Assembly: GCA_963771075.1 (NCBI GenBank)
Contig: CAVYSE010000028.1
Location: forward strand, 32,001 to 96,000
Direction of reading: 5' to 3'
Length of the DNA: 64,000 nucleotides
Origin: a candidate division FCPU426 bacterium
Lineage (GTDB): Bacteria; Oederibacteriota; Muellerivitia; Muellerivitales; Muellerivitaceae
Shown: positions 1 to 64,000 of the stretch, piece by piece
Position numbering within the stretch: the stretch's first letter is position 1
How the letters are laid out: each line of letters starts with the position of its first letter
The notes under the pieces: generated by a model
Databases searched by the model: none
What the model saw: only the letters and a program-made list of their open reading frames with translations
Told to the model about the DNA's origin: nothing
Translations under genes and position numbers: made by a program

Positions 1-284
1 AGGAATTCCTTCATCAGTTCGGCTGCGATGAATTTACGATTCTCTTCCTGTTCCTTCAAGGTGCGTTTCTTGTAATTATCGAAATCCGCCGCCAGCCAGA
101 GGTAATTGTCCTTTGCCTCATCGTGCTTTTTCTTCCACTCTTCCGCCAGGAGGTTCCCGGTGGTATCCCCTTCCAGGCGGGGGCCCTGTTTTTCACCCGG
201 TTTTTGGAACCCATCCTCGGTTTCAGGGGCGCTGGAAAGGATTTCCACCTCCGGCTCGTTCGCGTCAGGGTTCAGGGGGATCAT
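1..284 (-). CDS. grpE: Nucleotide exchange factor GrpE (5' part; runs off window start)
   Basis: My translation from ATG at 284 gives ...EAKDNYLWLAADFDNYKKRTLKEQEE..., the GrpE 'AEFDNYRKR' signature. It lies directly downstream of hrcA. Not in the ORF track because it is truncated. Confidence 0.93.
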   Translation of the reverse strand, partial: MIPLNPDANEPEVEILSSAPETEDGFQKPGEKQGPRLEGDTTGNLLAEEWKKKHDEAKDNYLWLAADFDNYKKRTLKEQEENRKFIAAELMKEF

Positions 285-287
285 GGT

Positions 288-1316
288 TCAACTCTCCAAT
301 CGGCCGAGATTTTCTTTAAGCATCATCGCCAAATGATTGACCAGGGACACCACCCGCTCGTAATCCATCCGCGTGGGCCCCAGCACACCCAGGGAACCGA
401 CCATGCGGCCTTCCCAGGCAAAGGGGATCCTCACCAGCGAAAAATCCCGCAGCGAAACTTCAGGGATTTCCGATCCAATCTGGACCGCCAGGCCGGGTTC
501 GGCAAACCGGTTCATGAGCCGGGCCAGCAGGGCCTTTTGCTCTACGATCTTTAAAAGGCACTCCATCTTCCCGGTGTTCTGGAATTCAGGCTGTTCACCC
601 AGTTGGACAACCCCTTCCATTTGAATTTGATTCCCGAAATCCAACGCCTCCTCGATCAGTCGCAGGGTGGATTCCACGACGGATAGCCGCGTTTTTTTGA
701 CCGTCTCGGCCTCTTTCATCAGAATGGATTTCAGGTCCGTCAGGCTTTTCCCGGCGAACCGCGAGTTTAATAGATGGGTAATCTGGGTGATTTCTTTAAA
801 AGAGACCGCGGCGTCCAGGCGTACCAGCTCTTCCTTCACCAGGCCGTGGTCCAGGACCAGTATCACCATAAGTTTTTTGGCGTCGATCGGCACCAACTTG
901 AAATGGTCCAGGGAAATATCCTCCGGCACGTGGAAGGAGGCCAGGCTGCCCAGCCGGGTCATGGCGGCGAGGATCTTGGCGGTATGCCGGACGACCGCCT
1001 CCACCTCCGCCCGGGTGACCTGATATTGCCGTTCGATTTGTCTTTTTTCCTCCAGGTTCAGCCTTTTCGCCTGCATGAGCTTGTCCACATAAAGCCGGTA
1101 GGCGGGATTAAGGGGAACCCGGCCTGCTGAAGTGTGGGGGTGGGTCAAATAACCCTTGTTTTCCAGTTCCATCAACACATTGCGGACGGTGGCGGGGGAA
1201 AGGCCCATTTGCCCGGAAATGGCCTGGGAGGAAACCGGCTTGGCCGAGTTGACGTAATGATGGATCACCGAGGCAAGCACGTTCTCTTCCCGGGATTCAA
1301 GGTTCGGCGTGGTCAA
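288..1316 (-). CDS. hrcA: Heat-inducible transcription repressor HrcA
   Basis: Motifs 'SPATVRNVLMELENKGYLTHPHTSAGRVP' and 'LGVLGPTRMDY'; AGAGGAG RBS before the TTG start. Confidence 0.97.
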   Translation of the reverse strand: MTTPNLESREENVLASVIHHYVNSAKPVSSQAISGQMGLSPATVRNVLMELENKGYLTHPHTSAGRVPLNPAYRLYVDKLMQAKRLNLEEKRQIERQYQVTRAEVEAVVRHTAKILAAMTRLGSLASFHVPEDISLDHFKLVPIDAKKLMVILVLDHGLVKEELVRLDAAVSFKEITQITHLLNSRFAGKSLTDLKSILMKEAETVKKTRLSVVESTLRLIEEALDFGNQIQMEGVVQLGEQPEFQNTGKMECLLKIVEQKALLARLMNRFAEPGLAVQIGSEIPEVSLRDFSLVRIPFAWEGRMVGSLGVLGPTRMDYERVVSLVNHLAMMLKENLGRLES

Positions 1317-1353
1317 GGGACAGCTCCTCTTCAGGTTGCTCGAAGGCTAGATA

Positions 1354-1381
1354 ATAATAGGGAGGGGGTCTTTAAAGTCAA
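1354..1381 (-). promoter_or_regulatory. Putative sigma70 promoter for hrcA-grpE
   Basis: Minus strand TTGACT-N16-TATTAT about 40 nt upstream of hrcA. Confidence 0.45.
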
Positions 1382-1405
1382 CTTTCACAAGACTAAACCT
1401 GTTTA

Positions 1406-1497
1406 CCTCGAAGGCACCAAGAACTTTGAATGGCACCTATGTAAAAAACGGTATAAAAATAAACCTTTTATTCGTTTTTCTTGGTGTCTGGTTGGTT
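1406..1497. repeat. Intergenic inverted-repeat element (CACxxAG 9-mer family)
   Basis: AGGCACCAAGAA (1412-1423) pairs with TTCTTGGTGTCT (1478-1489), 11/12 match, around an AT-rich core. Confidence 0.5.
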
Positions 1498-1518
1498 CAA
1501 CAGAGATTTTATGTAGTT

Positions 1519-2625
1519 TCAAAATACGAGCTTTTCGAGCACACCATTTAGCACGAAAAACCCCTTGGATGTAGGCTTGTAATGACCTTGGGAAAAAGAC
1601 AATAACCCTTTTGACACCATATCGTCCCATCGACTCAAAACAACAGTCTTTTTGAGCTTCTCAAACTCCTTAATCTTATCCACTGGAACCCCTTCTCTCG
1701 TGCGAAGTCCCAGCATGATGCCCTCAAAAAGAATGGTCTCATCACTTAAATCTTCCTTTTGGAGGACCAAGTCCCGGCCGGCCTTTTGAATATATTCCAG
1801 CAGGTCTTCCCCATGGGTCCAACGCTTCCCATGAACCGTTCCCACGGCGGAAATGCCGAAGGCCCAATAATCCTCGCCCCTCCAGATATTCCAGTTGTGG
1901 CGGCAGTCAAAACCAGGTTTGGCGAAATTGGATACTTCGTATTGGTCGAACCCTGCTTTCCGCAATCGTTCCTGGGCATGTTCATACTGGTCCGCGACCA
2001 TTTCCTCGTCGGGAAGACACAACCCTTCCTTTACCCAGCGATGAAGGGGAGTGCCTTCTTCCACCTGTAACGCATAGAGGGAAAAATGCTCGGGGTTCAA
2101 CTCCAAGGCCTTTTCGAGGGTTTCCTGAAACATCAACAAGGTTTGATTGGGCAAACCAAACATGAGATCCAGATTGATGTTGGTGAACCCGGCCTGCCGG
2201 GCCTCCCCAAAAGCCTGCACCACCCTAGGCCACTCATGGCCCCGGCCCAGTTTTTTTAAGATATCCTTTTGGGACGCTTGAGCTCCGAAGGAAATTCGAT
2301 TAATACCCGCGTTCCGGTACCCTTCCAGCTTGGCGGGATCTACCGTTTCGGGATTTGCTTCCAGGGAAATCTCGGCGGCCGGGGAGAATTCGGTCTTTTC
2401 TCGAAGGGCTTTTAATATTCGGGCCAACTCGGCGGGAGGTAGGGTGGAGGGCGTCCCACCGCCAAAATAGATCGTCCACAAGGGGCCAGCCAGGTCGGAG
2501 GAGTGGATTTCTTCCGCCATGGCGGTGACATAGGCCCCGATCCGGGATTCCTGGCCCGCCACGGAAGTAAAATCGCAATATCCGCAGATCGAGGCGCAAA
2601 AGGGAATGTGGAGATAAACGTTCAT
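1519..2625 (-). CDS. hemW: Radical SAM heme chaperone HemW (HemN-like)
   Basis: 'YLHIPFCASICGYCDF' CxxxCxxC, 'YFGGGTPS', 'YEVSNFA', 'HNWNIW'; conserved position between lepA/lepB and hrcA. ATG 2625 preferred over TTG 2640. Confidence 0.9.
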   Translation of the reverse strand: MNVYLHIPFCASICGYCDFTSVAGQESRIGAYVTAMAEEIHSSDLAGPLWTIYFGGGTPSTLPPAELARILKALREKTEFSPAAEISLEANPETVDPAKLEGYRNAGINRISFGAQASQKDILKKLGRGHEWPRVVQAFGEARQAGFTNINLDLMFGLPNQTLLMFQETLEKALELNPEHFSLYALQVEEGTPLHRWVKEGLCLPDEEMVADQYEHAQERLRKAGFDQYEVSNFAKPGFDCRHNWNIWRGEDYWAFGISAVGTVHGKRWTHGEDLLEYIQKAGRDLVLQKEDLSDETILFEGIMLGLRTREGVPVDKIKEFEKLKKTVVLSRWDDMVSKGLLSFSQGHYKPTSKGFFVLNGVLEKLVF

Positions 2626-2725
2626 GACGCCAGATTTCAAAACTGTTCAAGTTTCACGGTGAAAACGCGGTGAAAAACAAGAACGGCTTTATTTTGATTT
2701 CGGTTGGTTTGTCGCTATTTTCCCC

Positions 2726-2745
2726 CTCTCCCCCTTGGGGGAGAG
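2726..2745. repeat. REP-like hairpin CTCTCCCCC-TT-GGGGGAGAG
   Basis: Perfect 9-bp stem between lepB and hemW. Confidence 0.5.
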
Positions 2746-2789
2746 TTTGGGGGAGCCATTTGCCAAACACAGGGTTGGGTAATCTATTA

Positions 2790-3758
2790 TTACCGGATCA
2801 CGGTGAAAACCCTGTCCTTTAAGGTCTGAAAACCTTCCTTGAATTCAGGTGATCTCCCGTTGGAAACGTAAATGATCCCCACTACCACGAGTGAGAAAAT
2901 GATCAGGTAAAGATATTGTTTGGGGGTCATTCCTTCCTCCTCCGGTTTGACAGTAGGGGGAGCATTTTCAACCGCGGTTTTCCTTGAATTGATCCGGGTC
3001 AAGGCCATCCCCAAAAGGAGCAGTAGAATCGAACCGCCCGCCACCACCAATCCAATAACCGTTAAAAGCTGGGGGACCGATAAGCTGTGCCAGTAAATCA
3101 GCCAGGCCCGCCCCTTGATGAGCTTCTCGTCCAGCTGGCCCCAATATCTCGAGTCGGCGCTATTGTCCCGGTTGTCCCCCATCATGAAATAATGATCTGG
3201 CAGGACGGTGACGGGCCCAAAATTGTCCCGGTCCACCGACAGGTAGCCCCTCGGATAGGTATTTGGGTCGATGTGTTTGACGTAGGATTCTTCTTGCTTG
3301 GTCCCGTTGACGTAGAGGTCCTTGTCTTTCACCTCGATCACGTCACCCGGAAGTCCGATACAGCGTTTGATGTAATCCTTCGTATGGTCGCCCGGGTAAA
3401 CAAACACCACGATGTCCCGGTGCTGGGGTTTGCGGTGTTGCAGGAACCGATCGGTGCTGTTCCATATGGAATAGCCATACTCGTATTTCTTGACGAGGAT
3501 ATAGTCACCCACCAGGAGGGTGTCCTCCATGGACCCGGAGGGGATGGTAAAGGGCTGGACCCAGACCGCTTTGAGGGAAAGGGCGACGATCAGGGCAATC
3601 CAAAGGGAATCGACCGTCTCCACCCACCCCGCCATTTGGGGGTTCTTGCGGATGGAGGGGATCAGCCACTTGAAGGCCCCTTCCACCAGGGTCAGGAGGA
3701 TGGCCAGGATATAAAGAAAATAATTCAAGTGCTCATATATAAAATTGACCATTTCCAT
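2790..3758 (-). CDS. lepB: Signal peptidase I with extra C-terminal TM segments
   Basis: 'IPSGSMEDTLLVGD' (catalytic Ser), 'YIKRCIGLPGD' (Lys), 'MGDNRDNSADSRYWG'; follows lepA. Confidence 0.95.
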   Translation of the reverse strand: MEMVNFIYEHLNYFLYILAILLTLVEGAFKWLIPSIRKNPQMAGWVETVDSLWIALIVALSLKAVWVQPFTIPSGSMEDTLLVGDYILVKKYEYGYSIWNSTDRFLQHRKPQHRDIVVFVYPGDHTKDYIKRCIGLPGDVIEVKDKDLYVNGTKQEESYVKHIDPNTYPRGYLSVDRDNFGPVTVLPDHYFMMGDNRDNSADSRYWGQLDEKLIKGRAWLIYWHSLSVPQLLTVIGLVVAGGSILLLLLGMALTRINSRKTAVENAPPTVKPEEEGMTPKQYLYLIIFSLVVVGIIYVSNGRSPEFKEGFQTLKDRVFTVIR

Positions 3759-3807
3759 TCCTTTTGATTCTCAATTTCACGCGATCCCAAAATGATTTGG
3801 GCCTAAA

Positions 3808-5607
3808 TTATTCCTCAACCTTCAAAACGGCCATGAAGGCTTCCTGGGGGATTTCCACGCTCCCGATGTTCTTCATGCGTTTCTTGCCTTCCTTCTGTTT
3901 TTCCAACAGTTTGCGCTTGCGGGTGATGTCCCCGCCATAGCATTTGGCCAATACGTCCTTCCGGCGGGCCCGCACCGTTTCCCTTGCGATGATCTTGCCC
4001 CCGATGGCCGCCTGGATGGGCACCTCGAACAATTGCTGGGGGATGATTTCCTTCAGCTTTTCGGCGATGCCCCGGCCCCGGACCTGGGACTTGTCCTGGT
4101 GGATCATGAAGGAGAGGGCGTCCACCACCTCCCCGTTGAGGAGGATATCCACCTTCACGATGTTGCCCTCCCGGTAGCCGATTGGCTCATAATCTAAGGA
4201 CGCGTAACCCTTGGTGCAACTCTTGAGTTTGTCGAAAAAATCCATCACCACTTCCGCCAGGGGGAGCTCATAGGTGATCATGGCCCGGGAAGTATCGAGA
4301 AAATGGGTGTTTTTGTGGATCCCCCGTTTTTCCTGGCAAAGGGTCATGACCGGACCGATGTAATCGGCCGGAACGATGATCTTTCCGTCGATAAAGGGCT
4401 CCTGGATTTCCTGCACATGGGACAGGTCGGGCAGTTTGGTGGGGTTGTCGATGAATATCTCCGACCCGTCGGTCTTCACCACCTTGTAAACCACGCTGGG
4501 GGCCGTGCAGATCAGGTTCAGGTTATATTCCCGTTCCAAGCGTTCCTGGACGATCTCCATGTGCAACAGACCCAAAAAACCGCACCGGAACCCGAAGGAA
4601 AGGGCGACCGACGTCTCGGGTTCGTAGGACAGGGCCGCGTCGGAAAGTTTCAGTTTGGAGAGGGCCTCCTTCAGGTCGTCATAATCCTCGGAAGCCACCG
4701 GGAAAAGACCGCAAAAGACCATGGGCAAAACGTCCTTGAAACCGGGCATGGCCTCGGCCGTGGGCCTATTTTCCTCGGTGACCGTATCCCCCACCTTGGC
4801 GTCGCGGACTTCCTTGATATTGGCCGCGATATAGCCGACCTCCCCCGCCTTGAGGATCCCGGTTTTCTCCATCTTTGGCTTGAACACGCCCACTTCCTCC
4901 ACCTCAAAGACTTTGCCGGTGGCCATCAATTGCATTCGGGTGTTCTTCTCGATCTTCCCTTCCAAGATGCGCACGAAGATCATGACCCCGCGGTAAATGT
5001 CGTACATGGAATCGAAGATCAGGCCCTTCAGTGGTTCTTCCTCATCCCCCTTGGGCGCGGGCACTCGCTTCACGACCGCCTCCAATATTTCCTCGATCCC
5101 CAGTCCTTCCTTGGCGGAAGCCAGGATGGCTTCCGAGCCCTCGATCGCCAGGGATTCCTCCATTTGTTTCTTGCACCGCTCCACGTCCGCCGCGGGCAGG
5201 TCGATCTTGTTGATGACGGGTATGATGGTCAGTTTTTGGTCCATGGCCAGGAAGGCGTTGGCCAGGGTCTGGGCCTCCACCCCCTGGGAGGCGTCAATAA
5301 GGAGTAGGGCCCCCTCGCAGGCCTTGAGGCTCCGGGAGACCTCGTAATTGAAATCCACATGGCCCGGGGTGTCGATGAGGTTCATTTCATAGGTCTTGCC
5401 GTCCTTCGCCTTGTAGAAAAAGCGGACCGCCTTTGCCTTGATGGTGATGCCCCGCTCCCGTTCCAGGTCCATCTGGTCCATGAGCTGCTCGCGCATTTCC
5501 CGGGGCGGGATGGCCCCCGTGAATTCCAAAAGGCGGTCGGCGAGGGTGCTTTTCCCGTGGTCGATATGGGCGATGATGCAGAAATTGCGGATATGTTCCA
5601 GCGACAA
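3808..5607 (-). CDS. lepA: Elongation factor 4 (LepA)
   Basis: '[20 protein letters not shown]', '[14 protein letters not shown]', '[25 protein letters not shown]'. Confidence 0.99.
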
Positions 5608-5712
5608 GTACGTCCTCTTTAGGGTGAGAAAGATTTTGAAAGGGGCCTAGTATAGGCCAGGGTTTTGATAAAAAGAAGAATGGATTCACGGGCGGGGGGA
5701 TGGGCATAAAAC

Positions 5713-5741
5713 AAAAAAGGCGGCCCCAAAGGGCCGCCTTT
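5713..5741 (-). terminator. Intrinsic terminator ending the lipoprotein/porin operon
   Basis: GGCGGCCC-N4-GGGCCGCC 8-bp stem followed by a U6 tract on the minus strand. Confidence 0.8.
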
Positions 5742-5755
5742 AAACAAAAGGGCCC

Positions 5756-6640
5756 TTAATAAAACTGGACGTTGTCGACCCAAAAGTCGGTGTAGGTGGA
5801 TACACCGGGGGCGCCAGGGGGGGGGCTGGGGCCGCCATTGGAGAACTGCCACAAAAGAAACAAGCCCAAATTCTCAAAGCTGGCCACAGGCTGGCCGTTC
5901 ACGCTCACAGGCTGGCCGTAGAGGATCGCGGGCGCGCTGAGGGCTTGGGTCGTGAGGCCGTCCGATCCGGTGGGAGAAAAACGGATTTTCATGCTACTGA
6001 ATGGAAGGGTCATGTGTTTCCAACCCGAAGTAGAACCCGAAGGCAGGTTGAAGTTAAAGTAGTTGTAGCAGTTGGCGCTATAGGGCGGCGGGCAGATTCC
6101 AGCCGGATCCGCCCCGGCGGGGGTATTTGCGGTAATGCCGACCTGAAACCAGCGCGCAGTATTCGTATCATCCGGGAGGATGTTGATGTCAAATTGGATG
6201 CCGGTGGGAAACTGGGAAAGGTCGTAAATATAAGGATCCGTCGGGTCGTTGGGGTTGTTCCTCAGGAAGCACCACAACTCGATGGCGGGATACTCGGTGG
6301 GGTTGGTGTCCGTTTGCTCGCCGTAAATGTGGACGGCGTATTGCCCCGTATCCGGCCGGGGCACCAATATGATGGGGTTCAAGCTGCCGTTGATCATGTT
6401 GGTATGGCCCGCGACACCGCCGGTGACCTCGCCCGTGAAATAACCGCCGGTTCCGTTCGTGAGGGCCGGGTTCACGAGCAGCGAGCCCTCGTGGAAGTTG
6501 CTGATGATGTCCACCGGCAGGGCGGGCGGGACCACGGAGGACACGGTGGGCACGGAACTCGTGCAGCCTTGGAAAAAGAAAAAAGTCATAAAGGCAAGGG
6601 CCAAGGAGCCCAAACCCCAACCCAGCCATTCTTTTTTCAT
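5756..6640 (-). CDS. Lipoprotein with CIA30/CBM11-like beta-sandwich (paralog 3)
   Basis: ATG 6640 with AGGAGG RBS; lipobox FQG|C; 'YDLSQFPTGIQF', 'C..CYNYF', 'GWKHMTLPFSSM', C-terminal 'DFWVDNVQFY'. Confidence 0.7.
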   Translation of the reverse strand: MKKEWLGWGLGSLALAFMTFFFFQGCTSSVPTVSSVVPPALPVDIISNFHEGSLLVNPALTNGTGGYFTGEVTGGVAGHTNMINGSLNPIILVPRPDTGQYAVHIYGEQTDTNPTEYPAIELWCFLRNNPNDPTDPYIYDLSQFPTGIQFDINILPDDTNTARWFQVGITANTPAGADPAGICPPPYSANCYNYFNFNLPSGSTSGWKHMTLPFSSMKIRFSPTGSDGLTTQALSAPAILYGQPVSVNGQPVASFENLGLFLLWQFSNGGPSPPPGAPGVSTYTDFWVDNVQFY

Positions 6641-6698
6641 TCCAAGCCTCCTACCGCTGAACATCGGTTCAAAGAGAGATATTTTTTTAATTCTACCG

Positions 6699-7613
6699 CT
6701 ATTTAAAGAATGAGATTTGATCCACGTAAAAATCCAAATTGGAGACGCCCGGCTTGTTGTTGCGGCTTCCGCTCCATTGGAGCCACATGATTTCCTGGAG
6801 ATTCTCGCCGCTCAGGGTGGGCGGGTTGGGGATGGCCCCGGATACCAGTTGCTTCAGGTCGCTGAAATTATACCGGAAAAATTCCCATTGGCCGCCGGTG
6901 CCCCCGGAGACGTCGGCCGCGAAATGGTCGTAGCAGAGGCTGGGTCCCGCGGTGCAGTCTCCCCCGGCCACCGGGGCGAGGGTGTGTTTAACGGGAATGG
7001 CGAAATGCCGCTGTATGGTCGTGTCGTCACTGGCGATCATCAGGTAAAACTGGACACCGGTGAAATTGCTTGCGTCAAAAAACGCCCCCCCCTCCGGGTA
7101 AGCGCAGAGGTCCAGCTCCGGGAAGGCTGCGTCGCCCTGGTCGGTGACGGGGCCGGACATGCGGTAGCCGAAGGCGTCCCCGTTCGGGCCGTTCCCTCCC
7201 AAGCCGACCAGGCCCCAGTACGTAAAGCCACAATAGGCCTTGAAATTATTCAGGACCGTCACGGTAGCGGAGGATGGACTTTTCAGGGTGTAGGAGGGGG
7301 GGTTGCCCGCGTCGAAGAGGCTGGGGTTAATGGGATAGCTATAAACAGGCTTGTTCGAAGTTTTGTAAACCACAGGGGCGTTGAAACTTGGGTTTTGAAT
7401 GAGGGAAACCGAGGGCGTGATCATGGCCAGAGTGTTGAAATCGGCCACCGAATCCCGGTTGATCTGGGAAGCCGGGGCTCCATAGGTGCCGACCACAGGA
7501 ATGGAATTTTGGCACCCAATGACCGCCAGCATCCCCATAGCGGCCAGGAAAGAAACGATCAAAACGTTTCTTTTGAAGCCCCTGGGGCTATTTCCCCTAG
7601 AATTGGATTTCAT
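6699..7613 (-). CDS. Lipoprotein with CIA30/CBM11-like beta-sandwich (paralog 2)
   Basis: Lipobox VIG|C; 'FDASNFTGVQFY', 'GGDCTAGPSLCYDHF', 'QWEFFRYNFSDL', 'DFYVDQISFF'. Confidence 0.7.
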   Translation of the reverse strand: MKSNSRGNSPRGFKRNVLIVSFLAAMGMLAVIGCQNSIPVVGTYGAPASQINRDSVADFNTLAMITPSVSLIQNPSFNAPVVYKTSNKPVYSYPINPSLFDAGNPPSYTLKSPSSATVTVLNNFKAYCGFTYWGLVGLGGNGPNGDAFGYRMSGPVTDQGDAAFPELDLCAYPEGGAFFDASNFTGVQFYLMIASDDTTIQRHFAIPVKHTLAPVAGGDCTAGPSLCYDHFAADVSGGTGGQWEFFRYNFSDLKQLVSGAIPNPPTLSGENLQEIMWLQWSGSRNNKPGVSNLDFYVDQISFFK

Positions 7614-10032
7614 AAGTCAGCTCCGCGTATTGGTTGTTGAGCGTGTTCCCGCTCGGTAAGGCCCCCACATAGGGTACCGCGTTTCCCCAGGTATAGTCAT
7701 AGTCCAAAAAAAGCCTGGAGTTGCGGTTCATGGTAAAGGTCATGGAAAGTCGCAGGCTGTCGTTGGTGCCGTTGATATTGAATATTTGGTAATTCCCCAG
7801 GTCGCTATTGTCAAAGATATAGGAATAACGGGCCATGGTGCTTCCCTGGTAGCCTGCTTCGGACCCGTTCACGCTGTCCACACTGAAGGAAAGGGCCGTA
7901 TTCCACCAGGGGAAAAGCCCCGCTTCCACGCCGCCTAAAACCCACGCGCTGGTCAAGGTGCCGATCGAGCTGTCCGTTTCCTCGTACCGGACATTGGTGC
8001 CGATCACCAGGTCTTCCGGGTCGTCGATGTAAGGCGCCAGGTTGATGGAAGGGCCCAAATTAATGTAGGTAAAGTTGCGGATGGGAACGGAAGTGACGGA
8101 AGCAGGCATATCCACCGGTACGAGCCCCGTTCCGTCCGTGGTCGCCACCAGGTTCGCCTGCATTTCCTGGACGAAATAGACCGAGCCCTTGATCTTCAGG
8201 GAGTCCTTGTCCAGCGTCTTCACGTCGATTTCCAAACCGCCGCCCTGTCGGTTGGGGGTGCCCAGGCCATAGGGGAAGGTATTGTCTTCCGTGCGGTCGT
8301 AGAATGAAAAGATGCCGCTCGCGCGGGGAACCCCCGATAGGAAGAACTGGCTCCGGAGCGGGTCGGTGTTGAATTCCGGCGTTGGCGCCGAACTGTTAAA
8401 GTTCGAGGTGGCGGTGACCAGGTCCTGGCGGGTCTGGGCGAGGGGCGAGAAGAAGTTGGGACCCACGTTCAGGAAATTGAACGAGATTTGGGAATGCTGG
8501 AATTTCAAATAGGGTCCGATCAGGAAGGCCCAGTCGGAAACGTTGTTACCGCTGTTGCGCGTATCATCTTCATATAACGAACTGGCGGTTTCCCAGGATG
8601 CGCCCAACACCATCCCGTCCCCAAGGGTCACGTCCACGGAGGGCTTGACGCTGAGGATTTCATATTGATGGGCCCAGGTTCCCACGCCATTTGGATCGTA
8701 GGGGCTGCCAGGCTGTTCGCTCTCCAAAGGCTCCCAGAGCAAAACGCCATAGGTGTCGAGGGAAAACTTCAGATTGGTGTTTCCTCCGATAAAAAGGCGC
8801 TTGGTGGCCAACTTTCCCTGCCCCGCGAATAGCCAGTCGGTGAAAAACCCGGGGCCGAAATAGGTGCCCCCGCTGGCCAGGTCGTTGAACCCGTTGCGGA
8901 TCATATCGGCCATGAGGGAAATATCGAAATGATCGAACCAGGTCGAGTCGGGCCAGGCCACCTCCGTGCCCAAGCGCAAGCCCCGGAAGGGCCAATTCGG
9001 CTCGTCGTTCAGGAAGCTTTCATACTTTAAAGTGTCGTCCTCGCGGGCCATCATTTCCGGCACCCAGCGCAGGTCCAGGTTGTCCCGGTTCCACATGGTT
9101 AAGGGAGTGTAGGATTCGTTGAAATCGCCCAAGGTCGCCGTAAACCAGGGAGTCTTAAGTTCCATGGTTCCCCGGCGCGGATAGAAGCTGTCGATCGCCT
9201 GGGAATCGTTCGCCACCATGGCGGTTCCATAGCGAACCATCAGTTCCCACCGGACCTGCTTGCTGACGACACCCTCGGGCTCAAAGTCGATATAGCCCCT
9301 TCCTTGGGAGTTGTCCTCGGGTGAAACGGTGGCTCCCGTCGTGGTCAGGGAAAGCCGTTGAACCGCGCCGAAGACCCGGCCCAAACCGTGCCAGGCGATG
9401 GTGGGGTACTCAGTGATCCCCTTGATTCTCTTCAAAAGGTCATATTGGGCGTTTTCCAGGTCTTGCGTCTTGTCCGCCAGGCCCTTCACCGGAGTCTGGA
9501 TATCCTTTAACTCATATTGATAAGCGTCTTCCAGGCTGTTCAAGGTCGCTGCGATCTTGGACCACTTGAGGGGGTCTTCCGGGGTCGCGGTGGGGGTGAC
9601 GGCGGCCGGAACGGCGGCTTGTGCTACGGGGGGAATTTCGGGCACGGATGAATCGGCCGGGCTTACGGGCGCTGGAGCCGGGGATGCGGGCACCGCCGCT
9701 ACGGGGGGGGCCGAGGACGAAGTGGAGGGAAGGCTGGGTTCCCCCAGATCGGGCGGGAGAGGTATCTCGTCAGCCTGGGCCACCACGATCTCACGGTATT
9801 GGTCGCGGGCCTTCGCCACCCGCTGGGCCACCTCAAAACGGGTCAAGGGGCCTTGGGAGTCGCCGGGGGAAAGCAAGCCGGCTTTTTCCAACTGGCCTAG
9901 TTGCAGGTAGGTCATGTCATTGGAAGGCACCACGGAAAAGATCCCTTCCGAGGCAAAAGCGGCGGCCAAACCCACCCCCCCGAAGAGGGCCAAGGCCAGG
10001 GCCAAACGCCCGGGATTAATAATGGGCTTCAT
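7597..10032 (-). CDS. SLH-like + Pro-rich linker + coiled-coil + large OM beta-barrel protein (paralog C)
   Basis: ATG 10032 (MKPIINPG..) with GGAGA RBS; signal peptide; 'FSVVPSNDMTY..LEKAGLL..LTRFEVAQRV' SLH-like; helical stalk; beta-rich aromatic body; BAM-type C-terminus 'ELTYEIQF'. Confidence 0.75.
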   Translation of the reverse strand: MKPIINPGRLALALALFGGVGLAAAFASEGIFSVVPSNDMTYLQLGQLEKAGLLSPGDSQGPLTRFEVAQRVAKARDQYREIVVAQADEIPLPPDLGEPSLPSTSSSAPPVAAVPASPAPAPVSPADSSVPEIPPVAQAAVPAAVTPTATPEDPLKWSKIAATLNSLEDAYQYELKDIQTPVKGLADKTQDLENAQYDLLKRIKGITEYPTIAWHGLGRVFGAVQRLSLTTTGATVSPEDNSQGRGYIDFEPEGVVSKQVRWELMVRYGTAMVANDSQAIDSFYPRRGTMELKTPWFTATLGDFNESYTPLTMWNRDNLDLRWVPEMMAREDDTLKYESFLNDEPNWPFRGLRLGTEVAWPDSTWFDHFDISLMADMIRNGFNDLASGGTYFGPGFFTDWLFAGQGKLATKRLFIGGNTNLKFSLDTYGVLLWEPLESEQPGSPYDPNGVGTWAHQYEILSVKPSVDVTLGDGMVLGASWETASSLYEDDTRNSGNNVSDWAFLIGPYLKFQHSQISFNFLNVGPNFFSPLAQTRQDLVTATSNFNSSAPTPEFNTDPLRSQFFLSGVPRASGIFSFYDRTEDNTFPYGLGTPNRQGGGLEIDVKTLDKDSLKIKGSVYFVQEMQANLVATTDGTGLVPVDMPASVTSVPIRNFTYINLGPSINLAPYIDDPEDLVIGTNVRYEETDSSIGTLTSAWVLGGVEAGLFPWWNTALSFSVDSVNGSEAGYQGSTMARYSYIFDNSDLGNYQIFNINGTNDSLRLSMTFTMNRNSRLFLDYDYTWGNAVPYVGALPSGNTLNNQYAELTYEIQF

Positions 10033-12310
10033 AGGTGAATCTCCAAATCTCGTCATTACGCGCGTAGGCGGCATTGTCGGCCCAAGTGTAATTGGTGAGG
10101 AAACAATCGGCCCGGATGTTAATCACGTTGCTCAAGGGATATTTCACCCCGAAGGCCCAGGTTTGCCGGGTCATGTTCATGGGCTGGTACACGAATTGGC
10201 CGCTTTGATTCAAGACGGGATCGATGTAAAAAACGTACTGGCCCAAAGTGGGCGGGTTGCCGTCCTGGTTGAGGACATATTCGCTTCCGGTGCTTTGGGT
10301 CTGCTCAAAAGCCGCCGACCAGACGGTGGTCCCGAACAATTTGAGGGGAATGTTGAAATCCGCCGCGGTAATGATGGTATTGGAAGTGAAGGGGGGATCG
10401 CCCATCCCCAGGTTCGTGGTCTGGTTCTTGTAATCCACCTGGAGGTCGTAGGTCTTTCCGCTCAGGCCCGCCAGCTTGGCGAAATGGAACGTCAGGGCCC
10501 CTTCCCCGCCCCCGAAGGTCCGGGCCATCGCGGTATTGCTTTGGCTGTCCACCGGGAGGAGTCCCGTGCCCGAGGTATTGAGGACTAGGTTCGGCTGGAG
10601 TTCATGCGCACTCATGACCACCGAGGCCTGGGGTTGGAGCCAGCCCTTTTCCCCCACCGCACCGGAAAGGCCCAGAAGGAATACCTGCCGGTTGGGCGTG
10701 GCATCCCCGTAAGGCAGCATGTTTTCCGCCGTGCGGTCATAGGGAGCGAAATAGGGCCGGTTCACGCCCTGGAAAGGGCTTTGGTTCAACAGCCCGGGGG
10801 CCGCGTCATCCAGGCCGGTCAGGTTGTTCGTCATATAGCCCTGGGCCGATTGGTCGGGGGAATAGCGGTTGGTTTGGGCCCCCGGCGAGTAGAAATAGGG
10901 ACCCACGTTCAGGTATTTGGTCGAGAGCTTGAGCCCGTAAACCTCCAGGCCCCCTTCCACGGACAAGGCCCAATCCTGGAAGACCGCCGCCGAATTGGTG
11001 GCGTCGTCGTTGTACTGGCTGAAGGCGCTCTCAAAACCAGCCGTCAATTTGATCTTTTCATCGAAGGGCACCGAGGCTTTCGACCAGACGCTTCCCACCT
11101 CATAGCTCTTGGCGTAATTGTCCGGGTAACCGGGAATATAGGGAACTTGGCCGCTGGCCGAATCCTGCCAAAGAAGAAGGCCCGTCAAACCCACCACCAG
11201 GTTTTGCTGCAGGAAGCCCAGGGAACCCTGCCCCCCCGCGAAGTAATTCCCGAAAGTGAGGGCGCCGATGTTGTCGCCCGGGTCCTGTTCCACCCCGACC
11301 ATGGACTCCAAATGGTAACTGCTCAGGTCCCAATTTTTACCCCAAGTCTCACCCACCGAGCCCTGGAAACCGCGCATTTTCCAATCATTGCCATGGTCCA
11401 AATAAAGCAGGTCCTCCGCATCATTGCGGGTCCGCTGGAGGGAGGTTGGGTCCACGAAAGTGTAAACGGGCGCGTTGAAATTCCATAAGGTGAAGGGCGT
11501 GTAGCTCTTGTAGAAATCACCTCCCTGGAATGTGGCGGCGCCGCTATAGCCGGAAAGGCTGATCCAGCGCAACTGATAGGGGGGCTGGATGGGGTCCTGG
11601 TAATACATGCCGATGGAGCGCCAAAAGCGGAAACTCACGTTGAAGAGAACGTCGGGAACGGGCACGCTCCGCAGGTCCAAATTCATGAAAATGGCCGCGT
11701 TGTAATCCATGGAAGGATAGGGCGAGTCCCCGAAGCCCCGGTAGAGGTACATATAACCGCGCGACTCCCCGCCGACCTCGGTGCCGGAGCGGGTCAAGTA
11801 TTTTTTCTGGAGGGCGGAAAAAAGTTCGTCGCGGGTCTGGGCGTCCACCAGGCGTTGTTCCAGCCGGTCCACCTGGATCCCCATGGCCGTCAATTCTGAG
11901 GCGAATTCATCGACCAATTGCTCGAAGCTCCGGGCCGGAACAACCTGGGCGGGAGAAGCGGCGGTGCTCCCTACCGGCGCCGGGGGCGATGAAAGGGTCG
12001 GCTCAGGGAGAGTGGGTATGCCCGTGTCGGGAACGGGAAGAAGGCCGGCATCGGCCTGGGCCAGCACCATTTGGGAAGCCTGGGCAGTCAGCTGGGCCAC
12101 TTCCAGGTTGGACATTTGCTCGACGTCCTTGTTGGGGTCGGGGACGAGACCCGATAGGATCAGGTCGTTCACCGCTAGATTGATCCAGGAGTCGCGGTCA
12201 TTCGTCGCCAACCGGCCATGGTCGGCCAGGGCGGGCAGGGCCAGGCCCAGCCAAAGGGCCAGGAAGGGGGTTAGCTTTTTCACCATCGCGTTAAGTTTCA
12301 AAGGTTCCAT
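10016..12310 (-). CDS. SLH-like + Pro-rich linker + coiled-coil + large OM beta-barrel protein (paralog B)
   Basis: Signal peptide; degenerate SLH 'SWINLAVNDLILSGLV..MSNLEVAQL'; OmpM/SomA-type stalk 'LVDEFASELTAMGIQVDRLEQRL'; ends 'FTYEAHY'. Confidence 0.75.
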   Translation of the reverse strand: MEPLKLNAMVKKLTPFLALWLGLALPALADHGRLATNDRDSWINLAVNDLILSGLVPDPNKDVEQMSNLEVAQLTAQASQMVLAQADAGLLPVPDTGIPTLPEPTLSSPPAPVGSTAASPAQVVPARSFEQLVDEFASELTAMGIQVDRLEQRLVDAQTRDELFSALQKKYLTRSGTEVGGESRGYMYLYRGFGDSPYPSMDYNAAIFMNLDLRSVPVPDVLFNVSFRFWRSIGMYYQDPIQPPYQLRWISLSGYSGAATFQGGDFYKSYTPFTLWNFNAPVYTFVDPTSLQRTRNDAEDLLYLDHGNDWKMRGFQGSVGETWGKNWDLSSYHLESMVGVEQDPGDNIGALTFGNYFAGGQGSLGFLQQNLVVGLTGLLLWQDSASGQVPYIPGYPDNYAKSYEVGSVWSKASVPFDEKIKLTAGFESAFSQYNDDATNSAAVFQDWALSVEGGLEVYGLKLSTKYLNVGPYFYSPGAQTNRYSPDQSAQGYMTNNLTGLDDAAPGLLNQSPFQGVNRPYFAPYDRTAENMLPYGDATPNRQVFLLGLSGAVGEKGWLQPQASVVMSAHELQPNLVLNTSGTGLLPVDSQSNTAMARTFGGGEGALTFHFAKLAGLSGKTYDLQVDYKNQTTNLGMGDPPFTSNTIITAADFNIPLKLFGTTVWSAAFEQTQSTGSEYVLNQDGNPPTLGQYVFYIDPVLNQSGQFVYQPMNMTRQTWAFGVKYPLSNVINIRADCFLTNYTWADNAAYARNDEIWRFTYEAHY

Positions 12311-12315
12311 TTCCG

Positions 12316-15036
12316 TTAAAACAAGAATTTAATTTTGCTGAAAAACTGGTCGCCCGAATAGTTGTTCACCGGCACATAGGCGTCGGCAAAGTCGATATGC
12401 TTATAACGGAACTCCAGCTTCCCGCCGCCCCAGGGGATATCCCAGCCCAACCCTAAGCCGTACTCGTTGGTCTGGTAATTCACTTGCGGATAGGTGTAAT
12501 TGGAGGTCCAGGTTTCCACGCCCCTATCCACCATCAGGTCCAGGTTCTTGATGATATTGACCATGAGCGCGCCGCTGAAAACCTGTTGGGTGAAAAGGTT
12601 GGGGAAACTGCCTCCGGCCAACGAGGGGGCGTTGGAGGTGGGTGAGCCCGGGGATGGCGCGGTCCCGTTGGCCGCCGCGTTGGGATTCAGGAAATCGGTG
12701 GCCGCGGCCGATGCCGCGGAAACCTGGTTATCCGTCATGTAAAAGGAAAGATCCACCGGAAGGGGCGTGTGCAGCCAATCCCCTGCTTTGATCTTGGTGG
12801 TGAGCGTGATGTAGTTGTAGCTCTTCAGGCCCTGGATATTGGCGTACTCGTTGAAACCCTTGGATAACCCGCTCGTGTAGGTGGCCGGGGCCTGGCCTGT
12901 GGCGCCGGGGGTGAGGCTTAAGTTACCGCCATTGTTGTAAATAGGCAGGATCAGGGGGAGGCGCTCGGAGGTCATCCGGAACTGATACCTTACGTCGTCG
13001 TTGATGATATCCCCGTCGTTGCGCATGGCTTCTATATTATTGATGTAGTCCTGGCGCACCGGGTTCACGTTGGGGGAATAGTTGCCCCACATGTCCAGGC
13101 CCCAAAGCCCCTCGTCGTCGGGATAATAAAAACTCAGGAACTGGGTGGGTTCGACGGTGTTGTACCCTTCCGGGTCCTGCTCGGAGACGTACTCGTTCTT
13201 TTGGGAGATGTCGAAATTGACCACGATGGAGTCCAGGAAGGAGGGCCATTTCTTCATGAAATCCTGCTTGCGCCCGCTCCAGCCGAAATTGAAGCGCCAG
13301 CCGTAACGGTCGGTCTGCAGGTTGTCCACTTCCCCGACGGCGCCGTAAACGTCCTGGAAATCCGAGGGGTTGAAGGAAAGGCCGTAGTGGAAGAAGTTCA
13401 GGCCGCTCATGGTGACCTTGCTTTGGAAATCGGAATAGGCGTCGCCGATGGCGAACCCGTAAACAGTGAATGGATAGAAGGCCACCGAGCCTTGGCCCGC
13501 GCCCGACTCGATGGGGCTGGAATCGAGCACGGTGTTGCCGGTGTTCAGGAATTCCGGCCCCTGGATCTGAGTGCCGGTATAGAAATGGGAGAAGGCCCCA
13601 TCCAGGCCGATCTGCAGCTTGTTCAGGTTGAAAAAGATGTCCGCCTCATAATCTTTCATGTCCAGCTGGGGCGTAAGGGGCTGAACCATGCCTAAATTGT
13701 CGTTCACCCATTCCGCCGAGAAGGCGGTTCGGATCAGGTTATTGGCCCAGGGCTCCTCGATCTTGAGGCCTTCTTCCCAGCGCTGGGTCTGGAAGGGGGT
13801 TTCCCCCATGCGACCCACGATGAACCACATGCGACCGCCTTGGGCCATCCAGGGCAGGTCGTGCCCCACCGCGTACATGCCGTCGAACACACGGTCGCTG
13901 GCGGATTGCACGTTCCCGGCGGACGCCGCGTAGGCGGGGATGTAGCTGACCTGGGACATGTAATCGTCCCAGTTTTTGCCGTTCTTGTCATCGTTGAAAT
14001 TCTTGATGTCGAAGGGATCCTCAAAGCGCTTGATGGAGTTGTTGGCGTAGCCCCGGCTGAAATTTCCGAAGGTCGTGTCGGGCTGGTAGCATTCCACCGC
14101 GAAGGTGGTGTCCCATTTGCCCAGCCCGCCGTAAAGGTGGAAGGTCGCGCTGGGGTTACCGAGGTAAATGGAGGCGGGGGCGGTTCCCACGCCCGCCACC
14201 TGGTACTTTCCCGAGAAGTTGTCGAAGGGCAGGATCATCCCGAAACCGGTGGAGACGGTCCCCAGGCCTCCCATGTCGGTGTACATTCCGACCCAGGCCT
14301 CCTGGAGGATCTTCGTGGCGCTTTCCTGGGCGATGCCGGTCAGGTTCAAGTTCTCGAAGCGTACGTTGGTGTTGGTGTTGAAGTTGGGGATCCCGACGGA
14401 CTTGTTGGCCTTTTTCCAAACCGAATCCACGTCATCCTGGACCTTCTTGAGACTTTCCAGTTCGGCCTGGCGGTCCTTCAACCTTTCGTCCTCCTGGGCC
14501 AGGCGGGTCTTGAGGATCTGGGTGGAGTCGCCGAGTTGTTTCAGGAGTCTCTCGATTTCCGTTTTGGCGGACGGCGGATAATTGGGTGCCAGGGTCGGAA
14601 CCGGGACGGGTGTGTTCTCCGGGGGGGCGAGGGGAGCCATGGTCGGGACGGGAACCGCCTCCGGCACCAAGGGTTCCGGAATGGCGGGAGGGGCGACTTC
14701 CGGGACGGATGGGATGCTCACGGGTGCCGTGGGCAGGGTCACCGGGACAGGGGTGGGTACGGGCGTGGGTGCGATTCCCAGGGTGGGTGCCTCAATACGG
14801 GCTTTGGCCTTCTCGGTATAAAAAGCCAATTCCATTCGGGTCACGACCTTGCCCTGGTCCAAAACCTGCTGGTCGTCCGGGTCCAATAGTCCGTAGGTTT
14901 CCAGGTGCTTCACCTGCTGGTAAAGGGGCGCGTCGGAAGTGACTTCCTCGTAGGGGTTGGCCTGTAAGGGGCTCGCGGTAAAGATACCCAGCAAACCCGC
15001 CAGCGCCATCAAAAGGATTAAAAATTTAAGTTTCAA
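12316..15036 (-). CDS. SLH-like + Pro-rich linker + coiled-coil + large OM beta-barrel protein (paralog A)
   Basis: Signal peptide; 'PYEEVTSDAPLYQQVKHLETYGLL..VTRMELAFY' SLH-like; coiled coil 'EIERLLKQLGD..LKTRLAQEDERLKDRQAELESLKK'; ends 'FSKIKFLF'. Confidence 0.75.
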   Translation of the reverse strand: MKLKFLILLMALAGLLGIFTASPLQANPYEEVTSDAPLYQQVKHLETYGLLDPDDQQVLDQGKVVTRMELAFYTEKAKARIEAPTLGIAPTPVPTPVPVTLPTAPVSIPSVPEVAPPAIPEPLVPEAVPVPTMAPLAPPENTPVPVPTLAPNYPPSAKTEIERLLKQLGDSTQILKTRLAQEDERLKDRQAELESLKKVQDDVDSVWKKANKSVGIPNFNTNTNVRFENLNLTGIAQESATKILQEAWVGMYTDMGGLGTVSTGFGMILPFDNFSGKYQVAGVGTAPASIYLGNPSATFHLYGGLGKWDTTFAVECYQPDTTFGNFSRGYANNSIKRFEDPFDIKNFNDDKNGKNWDDYMSQVSYIPAYAASAGNVQSASDRVFDGMYAVGHDLPWMAQGGRMWFIVGRMGETPFQTQRWEEGLKIEEPWANNLIRTAFSAEWVNDNLGMVQPLTPQLDMKDYEADIFFNLNKLQIGLDGAFSHFYTGTQIQGPEFLNTGNTVLDSSPIESGAGQGSVAFYPFTVYGFAIGDAYSDFQSKVTMSGLNFFHYGLSFNPSDFQDVYGAVGEVDNLQTDRYGWRFNFGWSGRKQDFMKKWPSFLDSIVVNFDISQKNEYVSEQDPEGYNTVEPTQFLSFYYPDDEGLWGLDMWGNYSPNVNPVRQDYINNIEAMRNDGDIINDDVRYQFRMTSERLPLILPIYNNGGNLSLTPGATGQAPATYTSGLSKGFNEYANIQGLKSYNYITLTTKIKAGDWLHTPLPVDLSFYMTDNQVSAASAAATDFLNPNAAANGTAPSPGSPTSNAPSLAGGSFPNLFTQQVFSGALMVNIIKNLDLMVDRGVETWTSNYTYPQVNYQTNEYGLGLGWDIPWGGGKLEFRYKHIDFADAYVPVNNYSGDQFFSKIKFLF

Positions 15037-15084
15037 AACAAGTCCCTTGAATTCATAGGTATTGAAAAATCCGTCTCCCAGGCT

Positions 15085-15855
15085 TTAAAAAAACTCGATG
15101 TCATCCACCCAATAATCGATGTTATAAGTCCCGGCGTTGTTGTCTCCGCCGTGATCCCACTTGACATAAACGAATTCATTGAGATGGTCCACCAAATCCG
15201 GAGGAACCACGGGGGAACCCCACCCAGGCTCCCGAGGCAGTTCGGTGAATTTATAGGAACAAAACTTCCAGTCGGTCGTAGGGGCCATATAGGCGCCGAA
15301 ATGGTTGTAACAATCGGTCGCGCAGGTCCCTCCGTCCTGCGGGGGCAGGGTGGGCGAGGTTCCGATGGCAAAACGCCGCTTGATGGCCTGGTCGTCCTCG
15401 GGGCACTTGTAATAAAACTGGATTCCGGAAAAGGCGCTGGCGTCATAAAAACCGCCCGACTTGAACTGTCCCTGCAGGGTGAAGGAGGGATAGGACCGGT
15501 CTCCCTTGTCCGTCAGGCTTCCGGTCACGTGGGCGCAAAAGGGCAATCCGTTGGGCCCGCCCTTGTCGATAAAAACAGGGTTCGGAGTGTTCCCCGCGAA
15601 TGAAAAAACCATAAAAGAACCAGTGGCGCCGCCGTAAAGTTTGGAGTTGATCGCCTTGTTGCCGCCCTCGAAATTGCAGATGATTTTTTGTTCGGCGGGA
15701 ACGATGACTTTCGGCTTACTTAAATCGGGATTGACCAATCCGTCCCGCAGGGAGGACATCTTGGAACCAGGATTGATGAAGACTGCGCCACAGCCGGCGA
15801 GGACGAACAGGAGGAAAAGCCCCAGGCACCAAGCGTAAAATTTCGGGGAAAACAT
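15085..15855 (-). CDS. Lipoprotein with CIA30/CBM11-like beta-sandwich (paralog 1)
   Basis: Lipobox LAG|C; 'ICNFEGG', 'YDASAFSGIQFY', 'GGTCATDCYNHFG', 'DWKFCSYKFTEL..PGWG', 'YWVDDIEFF'. Confidence 0.75.
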   Translation of the reverse strand: MFSPKFYAWCLGLFLLFVLAGCGAVFINPGSKMSSLRDGLVNPDLSKPKVIVPAEQKIICNFEGGNKAINSKLYGGATGSFMVFSFAGNTPNPVFIDKGGPNGLPFCAHVTGSLTDKGDRSYPSFTLQGQFKSGGFYDASAFSGIQFYYKCPEDDQAIKRRFAIGTSPTLPPQDGGTCATDCYNHFGAYMAPTTDWKFCSYKFTELPREPGWGSPVVPPDLVDHLNEFVYVKWDHGGDNNAGTYNIDYWVDDIEFF

Positions 15856-16012
15856 AGCGACCTCATCCGGGGGATAACAGAGCCAAAGCCCGTGTATTTT
15901 ACTAAAAGGTGGGAAGGGACGTTAGTTTTTTTTCAAGGAACCATCATGTAAATTTTTTAACCCTATGGATAGCCGCCGGTAGAGGGGGAGATCAATCCCT
16001 AGCACTGGGGAG

Positions 16013-16029
16013 TTGAACCGTTAAACGGT
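16013..16029. promoter_or_regulatory. Palindromic candidate operator upstream of the lipoprotein/porin operon
   Basis: ACCGTT-A-AACGGT (16017-16029), overlapping TTGAACCGTTAAAC. Confidence 0.35.
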
Positions 16030-16195
16030 CACGCTTCAAAGCTTTTGGGTTGTTGAATGAATTATTTCGCGACATAAAAAAGGGCTTTCAAAGTACCCCT
16101 GGACGGAAATCAGGATTTTTTACCACTTCGTTTCGGGAGAATCTCCAGATTCCTTACCCCGGTTCGTGGCTAACACCATCACCCCGCCGAATGAA

Positions 16196-19100
16196 TCAGG
16201 GCTTCGGTTTCCGAGCCGGGGAGGTTCCCGTGACTCCCTTCACATAGGCGAAGTCAAAGGCGTGCACCGAGTCATCCGGGGTCTCCACCAGGATAGCCGC
16301 CATGGTCTGGCTGTCCCGCTCGGGCTGCGCCTCCTTGGGCAGGTTCACGAACATGCTCTTCACCCGAACCACCATGCCGGGGGAAACATCCAGGGGACCC
16401 ACCGTCGAAAGCACGTTGTAATAGTCCTTCGTGGTGTCCAATTGCCTCAAGATCAAACCCTTGATGGTATTGGCGGTCGGGTTATGGATATCCACCGTCA
16501 AGGGTACTTCTGCGCCCAAAGACGCTTCCTTGGGCGCGGTCAGGCTCACCTCCACCGGCAGCAGTCCCTCCTCCTGGCGCAGGGTCGTGAAGGCCTTCCC
16601 GCCCGAGATCGCCCATTCCATCCGGGAATAGGGGCCCCGGACGCCCCAGATCAGGCGGTAAAGGTCATGCCAGAACATGCCCAGGTTGGCGTTCAAGCCG
16701 TACCAAAGGTTGAATGTTTCTACTTCCCGGTTATAGAGTTCCTCCGGCGCGGGAGGATCCAGGCTTTTCTGCACCATGTTAAAATCAACTTCCTCGCCCG
16801 GAACGTACATGCCCCCTTCCCGGGAAAGGTACCCCGGCCAATGCCGTTTCATGTCCTCGATGGTGCTGCGATCCCCCTCATAAAGCATGATGTGGTTGAA
16901 GTTGATCCCGGCGTCCACCAGCATGGCCGGGTCTTGCCCGTGTTGGTGCCCCATTTCCCAACCCAGGGTGAAGGTAAAAACGGGCTTCGTCATTTTTGCC
17001 TGGTCCAGGACATTTTTCAGCACCATCGCCACCTTGTGCGCCCGCCACCACTCGAAAAGGGCTACCACCTGCGGATCCGTATTTCGTTCCACGGTATGGG
17101 CCAACCAATGGATGCGGTCGGGCTCGGCCATCGTGTCGAAACCCTCGGGCAGGTTCATGTTCAGGTCCTTCACGAACTCATCCACCAGCTCATAACCCGC
17201 AAAACCGGTACGGACGTAATCCAGCCCCACGAAATCCACGTTGGAGTCTTTGTTCATGGTCTGGAGGAAATCCAGGATGTCCTGCTGGCGTTTCGGGTCG
17301 TCGAGGGAAATGAACCGGGTCTGGATTACCTGATCCGTGCTCAAGTCATAGCCGAGGGAGAATTGATAAGGGGCCTGGTGCCATCCGTCCCCCTCGACCT
17401 TGAAGGTGGTCATGTAGGCTGCGTACTTTATCCCCGCCGCGTGGGCGGCCTGGGCGTACTTGCGCCCGTTCTCCATTTCCTCCCGGTTGAAGGGAAAATC
17501 CTGGGGATAAAATCTTTCCCAAATGGAGGTATCCCCCACCAGGTTGCAAAAAACGTTAGCGCCCATGAATTTCGTCCAATCGATGGCGTGGGCCGGGCTC
17601 ATGGTGCCGCTGGCGTCCAGCGATGGAATGGCCCCGCGGATCAACTGTTTGCCCCCCTCCATGGTCAGGACCGCGTAACCCGGATCCAGGCCGGAAGGCC
17701 TCAGGGGCGGGATGGTGAAGGCCGATTGAAAGACCCTCGGGTTGGAACGATCCGGGTCCACCAGGACCAATTGGGCCAGGTAGGTGCCCGGCCGGGGGTT
17801 AAACGGAACGGGCCAATTGCCCGAGAATTTCCGGCCTTCCGCTTCTTTTCTTAATTCCACCCTCGTATGGCCGTCCACCAGGGTGACCGGTTTCCCGTTC
17901 ATGAGAACTTCCACATAGGCGTGGCTGTTCACGAAACGCCTATAGTTCATGGAGCTGACTTTCAACTCAAAGGGCACCATCTCATACCTTAAAAAGCTGC
18001 CCTTGGGCATGAGGGCCACCACATCGGGGATTTCCAGGGAGAGGGTCTTGAGAGGAATGGTTTGCTGACTCGCCAAGGAGGTCAGGGTGGCCTTGGCCAG
18101 GAAGGCCAACACCAAAAAACCGAACAGGACCCCTAGGAAACCCCAGGCCCGGCGGGAAGAATTCTGTTGAAGAACCCAAGCTTCCTTTAATTTTTCCAGG
18201 CCGGACCCTATCCCGGCGAAGATCGAACGGGAAGTGGAAATAACCGGGCTTGGATCCTCGGCCGTGAAAAGGGGGTCTACGGAAACGGAAGAAGGCGTGG
18301 CAGGCTCACGGTTAGAAATGGGCTCGGCGGCCTGATCGATCCCCATCGACCCTTCCAAGATCATCCGTTGGAGTCTTTCCTCGGAAATGAATCTTTCGGT
18401 TTCAGTCGCGGACGGCGGAGACGCCTCCAATGGATTGGTTTTCCCCGATTTTTCCGCTAAAGAGGGCGCTTCGGATAGGTTCTCAATGACGGTCTCCTCG
18501 TCATGGATCGCGTTTTCCAGGGCCTCCCCAATGGTCGTGAATTTCATCCGGTCCTCTTCGGACATCTCCTCAAGGACGGTCCCTCTTGTCAGGGCTTCGG
18601 TTTCCAAGGGGCCAGGTTCCTCATTGCGAGCTTTATCCTCGGTTGACAAGTTTTGGAGGGCAGGTCCGGCCATGAGAGGTGAAGGCATCTCCTGGGGCAA
18701 TTCATCCTCCGGAAGGGAACCCCACAAAAAACGCCGAATGGCTTCTTCCCGCTCCGCCGGATTGGCGGAAGCACGCGTGATGTTAGCTGGATCGGCCGCC
18801 TTTTTAGCCGCTGCTTTGGCTCGCGCCCAGTTTCGATAGGCCTGTTGAGCCCCTCCCCATAATTGCATTGCTTGGTTTTGCTTCCCCCGGACCCAAACCC
18901 AAGCCGAAGACGCTGTTCCCAGGGCGGAGGAAACTCCCCTCCCCAAGAGTCTCACGGTGTTCAGGAGGATTGAATCTCCCGGTTTTTGGACTTCCTCCCG
19001 TGGGAGTCGGAAAGGCTCCAACGCTTGGCGAATGGTGGCGTCGACGGTCGACTCCCGGGGGATAACCCGGTTGAGGCGGACCACCGTCTCCACGTGATAG

Positions 19101-20497
19101 GTCTGGGGAAACATGTCGAGGGGCTGGGCCCAATCCACCGCGTAACCATGCTTGACCAGCAGGGATAGGTCCCTCGCCAGGGTGGAGGGATCGCAAGAGA
19201 CGTAGACGATGCGTTGGGGCTGAAGGGCCCCTATCCGAGCGAGCACTTCGGGCAAAACCCCTTTCCGGGGAGGGTCCACGATGACCGCGTCCACCTGGTT
19301 GAGGCCCTTTTCCCTCAAACCCAAAAGGACCTGGGCCACATCCCCTTCCAAGAAATCGATGTTGTCTTTTCCGTTGAGCGTCAGGTTGGCCTTGGCGTCC
19401 TCTACCGCGGGTCCTACTTCCTCGATCCCCACCACGTATTCGCATTCGTTGGCAACTCCCAGGGCCAGGGTGCCGATCCCGCTGTAAAGATCAAGCGTCG
19501 TGGGCCATTTTCCCCCGTTCTCGGGGCCTCCCAGGGCTTCCCGCACCACCGAGTGCAGCAGGTCGGCTTGGGCTGTGTTCACCTGGAGGAAGGATTGGAG
19601 CGAGACCTTCAAGCGGAGCTGGTCGATCTCCTCAAAATAATGGTCCCGTCCGGCGAGCACCTTGGTCTGCGATCCAAAAACGATGTTGGTGCGGGATGGG
19701 TTGATGTTTTGCAAAACCCCCACCAGGGAGGGGACCTCCGCCATCAATTCCCGGGCCAAGCGGGGCAGGATGTCTTCCAGGGATTCGGCCGATACGCCCG
19801 TCGCCTGAACCCTTTCCTCGGGAATCTCCGAGCGCGTTACCAGGGCCAGCAGGATCTCGCCGGTCATTTCGCCCCGGCGTACCGCCAGGTGCCGGAGGAA
19901 TCCCGAGTGCTTTTTTTCCTGGTAGGGCGTCAGGCCCGACCGGTCGATCTTGCGCAGTACCTGCTGGATAAGCTCGTTGATCCCGTCCGCCTGGATGGGG
20001 CAATTCTGGTAAGGCACCAGCTTATGGGACCGGGGCTCGTAAATGCCCGCCACGAAGTGCCCGTCCCTCATGGAAAGGACCGGCATGGCCTTGTTGCGGT
20101 AATGGTAGGGAGAGGGGGAGGGGAGGCAGGGCTGAACGTTGATATTCGGCATCTTGCCGATACGCTCCAAGGCGTCCACCAGGAATTGGCGTTTGGCCTG
20201 GAGCTGGAGGGGATATTGGAAGTGCTGCCAATGGCAGCCGCCGCATTCCTCAAAAATGGGACAAGGCGGCTCTACCCGATCGGTGGACCGGCGGAGAATT
20301 CCGGTGATTTTTCCGACGGCGAAATGGTCCTTGACCTGGGTAACCTGGACGGTCACCTTCTCTCCCGGCAGGCCCCCGGGCACGAAAATAGCGAAATCCT
20401 GGTACCGGCCCACCGAATCACCGCCGAAGGCCAGGGTGGTGATCTCCAACTCGATCTTGTCGCCAAATCGGACAGGTTTAACGGCTTTGGTTTTCAT
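16196..20497 (-). CDS. rlmD: 23S rRNA (uracil-C5)-methyltransferase RlmD fused to linker, TM helix and a GH-like extracytoplasmic region
   Basis: N-terminal ~475 aa contain TRAM, 'CPIFEECGGCHWQH', 'YRNK', 'SFLQVN', 'LDLYSGIG', 'DPPRKG', 'YVSCDPSTLARD', 'DMFPQTYHVETV'. The frame stays open for a further ~960 aa including TM 'AWGFLGVLFGFLVLAFLA'. Confidence 0.85.
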   Translation of the reverse strand: MKTKAVKPVRFGDKIELEITTLAFGGDSVGRYQDFAIFVPGGLPGEKVTVQVTQVKDHFAVGKITGILRRSTDRVEPPCPIFEECGGCHWQHFQYPLQLQAKRQFLVDALERIGKMPNINVQPCLPSPSPYHYRNKAMPVLSMRDGHFVAGIYEPRSHKLVPYQNCPIQADGINELIQQVLRKIDRSGLTPYQEKKHSGFLRHLAVRRGEMTGEILLALVTRSEIPEERVQATGVSAESLEDILPRLARELMAEVPSLVGVLQNINPSRTNIVFGSQTKVLAGRDHYFEEIDQLRLKVSLQSFLQVNTAQADLLHSVVREALGGPENGGKWPTTLDLYSGIGTLALGVANECEYVVGIEEVGPAVEDAKANLTLNGKDNIDFLEGDVAQVLLGLREKGLNQVDAVIVDPPRKGVLPEVLARIGALQPQRIVYVSCDPSTLARDLSLLVKHGYAVDWAQPLDMFPQTYHVETVVRLNRVIPRESTVDATIRQALEPFRLPREEVQKPGDSILLNTVRLLGRGVSSALGTASSAWVWVRGKQNQAMQLWGGAQQAYRNWARAKAAAKKAADPANITRASANPAEREEAIRRFLWGSLPEDELPQEMPSPLMAGPALQNLSTEDKARNEEPGPLETEALTRGTVLEEMSEEDRMKFTTIGEALENAIHDEETVIENLSEAPSLAEKSGKTNPLEASPPSATETERFISEERLQRMILEGSMGIDQAAEPISNREPATPSSVSVDPLFTAEDPSPVISTSRSIFAGIGSGLEKLKEAWVLQQNSSRRAWGFLGVLFGFLVLAFLAKATLTSLASQQTIPLKTLSLEIPDVVALMPKGSFLRYEMVPFELKVSSMNYRRFVNSHAYVEVLMNGKPVTLVDGHTRVELRKEAEGRKFSGNWPVPFNPRPGTYLAQLVLVDPDRSNPRVFQSAFTIPPLRPSGLDPGYAVLTMEGGKQLIRGAIPSLDASGTMSPAHAIDWTKFMGANVFCNLVGDTSIWERFYPQDFPFNREEMENGRKYAQAAHAAGIKYAAYMTTFKVEGDGWHQAPYQFSLGYDLSTDQVIQTRFISLDDPKRQQDILDFLQTMNKDSNVDFVGLDYVRTGFAGYELVDEFVKDLNMNLPEGFDTMAEPDRIHWLAHTVERNTDPQVVALFEWWRAHKVAMVLKNVLDQAKMTKPVFTFTLGWEMGHQHGQDPAMLVDAGINFNHIMLYEGDRSTIEDMKRHWPGYLSREGGMYVPGEEVDFNMVQKSLDPPAPEELYNREVETFNLWYGLNANLGMFWHDLYRLIWGVRGPYSRMEWAISGGKAFTTLRQEEGLLPVEVSLTAPKEASLGAEVPLTVDIHNPTANTIKGLILRQLDTTKDYYNVLSTVGPLDVSPGMVVRVKSMFVNLPKEAQPERDSQTMAAILVETPDDSVHAFDFAYVKGVTGTSPARKPKP

Positions 20498-20682
20498 TCT
20501 TGCCTTTAACGATCAGGGTCCCACCTGGGGACTGTCTTCTTGAAAATTCCCTTTTGAAGCGGTTGCATTTTAAAGTATTTTTGCGCCAAAACGTATCCCA
20601 ACCTGGGATTGCGAAGGATATACTTTCCCCGCCGCGGTTTGGGAAACCGTTCAACGGGGCTGATCGGGAGGGGAGATTGGCA

Positions 20683-22146
20683 ATGAAAAGGCTTTCTTGG
20701 GCGTTGGGATTATGGATCCTATTCATGGGGTCCGGCCGCCTCTGGCCCTCCGAGACAAGGGTCGATTCCACCGGCGGCTTGACGACCATCCTGACGGATG
20801 AAACCACCGACTTGAGCTTCATTATGGACGGAAACCCCGCGGGGCTCCTCCTATTGGACACCCATGACCGGTTGGACGAGGCCTTTCAATGGGGCCAGCA
20901 AAATACCCAGCCCTCCGGGCCGGGTTCCTACCAACAAACCTACGGTTCGATTCCCCGCCTTTTGGGGGACAATGACCTCCATTATTCGGGTTGGATGGCT
21001 TTCCCTTCAAAGGGTGTCGCTTTCCAGGCGGGAGGGGACTTCCTGTCCCAATCGGGCCAGACCACCGGTGTGGCCGATACCTTTACCCTCGGCCAATACC
21101 GGGGCTTGATCCGCGGCGCGGCGAGCCTGGGCCCCCTGGTCCTCGGCTTGGAAGTACGGAATATGGAATCGAACAACGCCTATGACCCGGGGCTCTATTC
21201 GGACAAAACCCTCCCCTATAGCCTCCAGAACGGCTCCAGCGCCCTGAACCAAACCTACCTTCGCGCGGGACTCGCCACCACCTTTCCCGAAAACCAGGGA
21301 CCGGATGACGCCTATTGGCAGGCGGGTGGACTCTTCGAGGCCCAGGTCGCGGGCGGTAATATCGCTTTCAACGCCAATCTCGATTACCCGGGCGGAAACA
21401 CCTTCGCCCTGCGGCAGAACAACAGCTATACCGATTACTATTACTTCGGCCCCGAGCTGAGGTATGTCATTCCCCATCACGCCATTTTCCGTTTCAGTTA
21501 TTTCCTGACCTATGACGACACCAATTTCGAACGGACGGTCTCGGCCACCTCCCCCGATTACGCCAACCTGAACGCCTATCACTCCACCCAATATCAATCC
21601 ATGAACGCCAGCGGGGCCTTCCGGTTGATCTTCCCCACCTCGGGACGGGAAAACCTGAAAATTGGCGGCTTCATTTCCTCCTTCTTCAACAACACGGATG
21701 ATTTGAGTACCGTCGAAAACGTCTATACCAACACGAACCGCCAGCAAATCCAAACGAACCTGGGGGTAGGCCTGGAAACGATCCATGATTACGCCTTTGG
21801 AATCCAATTTGAGAGCCAGACCTACACACTGGATAACACCTCCATCGCTTCCGCGGCCACCACGGCCCAAAGCGACTACAATTATTACCAATTCGCCCTA
21901 GGCGGGGAGAAATGGCTGGACGATCATCTCGCTTTCCGGCTGGGCTTGTCGGGGGAGGATGACGAATATTTCCAGGCCTCCAACCTAGAAAACCTCGTCG
22001 CTTTGTTGAACGCCGGGTTGGGCTGGGAGGACACGACTTGGGCCTGCGACCTGAGGCTTTGGGTGGGGGAGCAAACCAACCTTCAGGATTCCTCGAACCA
22101 GGGGAATTTGGGCGGCTTCGAGGTCTCAGGGACCGTCTTTCTTTAA
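20683..22146 (+). CDS. Predicted outer-membrane beta-barrel protein
   Basis: ATG 20683 after GGGAGGGGAG; signal peptide MKRLSWALGLWILF..; amphipathic aromatic beta-strands; ends 'GFEVSGTVFL'. Confidence 0.65.
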   Translation: MKRLSWALGLWILFMGSGRLWPSETRVDSTGGLTTILTDETTDLSFIMDGNPAGLLLLDTHDRLDEAFQWGQQNTQPSGPGSYQQTYGSIPRLLGDNDLHYSGWMAFPSKGVAFQAGGDFLSQSGQTTGVADTFTLGQYRGLIRGAASLGPLVLGLEVRNMESNNAYDPGLYSDKTLPYSLQNGSSALNQTYLRAGLATTFPENQGPDDAYWQAGGLFEAQVAGGNIAFNANLDYPGGNTFALRQNNSYTDYYYFGPELRYVIPHHAIFRFSYFLTYDDTNFERTVSATSPDYANLNAYHSTQYQSMNASGAFRLIFPTSGRENLKIGGFISSFFNNTDDLSTVENVYTNTNRQQIQTNLGVGLETIHDYAFGIQFESQTYTLDNTSIASAATTAQSDYNYYQFALGGEKWLDDHLAFRLGLSGEDDEYFQASNLENLVALLNAGLGWEDTTWACDLRLWVGEQTNLQDSSNQGNLGGFEVSGTVFL

Positions 22147-22169
22147 TCCCCCTGCTGGCCCCCAAAAAC

Positions 22170-22206
22170 AAAAAAGGGCCCAGGCTTTCGCCCGAACCCT
22201 TCTTTT
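22170..22206. terminator. Probable bidirectional terminator between convergent genes
   Basis: A-tract, imperfect GGG..CCC hairpin, T-tract. Confidence 0.4.
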
Positions 22207-22223
22207 ACGCGAATCAAAACTTT

Positions 22224-23012
22224 TTATTTTTTCTTGGACGCCGGGGCCAGTTCCCCTTCCAACCGCAGGTAATCCAGGTAAACAACCGGGGGCTTGGTCC
22301 AGCCGTCGGTATTCACCCAGAATTGGATCGACCTCATGTTGGCCAGGTCCATGCGCTCCGCCGTCAAGTCGGTAAAGGTCACCGCGAGATTGGCGACCTT
22401 TTTGGGCGTCAGCACACCCCAGGTCTCATGGATGAAGGATTTGGAGTCGGCGACCCTCATGTGCCAGGTCACGGGTTGGTCCTGCGGGTTGAAGGCGTCC
22501 AGGTTCAGGGTGCTGTATTCGGACCAATCGTAGACCCTCAATTGGGTCGGCGACTCGGTGTCCAGGGTCAGGGTGGGCTGCCAGCCGGAGGGAGGGGGTG
22601 GGGCCGCTGGCACGCTCACGACGACCGGGGTCGGGCTGCCCTTGGCCTTGAGGATAGGCGTGGGCACCACCTTCACCTTCGGGTTGGGGGTAGGGGTGGG
22701 CGGCATGGGGGTGGCCGTGGGGGGAGCGTTGGGTCCCAGGGTCGGGGTTGGATAAAACTGCGATTGAAGCATAAAAGTCGCCATGGCGGATCGCTTGCCG
22801 TGGGTCTGGTTGTCGGTCGAGGTTTCCAATTTCACGTAACCGCCGCTGGCCCAATCCAGGTCCATGGAGGGGTCCTCAAAGTCGTTGATGACCAGGATCC
22901 GCTTGGTCTCTTTTTTCTTGGAAAAACCCTTGGTCAGGCCCAGGCCCTGGGCGACGACATAAATCAGTCCCAGAACCAGGACCAGGATCAGGAATTGCAG
23001 GAAAAGTCTCAT
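22224..23012 (-). CDS. Membrane-anchored CBM-like (galactose-binding-fold) protein with Pro/Thr insert
   Basis: N-terminal TM; 'INDFED', 'THGKRSA', 'DWSEYSTLNLDAFNP', 'VVYLDYLRL' pattern of beta-sandwich carbohydrate-binding domains. Confidence 0.6.
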   Translation of the reverse strand: MRLFLQFLILVLVLGLIYVVAQGLGLTKGFSKKKETKRILVINDFEDPSMDLDWASGGYVKLETSTDNQTHGKRSAMATFMLQSQFYPTPTLGPNAPPTATPMPPTPTPNPKVKVVPTPILKAKGSPTPVVVSVPAAPPPPSGWQPTLTLDTESPTQLRVYDWSEYSTLNLDAFNPQDQPVTWHMRVADSKSFIHETWGVLTPKKVANLAVTFTDLTAERMDLANMRSIQFWVNTDGWTKPPVVYLDYLRLEGELAPASKKK

Positions 23013-23057
23013 ATCATTTCCTCATTTAGATTTGCCCGATAGGGACACAACCGTGGC

Positions 23058-23086
23058 ATTGTAACAGCCTCCCTGGGGCCCCGCAA
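23058..23086 (-). promoter_or_regulatory. Putative extended -10 sigma70 promoter
   Basis: Minus strand TTGCGG-N17-TACAAT with TG at the extended -10 position. Confidence 0.55.
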
Positions 23087-23114
23087 TCTTCGTTCTCGGG
23101 TGATTCAGCGGGCC

Positions 23115-23131
23115 GGAGAAACGTTACATCC
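23115..23131. promoter_or_regulatory. Candidate LacI-family operator
   Basis: GGAGAAACGTTACATCC: AACGTT core within an imperfect palindrome just upstream of the -35. Confidence 0.4.
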
Positions 23132-23268
23132 AACTTATGCCGACCTTATTAAACCTTTAGGCTCTTTCACGAATTTGCAGATAACCCTTATTGCCAAGGA
23201 AGGTACCCCCCCTTTGAAAAGGGATTTATATCTTTAAGTTCCTTGATAAAAAGCCAGTTTGTATTCCG

Positions 23269-23369
23269 TCTCCCCCTCTGAAAGAGGGGGACCAAGGGGG
23301 AGTTAGCTTTTCCATTCTCGTTTTTCACGACTAACACCCCCCCTCCCCCCCTCTTTCAGAGGGGGGAGA
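23269..23369. repeat. ~100-bp G/C-run hairpin repeat (copy 1; copy 2 at 32578-32676)
   Basis: TCCCCCTCTGAAAGAGGGGG..AAGGGGGAGTTAGCTTTTCC..CTAACACCCCCC..CCCCCTCTTTCAGAGGGGG; similar copy inside the MITE. Confidence 0.75.
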
Positions 23370-23554
23370 AAGCGGTTCGCCTTACTACCTTATTATTGGC
23401 CACGCTTAGGCTCCCCATGGTAATTCTGGGCAACTATCTACAAATTCAGGAAAGAGCCAACCTTTAATGAGGTCGGAATTCCCCCGTTTTCAATCAATGT
23501 TTTCTTAGCGGCTTTGTGGTGAAAGCGGGTTTGCTTTGGCCTTAAATAAAATCT

Positions 23555-23684
23555 GAGACCTCTGAAAAACTCTAAAAGAGCGACAATCAGAGGTCTCGAT
23601 CCCAAAGATTTCCGCAGGAAATCGTGGGGTTACCTTGAATGTTTTCCTGAAGAAGGCGGCAAAGCCGACTTTTTCAGAGGTTAC
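23555..23684. mobile_element. Small MITE-like remnant
   Basis: GAGACCTCTGAAAAAC (23555) pairs with CTTTTTCAGAGGTTAC (to 23684), 13/16 match, plus an internal TCAGAGGTCTC (23587-23597). No ORF. Confidence 0.45.
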
Positions 23685-23687
23685 AAT

Positions 23688-24716
23688 TTATTTCTTCGAA
23701 CCGCAGGATGAACGGACCACCAGCTGGGTAGGCACCAGGATCTGCTTGGCTCGCCAATGTTCGGGGGCCTGGAACTTCTGCAATAGGATATGGGCGGCTT
23801 CCACGCTGATGGTTTTGTAATCTTGCCTCACGGTCGTCAGGGAGACCAGGCCCAGGGAAGCCTCCGTAATATCGTCAAACCCCACCACCGCCATATCCCT
23901 CCCAACTTTTAGCTTGGCTTTTTCCAGGGCTTTCAACGCCCCGAGGGCCATGAGGTCGTTGCTGGCGAATACCGCCGTGGGACGGTCCTTCAATCCCAAT
24001 AGACGGGTCATGGCTTGCTCGCCCGAATCCTTCAGGAAATCCCCCTCGATCACATAATCGTCGGGAACGGTTAGGCCGTGGCGGTGCATCGCCAGTTTGA
24101 ACCCGCTGAGGCGGTCCGACGCGTTGCGGGAGGTCTTGAGCTGGCCCGTGATGATGGCGATCTTCCGGTTCCCCAACTTGACCAGGTGGTCCACAACCTT
24201 TTCCGCAGCCTGGATATTATCGCTGTCCACGAAATCAAAGCGGGGGTCCAGGGTACGGTATCCGATCAACACCACCGGTACCCGGTTATCCATCAATTGT
24301 TCCACCTGTTTTTCCTCCAAATAGGGGGAAACCATCAAGACACCGTCCACCGCGTTATGGAATACCCGGCGGTAAACTTCCTGGGGATCAAACACACCGG
24401 CGATGGTGTTGATGAGGATTCCATATTGGTTTTCCTGGACGACCTGGTTGATCCCATCGAGGATCCCGGCGTACCAGGGGCTGTTGAAACCGAATTCGTA
24501 ACCCGCCCATGAAAAGAAGACCTCGATGAGGTTGGTCTGCTTCACCACCAAACCCCGGGCGATGGGATTGGGTTTGAATTGAAGCTCCGCGATGACTTTT
24601 AAAACTTTTTGGCGGGTCTCATCCAGCACGTTCGGGTTGTTGTTCAACACGCGGGACACGGTGGAGATGGAAACGCCCGCCTTCTGGGCAACGTCATAGA
24701 TGGTATTTTGGACCAT
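23688..24716 (-). CDS. LacI-family transcriptional regulator
   Basis: 'TIYDVAQKAGVSISTVSRVLN' HTH, 'PNPIARGL' hinge, 'VVGFDD', 'LTTVRQD'. Confidence 0.97.
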   Translation of the reverse strand: MVQNTIYDVAQKAGVSISTVSRVLNNNPNVLDETRQKVLKVIAELQFKPNPIARGLVVKQTNLIEVFFSWAGYEFGFNSPWYAGILDGINQVVQENQYGILINTIAGVFDPQEVYRRVFHNAVDGVLMVSPYLEEKQVEQLMDNRVPVVLIGYRTLDPRFDFVDSDNIQAAEKVVDHLVKLGNRKIAIITGQLKTSRNASDRLSGFKLAMHRHGLTVPDDYVIEGDFLKDSGEQAMTRLLGLKDRPTAVFASNDLMALGALKALEKAKLKVGRDMAVVGFDDITEASLGLVSLTTVRQDYKTISVEAAHILLQKFQAPEHWRAKQILVPTQLVVRSSCGSKK

Positions 24717-24740
24717 GGGTTTTATTATTCTCTTTCCGTT

Positions 24741-24750
24741 AAAGCGCTTT
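24741..24750. promoter_or_regulatory. Candidate LacI autoregulatory operator
   Basis: Perfect palindrome AAAGCGCTTT 25 nt upstream of the lacI-family start; second palindrome AAAACGTTTT at 24831-24840. Confidence 0.55.
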
Positions 24751-24933
24751 CCCTTAGTCCTAGAAAAAGTTAGGCGGGTTTAAGGCTTTCACGCGCTTTC
24801 ATGTTTGCTGAACTACCATTCCCGACCTGAAAAACGTTTTAATTTTTCTTGGAGAGGGAATTTGATGCGAATGGTTTTATTATAAAAGCAGTGGTCGGGG
24901 AAAAACACCTGGTTTTCAATGAGGATTAAAACT

Positions 24934-24966
24934 AAAAAGGCCCCAATTGACATTTGGGCCTTTTTT
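24934..24966 (-). terminator. Terminator after hsp20
   Basis: AAAAAGGCCC..GGGCCTTTTTT hairpin. Confidence 0.7.
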
Positions 24967-24997
24967 ACATCTTAAAAGCTTTAATCCACTTAAAGAT

Positions 24998-25459
24998 TTA
25001 TTTCACATCTATGTCGATTTCCTTGGGTTTGGCTTCCTCGCTTTTGGGAACAGAGATTTCCAAGATCCCATCCTTAAAGGAAGCGGAAATTTTTTCCGCC
25101 CGGATGGGCGAGGAAAGGGCGAAACTCCGCTGGAATGCACCATAGGACCTTTCCACCCGGTGGTATTTCTTTTCCTTGTCCGTCTTTTTCTCCTCGGTTC
25201 TCTTTTCACCCGTCAGGGTCAAGACGTTATCCAAGAGGGAAATTTTGACGTCTTCTTTTTTCATACCCGGCATTTCCGCTTTGAACAAGTATTCATTCTC
25301 GGTTTCCTCAACGTCAACGGCCGGAATCCAGTTCGACGCGATGCCCTTCCATTGGGGTTCCCACCGGTCCTCAAAAACCCGTTCAATAAGCTGGTCCAGG
25401 GAATCCACCCAGGGACGGGCGGTGCTGTTCACGCGGCGTGAAAGCTGGTTAAAGTTCAT
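24998..25459 (-). CDS. Small heat-shock protein (Hsp20/alpha-crystallin)
   Basis: ATG 25459 with GGAGG; 'PAVDVEET..AEMPG..ERSYGAFQRSF..ASFKDGILEISVPK'. Confidence 0.95.
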   Translation of the reverse strand: MNFNQLSRRVNSTARPWVDSLDQLIERVFEDRWEPQWKGIASNWIPAVDVEETENEYLFKAEMPGMKKEDVKISLLDNVLTLTGEKRTEEKKTDKEKKYHRVERSYGAFQRSFALSSPIRAEKISASFKDGILEISVPKSEEAKPKEIDIDVK

Positions 25460-25600
25460 GGTGAAACCTCCAAAATAATTTGTAATGCCCTTCTGCCGAT
25501 ACAAATAGGAACGGATGGTTTTTTCGTCAAGGCCCCCTTGATGGACGGCCCCCGGCGAGGTTGGTAGAATCCCCCTTGTCAAAAACCGAAAGGATTCCTA

Positions 25601-26428
25601 ATGACGAGCCAGTTAAAAGCCGCCGTGGAAGCCGCCCAAGCCGCCGGTTCCCTCCACCGCCGTTTCTACGGAAAAACCCTGAAGATCGAACTTAAAAAGG
25701 ACAATTCCTTGAACCTGGTCACCCAGGTGGACAAGGCCTGCGAGAAAAAAGTCCAAACCATCCTTCACGAGCGTTTCCCCGCTTTTAATTTTTGGGGTGA
25801 GGAAAGCGGGCAGGACGCGGGCGATTCGGAATATACCTGGATCGTGGATCCCCTCGACGGCACCACCAACTTCGCCCATGCTTATCCCTTCTTTTGCGTC
25901 TCGATCGCGTTGCTTCAAGGAAAAAAACTGGTCCTCGGGGTTATCTATGACGCCATGAATCACGAATGCTTCACGGCGGAAAAGGGCAAGGGCTCATTCC
26001 TTAACGGGAAACGCATTTATGTCTCAACCGTTTCCAAGCTTTCGAAAAGTTTCTTGAGCACGGGCTTCGCCTACGGGGTTAAGGAAACCCTTTATAACTT
26101 TGAGAACTTCAAGAATTTCGTCTTGAACAGCCAGGGTGTCCGACGGGACGGCTCAGCGGCCATGAATTTGGCCTATGTCGCGGCGGGACGCTTTGACGGC
26201 TTCTGGGAAAGGGGCATCCAGGCATGGGACATGGCAGCGGGGATTCTTTTGATACGGGAGGCAGGCGGCAAGGTGACGGACATTTCGGGTCAGCCCTTTG
26301 ACCTCATGGCGCAAAACGCCCTGGCCAGCAACAGCAGGATCCACCGGCAGATGCACAGGATATTGTGGGCGGGGCCGGATGAGAAAAATTGGGTTTTACA
26401 AAACTCCAAAAAAGGTTCCCTGGGTTGA
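25601..26428 (+). CDS. suhB: Inositol monophosphatase family (SuhB-like)
   Basis: 'WIVDPLDGTTNFAH', 'RRDGSAA', 'WDMAAG'. Confidence 0.88.
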   Translation: MTSQLKAAVEAAQAAGSLHRRFYGKTLKIELKKDNSLNLVTQVDKACEKKVQTILHERFPAFNFWGEESGQDAGDSEYTWIVDPLDGTTNFAHAYPFFCVSIALLQGKKLVLGVIYDAMNHECFTAEKGKGSFLNGKRIYVSTVSKLSKSFLSTGFAYGVKETLYNFENFKNFVLNSQGVRRDGSAAMNLAYVAAGRFDGFWERGIQAWDMAAGILLIREAGGKVTDISGQPFDLMAQNALASNSRIHRQMHRILWAGPDEKNWVLQNSKKGSLG

Positions 26429-26482
26429 ACTCCCATCGTTTCACCCAGGCCAACCTCGGTTTCAAGGTCTTCCCCATTGATA

Positions 26483-27253
26483 TCAATATAAATTAACGGG
26501 CGCTCCCATCTTCACGCCCAGCTTTTGGGCGGCGTTGCCGCCGTTCATGGCTATTTCCAAATGGCCCGATGACCCAATCAGGGCGGCCACCGTTCCCTTC
26601 TTGACCTGCGAATAATGGGTGATGAAATTCAAAACCACCGTCTTGCCCACGCGCAAGCGGAAGGGTTTAGGCAGGTGCTGACTCTCAAGGTTTGAGATCA
26701 AATTCCCGAAGCGGTCGATCCACAAAACCTCGCCCGTCCACCCCTTGGCTGTTTTGTAAGGTTTGGGAATTTCCCCCCAAACCCAATTGTTGGTTTTCTT
26801 GCCCAATTTGAATAGGGGAACCCCCTTCGCGAGATAGGCGGCGGCAGGCGCGAAGACATCCCGTCCGTGGAAAGTGGAGCTAGCTTTAGGTAGTTGGTAC
26901 TTTTTCTCCGTTAACTCGACGACCTGCTCGATGCCCCATTCTTTCAAGGCCGCCGGGATCAGCCCATTATCCGGTCCCACGAAATACCGGCCTTTTGACT
27001 TAAAGGCAACCGTCTTTCGACGGCTCCCTACCCCCGGGTCCACGACGCCCAAGTGAATAGCGCCCTTGGGGAAATATTCGATCACGGATTGAAGCAGGAA
27101 AGAAGCGGTCAGGACAGCCTGGGGTGGAACCTCATGGGTTAAGTCAATCAATTGGGCATTGGGACAAATATTGAGGATGACCCCTTTCATCGTGCCGACA
27201 TAGGGGTCACTCATACCGAAATCTGTTAAGAGAGTAATAATCGGATTGTTCAT
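26483..27253 (-). CDS. SAM hydrolase / SAM-dependent halogenase family (DUF62)
   Basis: 'ITLLTDFG', 'VVDPGVGS', 'GPDNG', 'STFHGRDVFAP', 'IDRFGN'. Confidence 0.93.
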   Translation of the reverse strand: MNNPIITLLTDFGMSDPYVGTMKGVILNICPNAQLIDLTHEVPPQAVLTASFLLQSVIEYFPKGAIHLGVVDPGVGSRRKTVAFKSKGRYFVGPDNGLIPAALKEWGIEQVVELTEKKYQLPKASSTFHGRDVFAPAAAYLAKGVPLFKLGKKTNNWVWGEIPKPYKTAKGWTGEVLWIDRFGNLISNLESQHLPKPFRLRVGKTVVLNFITHYSQVKKGTVAALIGSSGHLEIAMNGGNAAQKLGVKMGAPVNLY

Positions 27254-27275
27254 AAAAATCCCTAGATGGCGGTCC

Positions 27276-27381
27276 ACAGCTCGCAGTCCGCGGGGAAGCC
27301 GTGAAAGTCTAGCCGCGGGCCGCGAACTGCCAACTGCGGTCTGCTTTTTCTACCAACTGAGGACTGCCGACTGTCTACTGC
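27276..27381. repeat. Heptamer tandem/inverted repeat tract
   Basis: ACTGAGG-ACTGCCG-ACTGTCT-ACTG and ACTGCCA-ACTGCGG facing CAGCTCG-CAGTCCG. Confidence 0.5.
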
Positions 27382-27385
27382 TTCT

Positions 27386-27844
27386 TCATTTCCCCGCGTT
27401 GCGCATGCGGATCTTTTCCGCCAGGAGGTAGCGGTCCAGTTTCGCGACGTCCTGTTTATTGATGGCGAGGATCTTCAACCCCGCCCGGAAGGTGGACCCG
27501 GCCGCCCCGGCGGATTCCATCCCCGCCCGGACCACCTCGGCCAGGAGGTTCAGGGGAATGGGCTGGCCAGGCAGGTAAAGCTGGATCTGCAGGGCACAGT
27601 CCTGCGGGAAAGTCTCCTGCCCCACCAGGGACATGCCCCCCATGGAAATATCCCGCGTGACGGCGTGCAGGGTCGCGCTTCTTTTGGATAACTCGGGCAG
27701 GTGGTCGGCGGTGGATTCCCGGTAAGCGGGGTCGGCCAGGGAGGTCACCAGGACTTCCTTTTCGATGACCATATAGGTCACCTTCACGGTGGCGTCCACG
27801 CGTTCGGATTGGCGTTTTTCCATCCATCCCGACTTCATGTTCAT
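27386..27844 (-). CDS. PilZ-domain protein
   Basis: 'KRQSER' (RxxxR) and 'DISMGG' (DxSxxG) c-di-GMP-binding motifs. Confidence 0.85.
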   Translation of the reverse strand: MNMKSGWMEKRQSERVDATVKVTYMVIEKEVLVTSLADPAYRESTADHLPELSKRSATLHAVTRDISMGGMSLVGQETFPQDCALQIQLYLPGQPIPLNLLAEVVRAGMESAGAAGSTFRAGLKILAINKQDVAKLDRYLLAEKIRMRNAGK

Positions 27845-27853
27845 TTCATCCCT

Positions 27854-28054
27854 TTACTTCTTCCAATGGATGCAAGACACCGGACAGCCATCCATGGCTT
27901 CCTGGATCGCCGTTTTGGAGTCGCCCTGGGGCTCAAAAACCTCGGCGACCCCATCCACCGTCATGCGAAAAACCTTCGGCACCGCCGCCACACAGGATTC
28001 ACAGCCCGTGCACTCCTTGGCATCCACAAAGGAAAGAGGGTTATTGTTTTTCAC
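27854..28054 (-). CDS. Single-cluster [4Fe-4S]/[3Fe-4S] ferredoxin
   Basis: 'CTGCESC' ... 'CPVSCI'. Confidence 0.9.
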   Translation of the reverse strand: MKNNNPLSFVDAKECTGCESCVAAVPKVFRMTVDGVAEVFEPQGDSKTAIQEAMDGCPVSCIHWKK

Positions 28055-28069
28055 GCCGGTCCCCTTCCC

Positions 28070-29032
28070 CTAAAACTGGCCGCAGAAACTGGTGCTGAAG
28101 GAAAGATCACTGCCGTTCGATTCTCCCACGATGGACCAATGAAAGCCCTCCCCAAAATCCAGGCCCAGCACGTACTTGGGTTCGAAGAGAACGGGTGTTC
28201 CATTGGAGGTGACGTTCGCGTTGATCGCGCCGGGGTTTCCCGCCACTGTCGTGGTCAGCTGGCCGGTGATGTTGGAAACCACGGTCCCCGAATTACGCTG
28301 GAACCCCACTGCCGCGAAGGGATAGATCACCATCAGGTCCTTACCCACCAAAAGCTTGGCGCCGAAGCTGTGCACGTTCCAATTAAGGGCGTAATTGGTG
28401 GTGCCCGACACGGAGGCGCTGCTGCCGTAGTAGGTGGTGTTCTGGTTCACATCGGTGCCGAAACCCAAATTTCCCTGGAGCTCATCGAAGCTCACGCCCA
28501 CAGTCACCGTGGGGAGGGTGCGCCCCTCCATGATTTTGTAACGGAAATCGGCTCCCACACCCGTATAGTTGGCCGCGAAACCAAGGCTGGAGAGGGTGAT
28601 CTGGGGCAAGTAGAGCACCTTCAAGCCGACATCCAAACCATTGGCGAGGCCCACCCGAAGGGTACCCACCGGGTAGGGGGCGGGCAACTGGGATGGAATG
28701 CTCACATTGGCGGTGCCCTGCAGGGCCTGTAAATTCAGGTTATTAAGACTGGTGACTTGGATAAGGTCCACTCCACCTCCAATACCGAACTCGAAATGGG
28801 GGCCGGAAATTAAATCAAAGACCGTGGGGGGATTGTCCCATCCGAGCGTGCTATAAAATCCCATGCTTTTGGTGAACTGGCTGTTGAGGTAATCCGAGAT
28901 GGACTGCATATCCGCCAGCCCTGAAGTGTCGAACTGGGCGACGGTTTGGCCCCTTAAAAGGCCTGGAACGGTCAGAAAAAGTAGGGCCGCGGCAGTTTTA
29001 AGGCTTTTAAGGGACATGGGCTTTCTTTTCAC
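28070..29032 (-). CDS. Predicted outer-membrane beta-barrel protein (DUF6588-like)
   Basis: Signal peptide; 'LRVGLANGLDVGLKVLYLP', 'GVGADFRY'; terminal Phe. Confidence 0.55.
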   Translation of the reverse strand: MKRKPMSLKSLKTAAALLFLTVPGLLRGQTVAQFDTSGLADMQSISDYLNSQFTKSMGFYSTLGWDNPPTVFDLISGPHFEFGIGGGVDLIQVTSLNNLNLQALQGTANVSIPSQLPAPYPVGTLRVGLANGLDVGLKVLYLPQITLSSLGFAANYTGVGADFRYKIMEGRTLPTVTVGVSFDELQGNLGFGTDVNQNTTYYGSSASVSGTTNYALNWNVHSFGAKLLVGKDLMVIYPFAAVGFQRNSGTVVSNITGQLTTTVAGNPGAINANVTSNGTPVLFEPKYVLGLDFGEGFHWSIVGESNGSDLSFSTSFCGQF

Positions 29033-29123
29033 GATAAAAATGAACGCGGGATTAGTTTAAAGGATACCCCACCTTCATTAAAAGCGGGTAATTTAAGCCT
29101 TCGGACCCTCAAGGGAGATTCAC

Positions 29124-29843
29124 ATGCGATGGGTGGAAAAACGGTTAGTGGAAGGCCGCTTCCTGGAAAGGCTCCATCGATTCGGAGCCCGGGTTCGGGT
29201 AAAGGGCAAGGTTGAATACTGCCACGTCCCCAACTCGGGGCGGTTGCGGGAATTGCTCCATCCAGGCGCCAGGGTCGCCATGGTCGACCATGGCCCCCTG
29301 GGCACCCACGAACGAAAAACCAGGTATGCCATCCGGCTTAGTTTTTACCGTGGAAAATGGGTTTGCGTTGAGGCCAATATCGCGCCCCTCTTATTAAAGG
29401 AAGCGTGGAAGAAGGGAAAAATACCTGAGTTGAGGCATTATGACGGGTTACAAGCCGAGGTGCCCCTGAATGCCCACACCCGTTTTGATTTCAAGGCTAC
29501 CAAGCGGAACACCCGGGAAAAGGCCTGGGTGGAGGTGAAATGTGTGACGCTGGTGGATGAAGAGGGGTGCGCCCGTTTTCCGGACGCCCCTTCGTTTCGG
29601 GCTTCCAAACACCTCAGGGAACTGATGGGCCTGGCCCAAAAACCTAAAACGAAAGCTTTGGTATTCTTCGTGGCGCAAAATCCTCTGGCGAAAGGGGTAG
29701 GCCCCAAGGAGGATACGGACCCGCTTTTCGCGAAAACCCTGCGTCAAGCTTCCAAGAAAGGCGTGCGTTTGAGCGCTTATTTAGCCCAAATCAATCTTCA
29801 AGGGGCTTCCATCGTCCGGCCGTTAAAGGTGAGATTGGATTAA
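29124..29843 (+). CDS. sfsA: DNA/RNA nuclease SfsA
   Basis: 'HVPNSGRL', 'RFDF', 'VEVKCVTL', 'FPDAPSFRASKHLREL'. Confidence 0.93.
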   Translation: MRWVEKRLVEGRFLERLHRFGARVRVKGKVEYCHVPNSGRLRELLHPGARVAMVDHGPLGTHERKTRYAIRLSFYRGKWVCVEANIAPLLLKEAWKKGKIPELRHYDGLQAEVPLNAHTRFDFKATKRNTREKAWVEVKCVTLVDEEGCARFPDAPSFRASKHLRELMGLAQKPKTKALVFFVAQNPLAKGVGPKEDTDPLFAKTLRQASKKGVRLSAYLAQINLQGASIVRPLKVRLD

Positions 29844-29930
29844 TCGACCGCGGGTAAACCGAATGGATGGATCCACCAAGCAGTCAAGCTTCAAGATTAT
29901 TTAAAGTACACCCAGGAAGAGACCCTCTAT

Positions 29931-32144
29931 TCAATGGGGCGCCGGGCCAAAGTCCAGTTGTTCCTGGTTTCCCTTTTCCTTTTCCAATTTCTCAATGACC
30001 GAATTCAGGGATTGGTTCACCACCTCGCGAAATTCCTTATCCGATTCCTTGGCCAGTTTGGTCAGGAACTTGCGAACATACTGGGACCGGAATTGTCCCA
30101 GGGCCCGTACCGCCGCCACTCGGACGGCCAGGGGCCTTTCGTTTTTTTTCTCCAGGAATTTATAGCCTTCCGCCCATTCCACCAGGATATTGATGGCATA
30201 GGCCTCGCCCAAGGTGCCCATGACCCGGCAGGCTTCGACCCAAAAATCCTCGCGGCGTGGATGGTCCAATCCATAGGCCTTCAAGGCCTCCACGATCAAC
30301 AGCGAATCCCCTTCCCCGCCGATCTTGTCCAGTATTTTCAGGGCCGGGATGGAGAGGTCCTTGTCCAAGGCGCCCATCAGCTCGATGACGCGCGGGTGGA
30401 AAGCGGTCCAACTCCAGCGTTCCACGATCTCCAGTACCTGTAGCCTTTGGTCCAGGGTCAGGCTTCCCCAGTTTTTGGCGAATTGATCGTACAGGGCGGA
30501 GGAGGGGGGCATTTTCTTGAACAACTCGAGGAACAATCTCATCCGGTCGGTGGGAGCCCCGGCGGAGAACCATTTTTCCAGTACGGGTACCTGGAGCGTC
30601 TCGAACCGGTCCAGCCAATGAAAAGCCCTTCGGGCGGCCGGTGAATCGAAGGCGTTGTCCATGGCCCTTTGGAGGAAATAGGCTCCGGTCAAATGGTCCA
30701 GCAGGATGAAAAGCCTTTCCCGGGTATCGGTTTCATGGCCTGGCGCCACATAAAGACCGTCGAGATGCTCCAGGGCGCTTCGATTGAAAACCGAATCAAG
30801 GATGGTCCTGGCCTGGACGGCCTGGTTTGGAAATTCCTGTTCAGTGCGAAAGGCGATGGCCTTCAGGGCCGAGGCCCCCAGGATCATTTCAGGCCAGTCA
30901 GGATCGGAAAGCTCATGGGTCACCCAGTTTTGGTAAAGGGCCATGACCAGGGGGAATGACTCGGGCGTCTGTCCGGTCGCGAAAAGCTCCCGTAATTTTT
31001 GGAGCCCATCCTTTTGAAGGGGACGGGGTATTTTGGTCCAATCCAGCCTCTGCAGGTGGCGGAGGGCCACGTTCCTCGCCTCTCCCGGCTCCCCTAGGGC
31101 GGAATGCCACAGACCCGTCCAAAGTTTCTCAAACCGCTCCCGCTCATTCGGTTCTTGGAGCCTCGAAAGGCGCTGGACCACCGCGCCCTCGTTGGAGGCG
31201 GTGACCATTTTAGGAAAAACATTCTCATCCAGGGCGCTCAGGACCAGGTCGGTCTCAAACAGGGTAAAGCGTTCCCCAGTCGGGTCCTGGGAATCGGTTT
31301 CGTCCCCCAAGCCCCCCCCCGCGAATCCCTGGCTTTCCCCCAAAAGGACCAGCTTCGCGAGGAGCTCATCCATGTTCACCTTGAGGGAGGGCAGATCCAC
31401 CGGGTCCTTCAGTGATTCCAGGTTCTTTTTCAGGGAAAGGAAGGACCCCATCAGCTCTCCCCAGTGGCCCTGGGCCTCCGTTGAGGGTGCCGCCGCGGGC
31501 ATGCCCACCTCCTTCAGGTCGTCGGCGGTCAGGATACCGCCCATCTGGCTCATCATTTTTCGGGCCACTTCTTTCTTATTAGAAGAGGGATTGACCCGGG
31601 CGAAGATTTGAAGGAAATATTGCAGGGCCTCCAAAGCTTCCTGGAAATTTTCCTCCTTTTCGAGGACCTCCAAGCCTTCCCCGGCGGCCACGACCTTTTC
31701 CCCCTCCCTGACCGCCACGAACATCTTTTCGTTGACCTTGATGTTCACGATGCCGCCGGACTCCAAGGCCTGAAAAAGGGTCCGGTCCGGGGGAAGTGCC
31801 CTGGGCTTCAAGAGGGCCATGAATTTTTCCATTTCGGGAGCTTGCACTCCGGGCTGAAAGGTCATGCTGTGGATCTTGTGGGTGAGAAAGAGGTCCTTGA
31901 TCATGTTGGTGGAACCGGTCGCCCTCTCGTCCAGGGCGGTTCCCTCCACCACCAGCCTGCCCTCCGATTCCCCCAGGGAAACGGCCGGCAGGGACTGGAA
32001 CATGTCCCCCAGGACTGCCAGGAACCTTTCGATGGACTGCTTCACCATGGCGTTATCGGGGGAATAAAGGAAAAAATTGGAAATCGCGATGCGCATTTCC
32101 CGAACCAGGACGGCGGCGACCTTGGCTTGTTCGACTGGAAGCAT
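29931..32144 (-). CDS. HEAT-repeat protein
   Basis: All-helical; C-terminal HEAT-like repeats 'VRVAAVRALGQF', 'ACRVMGTLG'; ATG 32144 with GAGG RBS (track start 32186). Confidence 0.7.
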   Translation of the reverse strand: MLPVEQAKVAAVLVREMRIAISNFFLYSPDNAMVKQSIERFLAVLGDMFQSLPAVSLGESEGRLVVEGTALDERATGSTNMIKDLFLTHKIHSMTFQPGVQAPEMEKFMALLKPRALPPDRTLFQALESGGIVNIKVNEKMFVAVREGEKVVAAGEGLEVLEKEENFQEALEALQYFLQIFARVNPSSNKKEVARKMMSQMGGILTADDLKEVGMPAAAPSTEAQGHWGELMGSFLSLKKNLESLKDPVDLPSLKVNMDELLAKLVLLGESQGFAGGGLGDETDSQDPTGERFTLFETDLVLSALDENVFPKMVTASNEGAVVQRLSRLQEPNERERFEKLWTGLWHSALGEPGEARNVALRHLQRLDWTKIPRPLQKDGLQKLRELFATGQTPESFPLVMALYQNWVTHELSDPDWPEMILGASALKAIAFRTEQEFPNQAVQARTILDSVFNRSALEHLDGLYVAPGHETDTRERLFILLDHLTGAYFLQRAMDNAFDSPAARRAFHWLDRFETLQVPVLEKWFSAGAPTDRMRLFLELFKKMPPSSALYDQFAKNWGSLTLDQRLQVLEIVERWSWTAFHPRVIELMGALDKDLSIPALKILDKIGGEGDSLLIVEALKAYGLDHPRREDFWVEACRVMGTLGEAYAINILVEWAEGYKFLEKKNERPLAVRVAAVRALGQFRSQYVRKFLTKLAKESDKEFREVVNQSLNSVIEKLEKEKGNQEQLDFGPAPH

Positions 32145-32511
32145 CCGCGGCCTTCTTTCAGGAAGGAATCTTCGGCAACCCATCAAGTTTCATTTTTATC
32201 ACTTCTAACCGCTAGTATAAAAAGCGTTGAGCCCGTCCATAAAGACAATTCATGTGGATACCATGGGTGTTCCTAGAATCGTTAAACGGATGGACTTTGA
32301 CCCCTACCCGCGCGTTCAAGCGTCAAGGGACGACCCTTCAGGTCACCCCTCGGCCGGGGAAACCCCGGCCAAGTACACGCCCAGTTTCCATTTAAATAAT
32401 TTTAACTTTAAGAACTAGGCGGCTTGTCCCCGGCTAAAGCCGGGGCCTGAAAACAGCCGGTTAAAATTTTCTTCCCACGAAGACAGGGCGGCTCAATAGT
32501 GTTTAAAATCA

Positions 32512-32727
32512 CATGCTTATCCGAACAGCGCCCGTTGGTTAATGGACTTTTGTATTCATCCGCAAGCCATACACTGTTCTCCCACTCTGAAAGAGGGGGA
32601 AAAAGGGGGAGTTAGCTTTTCCGCCAATTCCACCGTAACGGCTAACACCCCCCTTCCCCCCTTTTTCAAAGGGGGATATTGAAAAGCCGTTTTCGCGAAA
32701 CTAGCGGGCGCTGTTCGGATAAGCATG
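32512..32727. mobile_element. 216-bp MITE with 23-bp perfect TIRs and 8-bp target-site duplication
   Basis: CATGCTTATCCGAACAGCGCCCG ... CGGGCGCTGTTCGGATAAGCATG flanked by TAAAATCA (32504-32511 and 32728-32735). Confidence 0.9.
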
Positions 32728-32760
32728 TAAAATCATGATCGTGTTCGCACAGGAGGGGAA

Positions 32761-33189
32761 ATGGGATCACCGTGGGGTTTGGTCTACTTAACCGCTTTTT
32801 TCTTCGGCCTCTATAATATATTCACCCGCGCGGCGGGGCCCAAGATCGGTGGCCTTTTGGGGCCCCTTCTCCTGGAAGGGTTCGCGGCCCTGGTCATCCT
32901 GGCCTTTTTTCTTTGGAGAAAATACCAAGGCGCGGTCGAAACAGTGACCACGATGGGGGTGGTCTATTCCCTCGCCGCGGGCCTGAGCGCGGCGGCGGGG
33001 TCGATCGTGTTTTTCCTCGTCTTCTCCCGGGGCGGACAACTCTCCTTGGCAGGCTCCTCCATCCTCGTCGGCAGCGCCCTCTTGACCGTGGCGGGCGGTT
33101 TTTTATTTTTCCGGGAACCCCTGACCCTCACCCGTTTTATTGGAATCGCGTTCGGCTTGATAAGCCTTTATTTGCTGCGGCTGGAATAA
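32761..33189 (+). CDS. EamA/DMT-family small transporter
   Basis: Five hydrophobic segments; 'FFREPLTLTRFIGIAFG'; GGAGGGG RBS. Confidence 0.8.
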   Translation: MGSPWGLVYLTAFFFGLYNIFTRAAGPKIGGLLGPLLLEGFAALVILAFFLWRKYQGAVETVTTMGVVYSLAAGLSAAAGSIVFFLVFSRGGQLSLAGSSILVGSALLTVAGGFLFFREPLTLTRFIGIAFGLISLYLLRLE

Positions 33190-33214
33190 AAAAAGGCGGC
33201 CCGAAGGCCGCCTT
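33188..33214. terminator. Terminator between convergent genes
   Basis: A-tract then GGCGGCC-CGAA-GGCCGCC. Confidence 0.75.
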
Positions 33215-33239
33215 CCATTCTAAAAAAAAGGAAAGCCCG

Positions 33240-33569
33240 TTAATTCATTTTCATGTCCTTCGCGGGAGCAGGCGCGGCGGTGTTATCCACCGGAACTTCC
33301 TTCTTCACCAGGTCCATCTGGCAGTTGGGACACTTGCCGGGCTTATCGCCGGTATAATCGCCCATGGGGCAAACCCAGACCGTCTTCATGGCCTTCTTTT
33401 TCATTTTCTTCTTGGCCTTCCTGCCGGGAGTCGCCACCGGCATCGCGGCTGCGGGCGTGGGAGCAGTCATGGACGTGTCTTTGTTTGCCGTCACGGCCTC
33501 ATCCGCCCAAGCCGACCCGATCGACAGGATGAAAAGCCCCGCCATTACCCCATTCTTTAGCTTTATCAT
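33240..33569 (-). CDS. Secreted heavy-metal-binding-domain protein
   Basis: Signal peptide; 'WVCPMGD...KPGKCPNCQMDLV' (HMBD-like, His replaced by Gly). Confidence 0.75.
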   Translation of the reverse strand: MIKLKNGVMAGLFILSIGSAWADEAVTANKDTSMTAPTPAAAMPVATPGRKAKKKMKKKAMKTVWVCPMGDYTGDKPGKCPNCQMDLVKKEVPVDNTAAPAPAKDMKMN

Positions 33570-33729
33570 TTCTCGATTCCTCGTTTCCCTTTGGTTTTCA
33601 TCCCTTACGCAGGAATGAAGATTGACCTGATCGAATCTATATAAGATTGAACGACCTGAATAGTTACCCTTTTTTTAACCGATAGCGCGGCTTCTTTTCC
33701 AGCCCCCCCGATCATTAAAAGGAAAACCC

Positions 33730-34605
33730 CTATTTCTCATTTTCCAAAGCCCGGCGGATGGCTTCCCATTCCTTTTTTCGATCCTCATCCGGCTTGGGAT
33801 ATTCCATCTTAAGATCCTTCAGGCAATGGAGGATCAGGTGGGAAATGACCAGCCGGGAGTTGTATTTATCATCCGCCGGGACGATATGCCAGGGCGCCCT
33901 TTCGGTAGTGGTTTCCGTGAGGCAATCCTCGTAGGCCGACCAGTACTGATCCCAATATTTCCTTTCCTGGATATCGCTCATGCTGAATTTCCAGTTTTTT
34001 TGCGGATCCTCCAACCTAGCCAAAAACCTTTTTCTTTGTTCCTCCTTGGAAAGATGAAGGAAAATCTTGAGGACACGGGTGCCGTTCTCGTGGAGATGCT
34101 TCTCGTATTCCACGATCGACCGGTACCTTCCCTTCCAAAGGCCCTCCTTCCCCAGGAATTCCTCGGGCAATCCCTCATGCCTTAATATCTCCGGGTGGAC
34201 ACGGGCGACGAGAACCTCCTCATAATAAGAGCGGTTGAAAATGCCGATCTTGCCCCTTTCGGGAAGGCTACGGGTAGTGCGCCAAAGGAAATCATGCTCC
34301 AGCTCCTCCGCGCTGGGTTGTTTGAAGCTGGAAACCTGGCATCCCTGGGGATTGATACCCGACATGACATGCTTGATGGCCCCGTCTTTACCCGCCGCGT
34401 CCATCGCCTGGAAAATGAGGAGCAGGGAATACCGGTTGTGGGCATAGAGCAAACCTTGCAAGGCCCGCATCTCGTCAATATCGTGGGCGAGGATCTCTTG
34501 GTAATCCCCCTTGGTTTCGTAAAAAGGGGGAACCCGGGTCGGCCATTTTTTCAGGCTGACCCCATCCCCCTCCTTCACCCGGAAATCCTTTGAATGCAGT
34601 TTCAT
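33730..34605 (-). CDS. ppk2: Polyphosphate kinase 2 family (class III-like)
   Basis: '[10 protein letters not shown]', '[16 protein letters not shown]', '[10 protein letters not shown]', 'VPADDK'. Confidence 0.93.
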
Positions 34606-34659
34606 TGATCGACCTCATGATCCAGGGAACCCGTCCCGGCGGTATCCAACCCCGCTTCT

Positions 34660-35262
34660 CTAATCCTTGCCTCGGCCACGCGCGATGGCCCCGATGGCCA
34701 TCCCCATCAGGATGATGGACAGCCAAACCAAGAAACGTCCGTTGGTCCCGAGGGTTACCCCGAACTTTTGGCTGACGAACTGGCCCAACAGGTACCCCAG
34801 AAAGCCGCCAAGCGCGGAAAAGAAAAGAACACCGGCGAGCCGGACGAGGGTGAAATATTTTCGGCTGATGCCCAAAACCGGCTGTACAAGCGGGAAATAA
34901 ATGAGGGCGAACAATACCCCCAGAATCAACGCGTTACCCGTCAGGCTTTTGAGGAAGGGGCTTCCCCAATAATAAAAACCACAGGTCAGCCACAGGTAAC
35001 AGGATATTCCCAACCCCCAACTTAGTACAAAGCTCAAGGGCCAAAGGACGAGTCCCAAGCAACCACCGGCCGCCTTCCAACGGTAAACATAAAAGAGGGG
35101 ATAAGCGACCGTGAATAACAGGGCGTTATAGCGAAAGTTAAGGTTCCATAGGGGCTGGGCAATGGGATGGGACTGGATATAAAGGTAACCCGCCAAGGCG
35201 AACCCCTCAAATATGAGAAGCCGGACAAGGGACCTTTCTTGCTTCTTCTCCGGGTCACCCAT
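34660..35262 (-). CDS. Hypothetical multi-pass membrane protein (paralog of next gene)
   Basis: About 6 TM segments; colinear similarity to 35267-35929. Confidence 0.7.
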   Translation of the reverse strand: MGDPEKKQERSLVRLLIFEGFALAGYLYIQSHPIAQPLWNLNFRYNALLFTVAYPLFYVYRWKAAGGCLGLVLWPLSFVLSWGLGISCYLWLTCGFYYWGSPFLKSLTGNALILGVLFALIYFPLVQPVLGISRKYFTLVRLAGVLFFSALGGFLGYLLGQFVSQKFGVTLGTNGRFLVWLSIILMGMAIGAIARGRGKD

Positions 35263-35266
35263 GCGA

Positions 35267-35929
35267 TCAACCTTTTCTCGTCTTATTACCGAACCATACG
35301 ACCGCGCCCATGCCGATCAGGATGAGGATGATCCAGATGAGCCCCCGGGTCTCGTCGTCACCCAAAAACATCCCCCACTTGGTGTCCAATGTGCGGCCCA
35401 AATAAAAACCGCCTACCACGCCGCTGACCGAATCGGAGATCATGCCCACCGCGCCCCAAAAAGTATGGTGCACCCGGCTCAGGCCCCAAAGGTGTTCCAC
35501 GAAAAAGAAATAATCGAACACGAAAAAGGGCCCTAAAAACATATAGTCGTTCCTGAAGACCTGGAAGCAAGGGGTCATTCCCAGGGAAAAACCCGTGGAA
35601 TAAAGGCCATAAGCGACCCACATGAAAAAACAACCCAACAGGATAATACGCAGAACGAGGCTCAAAGGCGAAACGAGGAACCGCAACACAAGAGGAAGCT
35701 TCAATTGTTTATAGAAATAGAGCAGGGGATAGACCGCGATAAAGACCACCGCGTTGGCTAAAAAAATCAGGGGGGTAGGGTCGTTGGCGGGGGCGTATTG
35801 GAGGATGTGCAGGAACCCGACAATGCCCAGGATTTCCCAAAGAATGAACCGCGCGAAAGAAGGGGGGTGAGGGAGGATCTCTTCCGGGGCCATCTCGGCC
35901 TCTCTTTCTCCACTTAATGGGTTGCTCAT
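35267..35929 (-). CDS. Hypothetical multi-pass membrane protein
   Basis: About 6 TM segments; 4-nt gap to the downstream paralog. Confidence 0.7.
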   Translation of the reverse strand: MSNPLSGEREAEMAPEEILPHPPSFARFILWEILGIVGFLHILQYAPANDPTPLIFLANAVVFIAVYPLLYFYKQLKLPLVLRFLVSPLSLVLRIILLGCFFMWVAYGLYSTGFSLGMTPCFQVFRNDYMFLGPFFVFDYFFFVEHLWGLSRVHHTFWGAVGMISDSVSGVVGGFYLGRTLDTKWGMFLGDDETRGLIWIILILIGMGAVVWFGNKTRKG

Positions 35930-36065
35930 CCGCTAACGGCAATGGCTTCAATATTATAGGAGTAACCCTCGCGGACGAGACCCCGCGTTGGCTTTTTTTC
36001 GAAGGAGGGCCATGGATTAACCTTGAATTGCGCTCTTTATTATTTTATGAGCCCTGATTCCATCC

Positions 36066-36395
36066 TCAATGGTCGCAGGACCCAGCGCGTTTTTCGGTGA
36101 CTTGCCCGCAGGAGAAGCAGGAATATATGAATAGAATCCCTTCCGAGTCCACGCGAGACGACTGGGCATGGACCCTTCCCCCGCACCAAGCGCAAAAGGA
36201 TTTCTGCCATTGGGGCCGGGTGGTCGCCCAAAGCAGGCCCGCGCCCACCAGGATCTCCAATGCGAAGAGCCGTTCCGCCATTCGAAAGGTCAGGCCCCAA
36301 TAGATCCACAGCAGGGACCCGCCCATGATCGCGGCCAGGAACCACATTAAAAAAAAAATTTTCCAGGGCACGCGACCCACCCATTTTGCTGTCAT
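36066..36395 (-). CDS. Small membrane protein with C-terminal Zn-ribbon
   Basis: Two TM helices then 'CAWC' ... 'CFSC'; GGAAGG RBS. Confidence 0.6.
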   Translation of the reverse strand: MTAKWVGRVPWKIFFLMWFLAAIMGGSLLWIYWGLTFRMAERLFALEILVGAGLLWATTRPQWQKSFCAWCGGRVHAQSSRVDSEGILFIYSCFSCGQVTEKRAGSCDH

Positions 36396-36611
36396 GGCTC
36401 ATACCCTTCCACGGTTTGGATTGACGTTGGTCCCTTCAATATGACGCAGATCATGACGATGGGGAACCCCTTACCGATGGTAACTACAACCCCATCTAAA
36501 ATTAGGTCTCTCGGAAAAGGGCCGTTTAAAAGAATTTTTCTTTTTAGAACATAGTTACACAAAGATACTATCTACCCGAAATTTTCATAAACGTAACAAT
36601 ATTTTTTAAAG

Positions 36612-36627
36612 TGTGACCTGCGTCACA
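36612..36627. promoter_or_regulatory. CRP/FNR-family binding site
   Basis: Perfect TGTGA-cctgcg-TCACA with AT-rich flanks; TATACT -10 at 36642-36647; inverted near-copy at 36440-36455. Confidence 0.7.
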
Positions 36628-36751
36628 TTACAAACCGACCCTATACTTTAAAACTCACTCAACAGGCCTTTTGACCTCCCGGCGCGAGACCCTGATCCGG
36701 GGAGAAAAAGTCCATCGGAAAAAACCCGAAAGAACACAAGGAGAAAAGAAA

Positions 36752-37531
36752 ATGAAATCAAACAACGTAGGAATCATCCTCGCGGTCGCAACCACCCTCA
36801 GCACCCTGGCCTGGGCGGAATCAACACCCGTTTCGACCCCCGCGAAAAGTTCATGGACTGGCAACCAGCTGACCTCGGGTTTGGCTTCCGTTCCGGCCAC
36901 CGAAAGGCCCGCCACCGTCATCGGCCCGGTCGTGAGCGTCACTGCCAAAAAAGGCTCCTCACTCCTGGTCTTGCGGTCCGGCAGCGCCCTCTACATGGTG
37001 GGCGATTCCACCCTGCATAAATATGAGATGGGAGCCAAGTCGCTGCAAGGCTCGGCGGTCATCAAAGCTTCCGCCGCATCGCTCAACACCGACGAGGGAC
37101 TTGTCGCCGCCCTCAAAGCCGGCAAGGCCGAGGCCATGGCCCTGACGGTCCCGGTCAACATGTTCAAATCGAAGGAATCGGGCCTGGACGACAACGCCTA
37201 CAAGGCCCTGAACGCCACCCAATATCCGGAGATCCAATTCGCCCTCACGAGCGAGACCCTGGTGGACGGCAAAACCGCTGACACTTATGTGATGACCGCC
37301 CAGGGAACCTTGACCATCTCGGGCGTGACCCAGCCCGTCATCCTGACCGCCGACACCACGGTCAAGAACGGCGTCATCCGCTTGAAGGGCGTGCAGGCAC
37401 TGAAAATGACCGATTTCAAAATCACCCCGCCCGTGTTCAGCCTGTTGGTGACATCCATCAAGTGCACGGACGATATCGAGATCCACTACGACGTGTCTTT
37501 CGCCATCGCGGGAGAGGTGCCGGTGAAATAG
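36752..37531 (+). CDS. YceI-family periplasmic lipid/polyisoprenoid-binding protein
   Basis: ATG 36752 with GGAGA; signal peptide; 'GDSTLHKY', 'LDDNAYKALNATQYPEIQF', 'GTLTISGVT', 'LKMTDFKITPP'. Confidence 0.85.
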   Translation: MKSNNVGIILAVATTLSTLAWAESTPVSTPAKSSWTGNQLTSGLASVPATERPATVIGPVVSVTAKKGSSLLVLRSGSALYMVGDSTLHKYEMGAKSLQGSAVIKASAASLNTDEGLVAALKAGKAEAMALTVPVNMFKSKESGLDDNAYKALNATQYPEIQFALTSETLVDGKTADTYVMTAQGTLTISGVTQPVILTADTTVKNGVIRLKGVQALKMTDFKITPPVFSLLVTSIKCTDDIEIHYDVSFAIAGEVPVK

Positions 37532-37658
37532 GAAAGCGACGGCCCGGGCCTTCTCCCTGAGGGGGCCCGGAAAAGGAAGTGGCAGGAAGGTTTTTCCAAA
37601 CCCGGGGGAGCCGGGGGAATGAGAAGCCCAAAGAAGTAAAAAAACGGAGGAGAATAAG

Positions 37659-39149
37659 ATGAAAACTTTTCAGAAAGTGCTGATGGCGGCCTTGTTGCTG
37701 CTGGGCTTCTTGCCCCGCGTCCACGCCGCTGAGATTTTCAAGAATGACGACCTCGACATTTCTCTCGGCGGACGCATTCAGGAATTGGGTGAAATGGAGC
37801 TGGTCACGGATGACTCGATTCGAAACCATTTCCGAGTCTATTGCTGGAACTACGAAGACCGTCTTTTCACGAGCGGCGACTATCAAGGTTACAAATGGAA
37901 TTTCGAAGTCGATTTTGGCGGGGAGGATGTCGCCAATTCCACCAACGGTTCCTTTGACCTTCTGGATGCCTATGTGGATATTCCCCTCATCCCTGACATG
38001 GTGACAATCAAGGTCGGCCAATTTCGCGACCCAACCGAATTGGAAAGCGCCACCTACGACGGGAACCAGCTTTTCACTGAAAAGTCCCCCAACTTCAACC
38101 TCTTCTTCAACGAGGGATATGACACCGGGGTCGCCCTTTACGGCCATATCGGCAATTTGGATGGCGCCGCTGGATTGGTTCAGGGCGCACCGGACCTTCC
38201 CCAGCGTTATTTGCCCGAGATCGCCAACATTCCCTTGCCCATGTTCTTGCGCATCGGCTACAACGACGGGATCACCGACGATCCTTTCCATCAGAAGCAA
38301 ACCGGCTTTGCCAAACCGGACCGGGCTTTATTCGCCATCCACGCCAACGGGTATGTCGCGGCTGACAGCAACGCGGGCCACGGGGACCTCTTCAGCCAAA
38401 TGGGCGGAGGCTTGGCCACCTTCAATGCCAACAGTTATTTCGGGAACGTCCTGCTTTCAAAGACTTTTAACCCCTATTTGGGAGCGGATTCGGCTTCAAC
38501 ACCCGTTACCGAGAACTATTACCAGGCTGGGTTGGACTTCCAATTCCGCTCTCCCTTAGCCGACACCACCTTCACCTGCACCGGCGAGGTCATGATTGGG
38601 CATTACGACATCACGGTCTCGACCCCAATGATCGCCGGGGTCCCGACGGGGTTCATTCCCTCGGCAACGACGAACGCCTTGGGCGCTATTCCGGTAACAG
38701 CCGTGCCGGGAAGCCAGTATGCCTTGAACATCGGCGGCGGCGAGTTGACCGCCTCCATCGGCGACAAGCCCTGGGAATTGGCGGGACGTCTTGCCGTGGT
38801 CATTCCGGACAGCGGGATGATGGGAACGCAGGCAGGCGGGTCCTATAACAATTTCACGATGAACGGCACCAAATACACCAGCTACTACTTTAACCCGATC
38901 TTCCCGAACGGCAATCCGATCTGGGAAGTCACCTTCCCCTCGATTACCTGGCACATGAACGACGATTGCAAGCTCGTCGCGGAAACCATGTTCATGTTCA
39001 ACGAGGCCGAGGCGGAGGACGTCGACGGCAACTATGTCATCGCGGAGATGCCTGGTTCGGCCACCAGCGCCACCGCAGGGTATCGGGCGAACAACATCGA
39101 GGCCGGATTTGTGCCTATCGGCCGCATGATGTTTCAGCTGCAGTTCTAG
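37659..39149 (+). CDS. Outer-membrane porin-like protein (OprO/P-like N-terminus)
   Basis: Signal peptide; 'ISLGGRIQ', 'LLDAYVDI..TIKVGQFRDP'; ends 'MMFQLQF'. Confidence 0.75.
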   Translation: MKTFQKVLMAALLLLGFLPRVHAAEIFKNDDLDISLGGRIQELGEMELVTDDSIRNHFRVYCWNYEDRLFTSGDYQGYKWNFEVDFGGEDVANSTNGSFDLLDAYVDIPLIPDMVTIKVGQFRDPTELESATYDGNQLFTEKSPNFNLFFNEGYDTGVALYGHIGNLDGAAGLVQGAPDLPQRYLPEIANIPLPMFLRIGYNDGITDDPFHQKQTGFAKPDRALFAIHANGYVAADSNAGHGDLFSQMGGGLATFNANSYFGNVLLSKTFNPYLGADSASTPVTENYYQAGLDFQFRSPLADTTFTCTGEVMIGHYDITVSTPMIAGVPTGFIPSATTNALGAIPVTAVPGSQYALNIGGGELTASIGDKPWELAGRLAVVIPDSGMMGTQAGGSYNNFTMNGTKYTSYYFNPIFPNGNPIWEVTFPSITWHMNDDCKLVAETMFMFNEAEAEDVDGNYVIAEMPGSATSATAGYRANNIEAGFVPIGRMMFQLQF

Positions 39150-39162
39150 GAAAGAGGGGCCC

Positions 39163-40011
39163 ATGAGGGGAAAAAGCTTCGTTCCATACCTCCTCAGGGC
39201 TGTTGTGGCAGTCGCCTGTGCCGCGCTCTCCTGCGGCACAGGCGCCGCTGCCGATGATATTTCGCTGGCCTTTTACGAGGGCTACGGCCATTACAAGGTC
39301 GAGGGCTCTTTCTTCGTCGATGCCGACGCGCAAACCGCCTGGGATGTCCTGACCAATTACGAGCGCATCCCCGATTTTGTCCACAGCATGAAAATCAGCA
39401 AGGTCGAGCAGCGCAGCAACAATGATCTGGTCCTCCGCCAGGAAGGCGAAGGAAGCTTCCTTTTTTTCTCCAAACGAATCCATCTGCTCATGAACGTCCA
39501 CGAACAGCCCCAAACGAACAGCATCATCTTTACCGACACCAGCCACAAGGATTTCGATTCCTACCAGGGCACCTGGAAGATCACCCCTTCCGATTACGGC
39601 CATGGTCTGGAGGTCATTTATACCCTTGACGCGGACCAGAATTTCTCTGCGCCCGCTTTCATCGCCTCGGACGTGGTCAAAGGTAATGTGCAGGATCTGT
39701 TGCGATCGTTGAAAAAAGAGATCGCCCAACGGCAGATGGCCACGGACCAGGAGTTGGCCGCCAAAGCCCTTCAAAACGCTAAAATCATTCCCTCCAAGCT
39801 GGCCTTGGCCTTAAAAAGCGGGAACGCGGTGGACAGCCTTTCAGTTCAGTGGACCCCTCAGGCTCTCCTCCCGCTAACCCAATCCCGGAATTCCCCTACC
39901 GAGTCAGGGGTTTCTGAAAAGAGGAGGCGCCTCCCTCTCCCCTCTTTTTCCCTTCCGGGCTCTCCAGGGAAGAGGCCTTCCCCAGTTTTCCAAAACCAAA
40001 CTTTCGCTTGA
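39163..40011 (+). CDS. Secreted SRPBCC/polyketide-cyclase (Coq10-like) family protein
   Basis: Signal peptide; 'AWDVLTNYERIPDFVHSMKIS', 'DFDSYQGTWKI'. The C-terminal tail overlapping dinB is doubtful. Confidence 0.8.
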   Translation: MRGKSFVPYLLRAVVAVACAALSCGTGAAADDISLAFYEGYGHYKVEGSFFVDADAQTAWDVLTNYERIPDFVHSMKISKVEQRSNNDLVLRQEGEGSFLFFSKRIHLLMNVHEQPQTNSIIFTDTSHKDFDSYQGTWKITPSDYGHGLEVIYTLDADQNFSAPAFIASDVVKGNVQDLLRSLKKEIAQRQMATDQELAAKALQNAKIIPSKLALALKSGNAVDSLSVQWTPQALLPLTQSRNSPTESGVSEKRRRLPLPSFSLPGSPGKRPSPVFQNQTFA

Positions 40012-41141
40012 TGGAATCAACGCTTTTAAATAGTTTTTCTTTCCGGGGGTCGCCCATTTCGGGAAAAAGCCAATTCTCCCCTTCTTCCTGCTCAAATTTG
40101 GAAAGGGACACCCCCAACAACCTGATCTTTCGGCCGCGAAGATCCTCTTCGTTTAATAGTTCCTCCGCGGTCAAGCAAAACCACCGCGTCATCGTGGGTA
40201 GCGCCGAGGGTCCGGGCCCGGGTCAGGGTTTGGAAATTCTCAAACCTTAATTTCAGCGTGACGGTCCGCGCCTTTTTCCCCAATCTCCGCAACCGGTAGC
40301 AGCTTTTCTCGGACAGCCATGCCAGGGTTTGACGGATTTGAAGCGGGTCGGAGATGTCATGGTCAAAGGTCGTCTCATGGCCCACGCTTTTGGACGGATG
40401 AAAGGGCGCCACGGGAGAATCATCCACCCCACGGGCTACTTCCCACAGCCAATGGCCGGCCGAGACCCCGAAGGTTTCTTCCAGTAATTTCCGAGGTGCC
40501 TTCAACAGATCCCCAATTTGGTGGATGCCCAATTGCTTTAAACGCGGTTGTGTTTTTTCTCCCGCCCCATGTAAACGCTCGATGGGCAGGGGGTTTAAAA
40601 ACGCCTGCTCCTCCCCTTCGGGCACGACGATCCATCCTGTTTTGGATCCCGAGGAGGGTTTTACAGTCTTGCCCGCGATCTTGGCCACGTACTTGTTGGA
40701 AGCGATCGCGACCGAACAGGTCAATTTTGTTCTTTCCAGGATGGCATCCTTGACCCTTTGGGCCATCCGGCCCCTATCCTCCCCGAACATGGCCTCGCAA
40801 CCCGTGAAATCGAGATAAAACTCGTCGATGGAGGCGTATTCCACCACCGGCGCGATTCGCCTCAGAAGGGCGTAAACCTTGCGGGAATATTTGGAGTAGA
40901 GTTTGTATTCACCCGGAACAAAGATCGCCTGGGGACAAAGCTTTTGAGCCGTGAGGAGAGGCATCCCCGATTTGACCCCGAACGGGCGTGCTTCGTAGGA
41001 AGCCGAACAAACAACCCCCCGTTCGCCTTTTCTTCCCCCCACGATCACCGGTTTTCCCCGAAGGGCGGGGTTAACCAATCGTTCGCAGGAAACGAAAAAG
41101 GAATCCATATCCACGTGGGCGACGAGGCGGGCCATAGGCAT
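39896..41141 (-). pseudogene. dinB: DNA polymerase IV (DinB), frameshifted near 40177-40180
   Basis: 'HVDMDSFFVS', 'SASYEAR', 'SIDEFYLD', 'KSVGHETTF'. The expected end 'IRLLGVSLS..VDSIKRKFG' lies in another frame (ORF 39896-40192). Confidence 0.85.
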
Positions 41142-41192
41142 ACACTAGTATTCCTTTGACCGCCCGTCAACGGCTTAACGAGACGGAGGGGC

Positions 41193-41678
41193 CTAATTTC
41201 GCTTGAAAGTCAGGGTCATCTTGGACCCATTCGGAAGGGTCGGCGGTTCCGGTTTGACCTTAATTTGCTGGGCTTGCCGCTGTCTCTCCAGGGTTTGAAT
41301 CCTTAAAAAGTCCTCTTTATTGACAGCCGCGAAATGGATTTCGGCCCTGAACACGGGTCTTTTCAACTCGAAAAAGGTTTCCATCTTAATGACCCGGGCC
41401 AAGACGCGCATCTTGGTCTTATGCCGGGCGACGAACATGTGTACTTCCAGAATTTCCTTTGGGCTGAAAACGCTGTCCCCGGTCAAGAAAAGATCACCGT
41501 AGGAAACCCGCTTGTCGATGACGAAATAAAGACTTTCATCCGGGTTGGCCTCGGAGGACCGGTTGAATAGTTTTTTTCGAGGTGTTTTCTTGACCTTCGT
41601 CCGGTGGTATTTGACCTCGACGATGGACTGCACGACCCCTTGAACATGCTTTTCCAGCCAACCGGTCTTTTGCCTCAT
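41193..41678 (-). CDS. Degenerate PilZ-like protein
   Basis: Colinear with 27386-27844 ('GWLEK', 'LARVIK', 'FRAEIHFAAVNKED'); GGGGAGA RBS. Confidence 0.6.
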   Translation of the reverse strand: MRQKTGWLEKHVQGVVQSIVEVKYHRTKVKKTPRKKLFNRSSEANPDESLYFVIDKRVSYGDLFLTGDSVFSPKEILEVHMFVARHKTKMRVLARVIKMETFFELKRPVFRAEIHFAAVNKEDFLRIQTLERQRQAQQIKVKPEPPTLPNGSKMTLTFKRN

Positions 41679-41838
41679 CCGTCTCCCCTTTTAATTCAGG
41701 TTATCCATTGATAGGCTCCCAAATAATAACAATTCTAACGTCTGGATTGCCTCCAACTTCAGTCCTAGAAGTCACTTTGTTTAATAAAGACCGCACTGAC
41801 TCGACTCCCTTGAGCTTGAACGTTTAAGTGAAAAGAAA

Positions 41839-42471
41839 TCAAGAATAGATATAGGAAAGACTAGGAAGAAGATTGGTTGGTGTAAGTTCTCTTATCTTCG
41901 CACCCCGTCCTTCCCATTCGATGACCCTTTGTTGGTGTTCCCGCCAAATCGTCCGAACCGAAATTTCGCCGTAAACCGCCTTCAAGTGTAGGGAAAGTTG
42001 TTCATTCGTCGGCCTTTTGGCGCCGGTCAAGAGCCTTGCCGCGCCATCCTGCGAACAGGCGGTCAAAATAAATCCATTCCCATCAAAAGAATAGATTTCA
42101 AGATTGGGGAGGACCACCTTTCCCCCTTCTTTTCCCTCGACCCAATTCACGATCAGTACCGCCGACTTAGCGTCGGGAGCGATGAAGGTGGAAGCCCAGA
42201 AAAAATTCATCGCGGCGTAGGAAAAATCGCCTACATGCCGGAAACCTTCTGATTTTAATCGAATAATGAGTTCTCTTTGCCATGGGGGGGTCAGGGCTTC
42301 CACCAAACCCGGAGGCGCCGGTGCCAGGATTACCGGAGGTTGGGGCAGGTCTCCATCATTTTTTTTGGTTTTAGGCCGGCTTTTTTCAGCCGCCCAAATC
42401 AGGATTCCTGTTCCTAAAAGCAAAAGGAGAACAACTGTTCCAACCGAACCCATAACACCCTTTTCACCCAA
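41839..42471 (-). CDS. Hypothetical membrane-anchored protein
   Basis: N-terminal hydrophobic helix then a soluble domain; the start may be ATG 42453. Confidence 0.55.
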   Translation of the reverse strand: MGEKGVMGSVGTVVLLLLLGTGILIWAAEKSRPKTKKNDGDLPQPPVILAPAPPGLVEALTPPWQRELIIRLKSEGFRHVGDFSYAAMNFFWASTFIAPDAKSAVLIVNWVEGKEGGKVVLPNLEIYSFDGNGFILTACSQDGAARLLTGAKRPTNEQLSLHLKAVYGEISVRTIWREHQQRVIEWEGRGAKIRELTPTNLLPSLSYIYS

Positions 42472-42474
42472 GAG

Positions 42475-42632
42475 TCATAGAGACACAGAGGAAAACCTAA
42501 TTAATTTATGAACTTATAAAACCTTAAAACCCCAGTTCATTCAATGTGTAACTTTATGTTTTATTCTTGAAGCTGACTTGCCTTTGCGCTTATCCCAAAA
42601 CGATTTTCTATGGGACTTTGTGTTTCCGTGGT
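42475..42632. repeat. Intergenic inverted-repeat element (CACxxAG 9-mer family)
   Basis: TCATAGAGACACAGAG ... CTTTGTGTTTCCGTGGT with an AT-rich core. Confidence 0.55.
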
Positions 42633-42640
42633 AATTTTTT

Positions 42641-43204
42641 TTACTTTCCGTAGGTTCCCATCAATTGGGTTTCGGCGAGAATATGCCCTTTCATGACACC
42701 CAAGAGCTGATTTTTGGAGGCCCCCGCCCTCAGATTCAAGACCGTATCCAGGGCGTAAAGCTTGAAATAGTACCGGTGGACTCCGCTCGGAGGCGCCGGA
42801 CCGTCATAACCGATTTGGCCAAAGTCGTTCATACCTTGGCGGATTCCCTTATCGCTGATTTCCTTCTTTGGGAAGTTTTCCAATAACTTGAAAGTGGATT
42901 TGAACACTTCCTTCTCGATGGGAATGTCAAATATAACCCAATGGACCCAGATACGGCCGGGGGCGTCCGGATCGTCGCAAATCAGGGCGAAGGTTTTTGT
43001 TTTCTCAGGAACGCCCGTCCAATGCAATTCGGGAGACTGGTTCTCGTGTTGATAACCGCACCAGGAGGGCAGACGGTCTCCCGCTTTGAAGGATTCACTG
43101 AATAATTGAAGCTTACCCTTTTCCATATCCGATCCTCCCCAAACCCAAGAACTCCAAAAGACCAAAACGAACACCATGGGTCCAAATTTTGGAATCATAA
43201 CCAT
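42641..43204 (-). CDS. YbhB/YbcL (PEBP/RKIP-like) protein
   Basis: 'NQSPELHW', 'DDPDAP..WVHW', 'GYDGPAPP..HRYYFKLYALD'. Confidence 0.93.
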   Translation of the reverse strand: MVMIPKFGPMVFVLVFWSSWVWGGSDMEKGKLQLFSESFKAGDRLPSWCGYQHENQSPELHWTGVPEKTKTFALICDDPDAPGRIWVHWVIFDIPIEKEVFKSTFKLLENFPKKEISDKGIRQGMNDFGQIGYDGPAPPSGVHRYYFKLYALDTVLNLRAGASKNQLLGVMKGHILAETQLMGTYGK

Positions 43205-43315
43205 CTCTCTTTTTCGGAATGTTTGATTCTTATTTTAATATTAGTTGGTAATTTATACTTGGTTTAACCTTACAATATGACATCCGGTGGATTTCATCCC
43301 TTAAAAGAACAAACA

Positions 43316-44350
43316 ATGCCCGAAATCGACTCTTATCTCCAAACCTGCATCGACCAGAAATGTTCCGACCTGCATATTGCCTCCGAATCCCCTGTTTGCG
43401 TCCGCCAATTGGGCCGGTTGATCCCCATCACGGAGGGGCCCCTTTCCGCCGAACAATGTGAGGCCCTGATTTTCGAGGCATTGGACCCGGCGACCCTGGG
43501 ACGCCTGAAGGAATCCCTCGAAGTGGATACCACCTATACCCTCCCTAACGGCGAGCGATTCCGCGTGAATGCCTTTCGCCAGCGGCTAGGCTGGGACGCC
43601 GTTTACCGCCATTTCAGCTCCAAGGTCCGCTCCATTGATGAGTTGGGCCTTCCGCCTATCCTTAAAAAATTCGCCGACGCCAACCAGGGAATCATCCTCA
43701 TCACCGGACCCGGCCGATGCGGAAAGTCCACCACCTGTTCCGCCCTGGTTGATTATTTGAACGAGACCACCGAAGAACATATTATCACTATTGAGGACCC
43801 TATCGAGTATATCCACCACCGCAAACAATCCATCGTCAACCAGCGGGGGGTGGGCCACCACACCGAAAGCTTCACCAGCGCCCTCCGGAGCGCCCTCCGG
43901 GAAGATCCGGATATCATCATGGTGGGGGAAATGCGGGACCACGAGACCATGAGCCTGGCCCTGACCGCCGCCGAAACGGGCCACCTGGTCATCGGGACCC
44001 TTCACACCGGGTCCGCCACCTCCACTATTTCCCGTGTCGTCAGCTTGTTCCCCGCGGGTGAACAACCCCAAGCCATTGCCAGCCTCTCCGAAAACCTCGT
44101 GGGAATCGTCTCCCAGCGCCTTCTAGTCAACGCCGAGGGAAACGGCATGGTGCCCGCCTTCGAGATCCTGGTCAATATCATGGCGGTATCCAATGTCATT
44201 CACGAGCGGGAGTTCTTCAAGATCCCATCCCTCATTGCGACCGGTGCATTGCACGGAATGCTGACCATGGAAGCGTCCCTCAAGGCCCTGGTCACGGCCA
44301 AAAAAATCAACCCGGCCCAGGCCGACGAAATACTGGCGGAGGAATCCTGA
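43316..44350 (+). CDS. pilT: PilT/PilU-family retraction ATPase (copy 1)
   Basis: 'SDLHI', 'RFRVN', Walker A 'GPGRCGKST', 'EDPIEY', 'REDPDIIMVGEMRD', 'ETGHLVIGTLHT'. Confidence 0.88.
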   Translation: MPEIDSYLQTCIDQKCSDLHIASESPVCVRQLGRLIPITEGPLSAEQCEALIFEALDPATLGRLKESLEVDTTYTLPNGERFRVNAFRQRLGWDAVYRHFSSKVRSIDELGLPPILKKFADANQGIILITGPGRCGKSTTCSALVDYLNETTEEHIITIEDPIEYIHHRKQSIVNQRGVGHHTESFTSALRSALREDPDIIMVGEMRDHETMSLALTAAETGHLVIGTLHTGSATSTISRVVSLFPAGEQPQAIASLSENLVGIVSQRLLVNAEGNGMVPAFEILVNIMAVSNVIHEREFFKIPSLIATGALHGMLTMEASLKALVTAKKINPAQADEILAEES

Positions 44351-45444
44351 TGGCCGCTATCGACGATCTTTGCAAGGCCATGGTGGCGAAAGGCGCCTCC
44401 GACATGCACCTGACCATCGGGAACCCCCCCCTAATCCGGGTCCATGGCGACCTCATCCCCTTGAACGAAACGGTTATCGACGAGGATCTCATCCAAGGCC
44501 TTCTTTACGAAACCATGACGCCTGAACAGTGGACTTTATGTTGGAATAGGCGCGACTATGATTATGCTTACGAGGTCCCGGACCTGGCCCGCTATCGGGC
44601 CAATGTTTTTTTTAACCAGCAAGGCATTGCCGCGGTGTTTCGTACCATCCCCACCAAGATCCTCTCACTCCAGCAGTTGGGGATGCCGCCTGTCATGACC
44701 GAGATGTGCAAGACCAAGAGGGGCCTGGTCTTGATCACGGGTCCCACCGGAAGCGGCAAAAGCACCACCCTGGCCGCCATGATCGACGAGATCAACAACA
44801 CCCGGGAAGCGCACATCCTCACCATCGAAGATCCTATCGAGTTCGTGCACCGAATGAAGAAATCCAAGATCACCCAGCGCGAAGTGCATCATGACACCCA
44901 CTCGTTCAAGGCGGCCTTGCGGTCCTCAATGCGTCAGGACCCAGACATCATCCTGGTAGGCGAGATGCGCGATTACGAGACCATCTCCCTGGTGATCGCG
45001 GCCGCCGAGATGGGTATTTTGGTCTTCGGGACCCTCCATACCAATTCCACCTCCAAGACCATCGACCGCATCATCAACGTCTACCCGGCCGACGAACGGG
45101 ATAAGGCGCGGGACGCCCTGGCCGCATCCTTAAAGAGCATCGTAGCCCAGCAGCTTTGCCCCACCAAGGACGGCAAAGGGCGCGTAGCCGCCGTGGAGGT
45201 GCTTTCTTTCGACAAAAGCCTCCCTAACCTGATCCGAACCGGCAAGACCTCCGGGATCAATTCCCTCATCGAGATTAGCGGCAACCAGGGGATGCAAACG
45301 ATGGATATGTGCCTGATGAACCTGTTTAAGGCGGACCGCATTTCGGCCAAGCAGGCTTATTTGAAAGCGCTGGACAAGAAAAAATTCCAGGCTTTGTTGG
45401 ACAAAGAAATCGCCAAGGAAGCCGCTGCCGACCCCTGGAAGTAA
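44350..45444 (+). CDS. pilT: PilT/PilU-family retraction ATPase (copy 2)
   Basis: 'GPTGSGKSTT', 'EDPIEF', 'RQDPDIILVGEMRD', 'GMQTMD'; TGATG overlap with copy 1. Confidence 0.88.
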   Translation: MAAIDDLCKAMVAKGASDMHLTIGNPPLIRVHGDLIPLNETVIDEDLIQGLLYETMTPEQWTLCWNRRDYDYAYEVPDLARYRANVFFNQQGIAAVFRTIPTKILSLQQLGMPPVMTEMCKTKRGLVLITGPTGSGKSTTLAAMIDEINNTREAHILTIEDPIEFVHRMKKSKITQREVHHDTHSFKAALRSSMRQDPDIILVGEMRDYETISLVIAAAEMGILVFGTLHTNSTSKTIDRIINVYPADERDKARDALAASLKSIVAQQLCPTKDGKGRVAAVEVLSFDKSLPNLIRTGKTSGINSLIEISGNQGMQTMDMCLMNLFKADRISAKQAYLKALDKKKFQALLDKEIAKEAAADPWK

Positions 45445-45457
45445 CCCTTGTGCAGGC

Positions 45458-45886
45458 TTACGACCGATCCCTCAAGCGGGCCGCCCAAACCCCCAGGCAC
45501 TGATTGCTGACCACCTGTATCCCTTCCACCTCCAGCCGGGCCTCGGACTGGGGATGGGTGATTCCGGTTTGGAGCCAAACCGTTTTTGGCCGTTTCTCTT
45601 GGGGTAAGGCCAAGATCTCATCCACAAGCTCGGGGATTAACTCACTGCGCCTGAAAACATCCAGGATATCGGGTTGGATGGGGAGATCCTCCAATTTGGC
45701 ATAGGCCTCCAGTCCGAGCGAAGATACGATCATGGGATTCACGGGGTAAATCTCATAACCCCTCTCTTTGAGCATGGCGGGAATGGTATAGGCGGGGCGA
45801 TCCATCCTTTTCTCGTCTTGCATGCCATAAATCGCGATGGTTCGGGCTTCTTTCACGATTTGGGCAACCATTTCGTCTTCAAGCAT
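45458..45886 (-). CDS. CoA-binding protein (YccU-like)
   Basis: 'TIAIYG', 'GYEIYPVNP', 'DILDVFRRSE', 'VWLQTGI'. Confidence 0.9.
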   Translation of the reverse strand: MLEDEMVAQIVKEARTIAIYGMQDEKRMDRPAYTIPAMLKERGYEIYPVNPMIVSSLGLEAYAKLEDLPIQPDILDVFRRSELIPELVDEILALPQEKRPKTVWLQTGITHPQSEARLEVEGIQVVSNQCLGVWAARLRDRS

Positions 45887-45913
45887 CCAATCACCTCACA
45901 AAAAAAGATCTTT

Positions 45914-46010
45914 TTCACCACCAAGCCACCAAGTAAAACAAAAATTTTGCTAGTTTTTATGGCGTCATTCCTAACTTTTCCTTATAGGTATTGGTGCCTG
46001 GGTAGTGGTA
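45914..46010. repeat. Intergenic inverted-repeat element (CACxxAG 9-mer family)
   Basis: TTCACCACCAAGCCACCAAG ... TTGGTGCCTGGGTAGTGGTA. Confidence 0.5.
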
Positions 46011-46024
46011 TCCATGTTTAAGAA

Positions 46025-46459
46025 TTAGACGCTTAAGTTTGGTGTGTAGAGGACATACAACATCCAGTAAACAATCACACCTGTTATGGAAACATAAACC
46101 CAGATGGGGAAGGTTATTTTGGCGATCTTTCTGTGCTTCTCGAACTCACCCCGAATGGCCCGAATTATCGTCCAGATGGCCAAAACCGGCACAAGAACAG
46201 CTAAGAGGGTATGAGTAGTCAAAATAAAGAAATAGATGGGACGTATAAGCCCTTTGCCAGTGAAATGCACCACCCCCACATGAGCGTGAAAATATAGGTA
46301 GCAGACTAAAAAAATGGCGGAGGATAGAAATGCTAGACCCATGCAGGTCTTATGGGCCAATAACTTCTTGTTCCTGATAAAGGCATAGCCCATAAGGAGA
46401 AGAAGGGCGCTGAGGCCATTGAGACAGGCGATCAGAAAAGGAACCTGGGAAAGGCTCAT
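46025..46459 (-). CDS. DUF420 (CtaM-like) oxidase assembly membrane protein
   Basis: 'AHKTCM', 'YFFILTTH', 'HRKIAKITFPIWVYVSITGVIVY'. Confidence 0.88.
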   Translation of the reverse strand: MSLSQVPFLIACLNGLSALLLLMGYAFIRNKKLLAHKTCMGLAFLSSAIFLVCYLYFHAHVGVVHFTGKGLIRPIYFFILTTHTLLAVLVPVLAIWTIIRAIRGEFEKHRKIAKITFPIWVYVSITGVIVYWMLYVLYTPNLSV

Positions 46460-47082
46460 CCCTTTCCTCCGTGTTTCAACAGGTAGACCGCGTCTAATTG
46501 CAGGTTCTGGATATCATTCAGGTCATCCCCGTCATACATTCCCCGGATCTTGCCATCGGCGTCAACGAGCACCACGCGGATGGTGTGGATGAACTCAAAT
46601 CCCGGTATAGCCTGGGGATCCTCGGCCGCGCTGAGTTTAAAACCTTGTTTGATCATAGTATAAAGATCCTTTTTGGTGCCGGTCAGGAATATCCACTGTT
46701 GTGGATCGGCGCCAAACTCCTTCGCGTATTTAGCCATCACCGGCACCTTATCGTAATCCGGGTCTACCGTGAAAGTTACCAGTTTGAAATCATCCTGATC
46801 CTTGAATTGGCGGGCCAGAACCCTTAGATGTCCCGACAAGATGGGGCAGGTCCCCGAACAACGGGTAAAGATAAAATCGCAGACCCAGACCTTACCCTTG
46901 AGCCGGGCGGAAGAAAAGATCTTCCCTTCCTGGGTGGTGAAAGAAAAATTGGGCGCCGATAAAATGGGTTTCAGGAATTTCGAGGATGGACGGGCTTGGA
47001 AAACACGATAGCCCCAGACCGCCAGGATAGCCAGGCTGATAGCCATCACCGACGCCATAACGCCTTTGGGGGGATGGTTCAT
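46456..47082 (-). CDS. SCO1/SenC copper chaperone
   Basis: 'FTRCSGTCP' CxxxC, 'VDPDYD', conserved His in 'FIHTIR'. Confidence 0.93.
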   Translation of the reverse strand: MNHPPKGVMASVMAISLAILAVWGYRVFQARPSSKFLKPILSAPNFSFTTQEGKIFSSARLKGKVWVCDFIFTRCSGTCPILSGHLRVLARQFKDQDDFKLVTFTVDPDYDKVPVMAKYAKEFGADPQQWIFLTGTKKDLYTMIKQGFKLSAAEDPQAIPGFEFIHTIRVVLVDADGKIRGMYDGDDLNDIQNLQLDAVYLLKHGGKG

Positions 47083-47834
47083 GAGCGGTTCTTGATTTCG
47101 CTTTTCGCCACCGCCAGCGAAGAGATGAAATAAAAGAAGAGTCCAGCCAGAGTTAACGCCAGGAGGCAGATTCCCATGGAAGGAAGGTTCGTATTATTCG
47201 ATTCGTGGGGATAGAGCCCTTCCCGAACTCCCGCCACTCCATAGGTCAAAGGATTCACCGCCATGAGAATCTTCATGAAGCCTGAATTGGAGGCGGGGAA
47301 AACCGCACCCGAGGCCATCCAAAGAGGAAGTAGAACCAGGTTCATGATCGTGTGAAAGCCGGGGATGGACTCGATTTTCCAAGCCAGCCAGAAGCCCGCC
47401 GCGTTCATGACGAAAGATATCAAAAAAAGGGCTGCGGTCAAACCCAAAAGGGGGACGGGTTGGAAACTGGCCCCCACAAATAAACCAATCGGCAATAGGA
47501 TCAAACCCTGCACCGTGGACAAGGTCGATCCGCCCAGGATCTTGCCCATGACGATAGCCCCCCGCGAAACCGGCGCCACCATGACCGACTGCAAAAACCC
47601 CGCTTGCCGGTCCTCGATCACGGACGCATTGGAAAAAATGCAGGTGAACATAACGCTCATTAACAAGGTGCCGGGGAAAAAGTAGGCGCGATAATCGGCC
47701 TGGGGAACGCCCGAGCCCAAGACCAGCCAAAAAAGAAAGGCCGTTCCGATCGCCCCTACCACCCGGCTGGGCTGTCGGTAAAAGCGGACTAATTCCCTCT
47801 GCCAGAGGGTGAAGGTGGCTGTCCAAAAAGTCAT
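47079..47834 (-). CDS. ABC-2 type transporter permease
   Basis: 'YFFPG', 'IEDRQAGFLQSVMVAPVSR', 'NPLTYGV'. Confidence 0.92.
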   Translation of the reverse strand: MTFWTATFTLWQRELVRFYRQPSRVVGAIGTAFLFWLVLGSGVPQADYRAYFFPGTLLMSVMFTCIFSNASVIEDRQAGFLQSVMVAPVSRGAIVMGKILGGSTLSTVQGLILLPIGLFVGASFQPVPLLGLTAALFLISFVMNAAGFWLAWKIESIPGFHTIMNLVLLPLWMASGAVFPASNSGFMKILMAVNPLTYGVAGVREGLYPHESNNTNLPSMGICLLALTLAGLFFYFISSLAVAKSEIKNRS

Positions 47835-47852
47835 ATTAACCTCTAATCTTTC

Positions 47853-47946
47853 ACCGCGAAGCCGCGAAGAAAACCATCCAGCAATGTTGTTTTAGGCCTG
47901 AAACTTTTGATTCCTCTTAAAAAGCCGTTCTTCGCGTCTTCGCGGT
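47853..47946. repeat. Intergenic inverted-repeat element (CGCGAAG variant)
   Basis: ACCGCGAAGCCGCGAAGAA pairs with TTCTTCGCGTCTTCGCGGT (18/19), inside the ABC operon. Confidence 0.7.
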
Positions 47947-47951
47947 TCATC

Positions 47952-48881
47952 CTATTCTTTCTCCTCCGAGAGGCCGCGGCCGGTTTTGTGGATGAAAACA
48001 TCCTCCAGCGTGGGCAGGCCCACGGTAAGGGAAAGAACCTCATTGGGAAAATTATCAAGGATGGGCGACACCAGATTGTGGGCCTTGGGTTGTTCCACCT
48101 GGAGTACTCCCGCCATGATCTTCGACTCGATTTTCAGTTTTTCGTTTAGTGCCTTTTGGAAGGTTTCGGGTGCCCTGGCGCGGATACGAAGCACTTCACC
48201 GCCGATGGAGGCTTTCAACTCCTCAGGATAGCCAAGGGCCACCATCTCGCCCTGGTGGAGAATCAGGATCCGGTCGCACCGGTCCGCCTCTTCCAGGTAG
48301 TGGGTTGTCACCAGCACCGTCATGCCTTCCGATTTTCTTAAATTTTCCAGGTGGCCCCAAAATTCCCTCCGGGCGGAGGGATCAAGCCCCGTGGAGGGCT
48401 CGTCCAAGATCATCAACGCAGGATCGTTTATGAGGGCCTTGGCTAGCTCCACCCTGCGCTGAAGACCCCCGGAAAGGGTTTCCACCCGGTCCTTTTGCCT
48501 GTCTTGGAGGTCCAACCGGTCGAGGTCCCGGTCCATGCGTTTTTCAAGCTCCCCTCCCGTCAATCCATAAAGATGGCCTTGGTGCCGGAGATTCTCGCGA
48601 ACGGTCAGTTTTTTATCCAGGGCTGGAGACTGGAAGACAATACCCATTTTGGAACGTACTTCCTGGAGATGGTCGGCCACATCCAAGCCGAAATAACGAA
48701 CATGGCCTTTCGCGCAGGGATAAAGGGTGGAAAGCAACTTGAAGGTGGTCGACTTTCCACCCCCGTTTGGGCCTAAAAATCCGAAAATTTCGCCCTTTTG
48801 GACCGCGAAGGAAAGGCCTTTCAAAGCAGTCTTGTCTCCATACTTAAATGAAAGGTTTTGAACAGAGAGAATATCTGGCAA
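47952..48881 (-). CDS. ABC transporter ATP-binding protein
   Basis: 'GPNGGGKST', 'LSGG', 'ILDEP', 'TTHYLEEA'. Confidence 0.95.
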   Translation of the reverse strand: MPDILSVQNLSFKYGDKTALKGLSFAVQKGEIFGFLGPNGGGKSTTFKLLSTLYPCAKGHVRYFGLDVADHLQEVRSKMGIVFQSPALDKKLTVRENLRHQGHLYGLTGGELEKRMDRDLDRLDLQDRQKDRVETLSGGLQRRVELAKALINDPALMILDEPSTGLDPSARREFWGHLENLRKSEGMTVLVTTHYLEEADRCDRILILHQGEMVALGYPEELKASIGGEVLRIRARAPETFQKALNEKLKIESKIMAGVLQVEQPKAHNLVSPILDNFPNEVLSLTVGLPTLEDVFIHKTGRGLSEEKE

Positions 48882-48884
48882 GGC

Positions 48885-49733
48885 TTACCCCTTATCCATC
48901 ACCATGGCCGCGAAAAGGCATGGCAAGTACAGGATGGAAACCCAGAATAACTTGCGAGCCTGGGCCAGGGACCGGTTCTTGGCCAAGGCAACGGCGAAGC
49001 CCACAAAGGCTAAACTTAACACAAGGGCGATCCAGAAATATACGGGGCCGGTCATGTGTAAATAAACCGGCAAAACCGACACGGGTAATAGAGCCAAAGA
49101 GTAAACCACCGCCACCAGGCCCGTCAATTCTCCCTTCGGATCTCGGACGGAGAGCATGGGAAACCCGGCTCTTTCATAATCTTGGCGGTATATCCAACCG
49201 ATCGCGAGGAAATGCGGCATTTGCCAGAAGAAGAGAATACTAAAAAGAGTAAACCCTTCCAGCCCGGTGTGATTGGTCGCCGCCGCATAACCCATCAAGG
49301 GTGGAAGGGCGCCGGGGACCGCGCCCACGACTGTGCAGAGGGACGTGATTTTTTTCAAGGGAGTGTAAAGCACAACGTAACTCACGAAGGCACAAAACCC
49401 TAGGAAAGCGGTCAATTCGTTCACCTTGAGGAAAAGGGTCAGAATTCCCGCGAGGGAAAGGGCAAGGCCAAACCAGAAAGCCTGACCGAGCGGTAGTCTG
49501 TCATCCGGGAGGGGCCTTTTTTGGGTCCGGGTCATGCGCTTGTCCGCCTCCACCTCAAACCATTGGTTCAGGGCCCCGCATCCACCGGCGAGAAGGGTGG
49601 CCCCGACCAGGGAAAACAAAAGAGTCTTCCAAGCCAAAGTTCCAGGGCTACCCAACAAAAAACCGGCAAGGTTGGTGAGGATCGCCAAAAAATTCAGCCT
49701 GGGTTTGGTGAGGGATAAATAATCGGAAAGCAT
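48885..49733 (-). CDS. ctaB: Heme O synthase (protoheme IX farnesyltransferase)
   Basis: Start ATG 49733 'MLSDYLSLTKPR'; 'DKRMTRTQKRPLP', 'WQMPHFLAI..DYERAGFPML'. Confidence 0.95.
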   Translation of the reverse strand: MLSDYLSLTKPRLNFLAILTNLAGFLLGSPGTLAWKTLLFSLVGATLLAGGCGALNQWFEVEADKRMTRTQKRPLPDDRLPLGQAFWFGLALSLAGILTLFLKVNELTAFLGFCAFVSYVVLYTPLKKITSLCTVVGAVPGALPPLMGYAAATNHTGLEGFTLFSILFFWQMPHFLAIGWIYRQDYERAGFPMLSVRDPKGELTGLVAVVYSLALLPVSVLPVYLHMTGPVYFWIALVLSLAFVGFAVALAKNRSLAQARKLFWVSILYLPCLFAAMVMDKG

Positions 49734-49741
49734 TGAAGTTT

Positions 49742-50662
49742 TCAAGTCTTGACCAGTTCCTTGATCAACCGCCGACTGTTCAGGGTCAGGATGAGGGTGG
49801 ACGCCATCACGCCCGCGCCAATGAGCACGTGGAAAGAGGTGGGGATCACGTCCTTTTGTGTCACAACCACCAGCATCCCGAAAAAGCATTGCATCCAGAC
49901 CAAGAGCCCCGCCCACGCGGCAGGCCAATAGATGGATTTTTCCTCAGGGTAAGCTCGGCAGACACGGAATGAAACCCAGGTTATAAAGGTTAAAACGGCC
50001 AATGCCCCCAAGCGGTGCAAATAGTTGACCAGGATAGGAAAGGTCCAATCCGGGGGCGCCAACCCGCCGAAACAAGTTGGAAAATCGGGGATGGCCAGGC
50101 CGGCACCGCTGTGGCGCATGACCGCCCCAATGAGGATTTGCGTGTAGACCAGGGGCACCGCCCAGGGAATGATTTTTTTGAGCGGGTTGTAATATAGGCG
50201 GCCCGGGTGATCCCAAACCCAAGCGCTCGAGGTGACCAGTGCCAGGGAAACATTCAGGCAAAGGAAAATCTGGGCTAAACCCGCGTGGGCAACCGAGACC
50301 GCCGTGGAAAGATGCATTAAAACCGTAACCCCTCCTAAAACCGCCTGTACCAGAACGGCCCCCACCGCGACCCAGGCGAGAACTTTCACCCATCGGCGGT
50401 TCTCGGCCCGCTGGATAAAAACCGCCTGGCCGATCGTCAGGAGCGCGACCGTACCCGCGATAAGCCGATGCCCATGCTCAAAAAGCACTCCCCCGACCAT
50501 TGGAGGAAATAACTGTCCGAAAGAGAGGGGCCAATCCGGAACGGACAGGCTGGAACCGGTGCTGGTGACCAAAGCACCCGCGAGAACAAGTAAAAAAGTA
50601 CATCCCGCCGTGAAAAGCGTAAAGCGATGAAGGACAGGTCGATAAACCGATTTTTCATCCAT
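49742..50662 (-). CDS. ctaA: Heme A synthase (COX15/CtaA)
   Basis: 'PDWP', 'FEHGHRL', 'QAVLGGVTV', 'YLHRL'; ATG 50662 with GGAGG. Confidence 0.9.
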   Translation of the reverse strand: MDEKSVYRPVLHRFTLFTAGCTFLLVLAGALVTSTGSSLSVPDWPLSFGQLFPPMVGGVLFEHGHRLIAGTVALLTIGQAVFIQRAENRRWVKVLAWVAVGAVLVQAVLGGVTVLMHLSTAVSVAHAGLAQIFLCLNVSLALVTSSAWVWDHPGRLYYNPLKKIIPWAVPLVYTQILIGAVMRHSGAGLAIPDFPTCFGGLAPPDWTFPILVNYLHRLGALAVLTFITWVSFRVCRAYPEEKSIYWPAAWAGLLVWMQCFFGMLVVVTQKDVIPTSFHVLIGAGVMASTLILTLNSRRLIKELVKT

Positions 50663-50709
50663 AGAAACGATAACCTCCAACCCTTCTTAATAGAAAGCGC
50701 CATTTTCAG

Positions 50710-50740
50710 AAAAAAGGCCCCGGTATCAAGCCCGGAGCCT
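50710..50740 (-). terminator. Terminator between the lipoprotein gene and ctaA
   Basis: Minus strand AGGCTCCGG-loop-CCGGGGCC followed by TTTTTT. Confidence 0.6.
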
Positions 50741-50773
50741 AGACCTTATAACAACTAGATTTTATAGGAGAAC

Positions 50774-51544
50774 TTACTGGGCCGTGAAGGTGAAATTGAT
50801 AGTCTTCGCTTCCCCGTCCTTGATGTCCACTTTTTGGGGAGCCGATTCCCCGTATTTTTCCTGGTACGCCGCTAGGGTATAGGAACCGGCGGGAAGGCCT
50901 GAAATTTTAAAGCTTCCATCCTCACCTGAAACGCAGAAGAAGGGGTGGGTAAAGACACCCGACATGCAATGCATCCAGCTATGCACGTCGCATTTAAATT
51001 TGACCGGCATTTCAGGTTTGGAGAATTTCTTTTCCGTGACCATTCCTTGGCTGGGTTGTCCGACGTTGAAGGCGTCATTGACCACGGGCATGGCATGGAC
51101 GTTATGCAGGGTATTGTCCCCATTTACGATTTCCAATGGCTGGTTGACTTGGATCCCGAATACGTGGGGATGGTACTGGCAACCTTTTTGTGTGAGCGTC
51201 ACGCCAGTGGAGGGTGCCGGGTAATTTCCAGCGCCTTCCTTCACATAGACCAGGACATTGGCGAGGTTTCCCTTAGCGTCCACCACTACTGTTTCATCAC
51301 GCATTGTGCCTGAGTGTTGGGCCTTGCAGACCGGGTCGGCGTCAAAATTTAGGACTGCCTGTTGAGGGGCTTTTCCAGTTAGCGTAACCTTGCCGGTTAC
51401 TGAAGCCGTGCCCATAACCGCCGATCCTGAGGAACCGGAGGAGCTGCCCCCTCCTGCCAGCAGATCATCCTCATCGCTTTTACCACAGCTGGACAGGCTC
51501 AAGCCAGTGATGAGAAGCAAAACCAGGTATTTGTGCAATCCCAT
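50774..51544 (-). CDS. Lipoprotein with carboxypeptidase-regulatory-like and cupredoxin-like domains
   Basis: Lipobox LSS|C; 'QKGCQYHPHV', 'LHNVH', 'KCDVHSWM', 'GLPAGSYTL'. Confidence 0.8.
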   Translation of the reverse strand: MGLHKYLVLLLITGLSLSSCGKSDEDDLLAGGGSSSGSSGSAVMGTASVTGKVTLTGKAPQQAVLNFDADPVCKAQHSGTMRDETVVVDAKGNLANVLVYVKEGAGNYPAPSTGVTLTQKGCQYHPHVFGIQVNQPLEIVNGDNTLHNVHAMPVVNDAFNVGQPSQGMVTEKKFSKPEMPVKFKCDVHSWMHCMSGVFTHPFFCVSGEDGSFKISGLPAGSYTLAAYQEKYGESAPQKVDIKDGEAKTINFTFTAQ

Positions 51545-51577
51545 ATCATCCTCCTAAAAATCATTAACCCAATTCAA

Positions 51578-51666
51578 ACCACAGAGGCACAGGGAAAGCA
51601 TAAATCTTAGGATAAAGATCTTCTTTTTTTAACCTGTTTCCCTGTGTCTCCGTGTCACGATGGTGA
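51578..51666. repeat. Intergenic inverted-repeat element (CACxxAG 9-mer family)
   Basis: ACCACAGAGGCACAGGGAAA pairs with TTTCCCTGTGTCTCCGTGTC. Confidence 0.65.
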
Positions 51667-51728
51667 AATTCTTTTGTCTTTTTTCACTTTAGGTCGGAGC
51701 CCCGCTCATTGCAAGTGCCATGGGCCGG

Positions 51729-54530
51729 CTAGTTGGCGTTTTTCCAGAACATGAACAGGTAATCCCGCAGGGCTTCCCGCTGTTTGAGAGAATTTCCACC
51801 AAAATATTGGGGGGCGGGCGAGACATCCTGCGGCCAAAAACCCGGCATACGGGTACCCGGCATAAGGTCATCCGGATTCTTGAGCCATTCCACTACCCAA
51901 TCGGGTTTCAGGCGCTCATGAACTTGGTATAGGTCCGGGGCCGCCGAATTCAAGTCGGGGGGAATCTTGTTTCCTAGGACATGGCATTTTTGACACTGCA
52001 GTTTCGCAAAAAGAGCTTTGGCTTGGACCAGGTCCTGGCCTTTTAAGACCTGGGTGTCAGGGCTCTTGAAGGGAAACACCTGGTCTTCCTTTGAGTTGAA
52101 ATAGGTAATTACGTCGCTGATATCCTCATCCGACCAGTGGAAACTGGGCATCCGGATGTGTAGCCAGGGACGGATCGGGTGTACGTTTAGTAGAAAGTTA
52201 TGGAACCAATCGATTTGAAGCTTGGCCCCTTCCTTGCGCAGATTGGGGGGGGCCAGGGAGAGATCGATGCCTTCGTTCTCGTACATGGCGCGGATTTTAC
52301 CGCCTTGGTCTTCGATCAAATGACAGCCTCTGCAATTGAGCTTGGCAATGACCCTTTTACCCTTTTCCAGCAGTGGTCCGTTGCCGTGGATACCCGCTGT
52401 CATCTCGTCCGGCACATAGGTTTTGGTAAGACCCAGGACGGCCGTGGCGATCGCTTCCCTATCTTCATCCGACAGGTTGAAATTGGGCATTTTTAGCCGG
52501 TCTTGAAAGGCTTGAACCTTGTCCATGTCAAATTGGCGGGGATTGGAAAGTTTGGCGTTAAGGAAATCCTGGTGCGTATGGGCCACATCGGTAAAACCAA
52601 AGTCGATCTGGCTGATCTGTTTGCTTCCCCACTCCGATAGCTCGGTACCGATACCCTGGGCTGTCTCAAAACCCGTGATCATGTGACAGCCGAAGCAACC
52701 ATACTTCACAAGGCTCTTTTGGCCCAGCAAAAGGTCTTTTTCCTCGTCGGTCATGGAGGCGACTTGGGCTTGGGCGGCCTTGGGGCCTGACTGCACCTTT
52801 AAATAATCCACCAGCAAAGAATCTCTCATGGCCGGATCGCTTGAAGGCGGCTCAGCCGCCTCAAAATTCTTATTCTTCTTGGTCATCAGGTAGGCCGTGA
52901 TATCGGAAGCTTCTTGGGCCGAAAGTCTCAATTGAGGCATGCGGGTATCTGGATCATAGTGGTGCGGATTGCGGATCCAGGTATAGACCCAGGAGGAGGA
53001 AAGTTTACTTCCGGCGGCGGATAAATCAGGCGCGAAGATCGCGTGATAACCGGGGATATCGTCCATCCCATGACAGGCCGCGCATCCCACATCGTGGAAT
53101 AGCTTCTTTCCTGCCTTTGCGCTTCCCGGACCGGGAGCCTCATTGGGGGTATATTCACCCGAATGGTCAAAGAGGTAGGTGACAATGGAATTCAATTCAG
53201 CCTTGGTTTTAGCCAACCCTTCCGCGTCGTTGTTGTTGGTTTGCTGGAAATAACTCGGCATTTTGGCGGCCGGATTAAAGGACCTGGGGGACCATACCCA
53301 CTTCAAGACGAATTCCTTTTTGAGCTTTCCCTTGATCTTTAAGAGATTCGGCCCGGCCTTGGGTAAACCTTCTAGGTTTTTCACCTTATGGCAACCCACG
53401 CAACCCCGTACCACCATTAATTCCCGCCCCTTGTCCAGCTTGGGCGCGAAGTTAACATGTTGTTGGGTGTTATGACATTTCAAACAGGCGCCTTCGGCGA
53501 ACTTGAGGGGAAGCATAGGCTCGGCGATACCCTCTGGTTCTTTCCAACCATAACGCGTTTTCCATTTATTGGCTTGTTCCTCGTCATTGGGGGCGTGGGC
53601 GCAGGTGTTGAAATTGACGGCTGCCCCGACCCCACCATGGCATATGGTGCATCCGACCTTGTCCATAGGATGGGGGCTGGTAGATCCTAAATACAGTTCC
53701 AGATGAGGATGGGTGCGAAAAGGCTCGGGAGCGTCCTCATAGCCCTTTTTGTCGATGGCCTGGTGGCAGGTCGTACAACGGTCCACCCGCATCGTTTTGG
53801 CGAAATACATGTCTTCCGGGAGATTATGGAGGACAATTTGGTGGATCTGAATGGTGGGCGACATGAAGTCCAACAACATGGCGTTACGAAAATAAAATAG
53901 GAAGTCGGGCTTGAGGCCGGCCGCCCGTGTTTTGAAAAAGTCAAATTGTTTGCGCAAACCCGCGAGCTTGTCCTTGATCTCGTCCCGTTTAGAGGTCAGG
54001 TCGGTCATCCGTTTGTCAGCATCGGCTCGAGCCTGGCGCAGATCAAGAAGTTTCTGGTTAAGCGCAGAGGCTTTATCCACCAATTGATCGATCTCTTTTT
54101 TCAAGCTTGGATTGTCTTTTCCGGGTTTAAGGTAATGTTCTGAATACTCATATTTCGTCGCGTCAATCTTGGCTTTTGTCACCTGGTACACCATGTTGGT
54201 TTTATATATTTGATTGTCTAGGTCCGCCTGCTGGTTTTGGAGTTGTTCAACGAGATCCTGGCGAGACTGCAGGTCCTTTTCCGCGTCTTTCTTATCAACC
54301 AGAAGCTGTTTGTAAAGGGCCAAGTCGATTTCGCCCTTCGCCTCATTGCGTTTTTCCAGGGCTTTTTGCCGTTCCATTTGCATGAACTGGCGTTGGTATT
54401 TTTTCCAGTCCCGGTGGTAATCGGCATAAGCCATCCAAATTACGGCGATTAACAGACCAATGCTGGACCAAAGAAATACCTTAGTAAGGGTGAGGGTGTT
54501 ATAAACTCGCTCGTCTTTGAAGTCGGCCAA
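51729..54530 (-). CDS. Membrane-anchored octaheme cytochrome c with coiled-coil stalk
   Basis: One TM, a long coiled coil and 8 CxxCH motifs (CTTCH, CTICH, CLKCH, CVGCH, CAACH, CFGCH, CRGCH, CQKCH). Confidence 0.92.
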   Translation of the reverse strand: MADFKDERVYNTLTLTKVFLWSSIGLLIAVIWMAYADYHRDWKKYQRQFMQMERQKALEKRNEAKGEIDLALYKQLLVDKKDAEKDLQSRQDLVEQLQNQQADLDNQIYKTNMVYQVTKAKIDATKYEYSEHYLKPGKDNPSLKKEIDQLVDKASALNQKLLDLRQARADADKRMTDLTSKRDEIKDKLAGLRKQFDFFKTRAAGLKPDFLFYFRNAMLLDFMSPTIQIHQIVLHNLPEDMYFAKTMRVDRCTTCHQAIDKKGYEDAPEPFRTHPHLELYLGSTSPHPMDKVGCTICHGGVGAAVNFNTCAHAPNDEEQANKWKTRYGWKEPEGIAEPMLPLKFAEGACLKCHNTQQHVNFAPKLDKGRELMVVRGCVGCHKVKNLEGLPKAGPNLLKIKGKLKKEFVLKWVWSPRSFNPAAKMPSYFQQTNNNDAEGLAKTKAELNSIVTYLFDHSGEYTPNEAPGPGSAKAGKKLFHDVGCAACHGMDDIPGYHAIFAPDLSAAGSKLSSSWVYTWIRNPHHYDPDTRMPQLRLSAQEASDITAYLMTKKNKNFEAAEPPSSDPAMRDSLLVDYLKVQSGPKAAQAQVASMTDEEKDLLLGQKSLVKYGCFGCHMITGFETAQGIGTELSEWGSKQISQIDFGFTDVAHTHQDFLNAKLSNPRQFDMDKVQAFQDRLKMPNFNLSDEDREAIATAVLGLTKTYVPDEMTAGIHGNGPLLEKGKRVIAKLNCRGCHLIEDQGGKIRAMYENEGIDLSLAPPNLRKEGAKLQIDWFHNFLLNVHPIRPWLHIRMPSFHWSDEDISDVITYFNSKEDQVFPFKSPDTQVLKGQDLVQAKALFAKLQCQKCHVLGNKIPPDLNSAAPDLYQVHERLKPDWVVEWLKNPDDLMPGTRMPGFWPQDVSPAPQYFGGNSLKQREALRDYLFMFWKNAN

Positions 54531-54545
54531 GTCTTTTTCCTTTTC

Positions 54546-55631
54546 TTAAATGTTAAAGAAAAATTCGGGGATCGCCACGATGTATTTCAGGTTCAACACC
54601 CACCGCAAAACCATCTTGATGGGAAGGGCCGCCATCAAGAGGGCCAAGTTAATAAAAATCCCATACCGGACCAAACCTAATTTTTCCAAAAACTCCCGGA
54701 GAATTTTGATGTTTTGGGTCAATAGAGGAGGAAGACCCACGAGATAAAACCCCACTAAAAGAAAACCAGGCAATTCCCGAAGTAACCAAAAAGACGGTAG
54801 GCCTATACCTAGAATTTTGACCCACACATATTCTGAAAGATTTACGTTGTTTAGCACAACGACCTTGTGCGCATCCCAAGCCTCAAATGGGCCAAAGAAA
54901 TTCCATGCCGGACCGCGAAGGAAGGTACCCAAAAAAATCAACGTGACCCACAAAATGAAGAAACCAAAAAGAAAAGGGGTGATCGCCCATTGCCTCTCGG
55001 AAAATGTGTAATACCCCGAACCCTTCGGGTTCTTGTCTATGTATGGAATAGCCATGAGGCCCACGATGATAAGGCTGGGAAAAACCACCCCTGCCAGCCA
55101 AGGATCATAATAAACCAGCATTTCCTGCAAACCTAAAAAGTACCAGGGCGCCTTGGAGGGATTGGGCGTCCATGCGGGAGTGGCCGATTCTTCCAGGGGA
55201 GCGTGTAACACAAGGGACCAGACCAACAATAGAACGCCGCCAATAACAGTTGCGATAAATTCGATATAAACAAGATCAGGCCAGACATAGGTTTTTTTAT
55301 CGGAAGTTTCCTTCTCAACAGGGGGCTGTCCCTGGGCAATACGCCGGTCATTGACCACCGCCTGGCGGAAGGACAGCCAGGTAAAAAACGCCACCGAGAA
55401 AACCATGATAAATATCGGAAAATTATCGGCTTTGGTGGAAATATCCCGGAAATGATCATTGAACATAGAAACCAGCAGTAACGACACGACACCCATAAGC
55501 ATCTTCAAGGCAAATTTTGGTTCGGTCCAGGTTTCACGGTAACGGATCATCGCCCAGAAAGCCATAACGCTCATGAGAAAATACATCCAAGGTTGAAAAA
55601 GAAAATTAGTGAAATCAATTAATAATTGCAT
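54546..55631 (-). CDS. Cytochrome b C-terminal/subunit IV-like protein (extended)
   Basis: 'VWPDLV', 'PNPSKAPWYFLGLQE', 'PYIDKNP', 'GTFLRGPAWNF'. Confidence 0.88.
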   Translation of the reverse strand: MQLLIDFTNFLFQPWMYFLMSVMAFWAMIRYRETWTEPKFALKMLMGVVSLLLVSMFNDHFRDISTKADNFPIFIMVFSVAFFTWLSFRQAVVNDRRIAQGQPPVEKETSDKKTYVWPDLVYIEFIATVIGGVLLLVWSLVLHAPLEESATPAWTPNPSKAPWYFLGLQEMLVYYDPWLAGVVFPSLIIVGLMAIPYIDKNPKGSGYYTFSERQWAITPFLFGFFILWVTLIFLGTFLRGPAWNFFGPFEAWDAHKVVVLNNVNLSEYVWVKILGIGLPSFWLLRELPGFLLVGFYLVGLPPLLTQNIKILREFLEKLGLVRYGIFINLALLMAALPIKMVLRWVLNLKYIVAIPEFFFNI

Positions 55632-55658
55632 GAAGCCTCATTTTAATAACGGGTCTAA

Positions 55659-56489
55659 TCAAAGCGGCCCGGAAATACCGCCGTCCTTACGGACTCGCCA
55701 AAAATGGATGGCCATCAAGGTAGCGGCTACCAGCGGGATAAAAACACAATGGAGGACATAAAATCGAAGTAAAGTAGCTTCCGACACGAAATGCCCACCC
55801 AGAAGGGCAAAATGGATATCGGAACCACCATGCACCAATTTCACCCCGCCGATTTGGATCATGGAAGCTCCCGGACCCTCGTAACCCATAAAGGGGGTTG
55901 CCCGGGCCATATTGGTTCCGACCGTAATGGCCCACATGGCTAATTGGTCCCAAGGCAAAAGATATCCGGTAAAAGATAAAAGAAGAGTCAAAACCAATAA
56001 AAGAACTCCCACCACCCAATTGAATTCACGAGGTGGTTTATAGGAACCCGTCATAAACACCCGGAACATGTGCAGCCAAACGGTAATCACCATGGCATGT
56101 GCACCCCAACGATGCAACTCCCGCATAATACCCAAAGGAACATGCTCGCGCAGGGCGATAATGTCGTAATAAGCGTATTCAGCTGTAGGGCGATAGTAGA
56201 ACATGAGGAGAACCCCACTAACCGTTAATACCAGGAAAAGAAAAAAGGATAACCCTCCCATGCACCAGGTATAGCTCATCTTGATACCCGAATAGCGCGC
56301 CTTCACGGGATGAAGATGGAGGAAAACATTGGAAAGTACCGCCATGATGCGATTACGCGGGGTATCGGGATAACCGTGGCGGAAAATAGATTTCCATACT
56401 TGACCTTGGACAAGCGATTGCTTAATAGCCTCCGGCGAAGGGGCCTGGGTCTTCATTTGATCGATTTTCTTTTTCAACCTATCCAACAT
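55659..56489 (-). CDS. petB: Cytochrome b6-type N-terminal subunit
   Basis: 'WCMGG', 'LHRWGAH', '[19 protein letters not shown]', 'TGYLLPWDQ', 'RFYVLHC', 'GISGPL'. Confidence 0.9.
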
Positions 56490-56519
56490 TCCATTACCCC
56501 TTTCAATCCCATACCTGCG

Positions 56520-57296
56520 TCAAGCCTTGAATTCAAGGAAAGCCCCTGGTTGGCTCCATTGCCCCAGCTCATATTGATATTTTTGACTTTCATCCACTTG
56601 AATTTGCCCATCATCCGCAAGGGTAATATTAAATCGTTCCAAGGGTCTAGGGGCAGGTCCCTCAAAATTAATGCCACTTAGGTAATATCCGCTTCCATGG
56701 CAGGGGCACTTAAATTTTTGCTCGGATTGAAGCCAATTTGGAGTACAGCCCAAATGGGTGCAAATGGTGGATAATGCGTAAAAACCCAGCTCGTTACGGA
56801 CGATCCAAACTCGATGCTCGTCCTTAAAGCGGTTATCCACTCCAATAGAAAATTGGTCCGGAAAACCCACCTTGAATTTCAAGGGCGGTTCAAAAGTAAC
56901 ATTGGGGAAAAAGAAACGGAGACAGGTGCTTAAAGCTCCCATGGTAGCCGCGGTAAAAGCTATCCAAGCCCAACCTAAAAGGGTGATAAAAGACCGACGT
57001 GTCATGGCGGGGCTTAATAATTCCTCACCCTCGATCGATTCTTTTTCTACTCGAGGTTTAACTTTTCCGGGAATGAATTCGGGAATTGTCTCGTTATTTC
57101 GCAAACCATAACTAATTGTGAAAATTAAAAGTACAATTATGTATAGAAACCAAATTGAGAGTATTCCTAAACCCATTGGGGATAAGGACTTTATAGATTC
57201 CATTATTTCATTGGATGCCATCGCACTTGATGAAATAAAAATAATTAATAGGGAAAGGCAAATAATAAGTTTTCGGTTCAAATTCTGATTCAGCAT
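56520..57296 (-). CDS. petC: Rieske iron-sulfur subunit
   Basis: 'CTHLGC', 'CPCHGSGY', 'GPAPRPL'; internal 'TRRSF' plus TM. Confidence 0.92.
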   Translation of the reverse strand: MLNQNLNRKLIICLSLLIIFISSSAMASNEIMESIKSLSPMGLGILSIWFLYIIVLLIFTISYGLRNNETIPEFIPGKVKPRVEKESIEGEELLSPAMTRRSFITLLGWAWIAFTAATMGALSTCLRFFFPNVTFEPPLKFKVGFPDQFSIGVDNRFKDEHRVWIVRNELGFYALSTICTHLGCTPNWLQSEQKFKCPCHGSGYYLSGINFEGPAPRPLERFNITLADDGQIQVDESQKYQYELGQWSQPGAFLEFKA

Positions 57297-57610
57297 GGAT
57301 CCATGGCTCCCAATGGACTATGGCAAATTAAATAAACGCCATTCAAAAAAAGAGTGGCGATAAACAAAACTTCCTAAAAACATGCGCATTCTAGTCGAGT
57401 ATTTTTTAACGAGTCAAGAAGCGGACCGATTTAATTTGCCATTTAATACACTAATAATCTTTTCTATCCATTCATCAAACCTTCAACATTATTATCGTGA
57501 TAAATATAAGACCATAGGCAAAACCAAAAACCTACTTTCATTAGGTAACTTGCGATTTTAGGGGTCGATGCAATTAACTAGCAAAAACCATAGGAACTAA
57601 TTGTTAAATG

Positions 57611-57640
57611 AAAAAGGCCAACCATACTTGGTTGGCCTTT
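57611..57640 (-). terminator. Terminator after the GH8 gene
   Basis: AAAGGCCAACCA-TACT-TGGTTGGCCTTT perfect stem with a U-tract on the minus strand. Confidence 0.8.
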
Positions 57641-57660
57641 AATTTTTAAAGCAAGATTTT

Positions 57661-60600
57661 TTAACGGAGAACTAGCAGTTTCCCTATGGATCGTCCGCTA
57701 TTGGTAGTCACTACAACGTAATATAGGCCGCTCGCCAAGGGGTTGTTCCAATTATCGACCAAGGATATCTTCGGGTCATTTCCATAGTTCAAGCCATAGG
57801 TGTGATTAAAGACCTTCCGGTAAGCGACCGTATAGATTTCCACGGTCACTGAGTTACCGGTATAAACCGGAGGACGAATTGCCACAGGAGATGTACCATC
57901 AGCGGGATTCGGATACACGACAGGAACCTTCAACGGAACCGGCGTCTGAGTGAATGTCGGCGTAATGGTCCCAGTCGAAGTAACTGTAAAGGTAAAAGTA
58001 GGAGTGGCGGTCACAGTTGTCGTGAAAGTTCCCGTTGGGGTAAAGGTCGGAGTATTTGTAAAAGTATAGGTAAAAGTGTTGGTTGGAGTAGAAGTCGCTT
58101 GTTGGCAATTAACCGTATTGACGTTTAGAGGAAGCCCTACAACTGAAATTAATTGACCGCCGTTATTAGCGCTAGTTCCGGTCAAACCCGTAATTGAAAA
58201 TTGATAGGTTCCCGCCGAGTTGCCAATGTAATTCACCAGCACAACAAGATTTGCGGGCGAGGTAGTCACTAAATAATTATTCAAGCTAATCGTCGCGGTG
58301 TTTCCGGTGAACCCTGTGGCAACTCCCTCTTGTGTTCCATTGATGTATACATCCACGCTGGTAATGTTGGCCGAATTTGCTCCCGAGTTTGTAATCGAAA
58401 GGCTTGTTAAATTGACATCCGAAAGGGGAGAAGTGTTTAGTGTGGCCGAAGCCGCCGTCACACCAGTACTCCCGGTCAAGGTGTTCACGGTAATCGAAGT
58501 TGAAGTCAAATTCACGCTACCAGACGTTGGAGTGGCCGTAGCGGTCTGGGTTGAAGTGGCTGTAAAGGTTTGTGTAATGGTGGCGGTTGAGGTACTAGTC
58601 GAGGTAGAGGTATCCGTAGGCGATAAGGTAGGCTGTTGACAATTAACCGTGTTCCCGCCAATAGGTAAGCCCGTAACTGAAATTTGTTGCCCGCCATTGT
58701 TGGCGCTGGTCCCAGTCAAACCAGTGATCGAGAATTGATAGGTACCCGTTGAACTTCCATTGAAATCAACCAATATTTGAATATTAACGGGTGACGAGGT
58801 AACCAGATAATTACTCAAACTTATTGTATCCGTATTCCCGGTGAAACCTGTCGAGGTTCCTTCTAGTGTTCCATTTACATATACATTTATACCCGTGATA
58901 TTGGATGAACTCGACCCAGTGTTGGTTATCGTTATGTTCGTTAGATTAACGGTTGATAATGGCGAAGTAGTCAGGGTGCCACTTATAGCCGTTACGCTTG
59001 AGCTTCCCGTTAGAACATTAACATTAGAAGAAGAAGTATTCACATTCACTGTCCCTGAAGTGGCTGTCGAGGTAGCCGTCTGAGTTGAAGTTGCGGTGCT
59101 AGTCCATGTCGGTGTAGTGGTTGTTGTAAAAGTTTTGGTGTAGGTAAACACCGGCGAATTCGTGATCGTTGGAGTAACCGTCACGGTACTCGTAAAGGTG
59201 GGGGTAAAGGTATTCGTAAAAGTATTCGTTATTGTTGTTGTGTGTGTTGGGGTGAGACTACTCGTCTGGGTGGGGGTATTGGTGATGGTTGGAGTGTCGG
59301 TTGATGTTGCGGTGCGGGTGGATGTAAAGGTAAAGGTATAAGTGCCCGTATTAGTCTGGGTTGTGGTGGAAGTAAATGAATAGGTGATCGTTGGAGATAA
59401 GGTGACAGTCGGGGAAAGGGTGATGGTCGGGCTAAATGGGAAAGTTGCAGTGGGCGTACCCGTATGGGTGGGTGTTTCGGTAATGGTAAAGGTCGTTGTG
59501 CTCGTCGGGGTTGATGTACGCGTGGAGGTTGTGGTTGAAGTTGCCGTAGAGGTCGATGTTGCCGTCCAGGTATTAGTTACGGTTGGGGTGAAAGTTGCGG
59601 TTGAGGTATGGGTGTGGGTATAGGTCGAGGTGGACGTAACCGTACTAGTTAGTGTATTCGTCGGCGTAAACGAGGCGGTGATGGTCGGAGTAAGGGTCAC
59701 TGTCGGGGATAAGGTGATCGTTGGGCTTAATGGGAATGTGGCCGTTGAGGTGCCTGTTTGGGTCGGGGTTCCCGTAACAGAATTGGTCGAGGTGTTCGTG
59801 GGTGTCAAAGTGCGGGTAGAAGTGGAGGTGAAAGTTGAGGTGCCCGTGAAAGAAGCGGTCGAGGTATGGGTCGACGTAAAGGTCGCTGTTGCAGTCGCCG
59901 TAAAGGTGGATGTTCCCGTTGAAGTACGGGTGGCCGTTGCAGTGGTCGTAAAGGTGGATGTCGGGGATGAAGTTAGCGTTGGGGATAAGGTAATGGTTAA
60001 GGTAAACGGGGATGTTGCGGTGGGTGTTCCCGTGATTGTGGAAGTCATGGTGCGGGTAGCTGTAGTTGTACTAGTAGAAGTCGAGGTGTTAGTTGCCGTA
60101 AAAGTGGGTGTTGGTGTAGCCGTATTCGTGGTGGTCGAAGTTCGGGTCATGGTAACTGTCAGGGTTGAAGTTGGGGATAACGTGTTTGTTGCAGTTGATT
60201 GAATCGTTGCCGTGGAAGTCCCCGTGGGGGTAATCGTGGAAGTCGGGGTAGATGTTTTGGTATAAGTTGAAGAGGGCGAGGCAGTATTGGTTTGGCTGCT
60301 GGTGAAGGTTGGGCTATTGGGGACAGTAGCCGTTATAGTCGAAGTCGTAGTACGACTAGCCGTTGGCGTCGGGGTGTAGGTATTGGTGGTTCCCGATGTT
60401 TGAGTAGCCGTGATAGTAGGAGTACGAGTAAGTGTGCTCGTATTTCCCGGGGTGGCAGAATTGACAAAAGTCGCGGTAGCAGGTGGGGTAGCGGTCGGAA
60501 CAACAATAACGGTTTGGGTTTGAGTCGGGTTGACATAGGTGATACAAACTTGGTCAACCCAGAAGCCAAAAGTCGCAGGACCCGTCGCGGCGTTTTCACA

Positions 60601-62628
60601 CTGCCACTGCAATGCATCCACGTCCGAAAGGGCAGTATTCAAAGTATAGGTAGTTCCACCGCTAGGGGTGTTGGTAGTCGGCGCGGGAATAATGGGAGGG
60701 CACATGGCAATAGTTGTGCCGGCGTAATTTCCCCAATTACCGCAAAGAATACTACTCCGAGGAACAATAACCTGCTGCCAGGTACCAGCCGCATTAGTCG
60801 CTGTAACAGGGAAATTGTAACCATACTGATCTCCATTTCCAGACCCGGTGATGTCAATATGCGGATTATGGAATACCAACCTCAGGGTTTCCGTTGTTCC
60901 TGCGGATTGGTTTGTCTTTACATAAAATGAAATTTGGGACATGTAATCAGGCGCTGTTAAATTCTGGTAGGAAGAGGTTTGGGAGGCTGGGCCCATTTCC
61001 GTGGCAAGGGCAAAACCCGCATAGACCACCGTCGTAGCGGTGCCCGTTCCCGGGGGAATGACCACACCGGTAACTGTCGCACCATTGGATCCATACCAGC
61101 CCGTTACCCGAGCGGCATAATAAGAGTTAGCGACCGATCCTTGACCAGAAGTTGTCCCATCCACGATATAAGAAGGTGGCGATACACCCCAGAGCGATGG
61201 AGTCACAACTTGAGTGTTGTTTACCGACGCATACCCGTAAGTGTACCAAAAACCGTCAGTGGAATTAAGCGGAGTGCCACTTTCAAGGTCTGAAAGCATA
61301 AAGCAAGTCTGAGGAACCGGGGTAAAGGTTGGCGTACAAGTAGGGGTGCCGCAGGGATTAACGCCACAAACGAAATCCTGGAAGTTATTAGATCCTATTA
61401 ATGCGCCCCAAAGACAAAGACTATCCTGAAAATATTGAAACCCAGTGCTTTCAAAACCATGCCCGGACCCGGGAAGAATCATATTCCATAAACTATCCAC
61501 GTTACCTTGATTCGCATCCACCATTTCAGCTACCAAAGCTCCCGGTACTTGGAGACCGGAAACGTTGGACCCTCCCGGTGCCCCAGAAGTAATATTCCAA
61601 GATTCTTCCACTTCATTTCCCATAGAAGTACCACCCGTAATAGCGGTGGCTATCGTACCTCCCATTTTCCCGACATAAGTTATAGCCGATGCGTTACCAT
61701 TCCACAGATAATCCAACCCAACACGAATAGGATAACGGGATGCGTCATACCCCATGCAACAAGTCGCCGCACTAGCATTGCTCCCATTGGCACTGGCCGT
61801 ATCTGGCATAAAACCAGTTGTATTAAATGAAGAAAAATAATTGTTATAGACCCAATTAATTACATTCGTCCAATTATGGGTACTAGCTTGACTGTCATGC
61901 GCCGCCCAACAACGATACCAAGCCGGTTCCATGTAACTGGAATAATAAGGTGTTTGATATGCATCCCCGGAATAAACGGCATAATCACTGGTATTGGCGA
62001 TTTCCGAGTTATAGATTCCATTAGCAATTAATTGGAAAGCATTTTTATAATTTACGGTTCCCGCCGAACCCCATTGGGCATCCGCCAAAAGTAATGCTTC
62101 AGCCATATCCTCATCAGCATCTGTCGCCGAGTTGTTATTACATCCCGAACCACCCGGGCAAGTCCAATTCATCAAGTTGTTGTTATCTTTAAAATTATTA
62201 TAGTAATTGTAAAGGCCGTTCATGAGAGTCTGATCGGCCATTTCAGCGGCAAATAACATCCCATAACCAATGCCTTCAGAAACCGTATCGTTGCCATTGG
62301 CGCTACCACGAGTAACCCGAAGACAACCAGAGCATGTACCGGTCGCGCTGACAACAGCGTTGGTATACCACGTGTTATACATTTGAGAAACAGCGGAATC
62401 CATGCCCGCTTGGGTTCCAGAATTGGTTAGGGAAGGGTTAACAAGAGCCGCACCCGCGTTATAAGCGACGTGATGAGGAAACAGATATTTCGGTGTTCCA
62501 GAATTAACAGCTTGGCCAAAAGCCGAACCCACTGTTAAAAGAATGGCGAAGGGAAAAAAGAGATTCAAAATGATTTTAGAAATAGGTTTCAACGTATTTT
62601 CTTTTCTAAAAATTGGAGTCGAGTGCAA
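57661..62628 (-). CDS. Secreted multidomain GH8 glycanase (GH8 + CBM-like + Thr-rich stalk + 2 repeats + T9SS-like CTD)
   Basis: GH8 motifs 'TVSEGIGYGM', 'SATDADED', 'YDASRYPIR'; CBM-like 'FWVDQVCI'; ~500 aa Thr-rich region; C-terminal 'VYPNP..LASGLYYVVV..GKLLVLR'. Exact start uncertain. Confidence 0.88.
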   Translation of the reverse strand: MHSTPIFRKENTLKPISKIILNLFFPFAILLTVGSAFGQAVNSGTPKYLFPHHVAYNAGAALVNPSLTNSGTQAGMDSAVSQMYNTWYTNAVVSATGTCSGCLRVTRGSANGNDTVSEGIGYGMLFAAEMADQTLMNGLYNYYNNFKDNNNLMNWTCPGGSGCNNNSATDADEDMAEALLLADAQWGSAGTVNYKNAFQLIANGIYNSEIANTSDYAVYSGDAYQTPYYSSYMEPAWYRCWAAHDSQASTHNWTNVINWVYNNYFSSFNTTGFMPDTASANGSNASAATCCMGYDASRYPIRVGLDYLWNGNASAITYVGKMGGTIATAITGGTSMGNEVEESWNITSGAPGGSNVSGLQVPGALVAEMVDANQGNVDSLWNMILPGSGHGFESTGFQYFQDSLCLWGALIGSNNFQDFVCGVNPCGTPTCTPTFTPVPQTCFMLSDLESGTPLNSTDGFWYTYGYASVNNTQVVTPSLWGVSPPSYIVDGTTSGQGSVANSYYAARVTGWYGSNGATVTGVVIPPGTGTATTVVYAGFALATEMGPASQTSSYQNLTAPDYMSQISFYVKTNQSAGTTETLRLVFHNPHIDITGSGNGDQYGYNFPVTATNAAGTWQQVIVPRSSILCGNWGNYAGTTIAMCPPIIPAPTTNTPSGGTTYTLNTALSDVDALQWQCENAATGPATFGFWVDQVCITYVNPTQTQTVIVVPTATPPATATFVNSATPGNTSTLTRTPTITATQTSGTTNTYTPTPTASRTTTSTITATVPNSPTFTSSQTNTASPSSTYTKTSTPTSTITPTGTSTATIQSTATNTLSPTSTLTVTMTRTSTTTNTATPTPTFTATNTSTSTSTTTATRTMTSTITGTPTATSPFTLTITLSPTLTSSPTSTFTTTATATRTSTGTSTFTATATATFTSTHTSTASFTGTSTFTSTSTRTLTPTNTSTNSVTGTPTQTGTSTATFPLSPTITLSPTVTLTPTITASFTPTNTLTSTVTSTSTYTHTHTSTATFTPTVTNTWTATSTSTATSTTTSTRTSTPTSTTTFTITETPTHTGTPTATFPFSPTITLSPTVTLSPTITYSFTSTTTQTNTGTYTFTFTSTRTATSTDTPTITNTPTQTSSLTPTHTTTITNTFTNTFTPTFTSTVTVTPTITNSPVFTYTKTFTTTTTPTWTSTATSTQTATSTATSGTVNVNTSSSNVNVLTGSSSVTAISGTLTTSPLSTVNLTNITITNTGSSSSNITGINVYVNGTLEGTSTGFTGNTDTISLSNYLVTSSPVNIQILVDFNGSSTGTYQFSITGLTGTSANNGGQQISVTGLPIGGNTVNCQQPTLSPTDTSTSTSTSTATITQTFTATSTQTATATPTSGSVNLTSTSITVNTLTGSTGVTAASATLNTSPLSDVNLTSLSITNSGANSANITSVDVYINGTQEGVATGFTGNTATISLNNYLVTTSPANLVVLVNYIGNSAGTYQFSITGLTGTSANNGGQLISVVGLPLNVNTVNCQQATSTPTNTFTYTFTNTPTFTPTGTFTTTVTATPTFTFTVTSTGTITPTFTQTPVPLKVPVVYPNPADGTSPVAIRPPVYTGNSVTVEIYTVAYRKVFNHTYGLNYGNDPKISLVDNWNNPLASGLYYVVVTTNSGRSIGKLLVLR
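58096..59058 (-). repeat. Intragenic duplication of a ~143-aa beta-rich domain
   Basis: 58630-59058 and 58096-58524 both encode 'SG.VN...TSPLS.VNLT...GTYQFSITGLTGTSANNGGQ.ISV.GLP...NTVNCQQ'. Confidence 0.9.
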
Positions 62629-62689
62629 AGATTACCTCAACAGCTCTTATAGGTAAACAAGCAATTTTTGTACCTTTAAAATGGAAAAA

Positions 62690-62703
62690 GTTTACCGATA
62701 AAC
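62690..62703. promoter_or_regulatory. Candidate LacI-type operator upstream of the GH8 gene
   Basis: GTTTAcCGaTAAAC palindrome with central CG. Confidence 0.4.
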
Positions 62704-62859
62704 AACATATTTACTAAGTTTTCACAATGTGAATAACCCACTAGACAAGCCTTTTTGTCAGGTTTTGGCCTAAAGCCGATTAGTTTTTTGACGAAGTGGG
62801 ATGAAATCAATCATTTTTTGAATTAAAGCTTTTTTACCAAAAAAACAACGTTTTTTAGA

Positions 62860-64000
62860 TTATTGGGGTAAAAAGCTCATAATTTTAATAGCTTGGGCAT
62901 TTGAGGGTGAATCTTTAAGTACCCGGGCCATGCAGTAACGCGCCCCTAACACCTGTTGATTATAAAAATACAACTGTCCTAAATTAAAGAAAAAATCGTA
63001 ATAACGGCCCCGGCTTTCTCGAATGGCTTCCAATAATAATGGTTCTCCGAACTCGGGATGACCACTTTGATCGGCAAAAACGCCCATCGCCGAAAGGCCG
63101 ACTGGATAGATAGTTGGCCGGCAAAAATCGTCAATGAAACATTCCAACGGACTAGGCGGGGATGCTTCCACGATTTTTCGTGCCTCGAGGGAAATGGTTT
63201 TGGATATATCCCTTTCGGAAAGCAGCCGTTCATAATCCAGGCTCGGTATTGGGTCGTTGTATCCCCTCCTCAAATAAATAGCGGTCGATTCATCCAAAAA
63301 TACCGGACGCCAATCCGCCCACTTACGCAGATCCAGTATCCATTGGTTCGCCAATGTCGTTTTAAACACAATGATATCGGGTTGGATTCGGTTTATTAAT
63401 CGGGTGACACCCCCTTCGTTCAGTGAATCAATATATTCGGAATACAATTCCGGCCCCATGAGTTCCAACCGGCCGTCAATAAAAGTCAACTGGGGCCCCT
63501 TCCAATCCAGCCACCCCCCCGCGAACATTTCATTGAGTATCTTTCCAGTCAAATGGTTATCCCTCATGAATTGGCACGCCCGCAAGGGAACTTCTTTTTC
63601 ATCCAAACCCCATCCGAAACGGTCGATCCGGCGGTCCGAAATATAATAGGCGTTCGTAACGGTCCGCAAACCAAGCCCTAAAAGAAAAAGTGCGAAGACC
63701 CAAGCAATCCACGCCTTGGACAAAAATAATTTTTCTAACTTTTGAACTACCTCCCCCTTCAAATCTTTCCAACTGGCGGCCGCCAATGGGCTGCAAGCGA
63801 GCATAAAGAGAGGAATATTCCTCATGGCGGTGGCCGACAAACCGAAAAGCGATACCGCCAAGGCCCAATCTTGTATTTTTCTTTGTCGAAAGGTTGCCAG
63901 GAAGAGAACCAATAGACAAAGGCTGAACAATTCATAGGCCATAAGATACAACGATGGAACGAATAGGAACCTACGGGCGAGAGTCCACGGAGGCTGGAAT
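62860..64000 (-). CDS. Multi-pass membrane protein with C-terminal TPR (GT-C-like); 5' end outside window
   Basis: Frame stays open to the window end (..FQPPWTLARRF..); TM segments, 'RNIPLF', 'GGWLDW..FIDGRLE', TPR-like 'FFNLGQLY'. Confidence 0.65.
   Translation of the reverse strand, partial: FQPPWTLARRFLFVPSLYLMAYELFSLCLLVLFLATFRQRKIQDWALAVSLFGLSATAMRNIPLFMLACSPLAAASWKDLKGEVVQKLEKLFLSKAWIAWVFALFLLGLGLRTVTNAYYISDRRIDRFGWGLDEKEVPLRACQFMRDNHLTGKILNEMFAGGWLDWKGPQLTFIDGRLELMGPELYSEYIDSLNEGGVTRLINRIQPDIIVFKTTLANQWILDLRKWADWRPVFLDESTAIYLRRGYNDPIPSLDYERLLSERDISKTISLEARKIVEASPPSPLECFIDDFCRPTIYPVGLSAMGVFADQSGHPEFGEPLLLEAIRESRGRYYDFFFNLGQLYFYNQQVLGARYCMARVLKDSPSNAQAIKIMSFLPQ

Follow-up and report, generated by a model that had tools for sequence, protein, structure and literature searches.

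What three large stalked barrel proteins and three lipoproteins, encoded side by side, do at the surface of a candidate division FCPU426 bacterium is the question raised by an operon in a 64,000-nucleotide stretch of contig CAVYSE010000028.1, hereafter the window (Table 1). A preliminary description had read the genes as a new kind of glycan-binding and import complex, independent of SusC/SusD and TonB and resting on three paralogous porins of OmpM type. We consider it reasonably probable that the operon products form one wall-tethered, plugless oligosaccharide channel across the outer membrane, through which fragments of plant polysaccharides would enter without SusC/SusD. From the earlier reading, the barrel B fold, the SLH heads, the CBM11-like fold, conservation and a glycan link have held up, but a fixed layout of three barrels and three lipoproteins, barrels of OmpM type and a wholly new system have not.

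Table 1. Features of the operon, with positions numbered along the window
Feature	Position	Strand	Description
LP1 lipoprotein	15085..15855	-	256 aa; lipobox LAGC, Cys22; predicted single CBM11/CIA30-like beta-sandwich; the cassette's conserved first gene
Barrel A	12316..15036	-	906 aa; signal peptide, SLH-like head (T[R/K]LE), Pro-rich linker, coiled coil, predicted barrel; CHU_1276-position counterpart
Barrel B	10016..12310	-	764 aa; signal peptide, SLH-like head (W, G, TNLE), linker, coiled coil, predicted ~22-stranded plugless barrel; CHU_1277 family
Barrel C	7597..10032	-	Longest ORF from 10074 (825 aa), true start probably 10032; TR[F/Y]E head; lineage-specific sister of B
LP2 lipoprotein	6699..7613	-	304 aa; LP1 paralog, 37% over 162 aa
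LP3 lipoprotein	5756..6664	-	302 aa; LP1/LP2 paralog, 24-26%; the cassette's variable part
Intrinsic-terminator-like hairpin	5716..5741	-	11 pairs, 8 G-C, T tail; ends the operon ahead of lepA

The open reading frames of the window give six minus-strand genes in the order LP1, barrel A, barrel B, barrel C, LP2 and LP3, with intergenic gaps of 48, 5, -17, -17 and 34 nt. The hairpin found 15 nt past the LP3 stop was the strongest terminator-like one in a 17-kb scan, in which the number of hairpins was not above that in shuffled sequences (20 versus 23.5). Together, the reading frames, the gaps and the hairpin with its T tail bear out six co-oriented, close-set genes with a single terminator, and the TRME, SNLE and TRFE motifs, Pro-rich linkers, coiled coils and C-terminal aromatic residues described earlier are all present. 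Searches of Pfam and NCBIfam gave a name to none of the six proteins, and the lipobox cysteine is present in 105/105 aligned lipoproteins. The barrels had been called three paralogs; B and C are indeed related (27-32% identity), but A aligns to them in the stalk only. A LacI gene, a GH8 gene and a CBM-like gene of the window, previously taken as support, were dropped as evidence because of their distance (42 kb for GH8 and 8 kb for LacI) and are set aside as weak context. LacI-type operator words, sought in a scan without a control, occur 5' of LP1 in many relatives and are absent from the window.

The 4.39-Mb genome carries three LP1-A-B-C cassettes, C28 (that of the window), C24 and C26, whose same-slot proteins are 39-52% identical. 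In the assembly there are frameshifts in A of the C24 copy and in B and C of the C26 copy; the window copy is intact. A strong match to B is present in 31/31 genomes of the family and in the sole other genome of the order. We assembled 55 loci, comprising the three own copies and 52 further strong B loci (54 were listed, of which two, with very short contigs, were omitted), and the A-B-C order is kept in 52 of them, the remaining three being cut by contig ends. LP1 lies 5' of A in 45 of the 48 loci with upstream DNA, with one divergent. At least two LP1-family lipoproteins follow the barrels in 24 of 49 loci (six others are cut downstream), one in 14 and none in 11, where an unrelated lipoprotein is found. 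Two downstream lipoproteins, as the supposed conserved 3+3 layout would have them, are thus seen in about half of the loci, and because the number differs between loci the conserved unit consists of LP1-A-B-C with a variable set of lipoproteins. In 50/54 loci the first 17 nt of C lie within the end of B, and the next lipoprotein gene, LP2 in the window, has the same 17-nt overlap with the end of C in 38/38, which suggests translational coupling of B, C and LP2, although Tyr-Glu codons at the barrel C-terminus favour such an ATG anyway.

The primary copy, found between rlmD and lepA, accounts for 29 loci, including that of the window. All 29 have a housekeeping neighbourhood and none has a scored sugar gene nearby, and no endoglucanase was found at the window copy, which is the family-wide housekeeping copy. 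Among the secondary copies, 18/26 lie within some 9 kb of a gene for a glycoside hydrolase, an esterase, a sugar-binding protein or a sugar kinase, the labels being assigned by cluster and other hydrolases being uncounted. The genes beside them are GH44, GH30, GH2, GH29, GH31, GH42, esterase and sugar-binding protein genes and galK; in the present genome, GH44 adjoins the C24 copy and GH30 is near the C26 copy. The extra copies are likely to be substrate-specialised, and those beside GH44, GH30, GH2 and GH31 provide natural variants for substrate specificity.

Profile comparisons show all three heads to be homologous to the SLH/stalk part of OmpM1. Profile A2 matched residues 1-120 of OmpM1 (8bys) with an E-value of 7.5e-15, and single profiles matched the 8bys head with E-values of 2.3e-5 (A), 3e-5 (B) and 9e-4 (C), while beyond the stalk none of the A, B and C profiles gave a sequence match to OmpM1. 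The OmpM/SlpA architecture proposed earlier therefore stands for the heads and not for the barrels, which by sequence are of another type. The Pfam SLH model (PF00395) did not match A, B or C, and no other Pfam SLH match was found in the genome. The SLH motif is specific to each slot: A has T[R/K]LE, B has TNLE together with the SLH tryptophan, and C has TR[F/Y]E. The ligand glycine is kept in A, B and C and the ligand tryptophan only in B (90/95 covering rows), and the position of the TRAE arginine is occupied by Arg (41/48) or Lys (7/48) in A, by Arg (47/47) in C and by Asn (95/95) in B. The length from the coiled coil to the first strand is fixed within each slot (47/48, 99/100 and 45/47); that of the Pro-rich linker varies from 26 to 234 residues. 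The coiled coils all have a mildly negative net charge, which does not discriminate homotrimers from heterotrimers, and the genome has one pyruvyl-transferase-family match, without a tie to the SLH ligand.

The predicted barrel fold was checked for B. Its AlphaFold2 model (104 sequences, pLDDT 84, pTM 0.74) has short helices at residues 41-52 and 68-85, a disordered Pro-rich linker, helices at 126-173 and then about 22 long strands, as counted from the secondary-structure list, with no plug domain. Fold searches returned outer-membrane barrels only, with many ties (best Z 13.4, best Foldseek TM 0.36), in agreement with the prediction. OmpM1 (8bym) scored Z 12.7, level with unrelated porins, and the longest structural alignments, of 360-404 residues, were to TonB-dependent transporters; Pfam gave no match to such a transporter or to a plug for A, B or C. 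In the model, the two longest insertions of barrel B follow strands 5 and 13, corresponding to loops L3 and L7, and contain many residues that are invariant across phyla. OmpM1 is constricted by L3 and L7 according to the accessible part of its description (PMC10628300), and by analogy the same loops may constrict barrel B.

A comparison with the chu_1276-1280 cluster of Cytophaga hutchinsonii, suggested in the preliminary description, gave a positive result. B and C are CHU_1277-family proteins (profile probability 99.9% for both, E 1e-31 and 2e-32), and A matched the Bacteroidota upstream barrel (95.1%, E 3e-8), a family equated with CHU_1276 by gene order only. Cross pairs scored lower (0.5% for B against the upstream barrel, 51% for A against the downstream one), so at the level of profiles the homology is slot-specific, A pairing with the upstream and B and C with the downstream Bacteroidota barrel. 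No C. hutchinsonii record was among the 90 homologs listed. The first ~360 residues of CHU_1277, printed in the supplement of PMC5553014, have by eye the same motifs and spacing as the downstream barrel of Bacteroidota locus L111. Loci L111, L116 and L118 encode a barrel, a second barrel, a lipoprotein, a two-domain lipoprotein and a fifth gene (GH9 in L111), which is the chu_1276-1280 layout.

Bacteroidota-labelled loci make up 63 of the 80 kept from the profile scan. In 58 of the 63 a ~650-aa barrel gene lies directly 5' of the ~570-aa homolog, the other five being cut, and these barrel genes are located among glycoside hydrolases. A stalk is present in 0/52 and 0/58 of the Bacteroidota barrels, in which the first strand follows right behind the signal peptide; for A proteins, which were outside the profile build, the figure is 39/48. 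Within the phylum of the window, a profile made from B, C and distant relatives matched 69/99 genomes, 66 of them strongly, and 30/99 had no match. Eight distant loci and a further 13 have two stalked barrels, one A-like and one B-like, and never a third where the contig permits a view; one of the 13 is labelled Candidatus Goldiibacteriota. In a tree of 64 sampled barrel domains (a quick, short search with midpoint rooting), B and C fall on the same side of a support-99 branch, away from the single-copy relatives, which fits a lineage-specific duplication.

The accessible parts of the Cytophaga papers state that chu_1276 and chu_1277, as well as chu_1279, are needed for cellulose use (PMC12016534, with PMC5891637 in agreement), and transport by CHU_1276/CHU_1277 is put forward there as a hypothesis. 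The cluster was sought in two close relatives only, in the portion of PMC12016534 seen. For Goldbacteria, in whose neighbourhood the organism of the window probably belongs, cellulase activity has been shown, and the accessible text of that report holds no passage on outer-membrane proteins (PMC7031533).

The lipoproteins had been assigned a CBM11/CIA30-like fold, and the LP1 model (AlphaFold2, pLDDT 91) with its fold search supports this. The best structural matches were CBM11 of Clostridium thermocellum Lic26A-Cel5E (1v0a, 6r3m; Z 16.5, rmsd 2.9 and 161 aligned residues for 1v0a) and then CIA30/NDUFAF1 (Z 15.4). LP1 differs from both in being only 16-19% identical to them, in matching no Pfam family and in having a conserved Cys pair of its own, and in a sequence comparison with CBM11 the E-value was 0.6. 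The binding domain of CHU_1279 likewise resembles CBM11, according to the accessible text of PMC12016534, so the fold is common to both systems. Profile searches nevertheless found no orthologs of the two-domain lipoproteins CHU_1278/CHU_1279 in the operon, with a probability of 0.9% against a CHU_1279-like family (a template of four sequences) and a weak match, of 31%, to a CHU_1278-like family.

The proposed link of the cassette with glycan use gained support from the sugar genes near secondary copies and from genome content across the phylum. GH9 is present in 57/66 genomes with a strong barrel match and in 6/30 without a match, a comparison among kin that are not independent and from which three weak matches were left out. 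Because TonB-dependent receptors are found in 97/99 phylum genomes, this pattern is not one of completeness. Nine strong carriers lack GH9, five of them within the family/order set, and one family (f3) has GH9 in 5/5 genomes without a barrel match. The genome of the window has 14 GH5, two GH9, four TonB and five OmpA-domain matches. There is no TonB-dependent receptor within the window, as had been noted, but 9-10 are encoded elsewhere in the genome. No SusD match (PF07980) was found in this 96.7% complete genome, in a search with a positive control, and the loci that were inspected showed no recognisable tonB or exb gene.

The channel reading thus draws on the slot-specific homology to the Bacteroidota pair, the chu_1276-1280 layout of L111, L116 and L118 and the need for CHU_1276 and CHU_1277, as well as CHU_1279, in cellulose use, together with the sugar genes near secondary copies, the GH9 distribution and the lack of SusD in the genome. 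Secreted glycoside hydrolases would free polysaccharide fragments, which the lipoproteins might hold at the surface, unless they serve to stabilise the complex. The fragments would then diffuse without TonB through the loop-constricted barrels, to be taken on by periplasmic binding proteins and hydrolases, and the SLH heads on their coiled-coil stalk would bind the wall, making the complex a tether as well. The channel is probably TonB-independent, because the modelled barrel has no plug. Against a channel stand the lack of sugar genes beside all 29 primary copies, the strong carriers without GH9, the family with GH9 and no barrel, the lipoproteins without CHU_1279-like profile homology and with a weak CHU_1278-like match, the four TonB matches in the genome, the hypothetical standing of transport by the Cytophaga pair, the equation of the upstream barrel family with CHU_1276 by gene order, and the dispensability in vivo of cellulose binding by CHU_1279.

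Some of these observations would suit a window copy that, like OmpM, serves chiefly as a general porin and structural tether of the outer membrane, with a glycan role confined to the extra copies or vestigial. The heads are homologous to the OmpM1 SLH/stalk, no other Pfam SLH protein was detected in the genome, and the cassette is universal in the family and present in the one other genome of the order, including five genomes without GH9, with a housekeeping neighbourhood for every primary copy. We regard this explanation as unlikely, since the Bacteroidota barrel kin are stalkless and located among glycoside hydrolases, the barrels come with coupled CBM-like lipoproteins, the membrane could be tethered by the five OmpA-domain proteins, and 30/99 phylum genomes do without a match to the barrel. 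Tether and channel roles are in any case compatible.

It is less likely still that barrels and lipoproteins make up a poreless scaffold at the surface, on which hydrolases are displayed or organised and by which the cell is held to its substrate. A plugless barrel of ~22 strands is large for an anchor, periplasmic sugar-binding proteins are encoded in secondary loci, and in the accessible part of PMC12016534 the Cytophaga mutants still adhere to cellulose, even though cell-associated beta-glucosidase activity falls when CHU_1276 or CHU_1277 is lost (PMC5553014, seen in part) and CHU_1279 matters by its presence more than by its binding of cellulose, which was dispensable in vivo (PMC12016534, same part). 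The GH8 of the window, with its weak T9SS-like tail, is a further point for a scaffold. That the barrels are energised importers, driven through the stalk by an inner-membrane motor, TonB or another, is very improbable: their size and longest structural alignments approach those of TonB-dependent transporters, such transporters were retrieved with CHU_1276, itself a predicted barrel (PMC12016534, in the part seen), and the genome encodes TonB, but neither Pfam nor the model gives a plug, the N-terminus is SLH and coiled coil, the Bacteroidota relatives begin with the first strand directly behind the signal peptide, and the loci inspected have no recognised tonB or exb.

Within the channel reading, a more specific and tentative proposal, possible but on balance somewhat doubtful, is that A, B and C are obligate partners in a heterotrimer. 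One three-chain coiled coil would carry three different barrels, each of 22 strands and each supplying an SLH repeat of its own to a wall-binding head that is composite and asymmetric, and the assembly, tether and TonB-free oligosaccharide gate in one, would derive from a two-gene Cytophaga-type importer (perhaps A1:B2) by gain of the stalk and duplication of B. We make this proposal because A, B and C always occur together, each slot has its own SLH motif and stalk length, the reading frames of B, C and LP2 overlap, and the SLH heads of OmpM1 work as threefold assemblies (PMC10628300, accessible part). If true, it would settle in what proportions CHU_1276 and CHU_1277 combine in their as yet unsolved complex. 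The route by which cellulose enters Cytophaga without SusC/SusD is still to be explained, and the barrel pair on which it depends is now seen in many Bacteroidota and in a second, largely uncultured phylum, here fused to a stalk that would bind the wall and whose type is known to trimerise. Testable predictions follow for stoichiometry, the absence of a plug and the role of L3/L7.

We found no published description of a stalked three-barrel operon, in a literature search that fell short of most subscription papers. The core barrel pair has already been published from Cytophaga, so the system is not wholly new. The 'atypical PUL' chu_1276-1280 shares with the operon the order of its homologous barrels (A, then B/C), with lipoproteins of CBM11-like fold after them, and the lack of SusC/SusD. 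The operon, by contrast, has barrels that each bear a coiled coil, a Pro-rich linker and an SLH head; its second barrel has been duplicated and a lipoprotein gene stands ahead of the first; its lipoproteins have one domain each and show no detectable orthology; the window copy has no endoglucanase, and the phylum is different. SusC/SusD PULs also combine an outer-membrane barrel with surface glycan-binding lipoproteins (predicted here) and have copies among carbohydrate-active enzymes, but the operon barrels have a presumed wall-binding stalk and neither a plug nor any sequence homology to them, and the genome has no SusD. OmpM1 of Veillonella parvula (8bys, 8bym, 8bz2; PMC10628300, accessible part) and SlpA-type tethers have the same signal peptide, single SLH repeat, coiled-coil stalk and C-terminal barrel, and the constricting loops L3/L7 of OmpM1 are the long loops of barrel B. 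The operon barrels match OmpM1 in the head only, barrel B having ~22 strands against 16 and the Pro-rich linker being variable, and OmpM1 is a homotrimeric general porin, whereas the operon encodes three divergent subunits whose order is fixed and whose SLH motifs differ by slot, together with coupled lipoproteins. On sequence grounds, the operon is a variant of chu_1276-1280 in which added SLH stalks and a lineage-specific duplication have given three barrels; it is probably like chu_1276-1280 in its working and is like OmpM at its head, and departs from each in what defines it.

Two further genes lie near the operon in the window. The first specifies an RlmD/RumA-type RNA methyltransferase joined to about 950 further residues, including a predicted membrane segment and an unnamed C-terminal domain, and neither Pfam nor NCBIfam gives a family name for its last 633 aa. 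The same fusion was found again in 26 of the fetched loci. The second specifies a probable outer-membrane protein.

Features adjoining the operon, further cassette copies and the GH8 protein
Feature	Position	Strand	Remarks
RlmD/RumA-type RNA methyltransferase fusion protein	window 16196-20497	-	methyltransferase part, aa 1-480
Probable outer-membrane protein, 548 aa	window 20500-22146	+	no family name; synteny in 12 fetched loci
Cassette copy L001	G000 (window genome), contig C24, 57166-65495		neighbours GH44, sugar-binding protein, LacI, galK
Cassette copy L002	G000, contig C26, 25696-34360		neighbours GH30, esterase-CBM11 fusion
GH8 protein, 1655 aa	window 57661-62628	-	T9SS-like C-terminal domain, weak match (E 0.007)

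Both additional cassette copies of the same genome have frameshifted barrel genes (A on C24, B and C on C26), and these frameshifts may be assembly errors. Among the 99 phylum genomes scanned, those of family f3 (G001-G005) carry many GH9 and GH5 genes, and neither barrel profile matches in them; this family may take up its substrates by another route.

The Atlas look-alikes of barrel A (residues 215-906) include an unnamed cluster of 729 aa, mostly from Fibrobacterota (score 0.94), a lead toward a similar system in Fibrobacter. In locus L160, a B-like barrel gene is flanked by two other genes of 700-780 aa, and a sugar-binding protein is present. The record label (uncultured Bacillus sp.) does not match the gene type, and L160 is possibly a misplaced contig.

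In many aquatic Bacteroidota (L109 and L117-L174; Flavobacteriales, Saprospiraceae and others), the two barrels lack the stalk and are accompanied by a lipoprotein and by a CBM30-like protein, alongside genes for GH2-like and GH3 proteins and an NrtR/AraR regulator. Since the stalk-less pair is present in so many of these bacteria, the chu_1276-1280 module of Cytophaga is far more widely distributed than is reported in PMC12016534.
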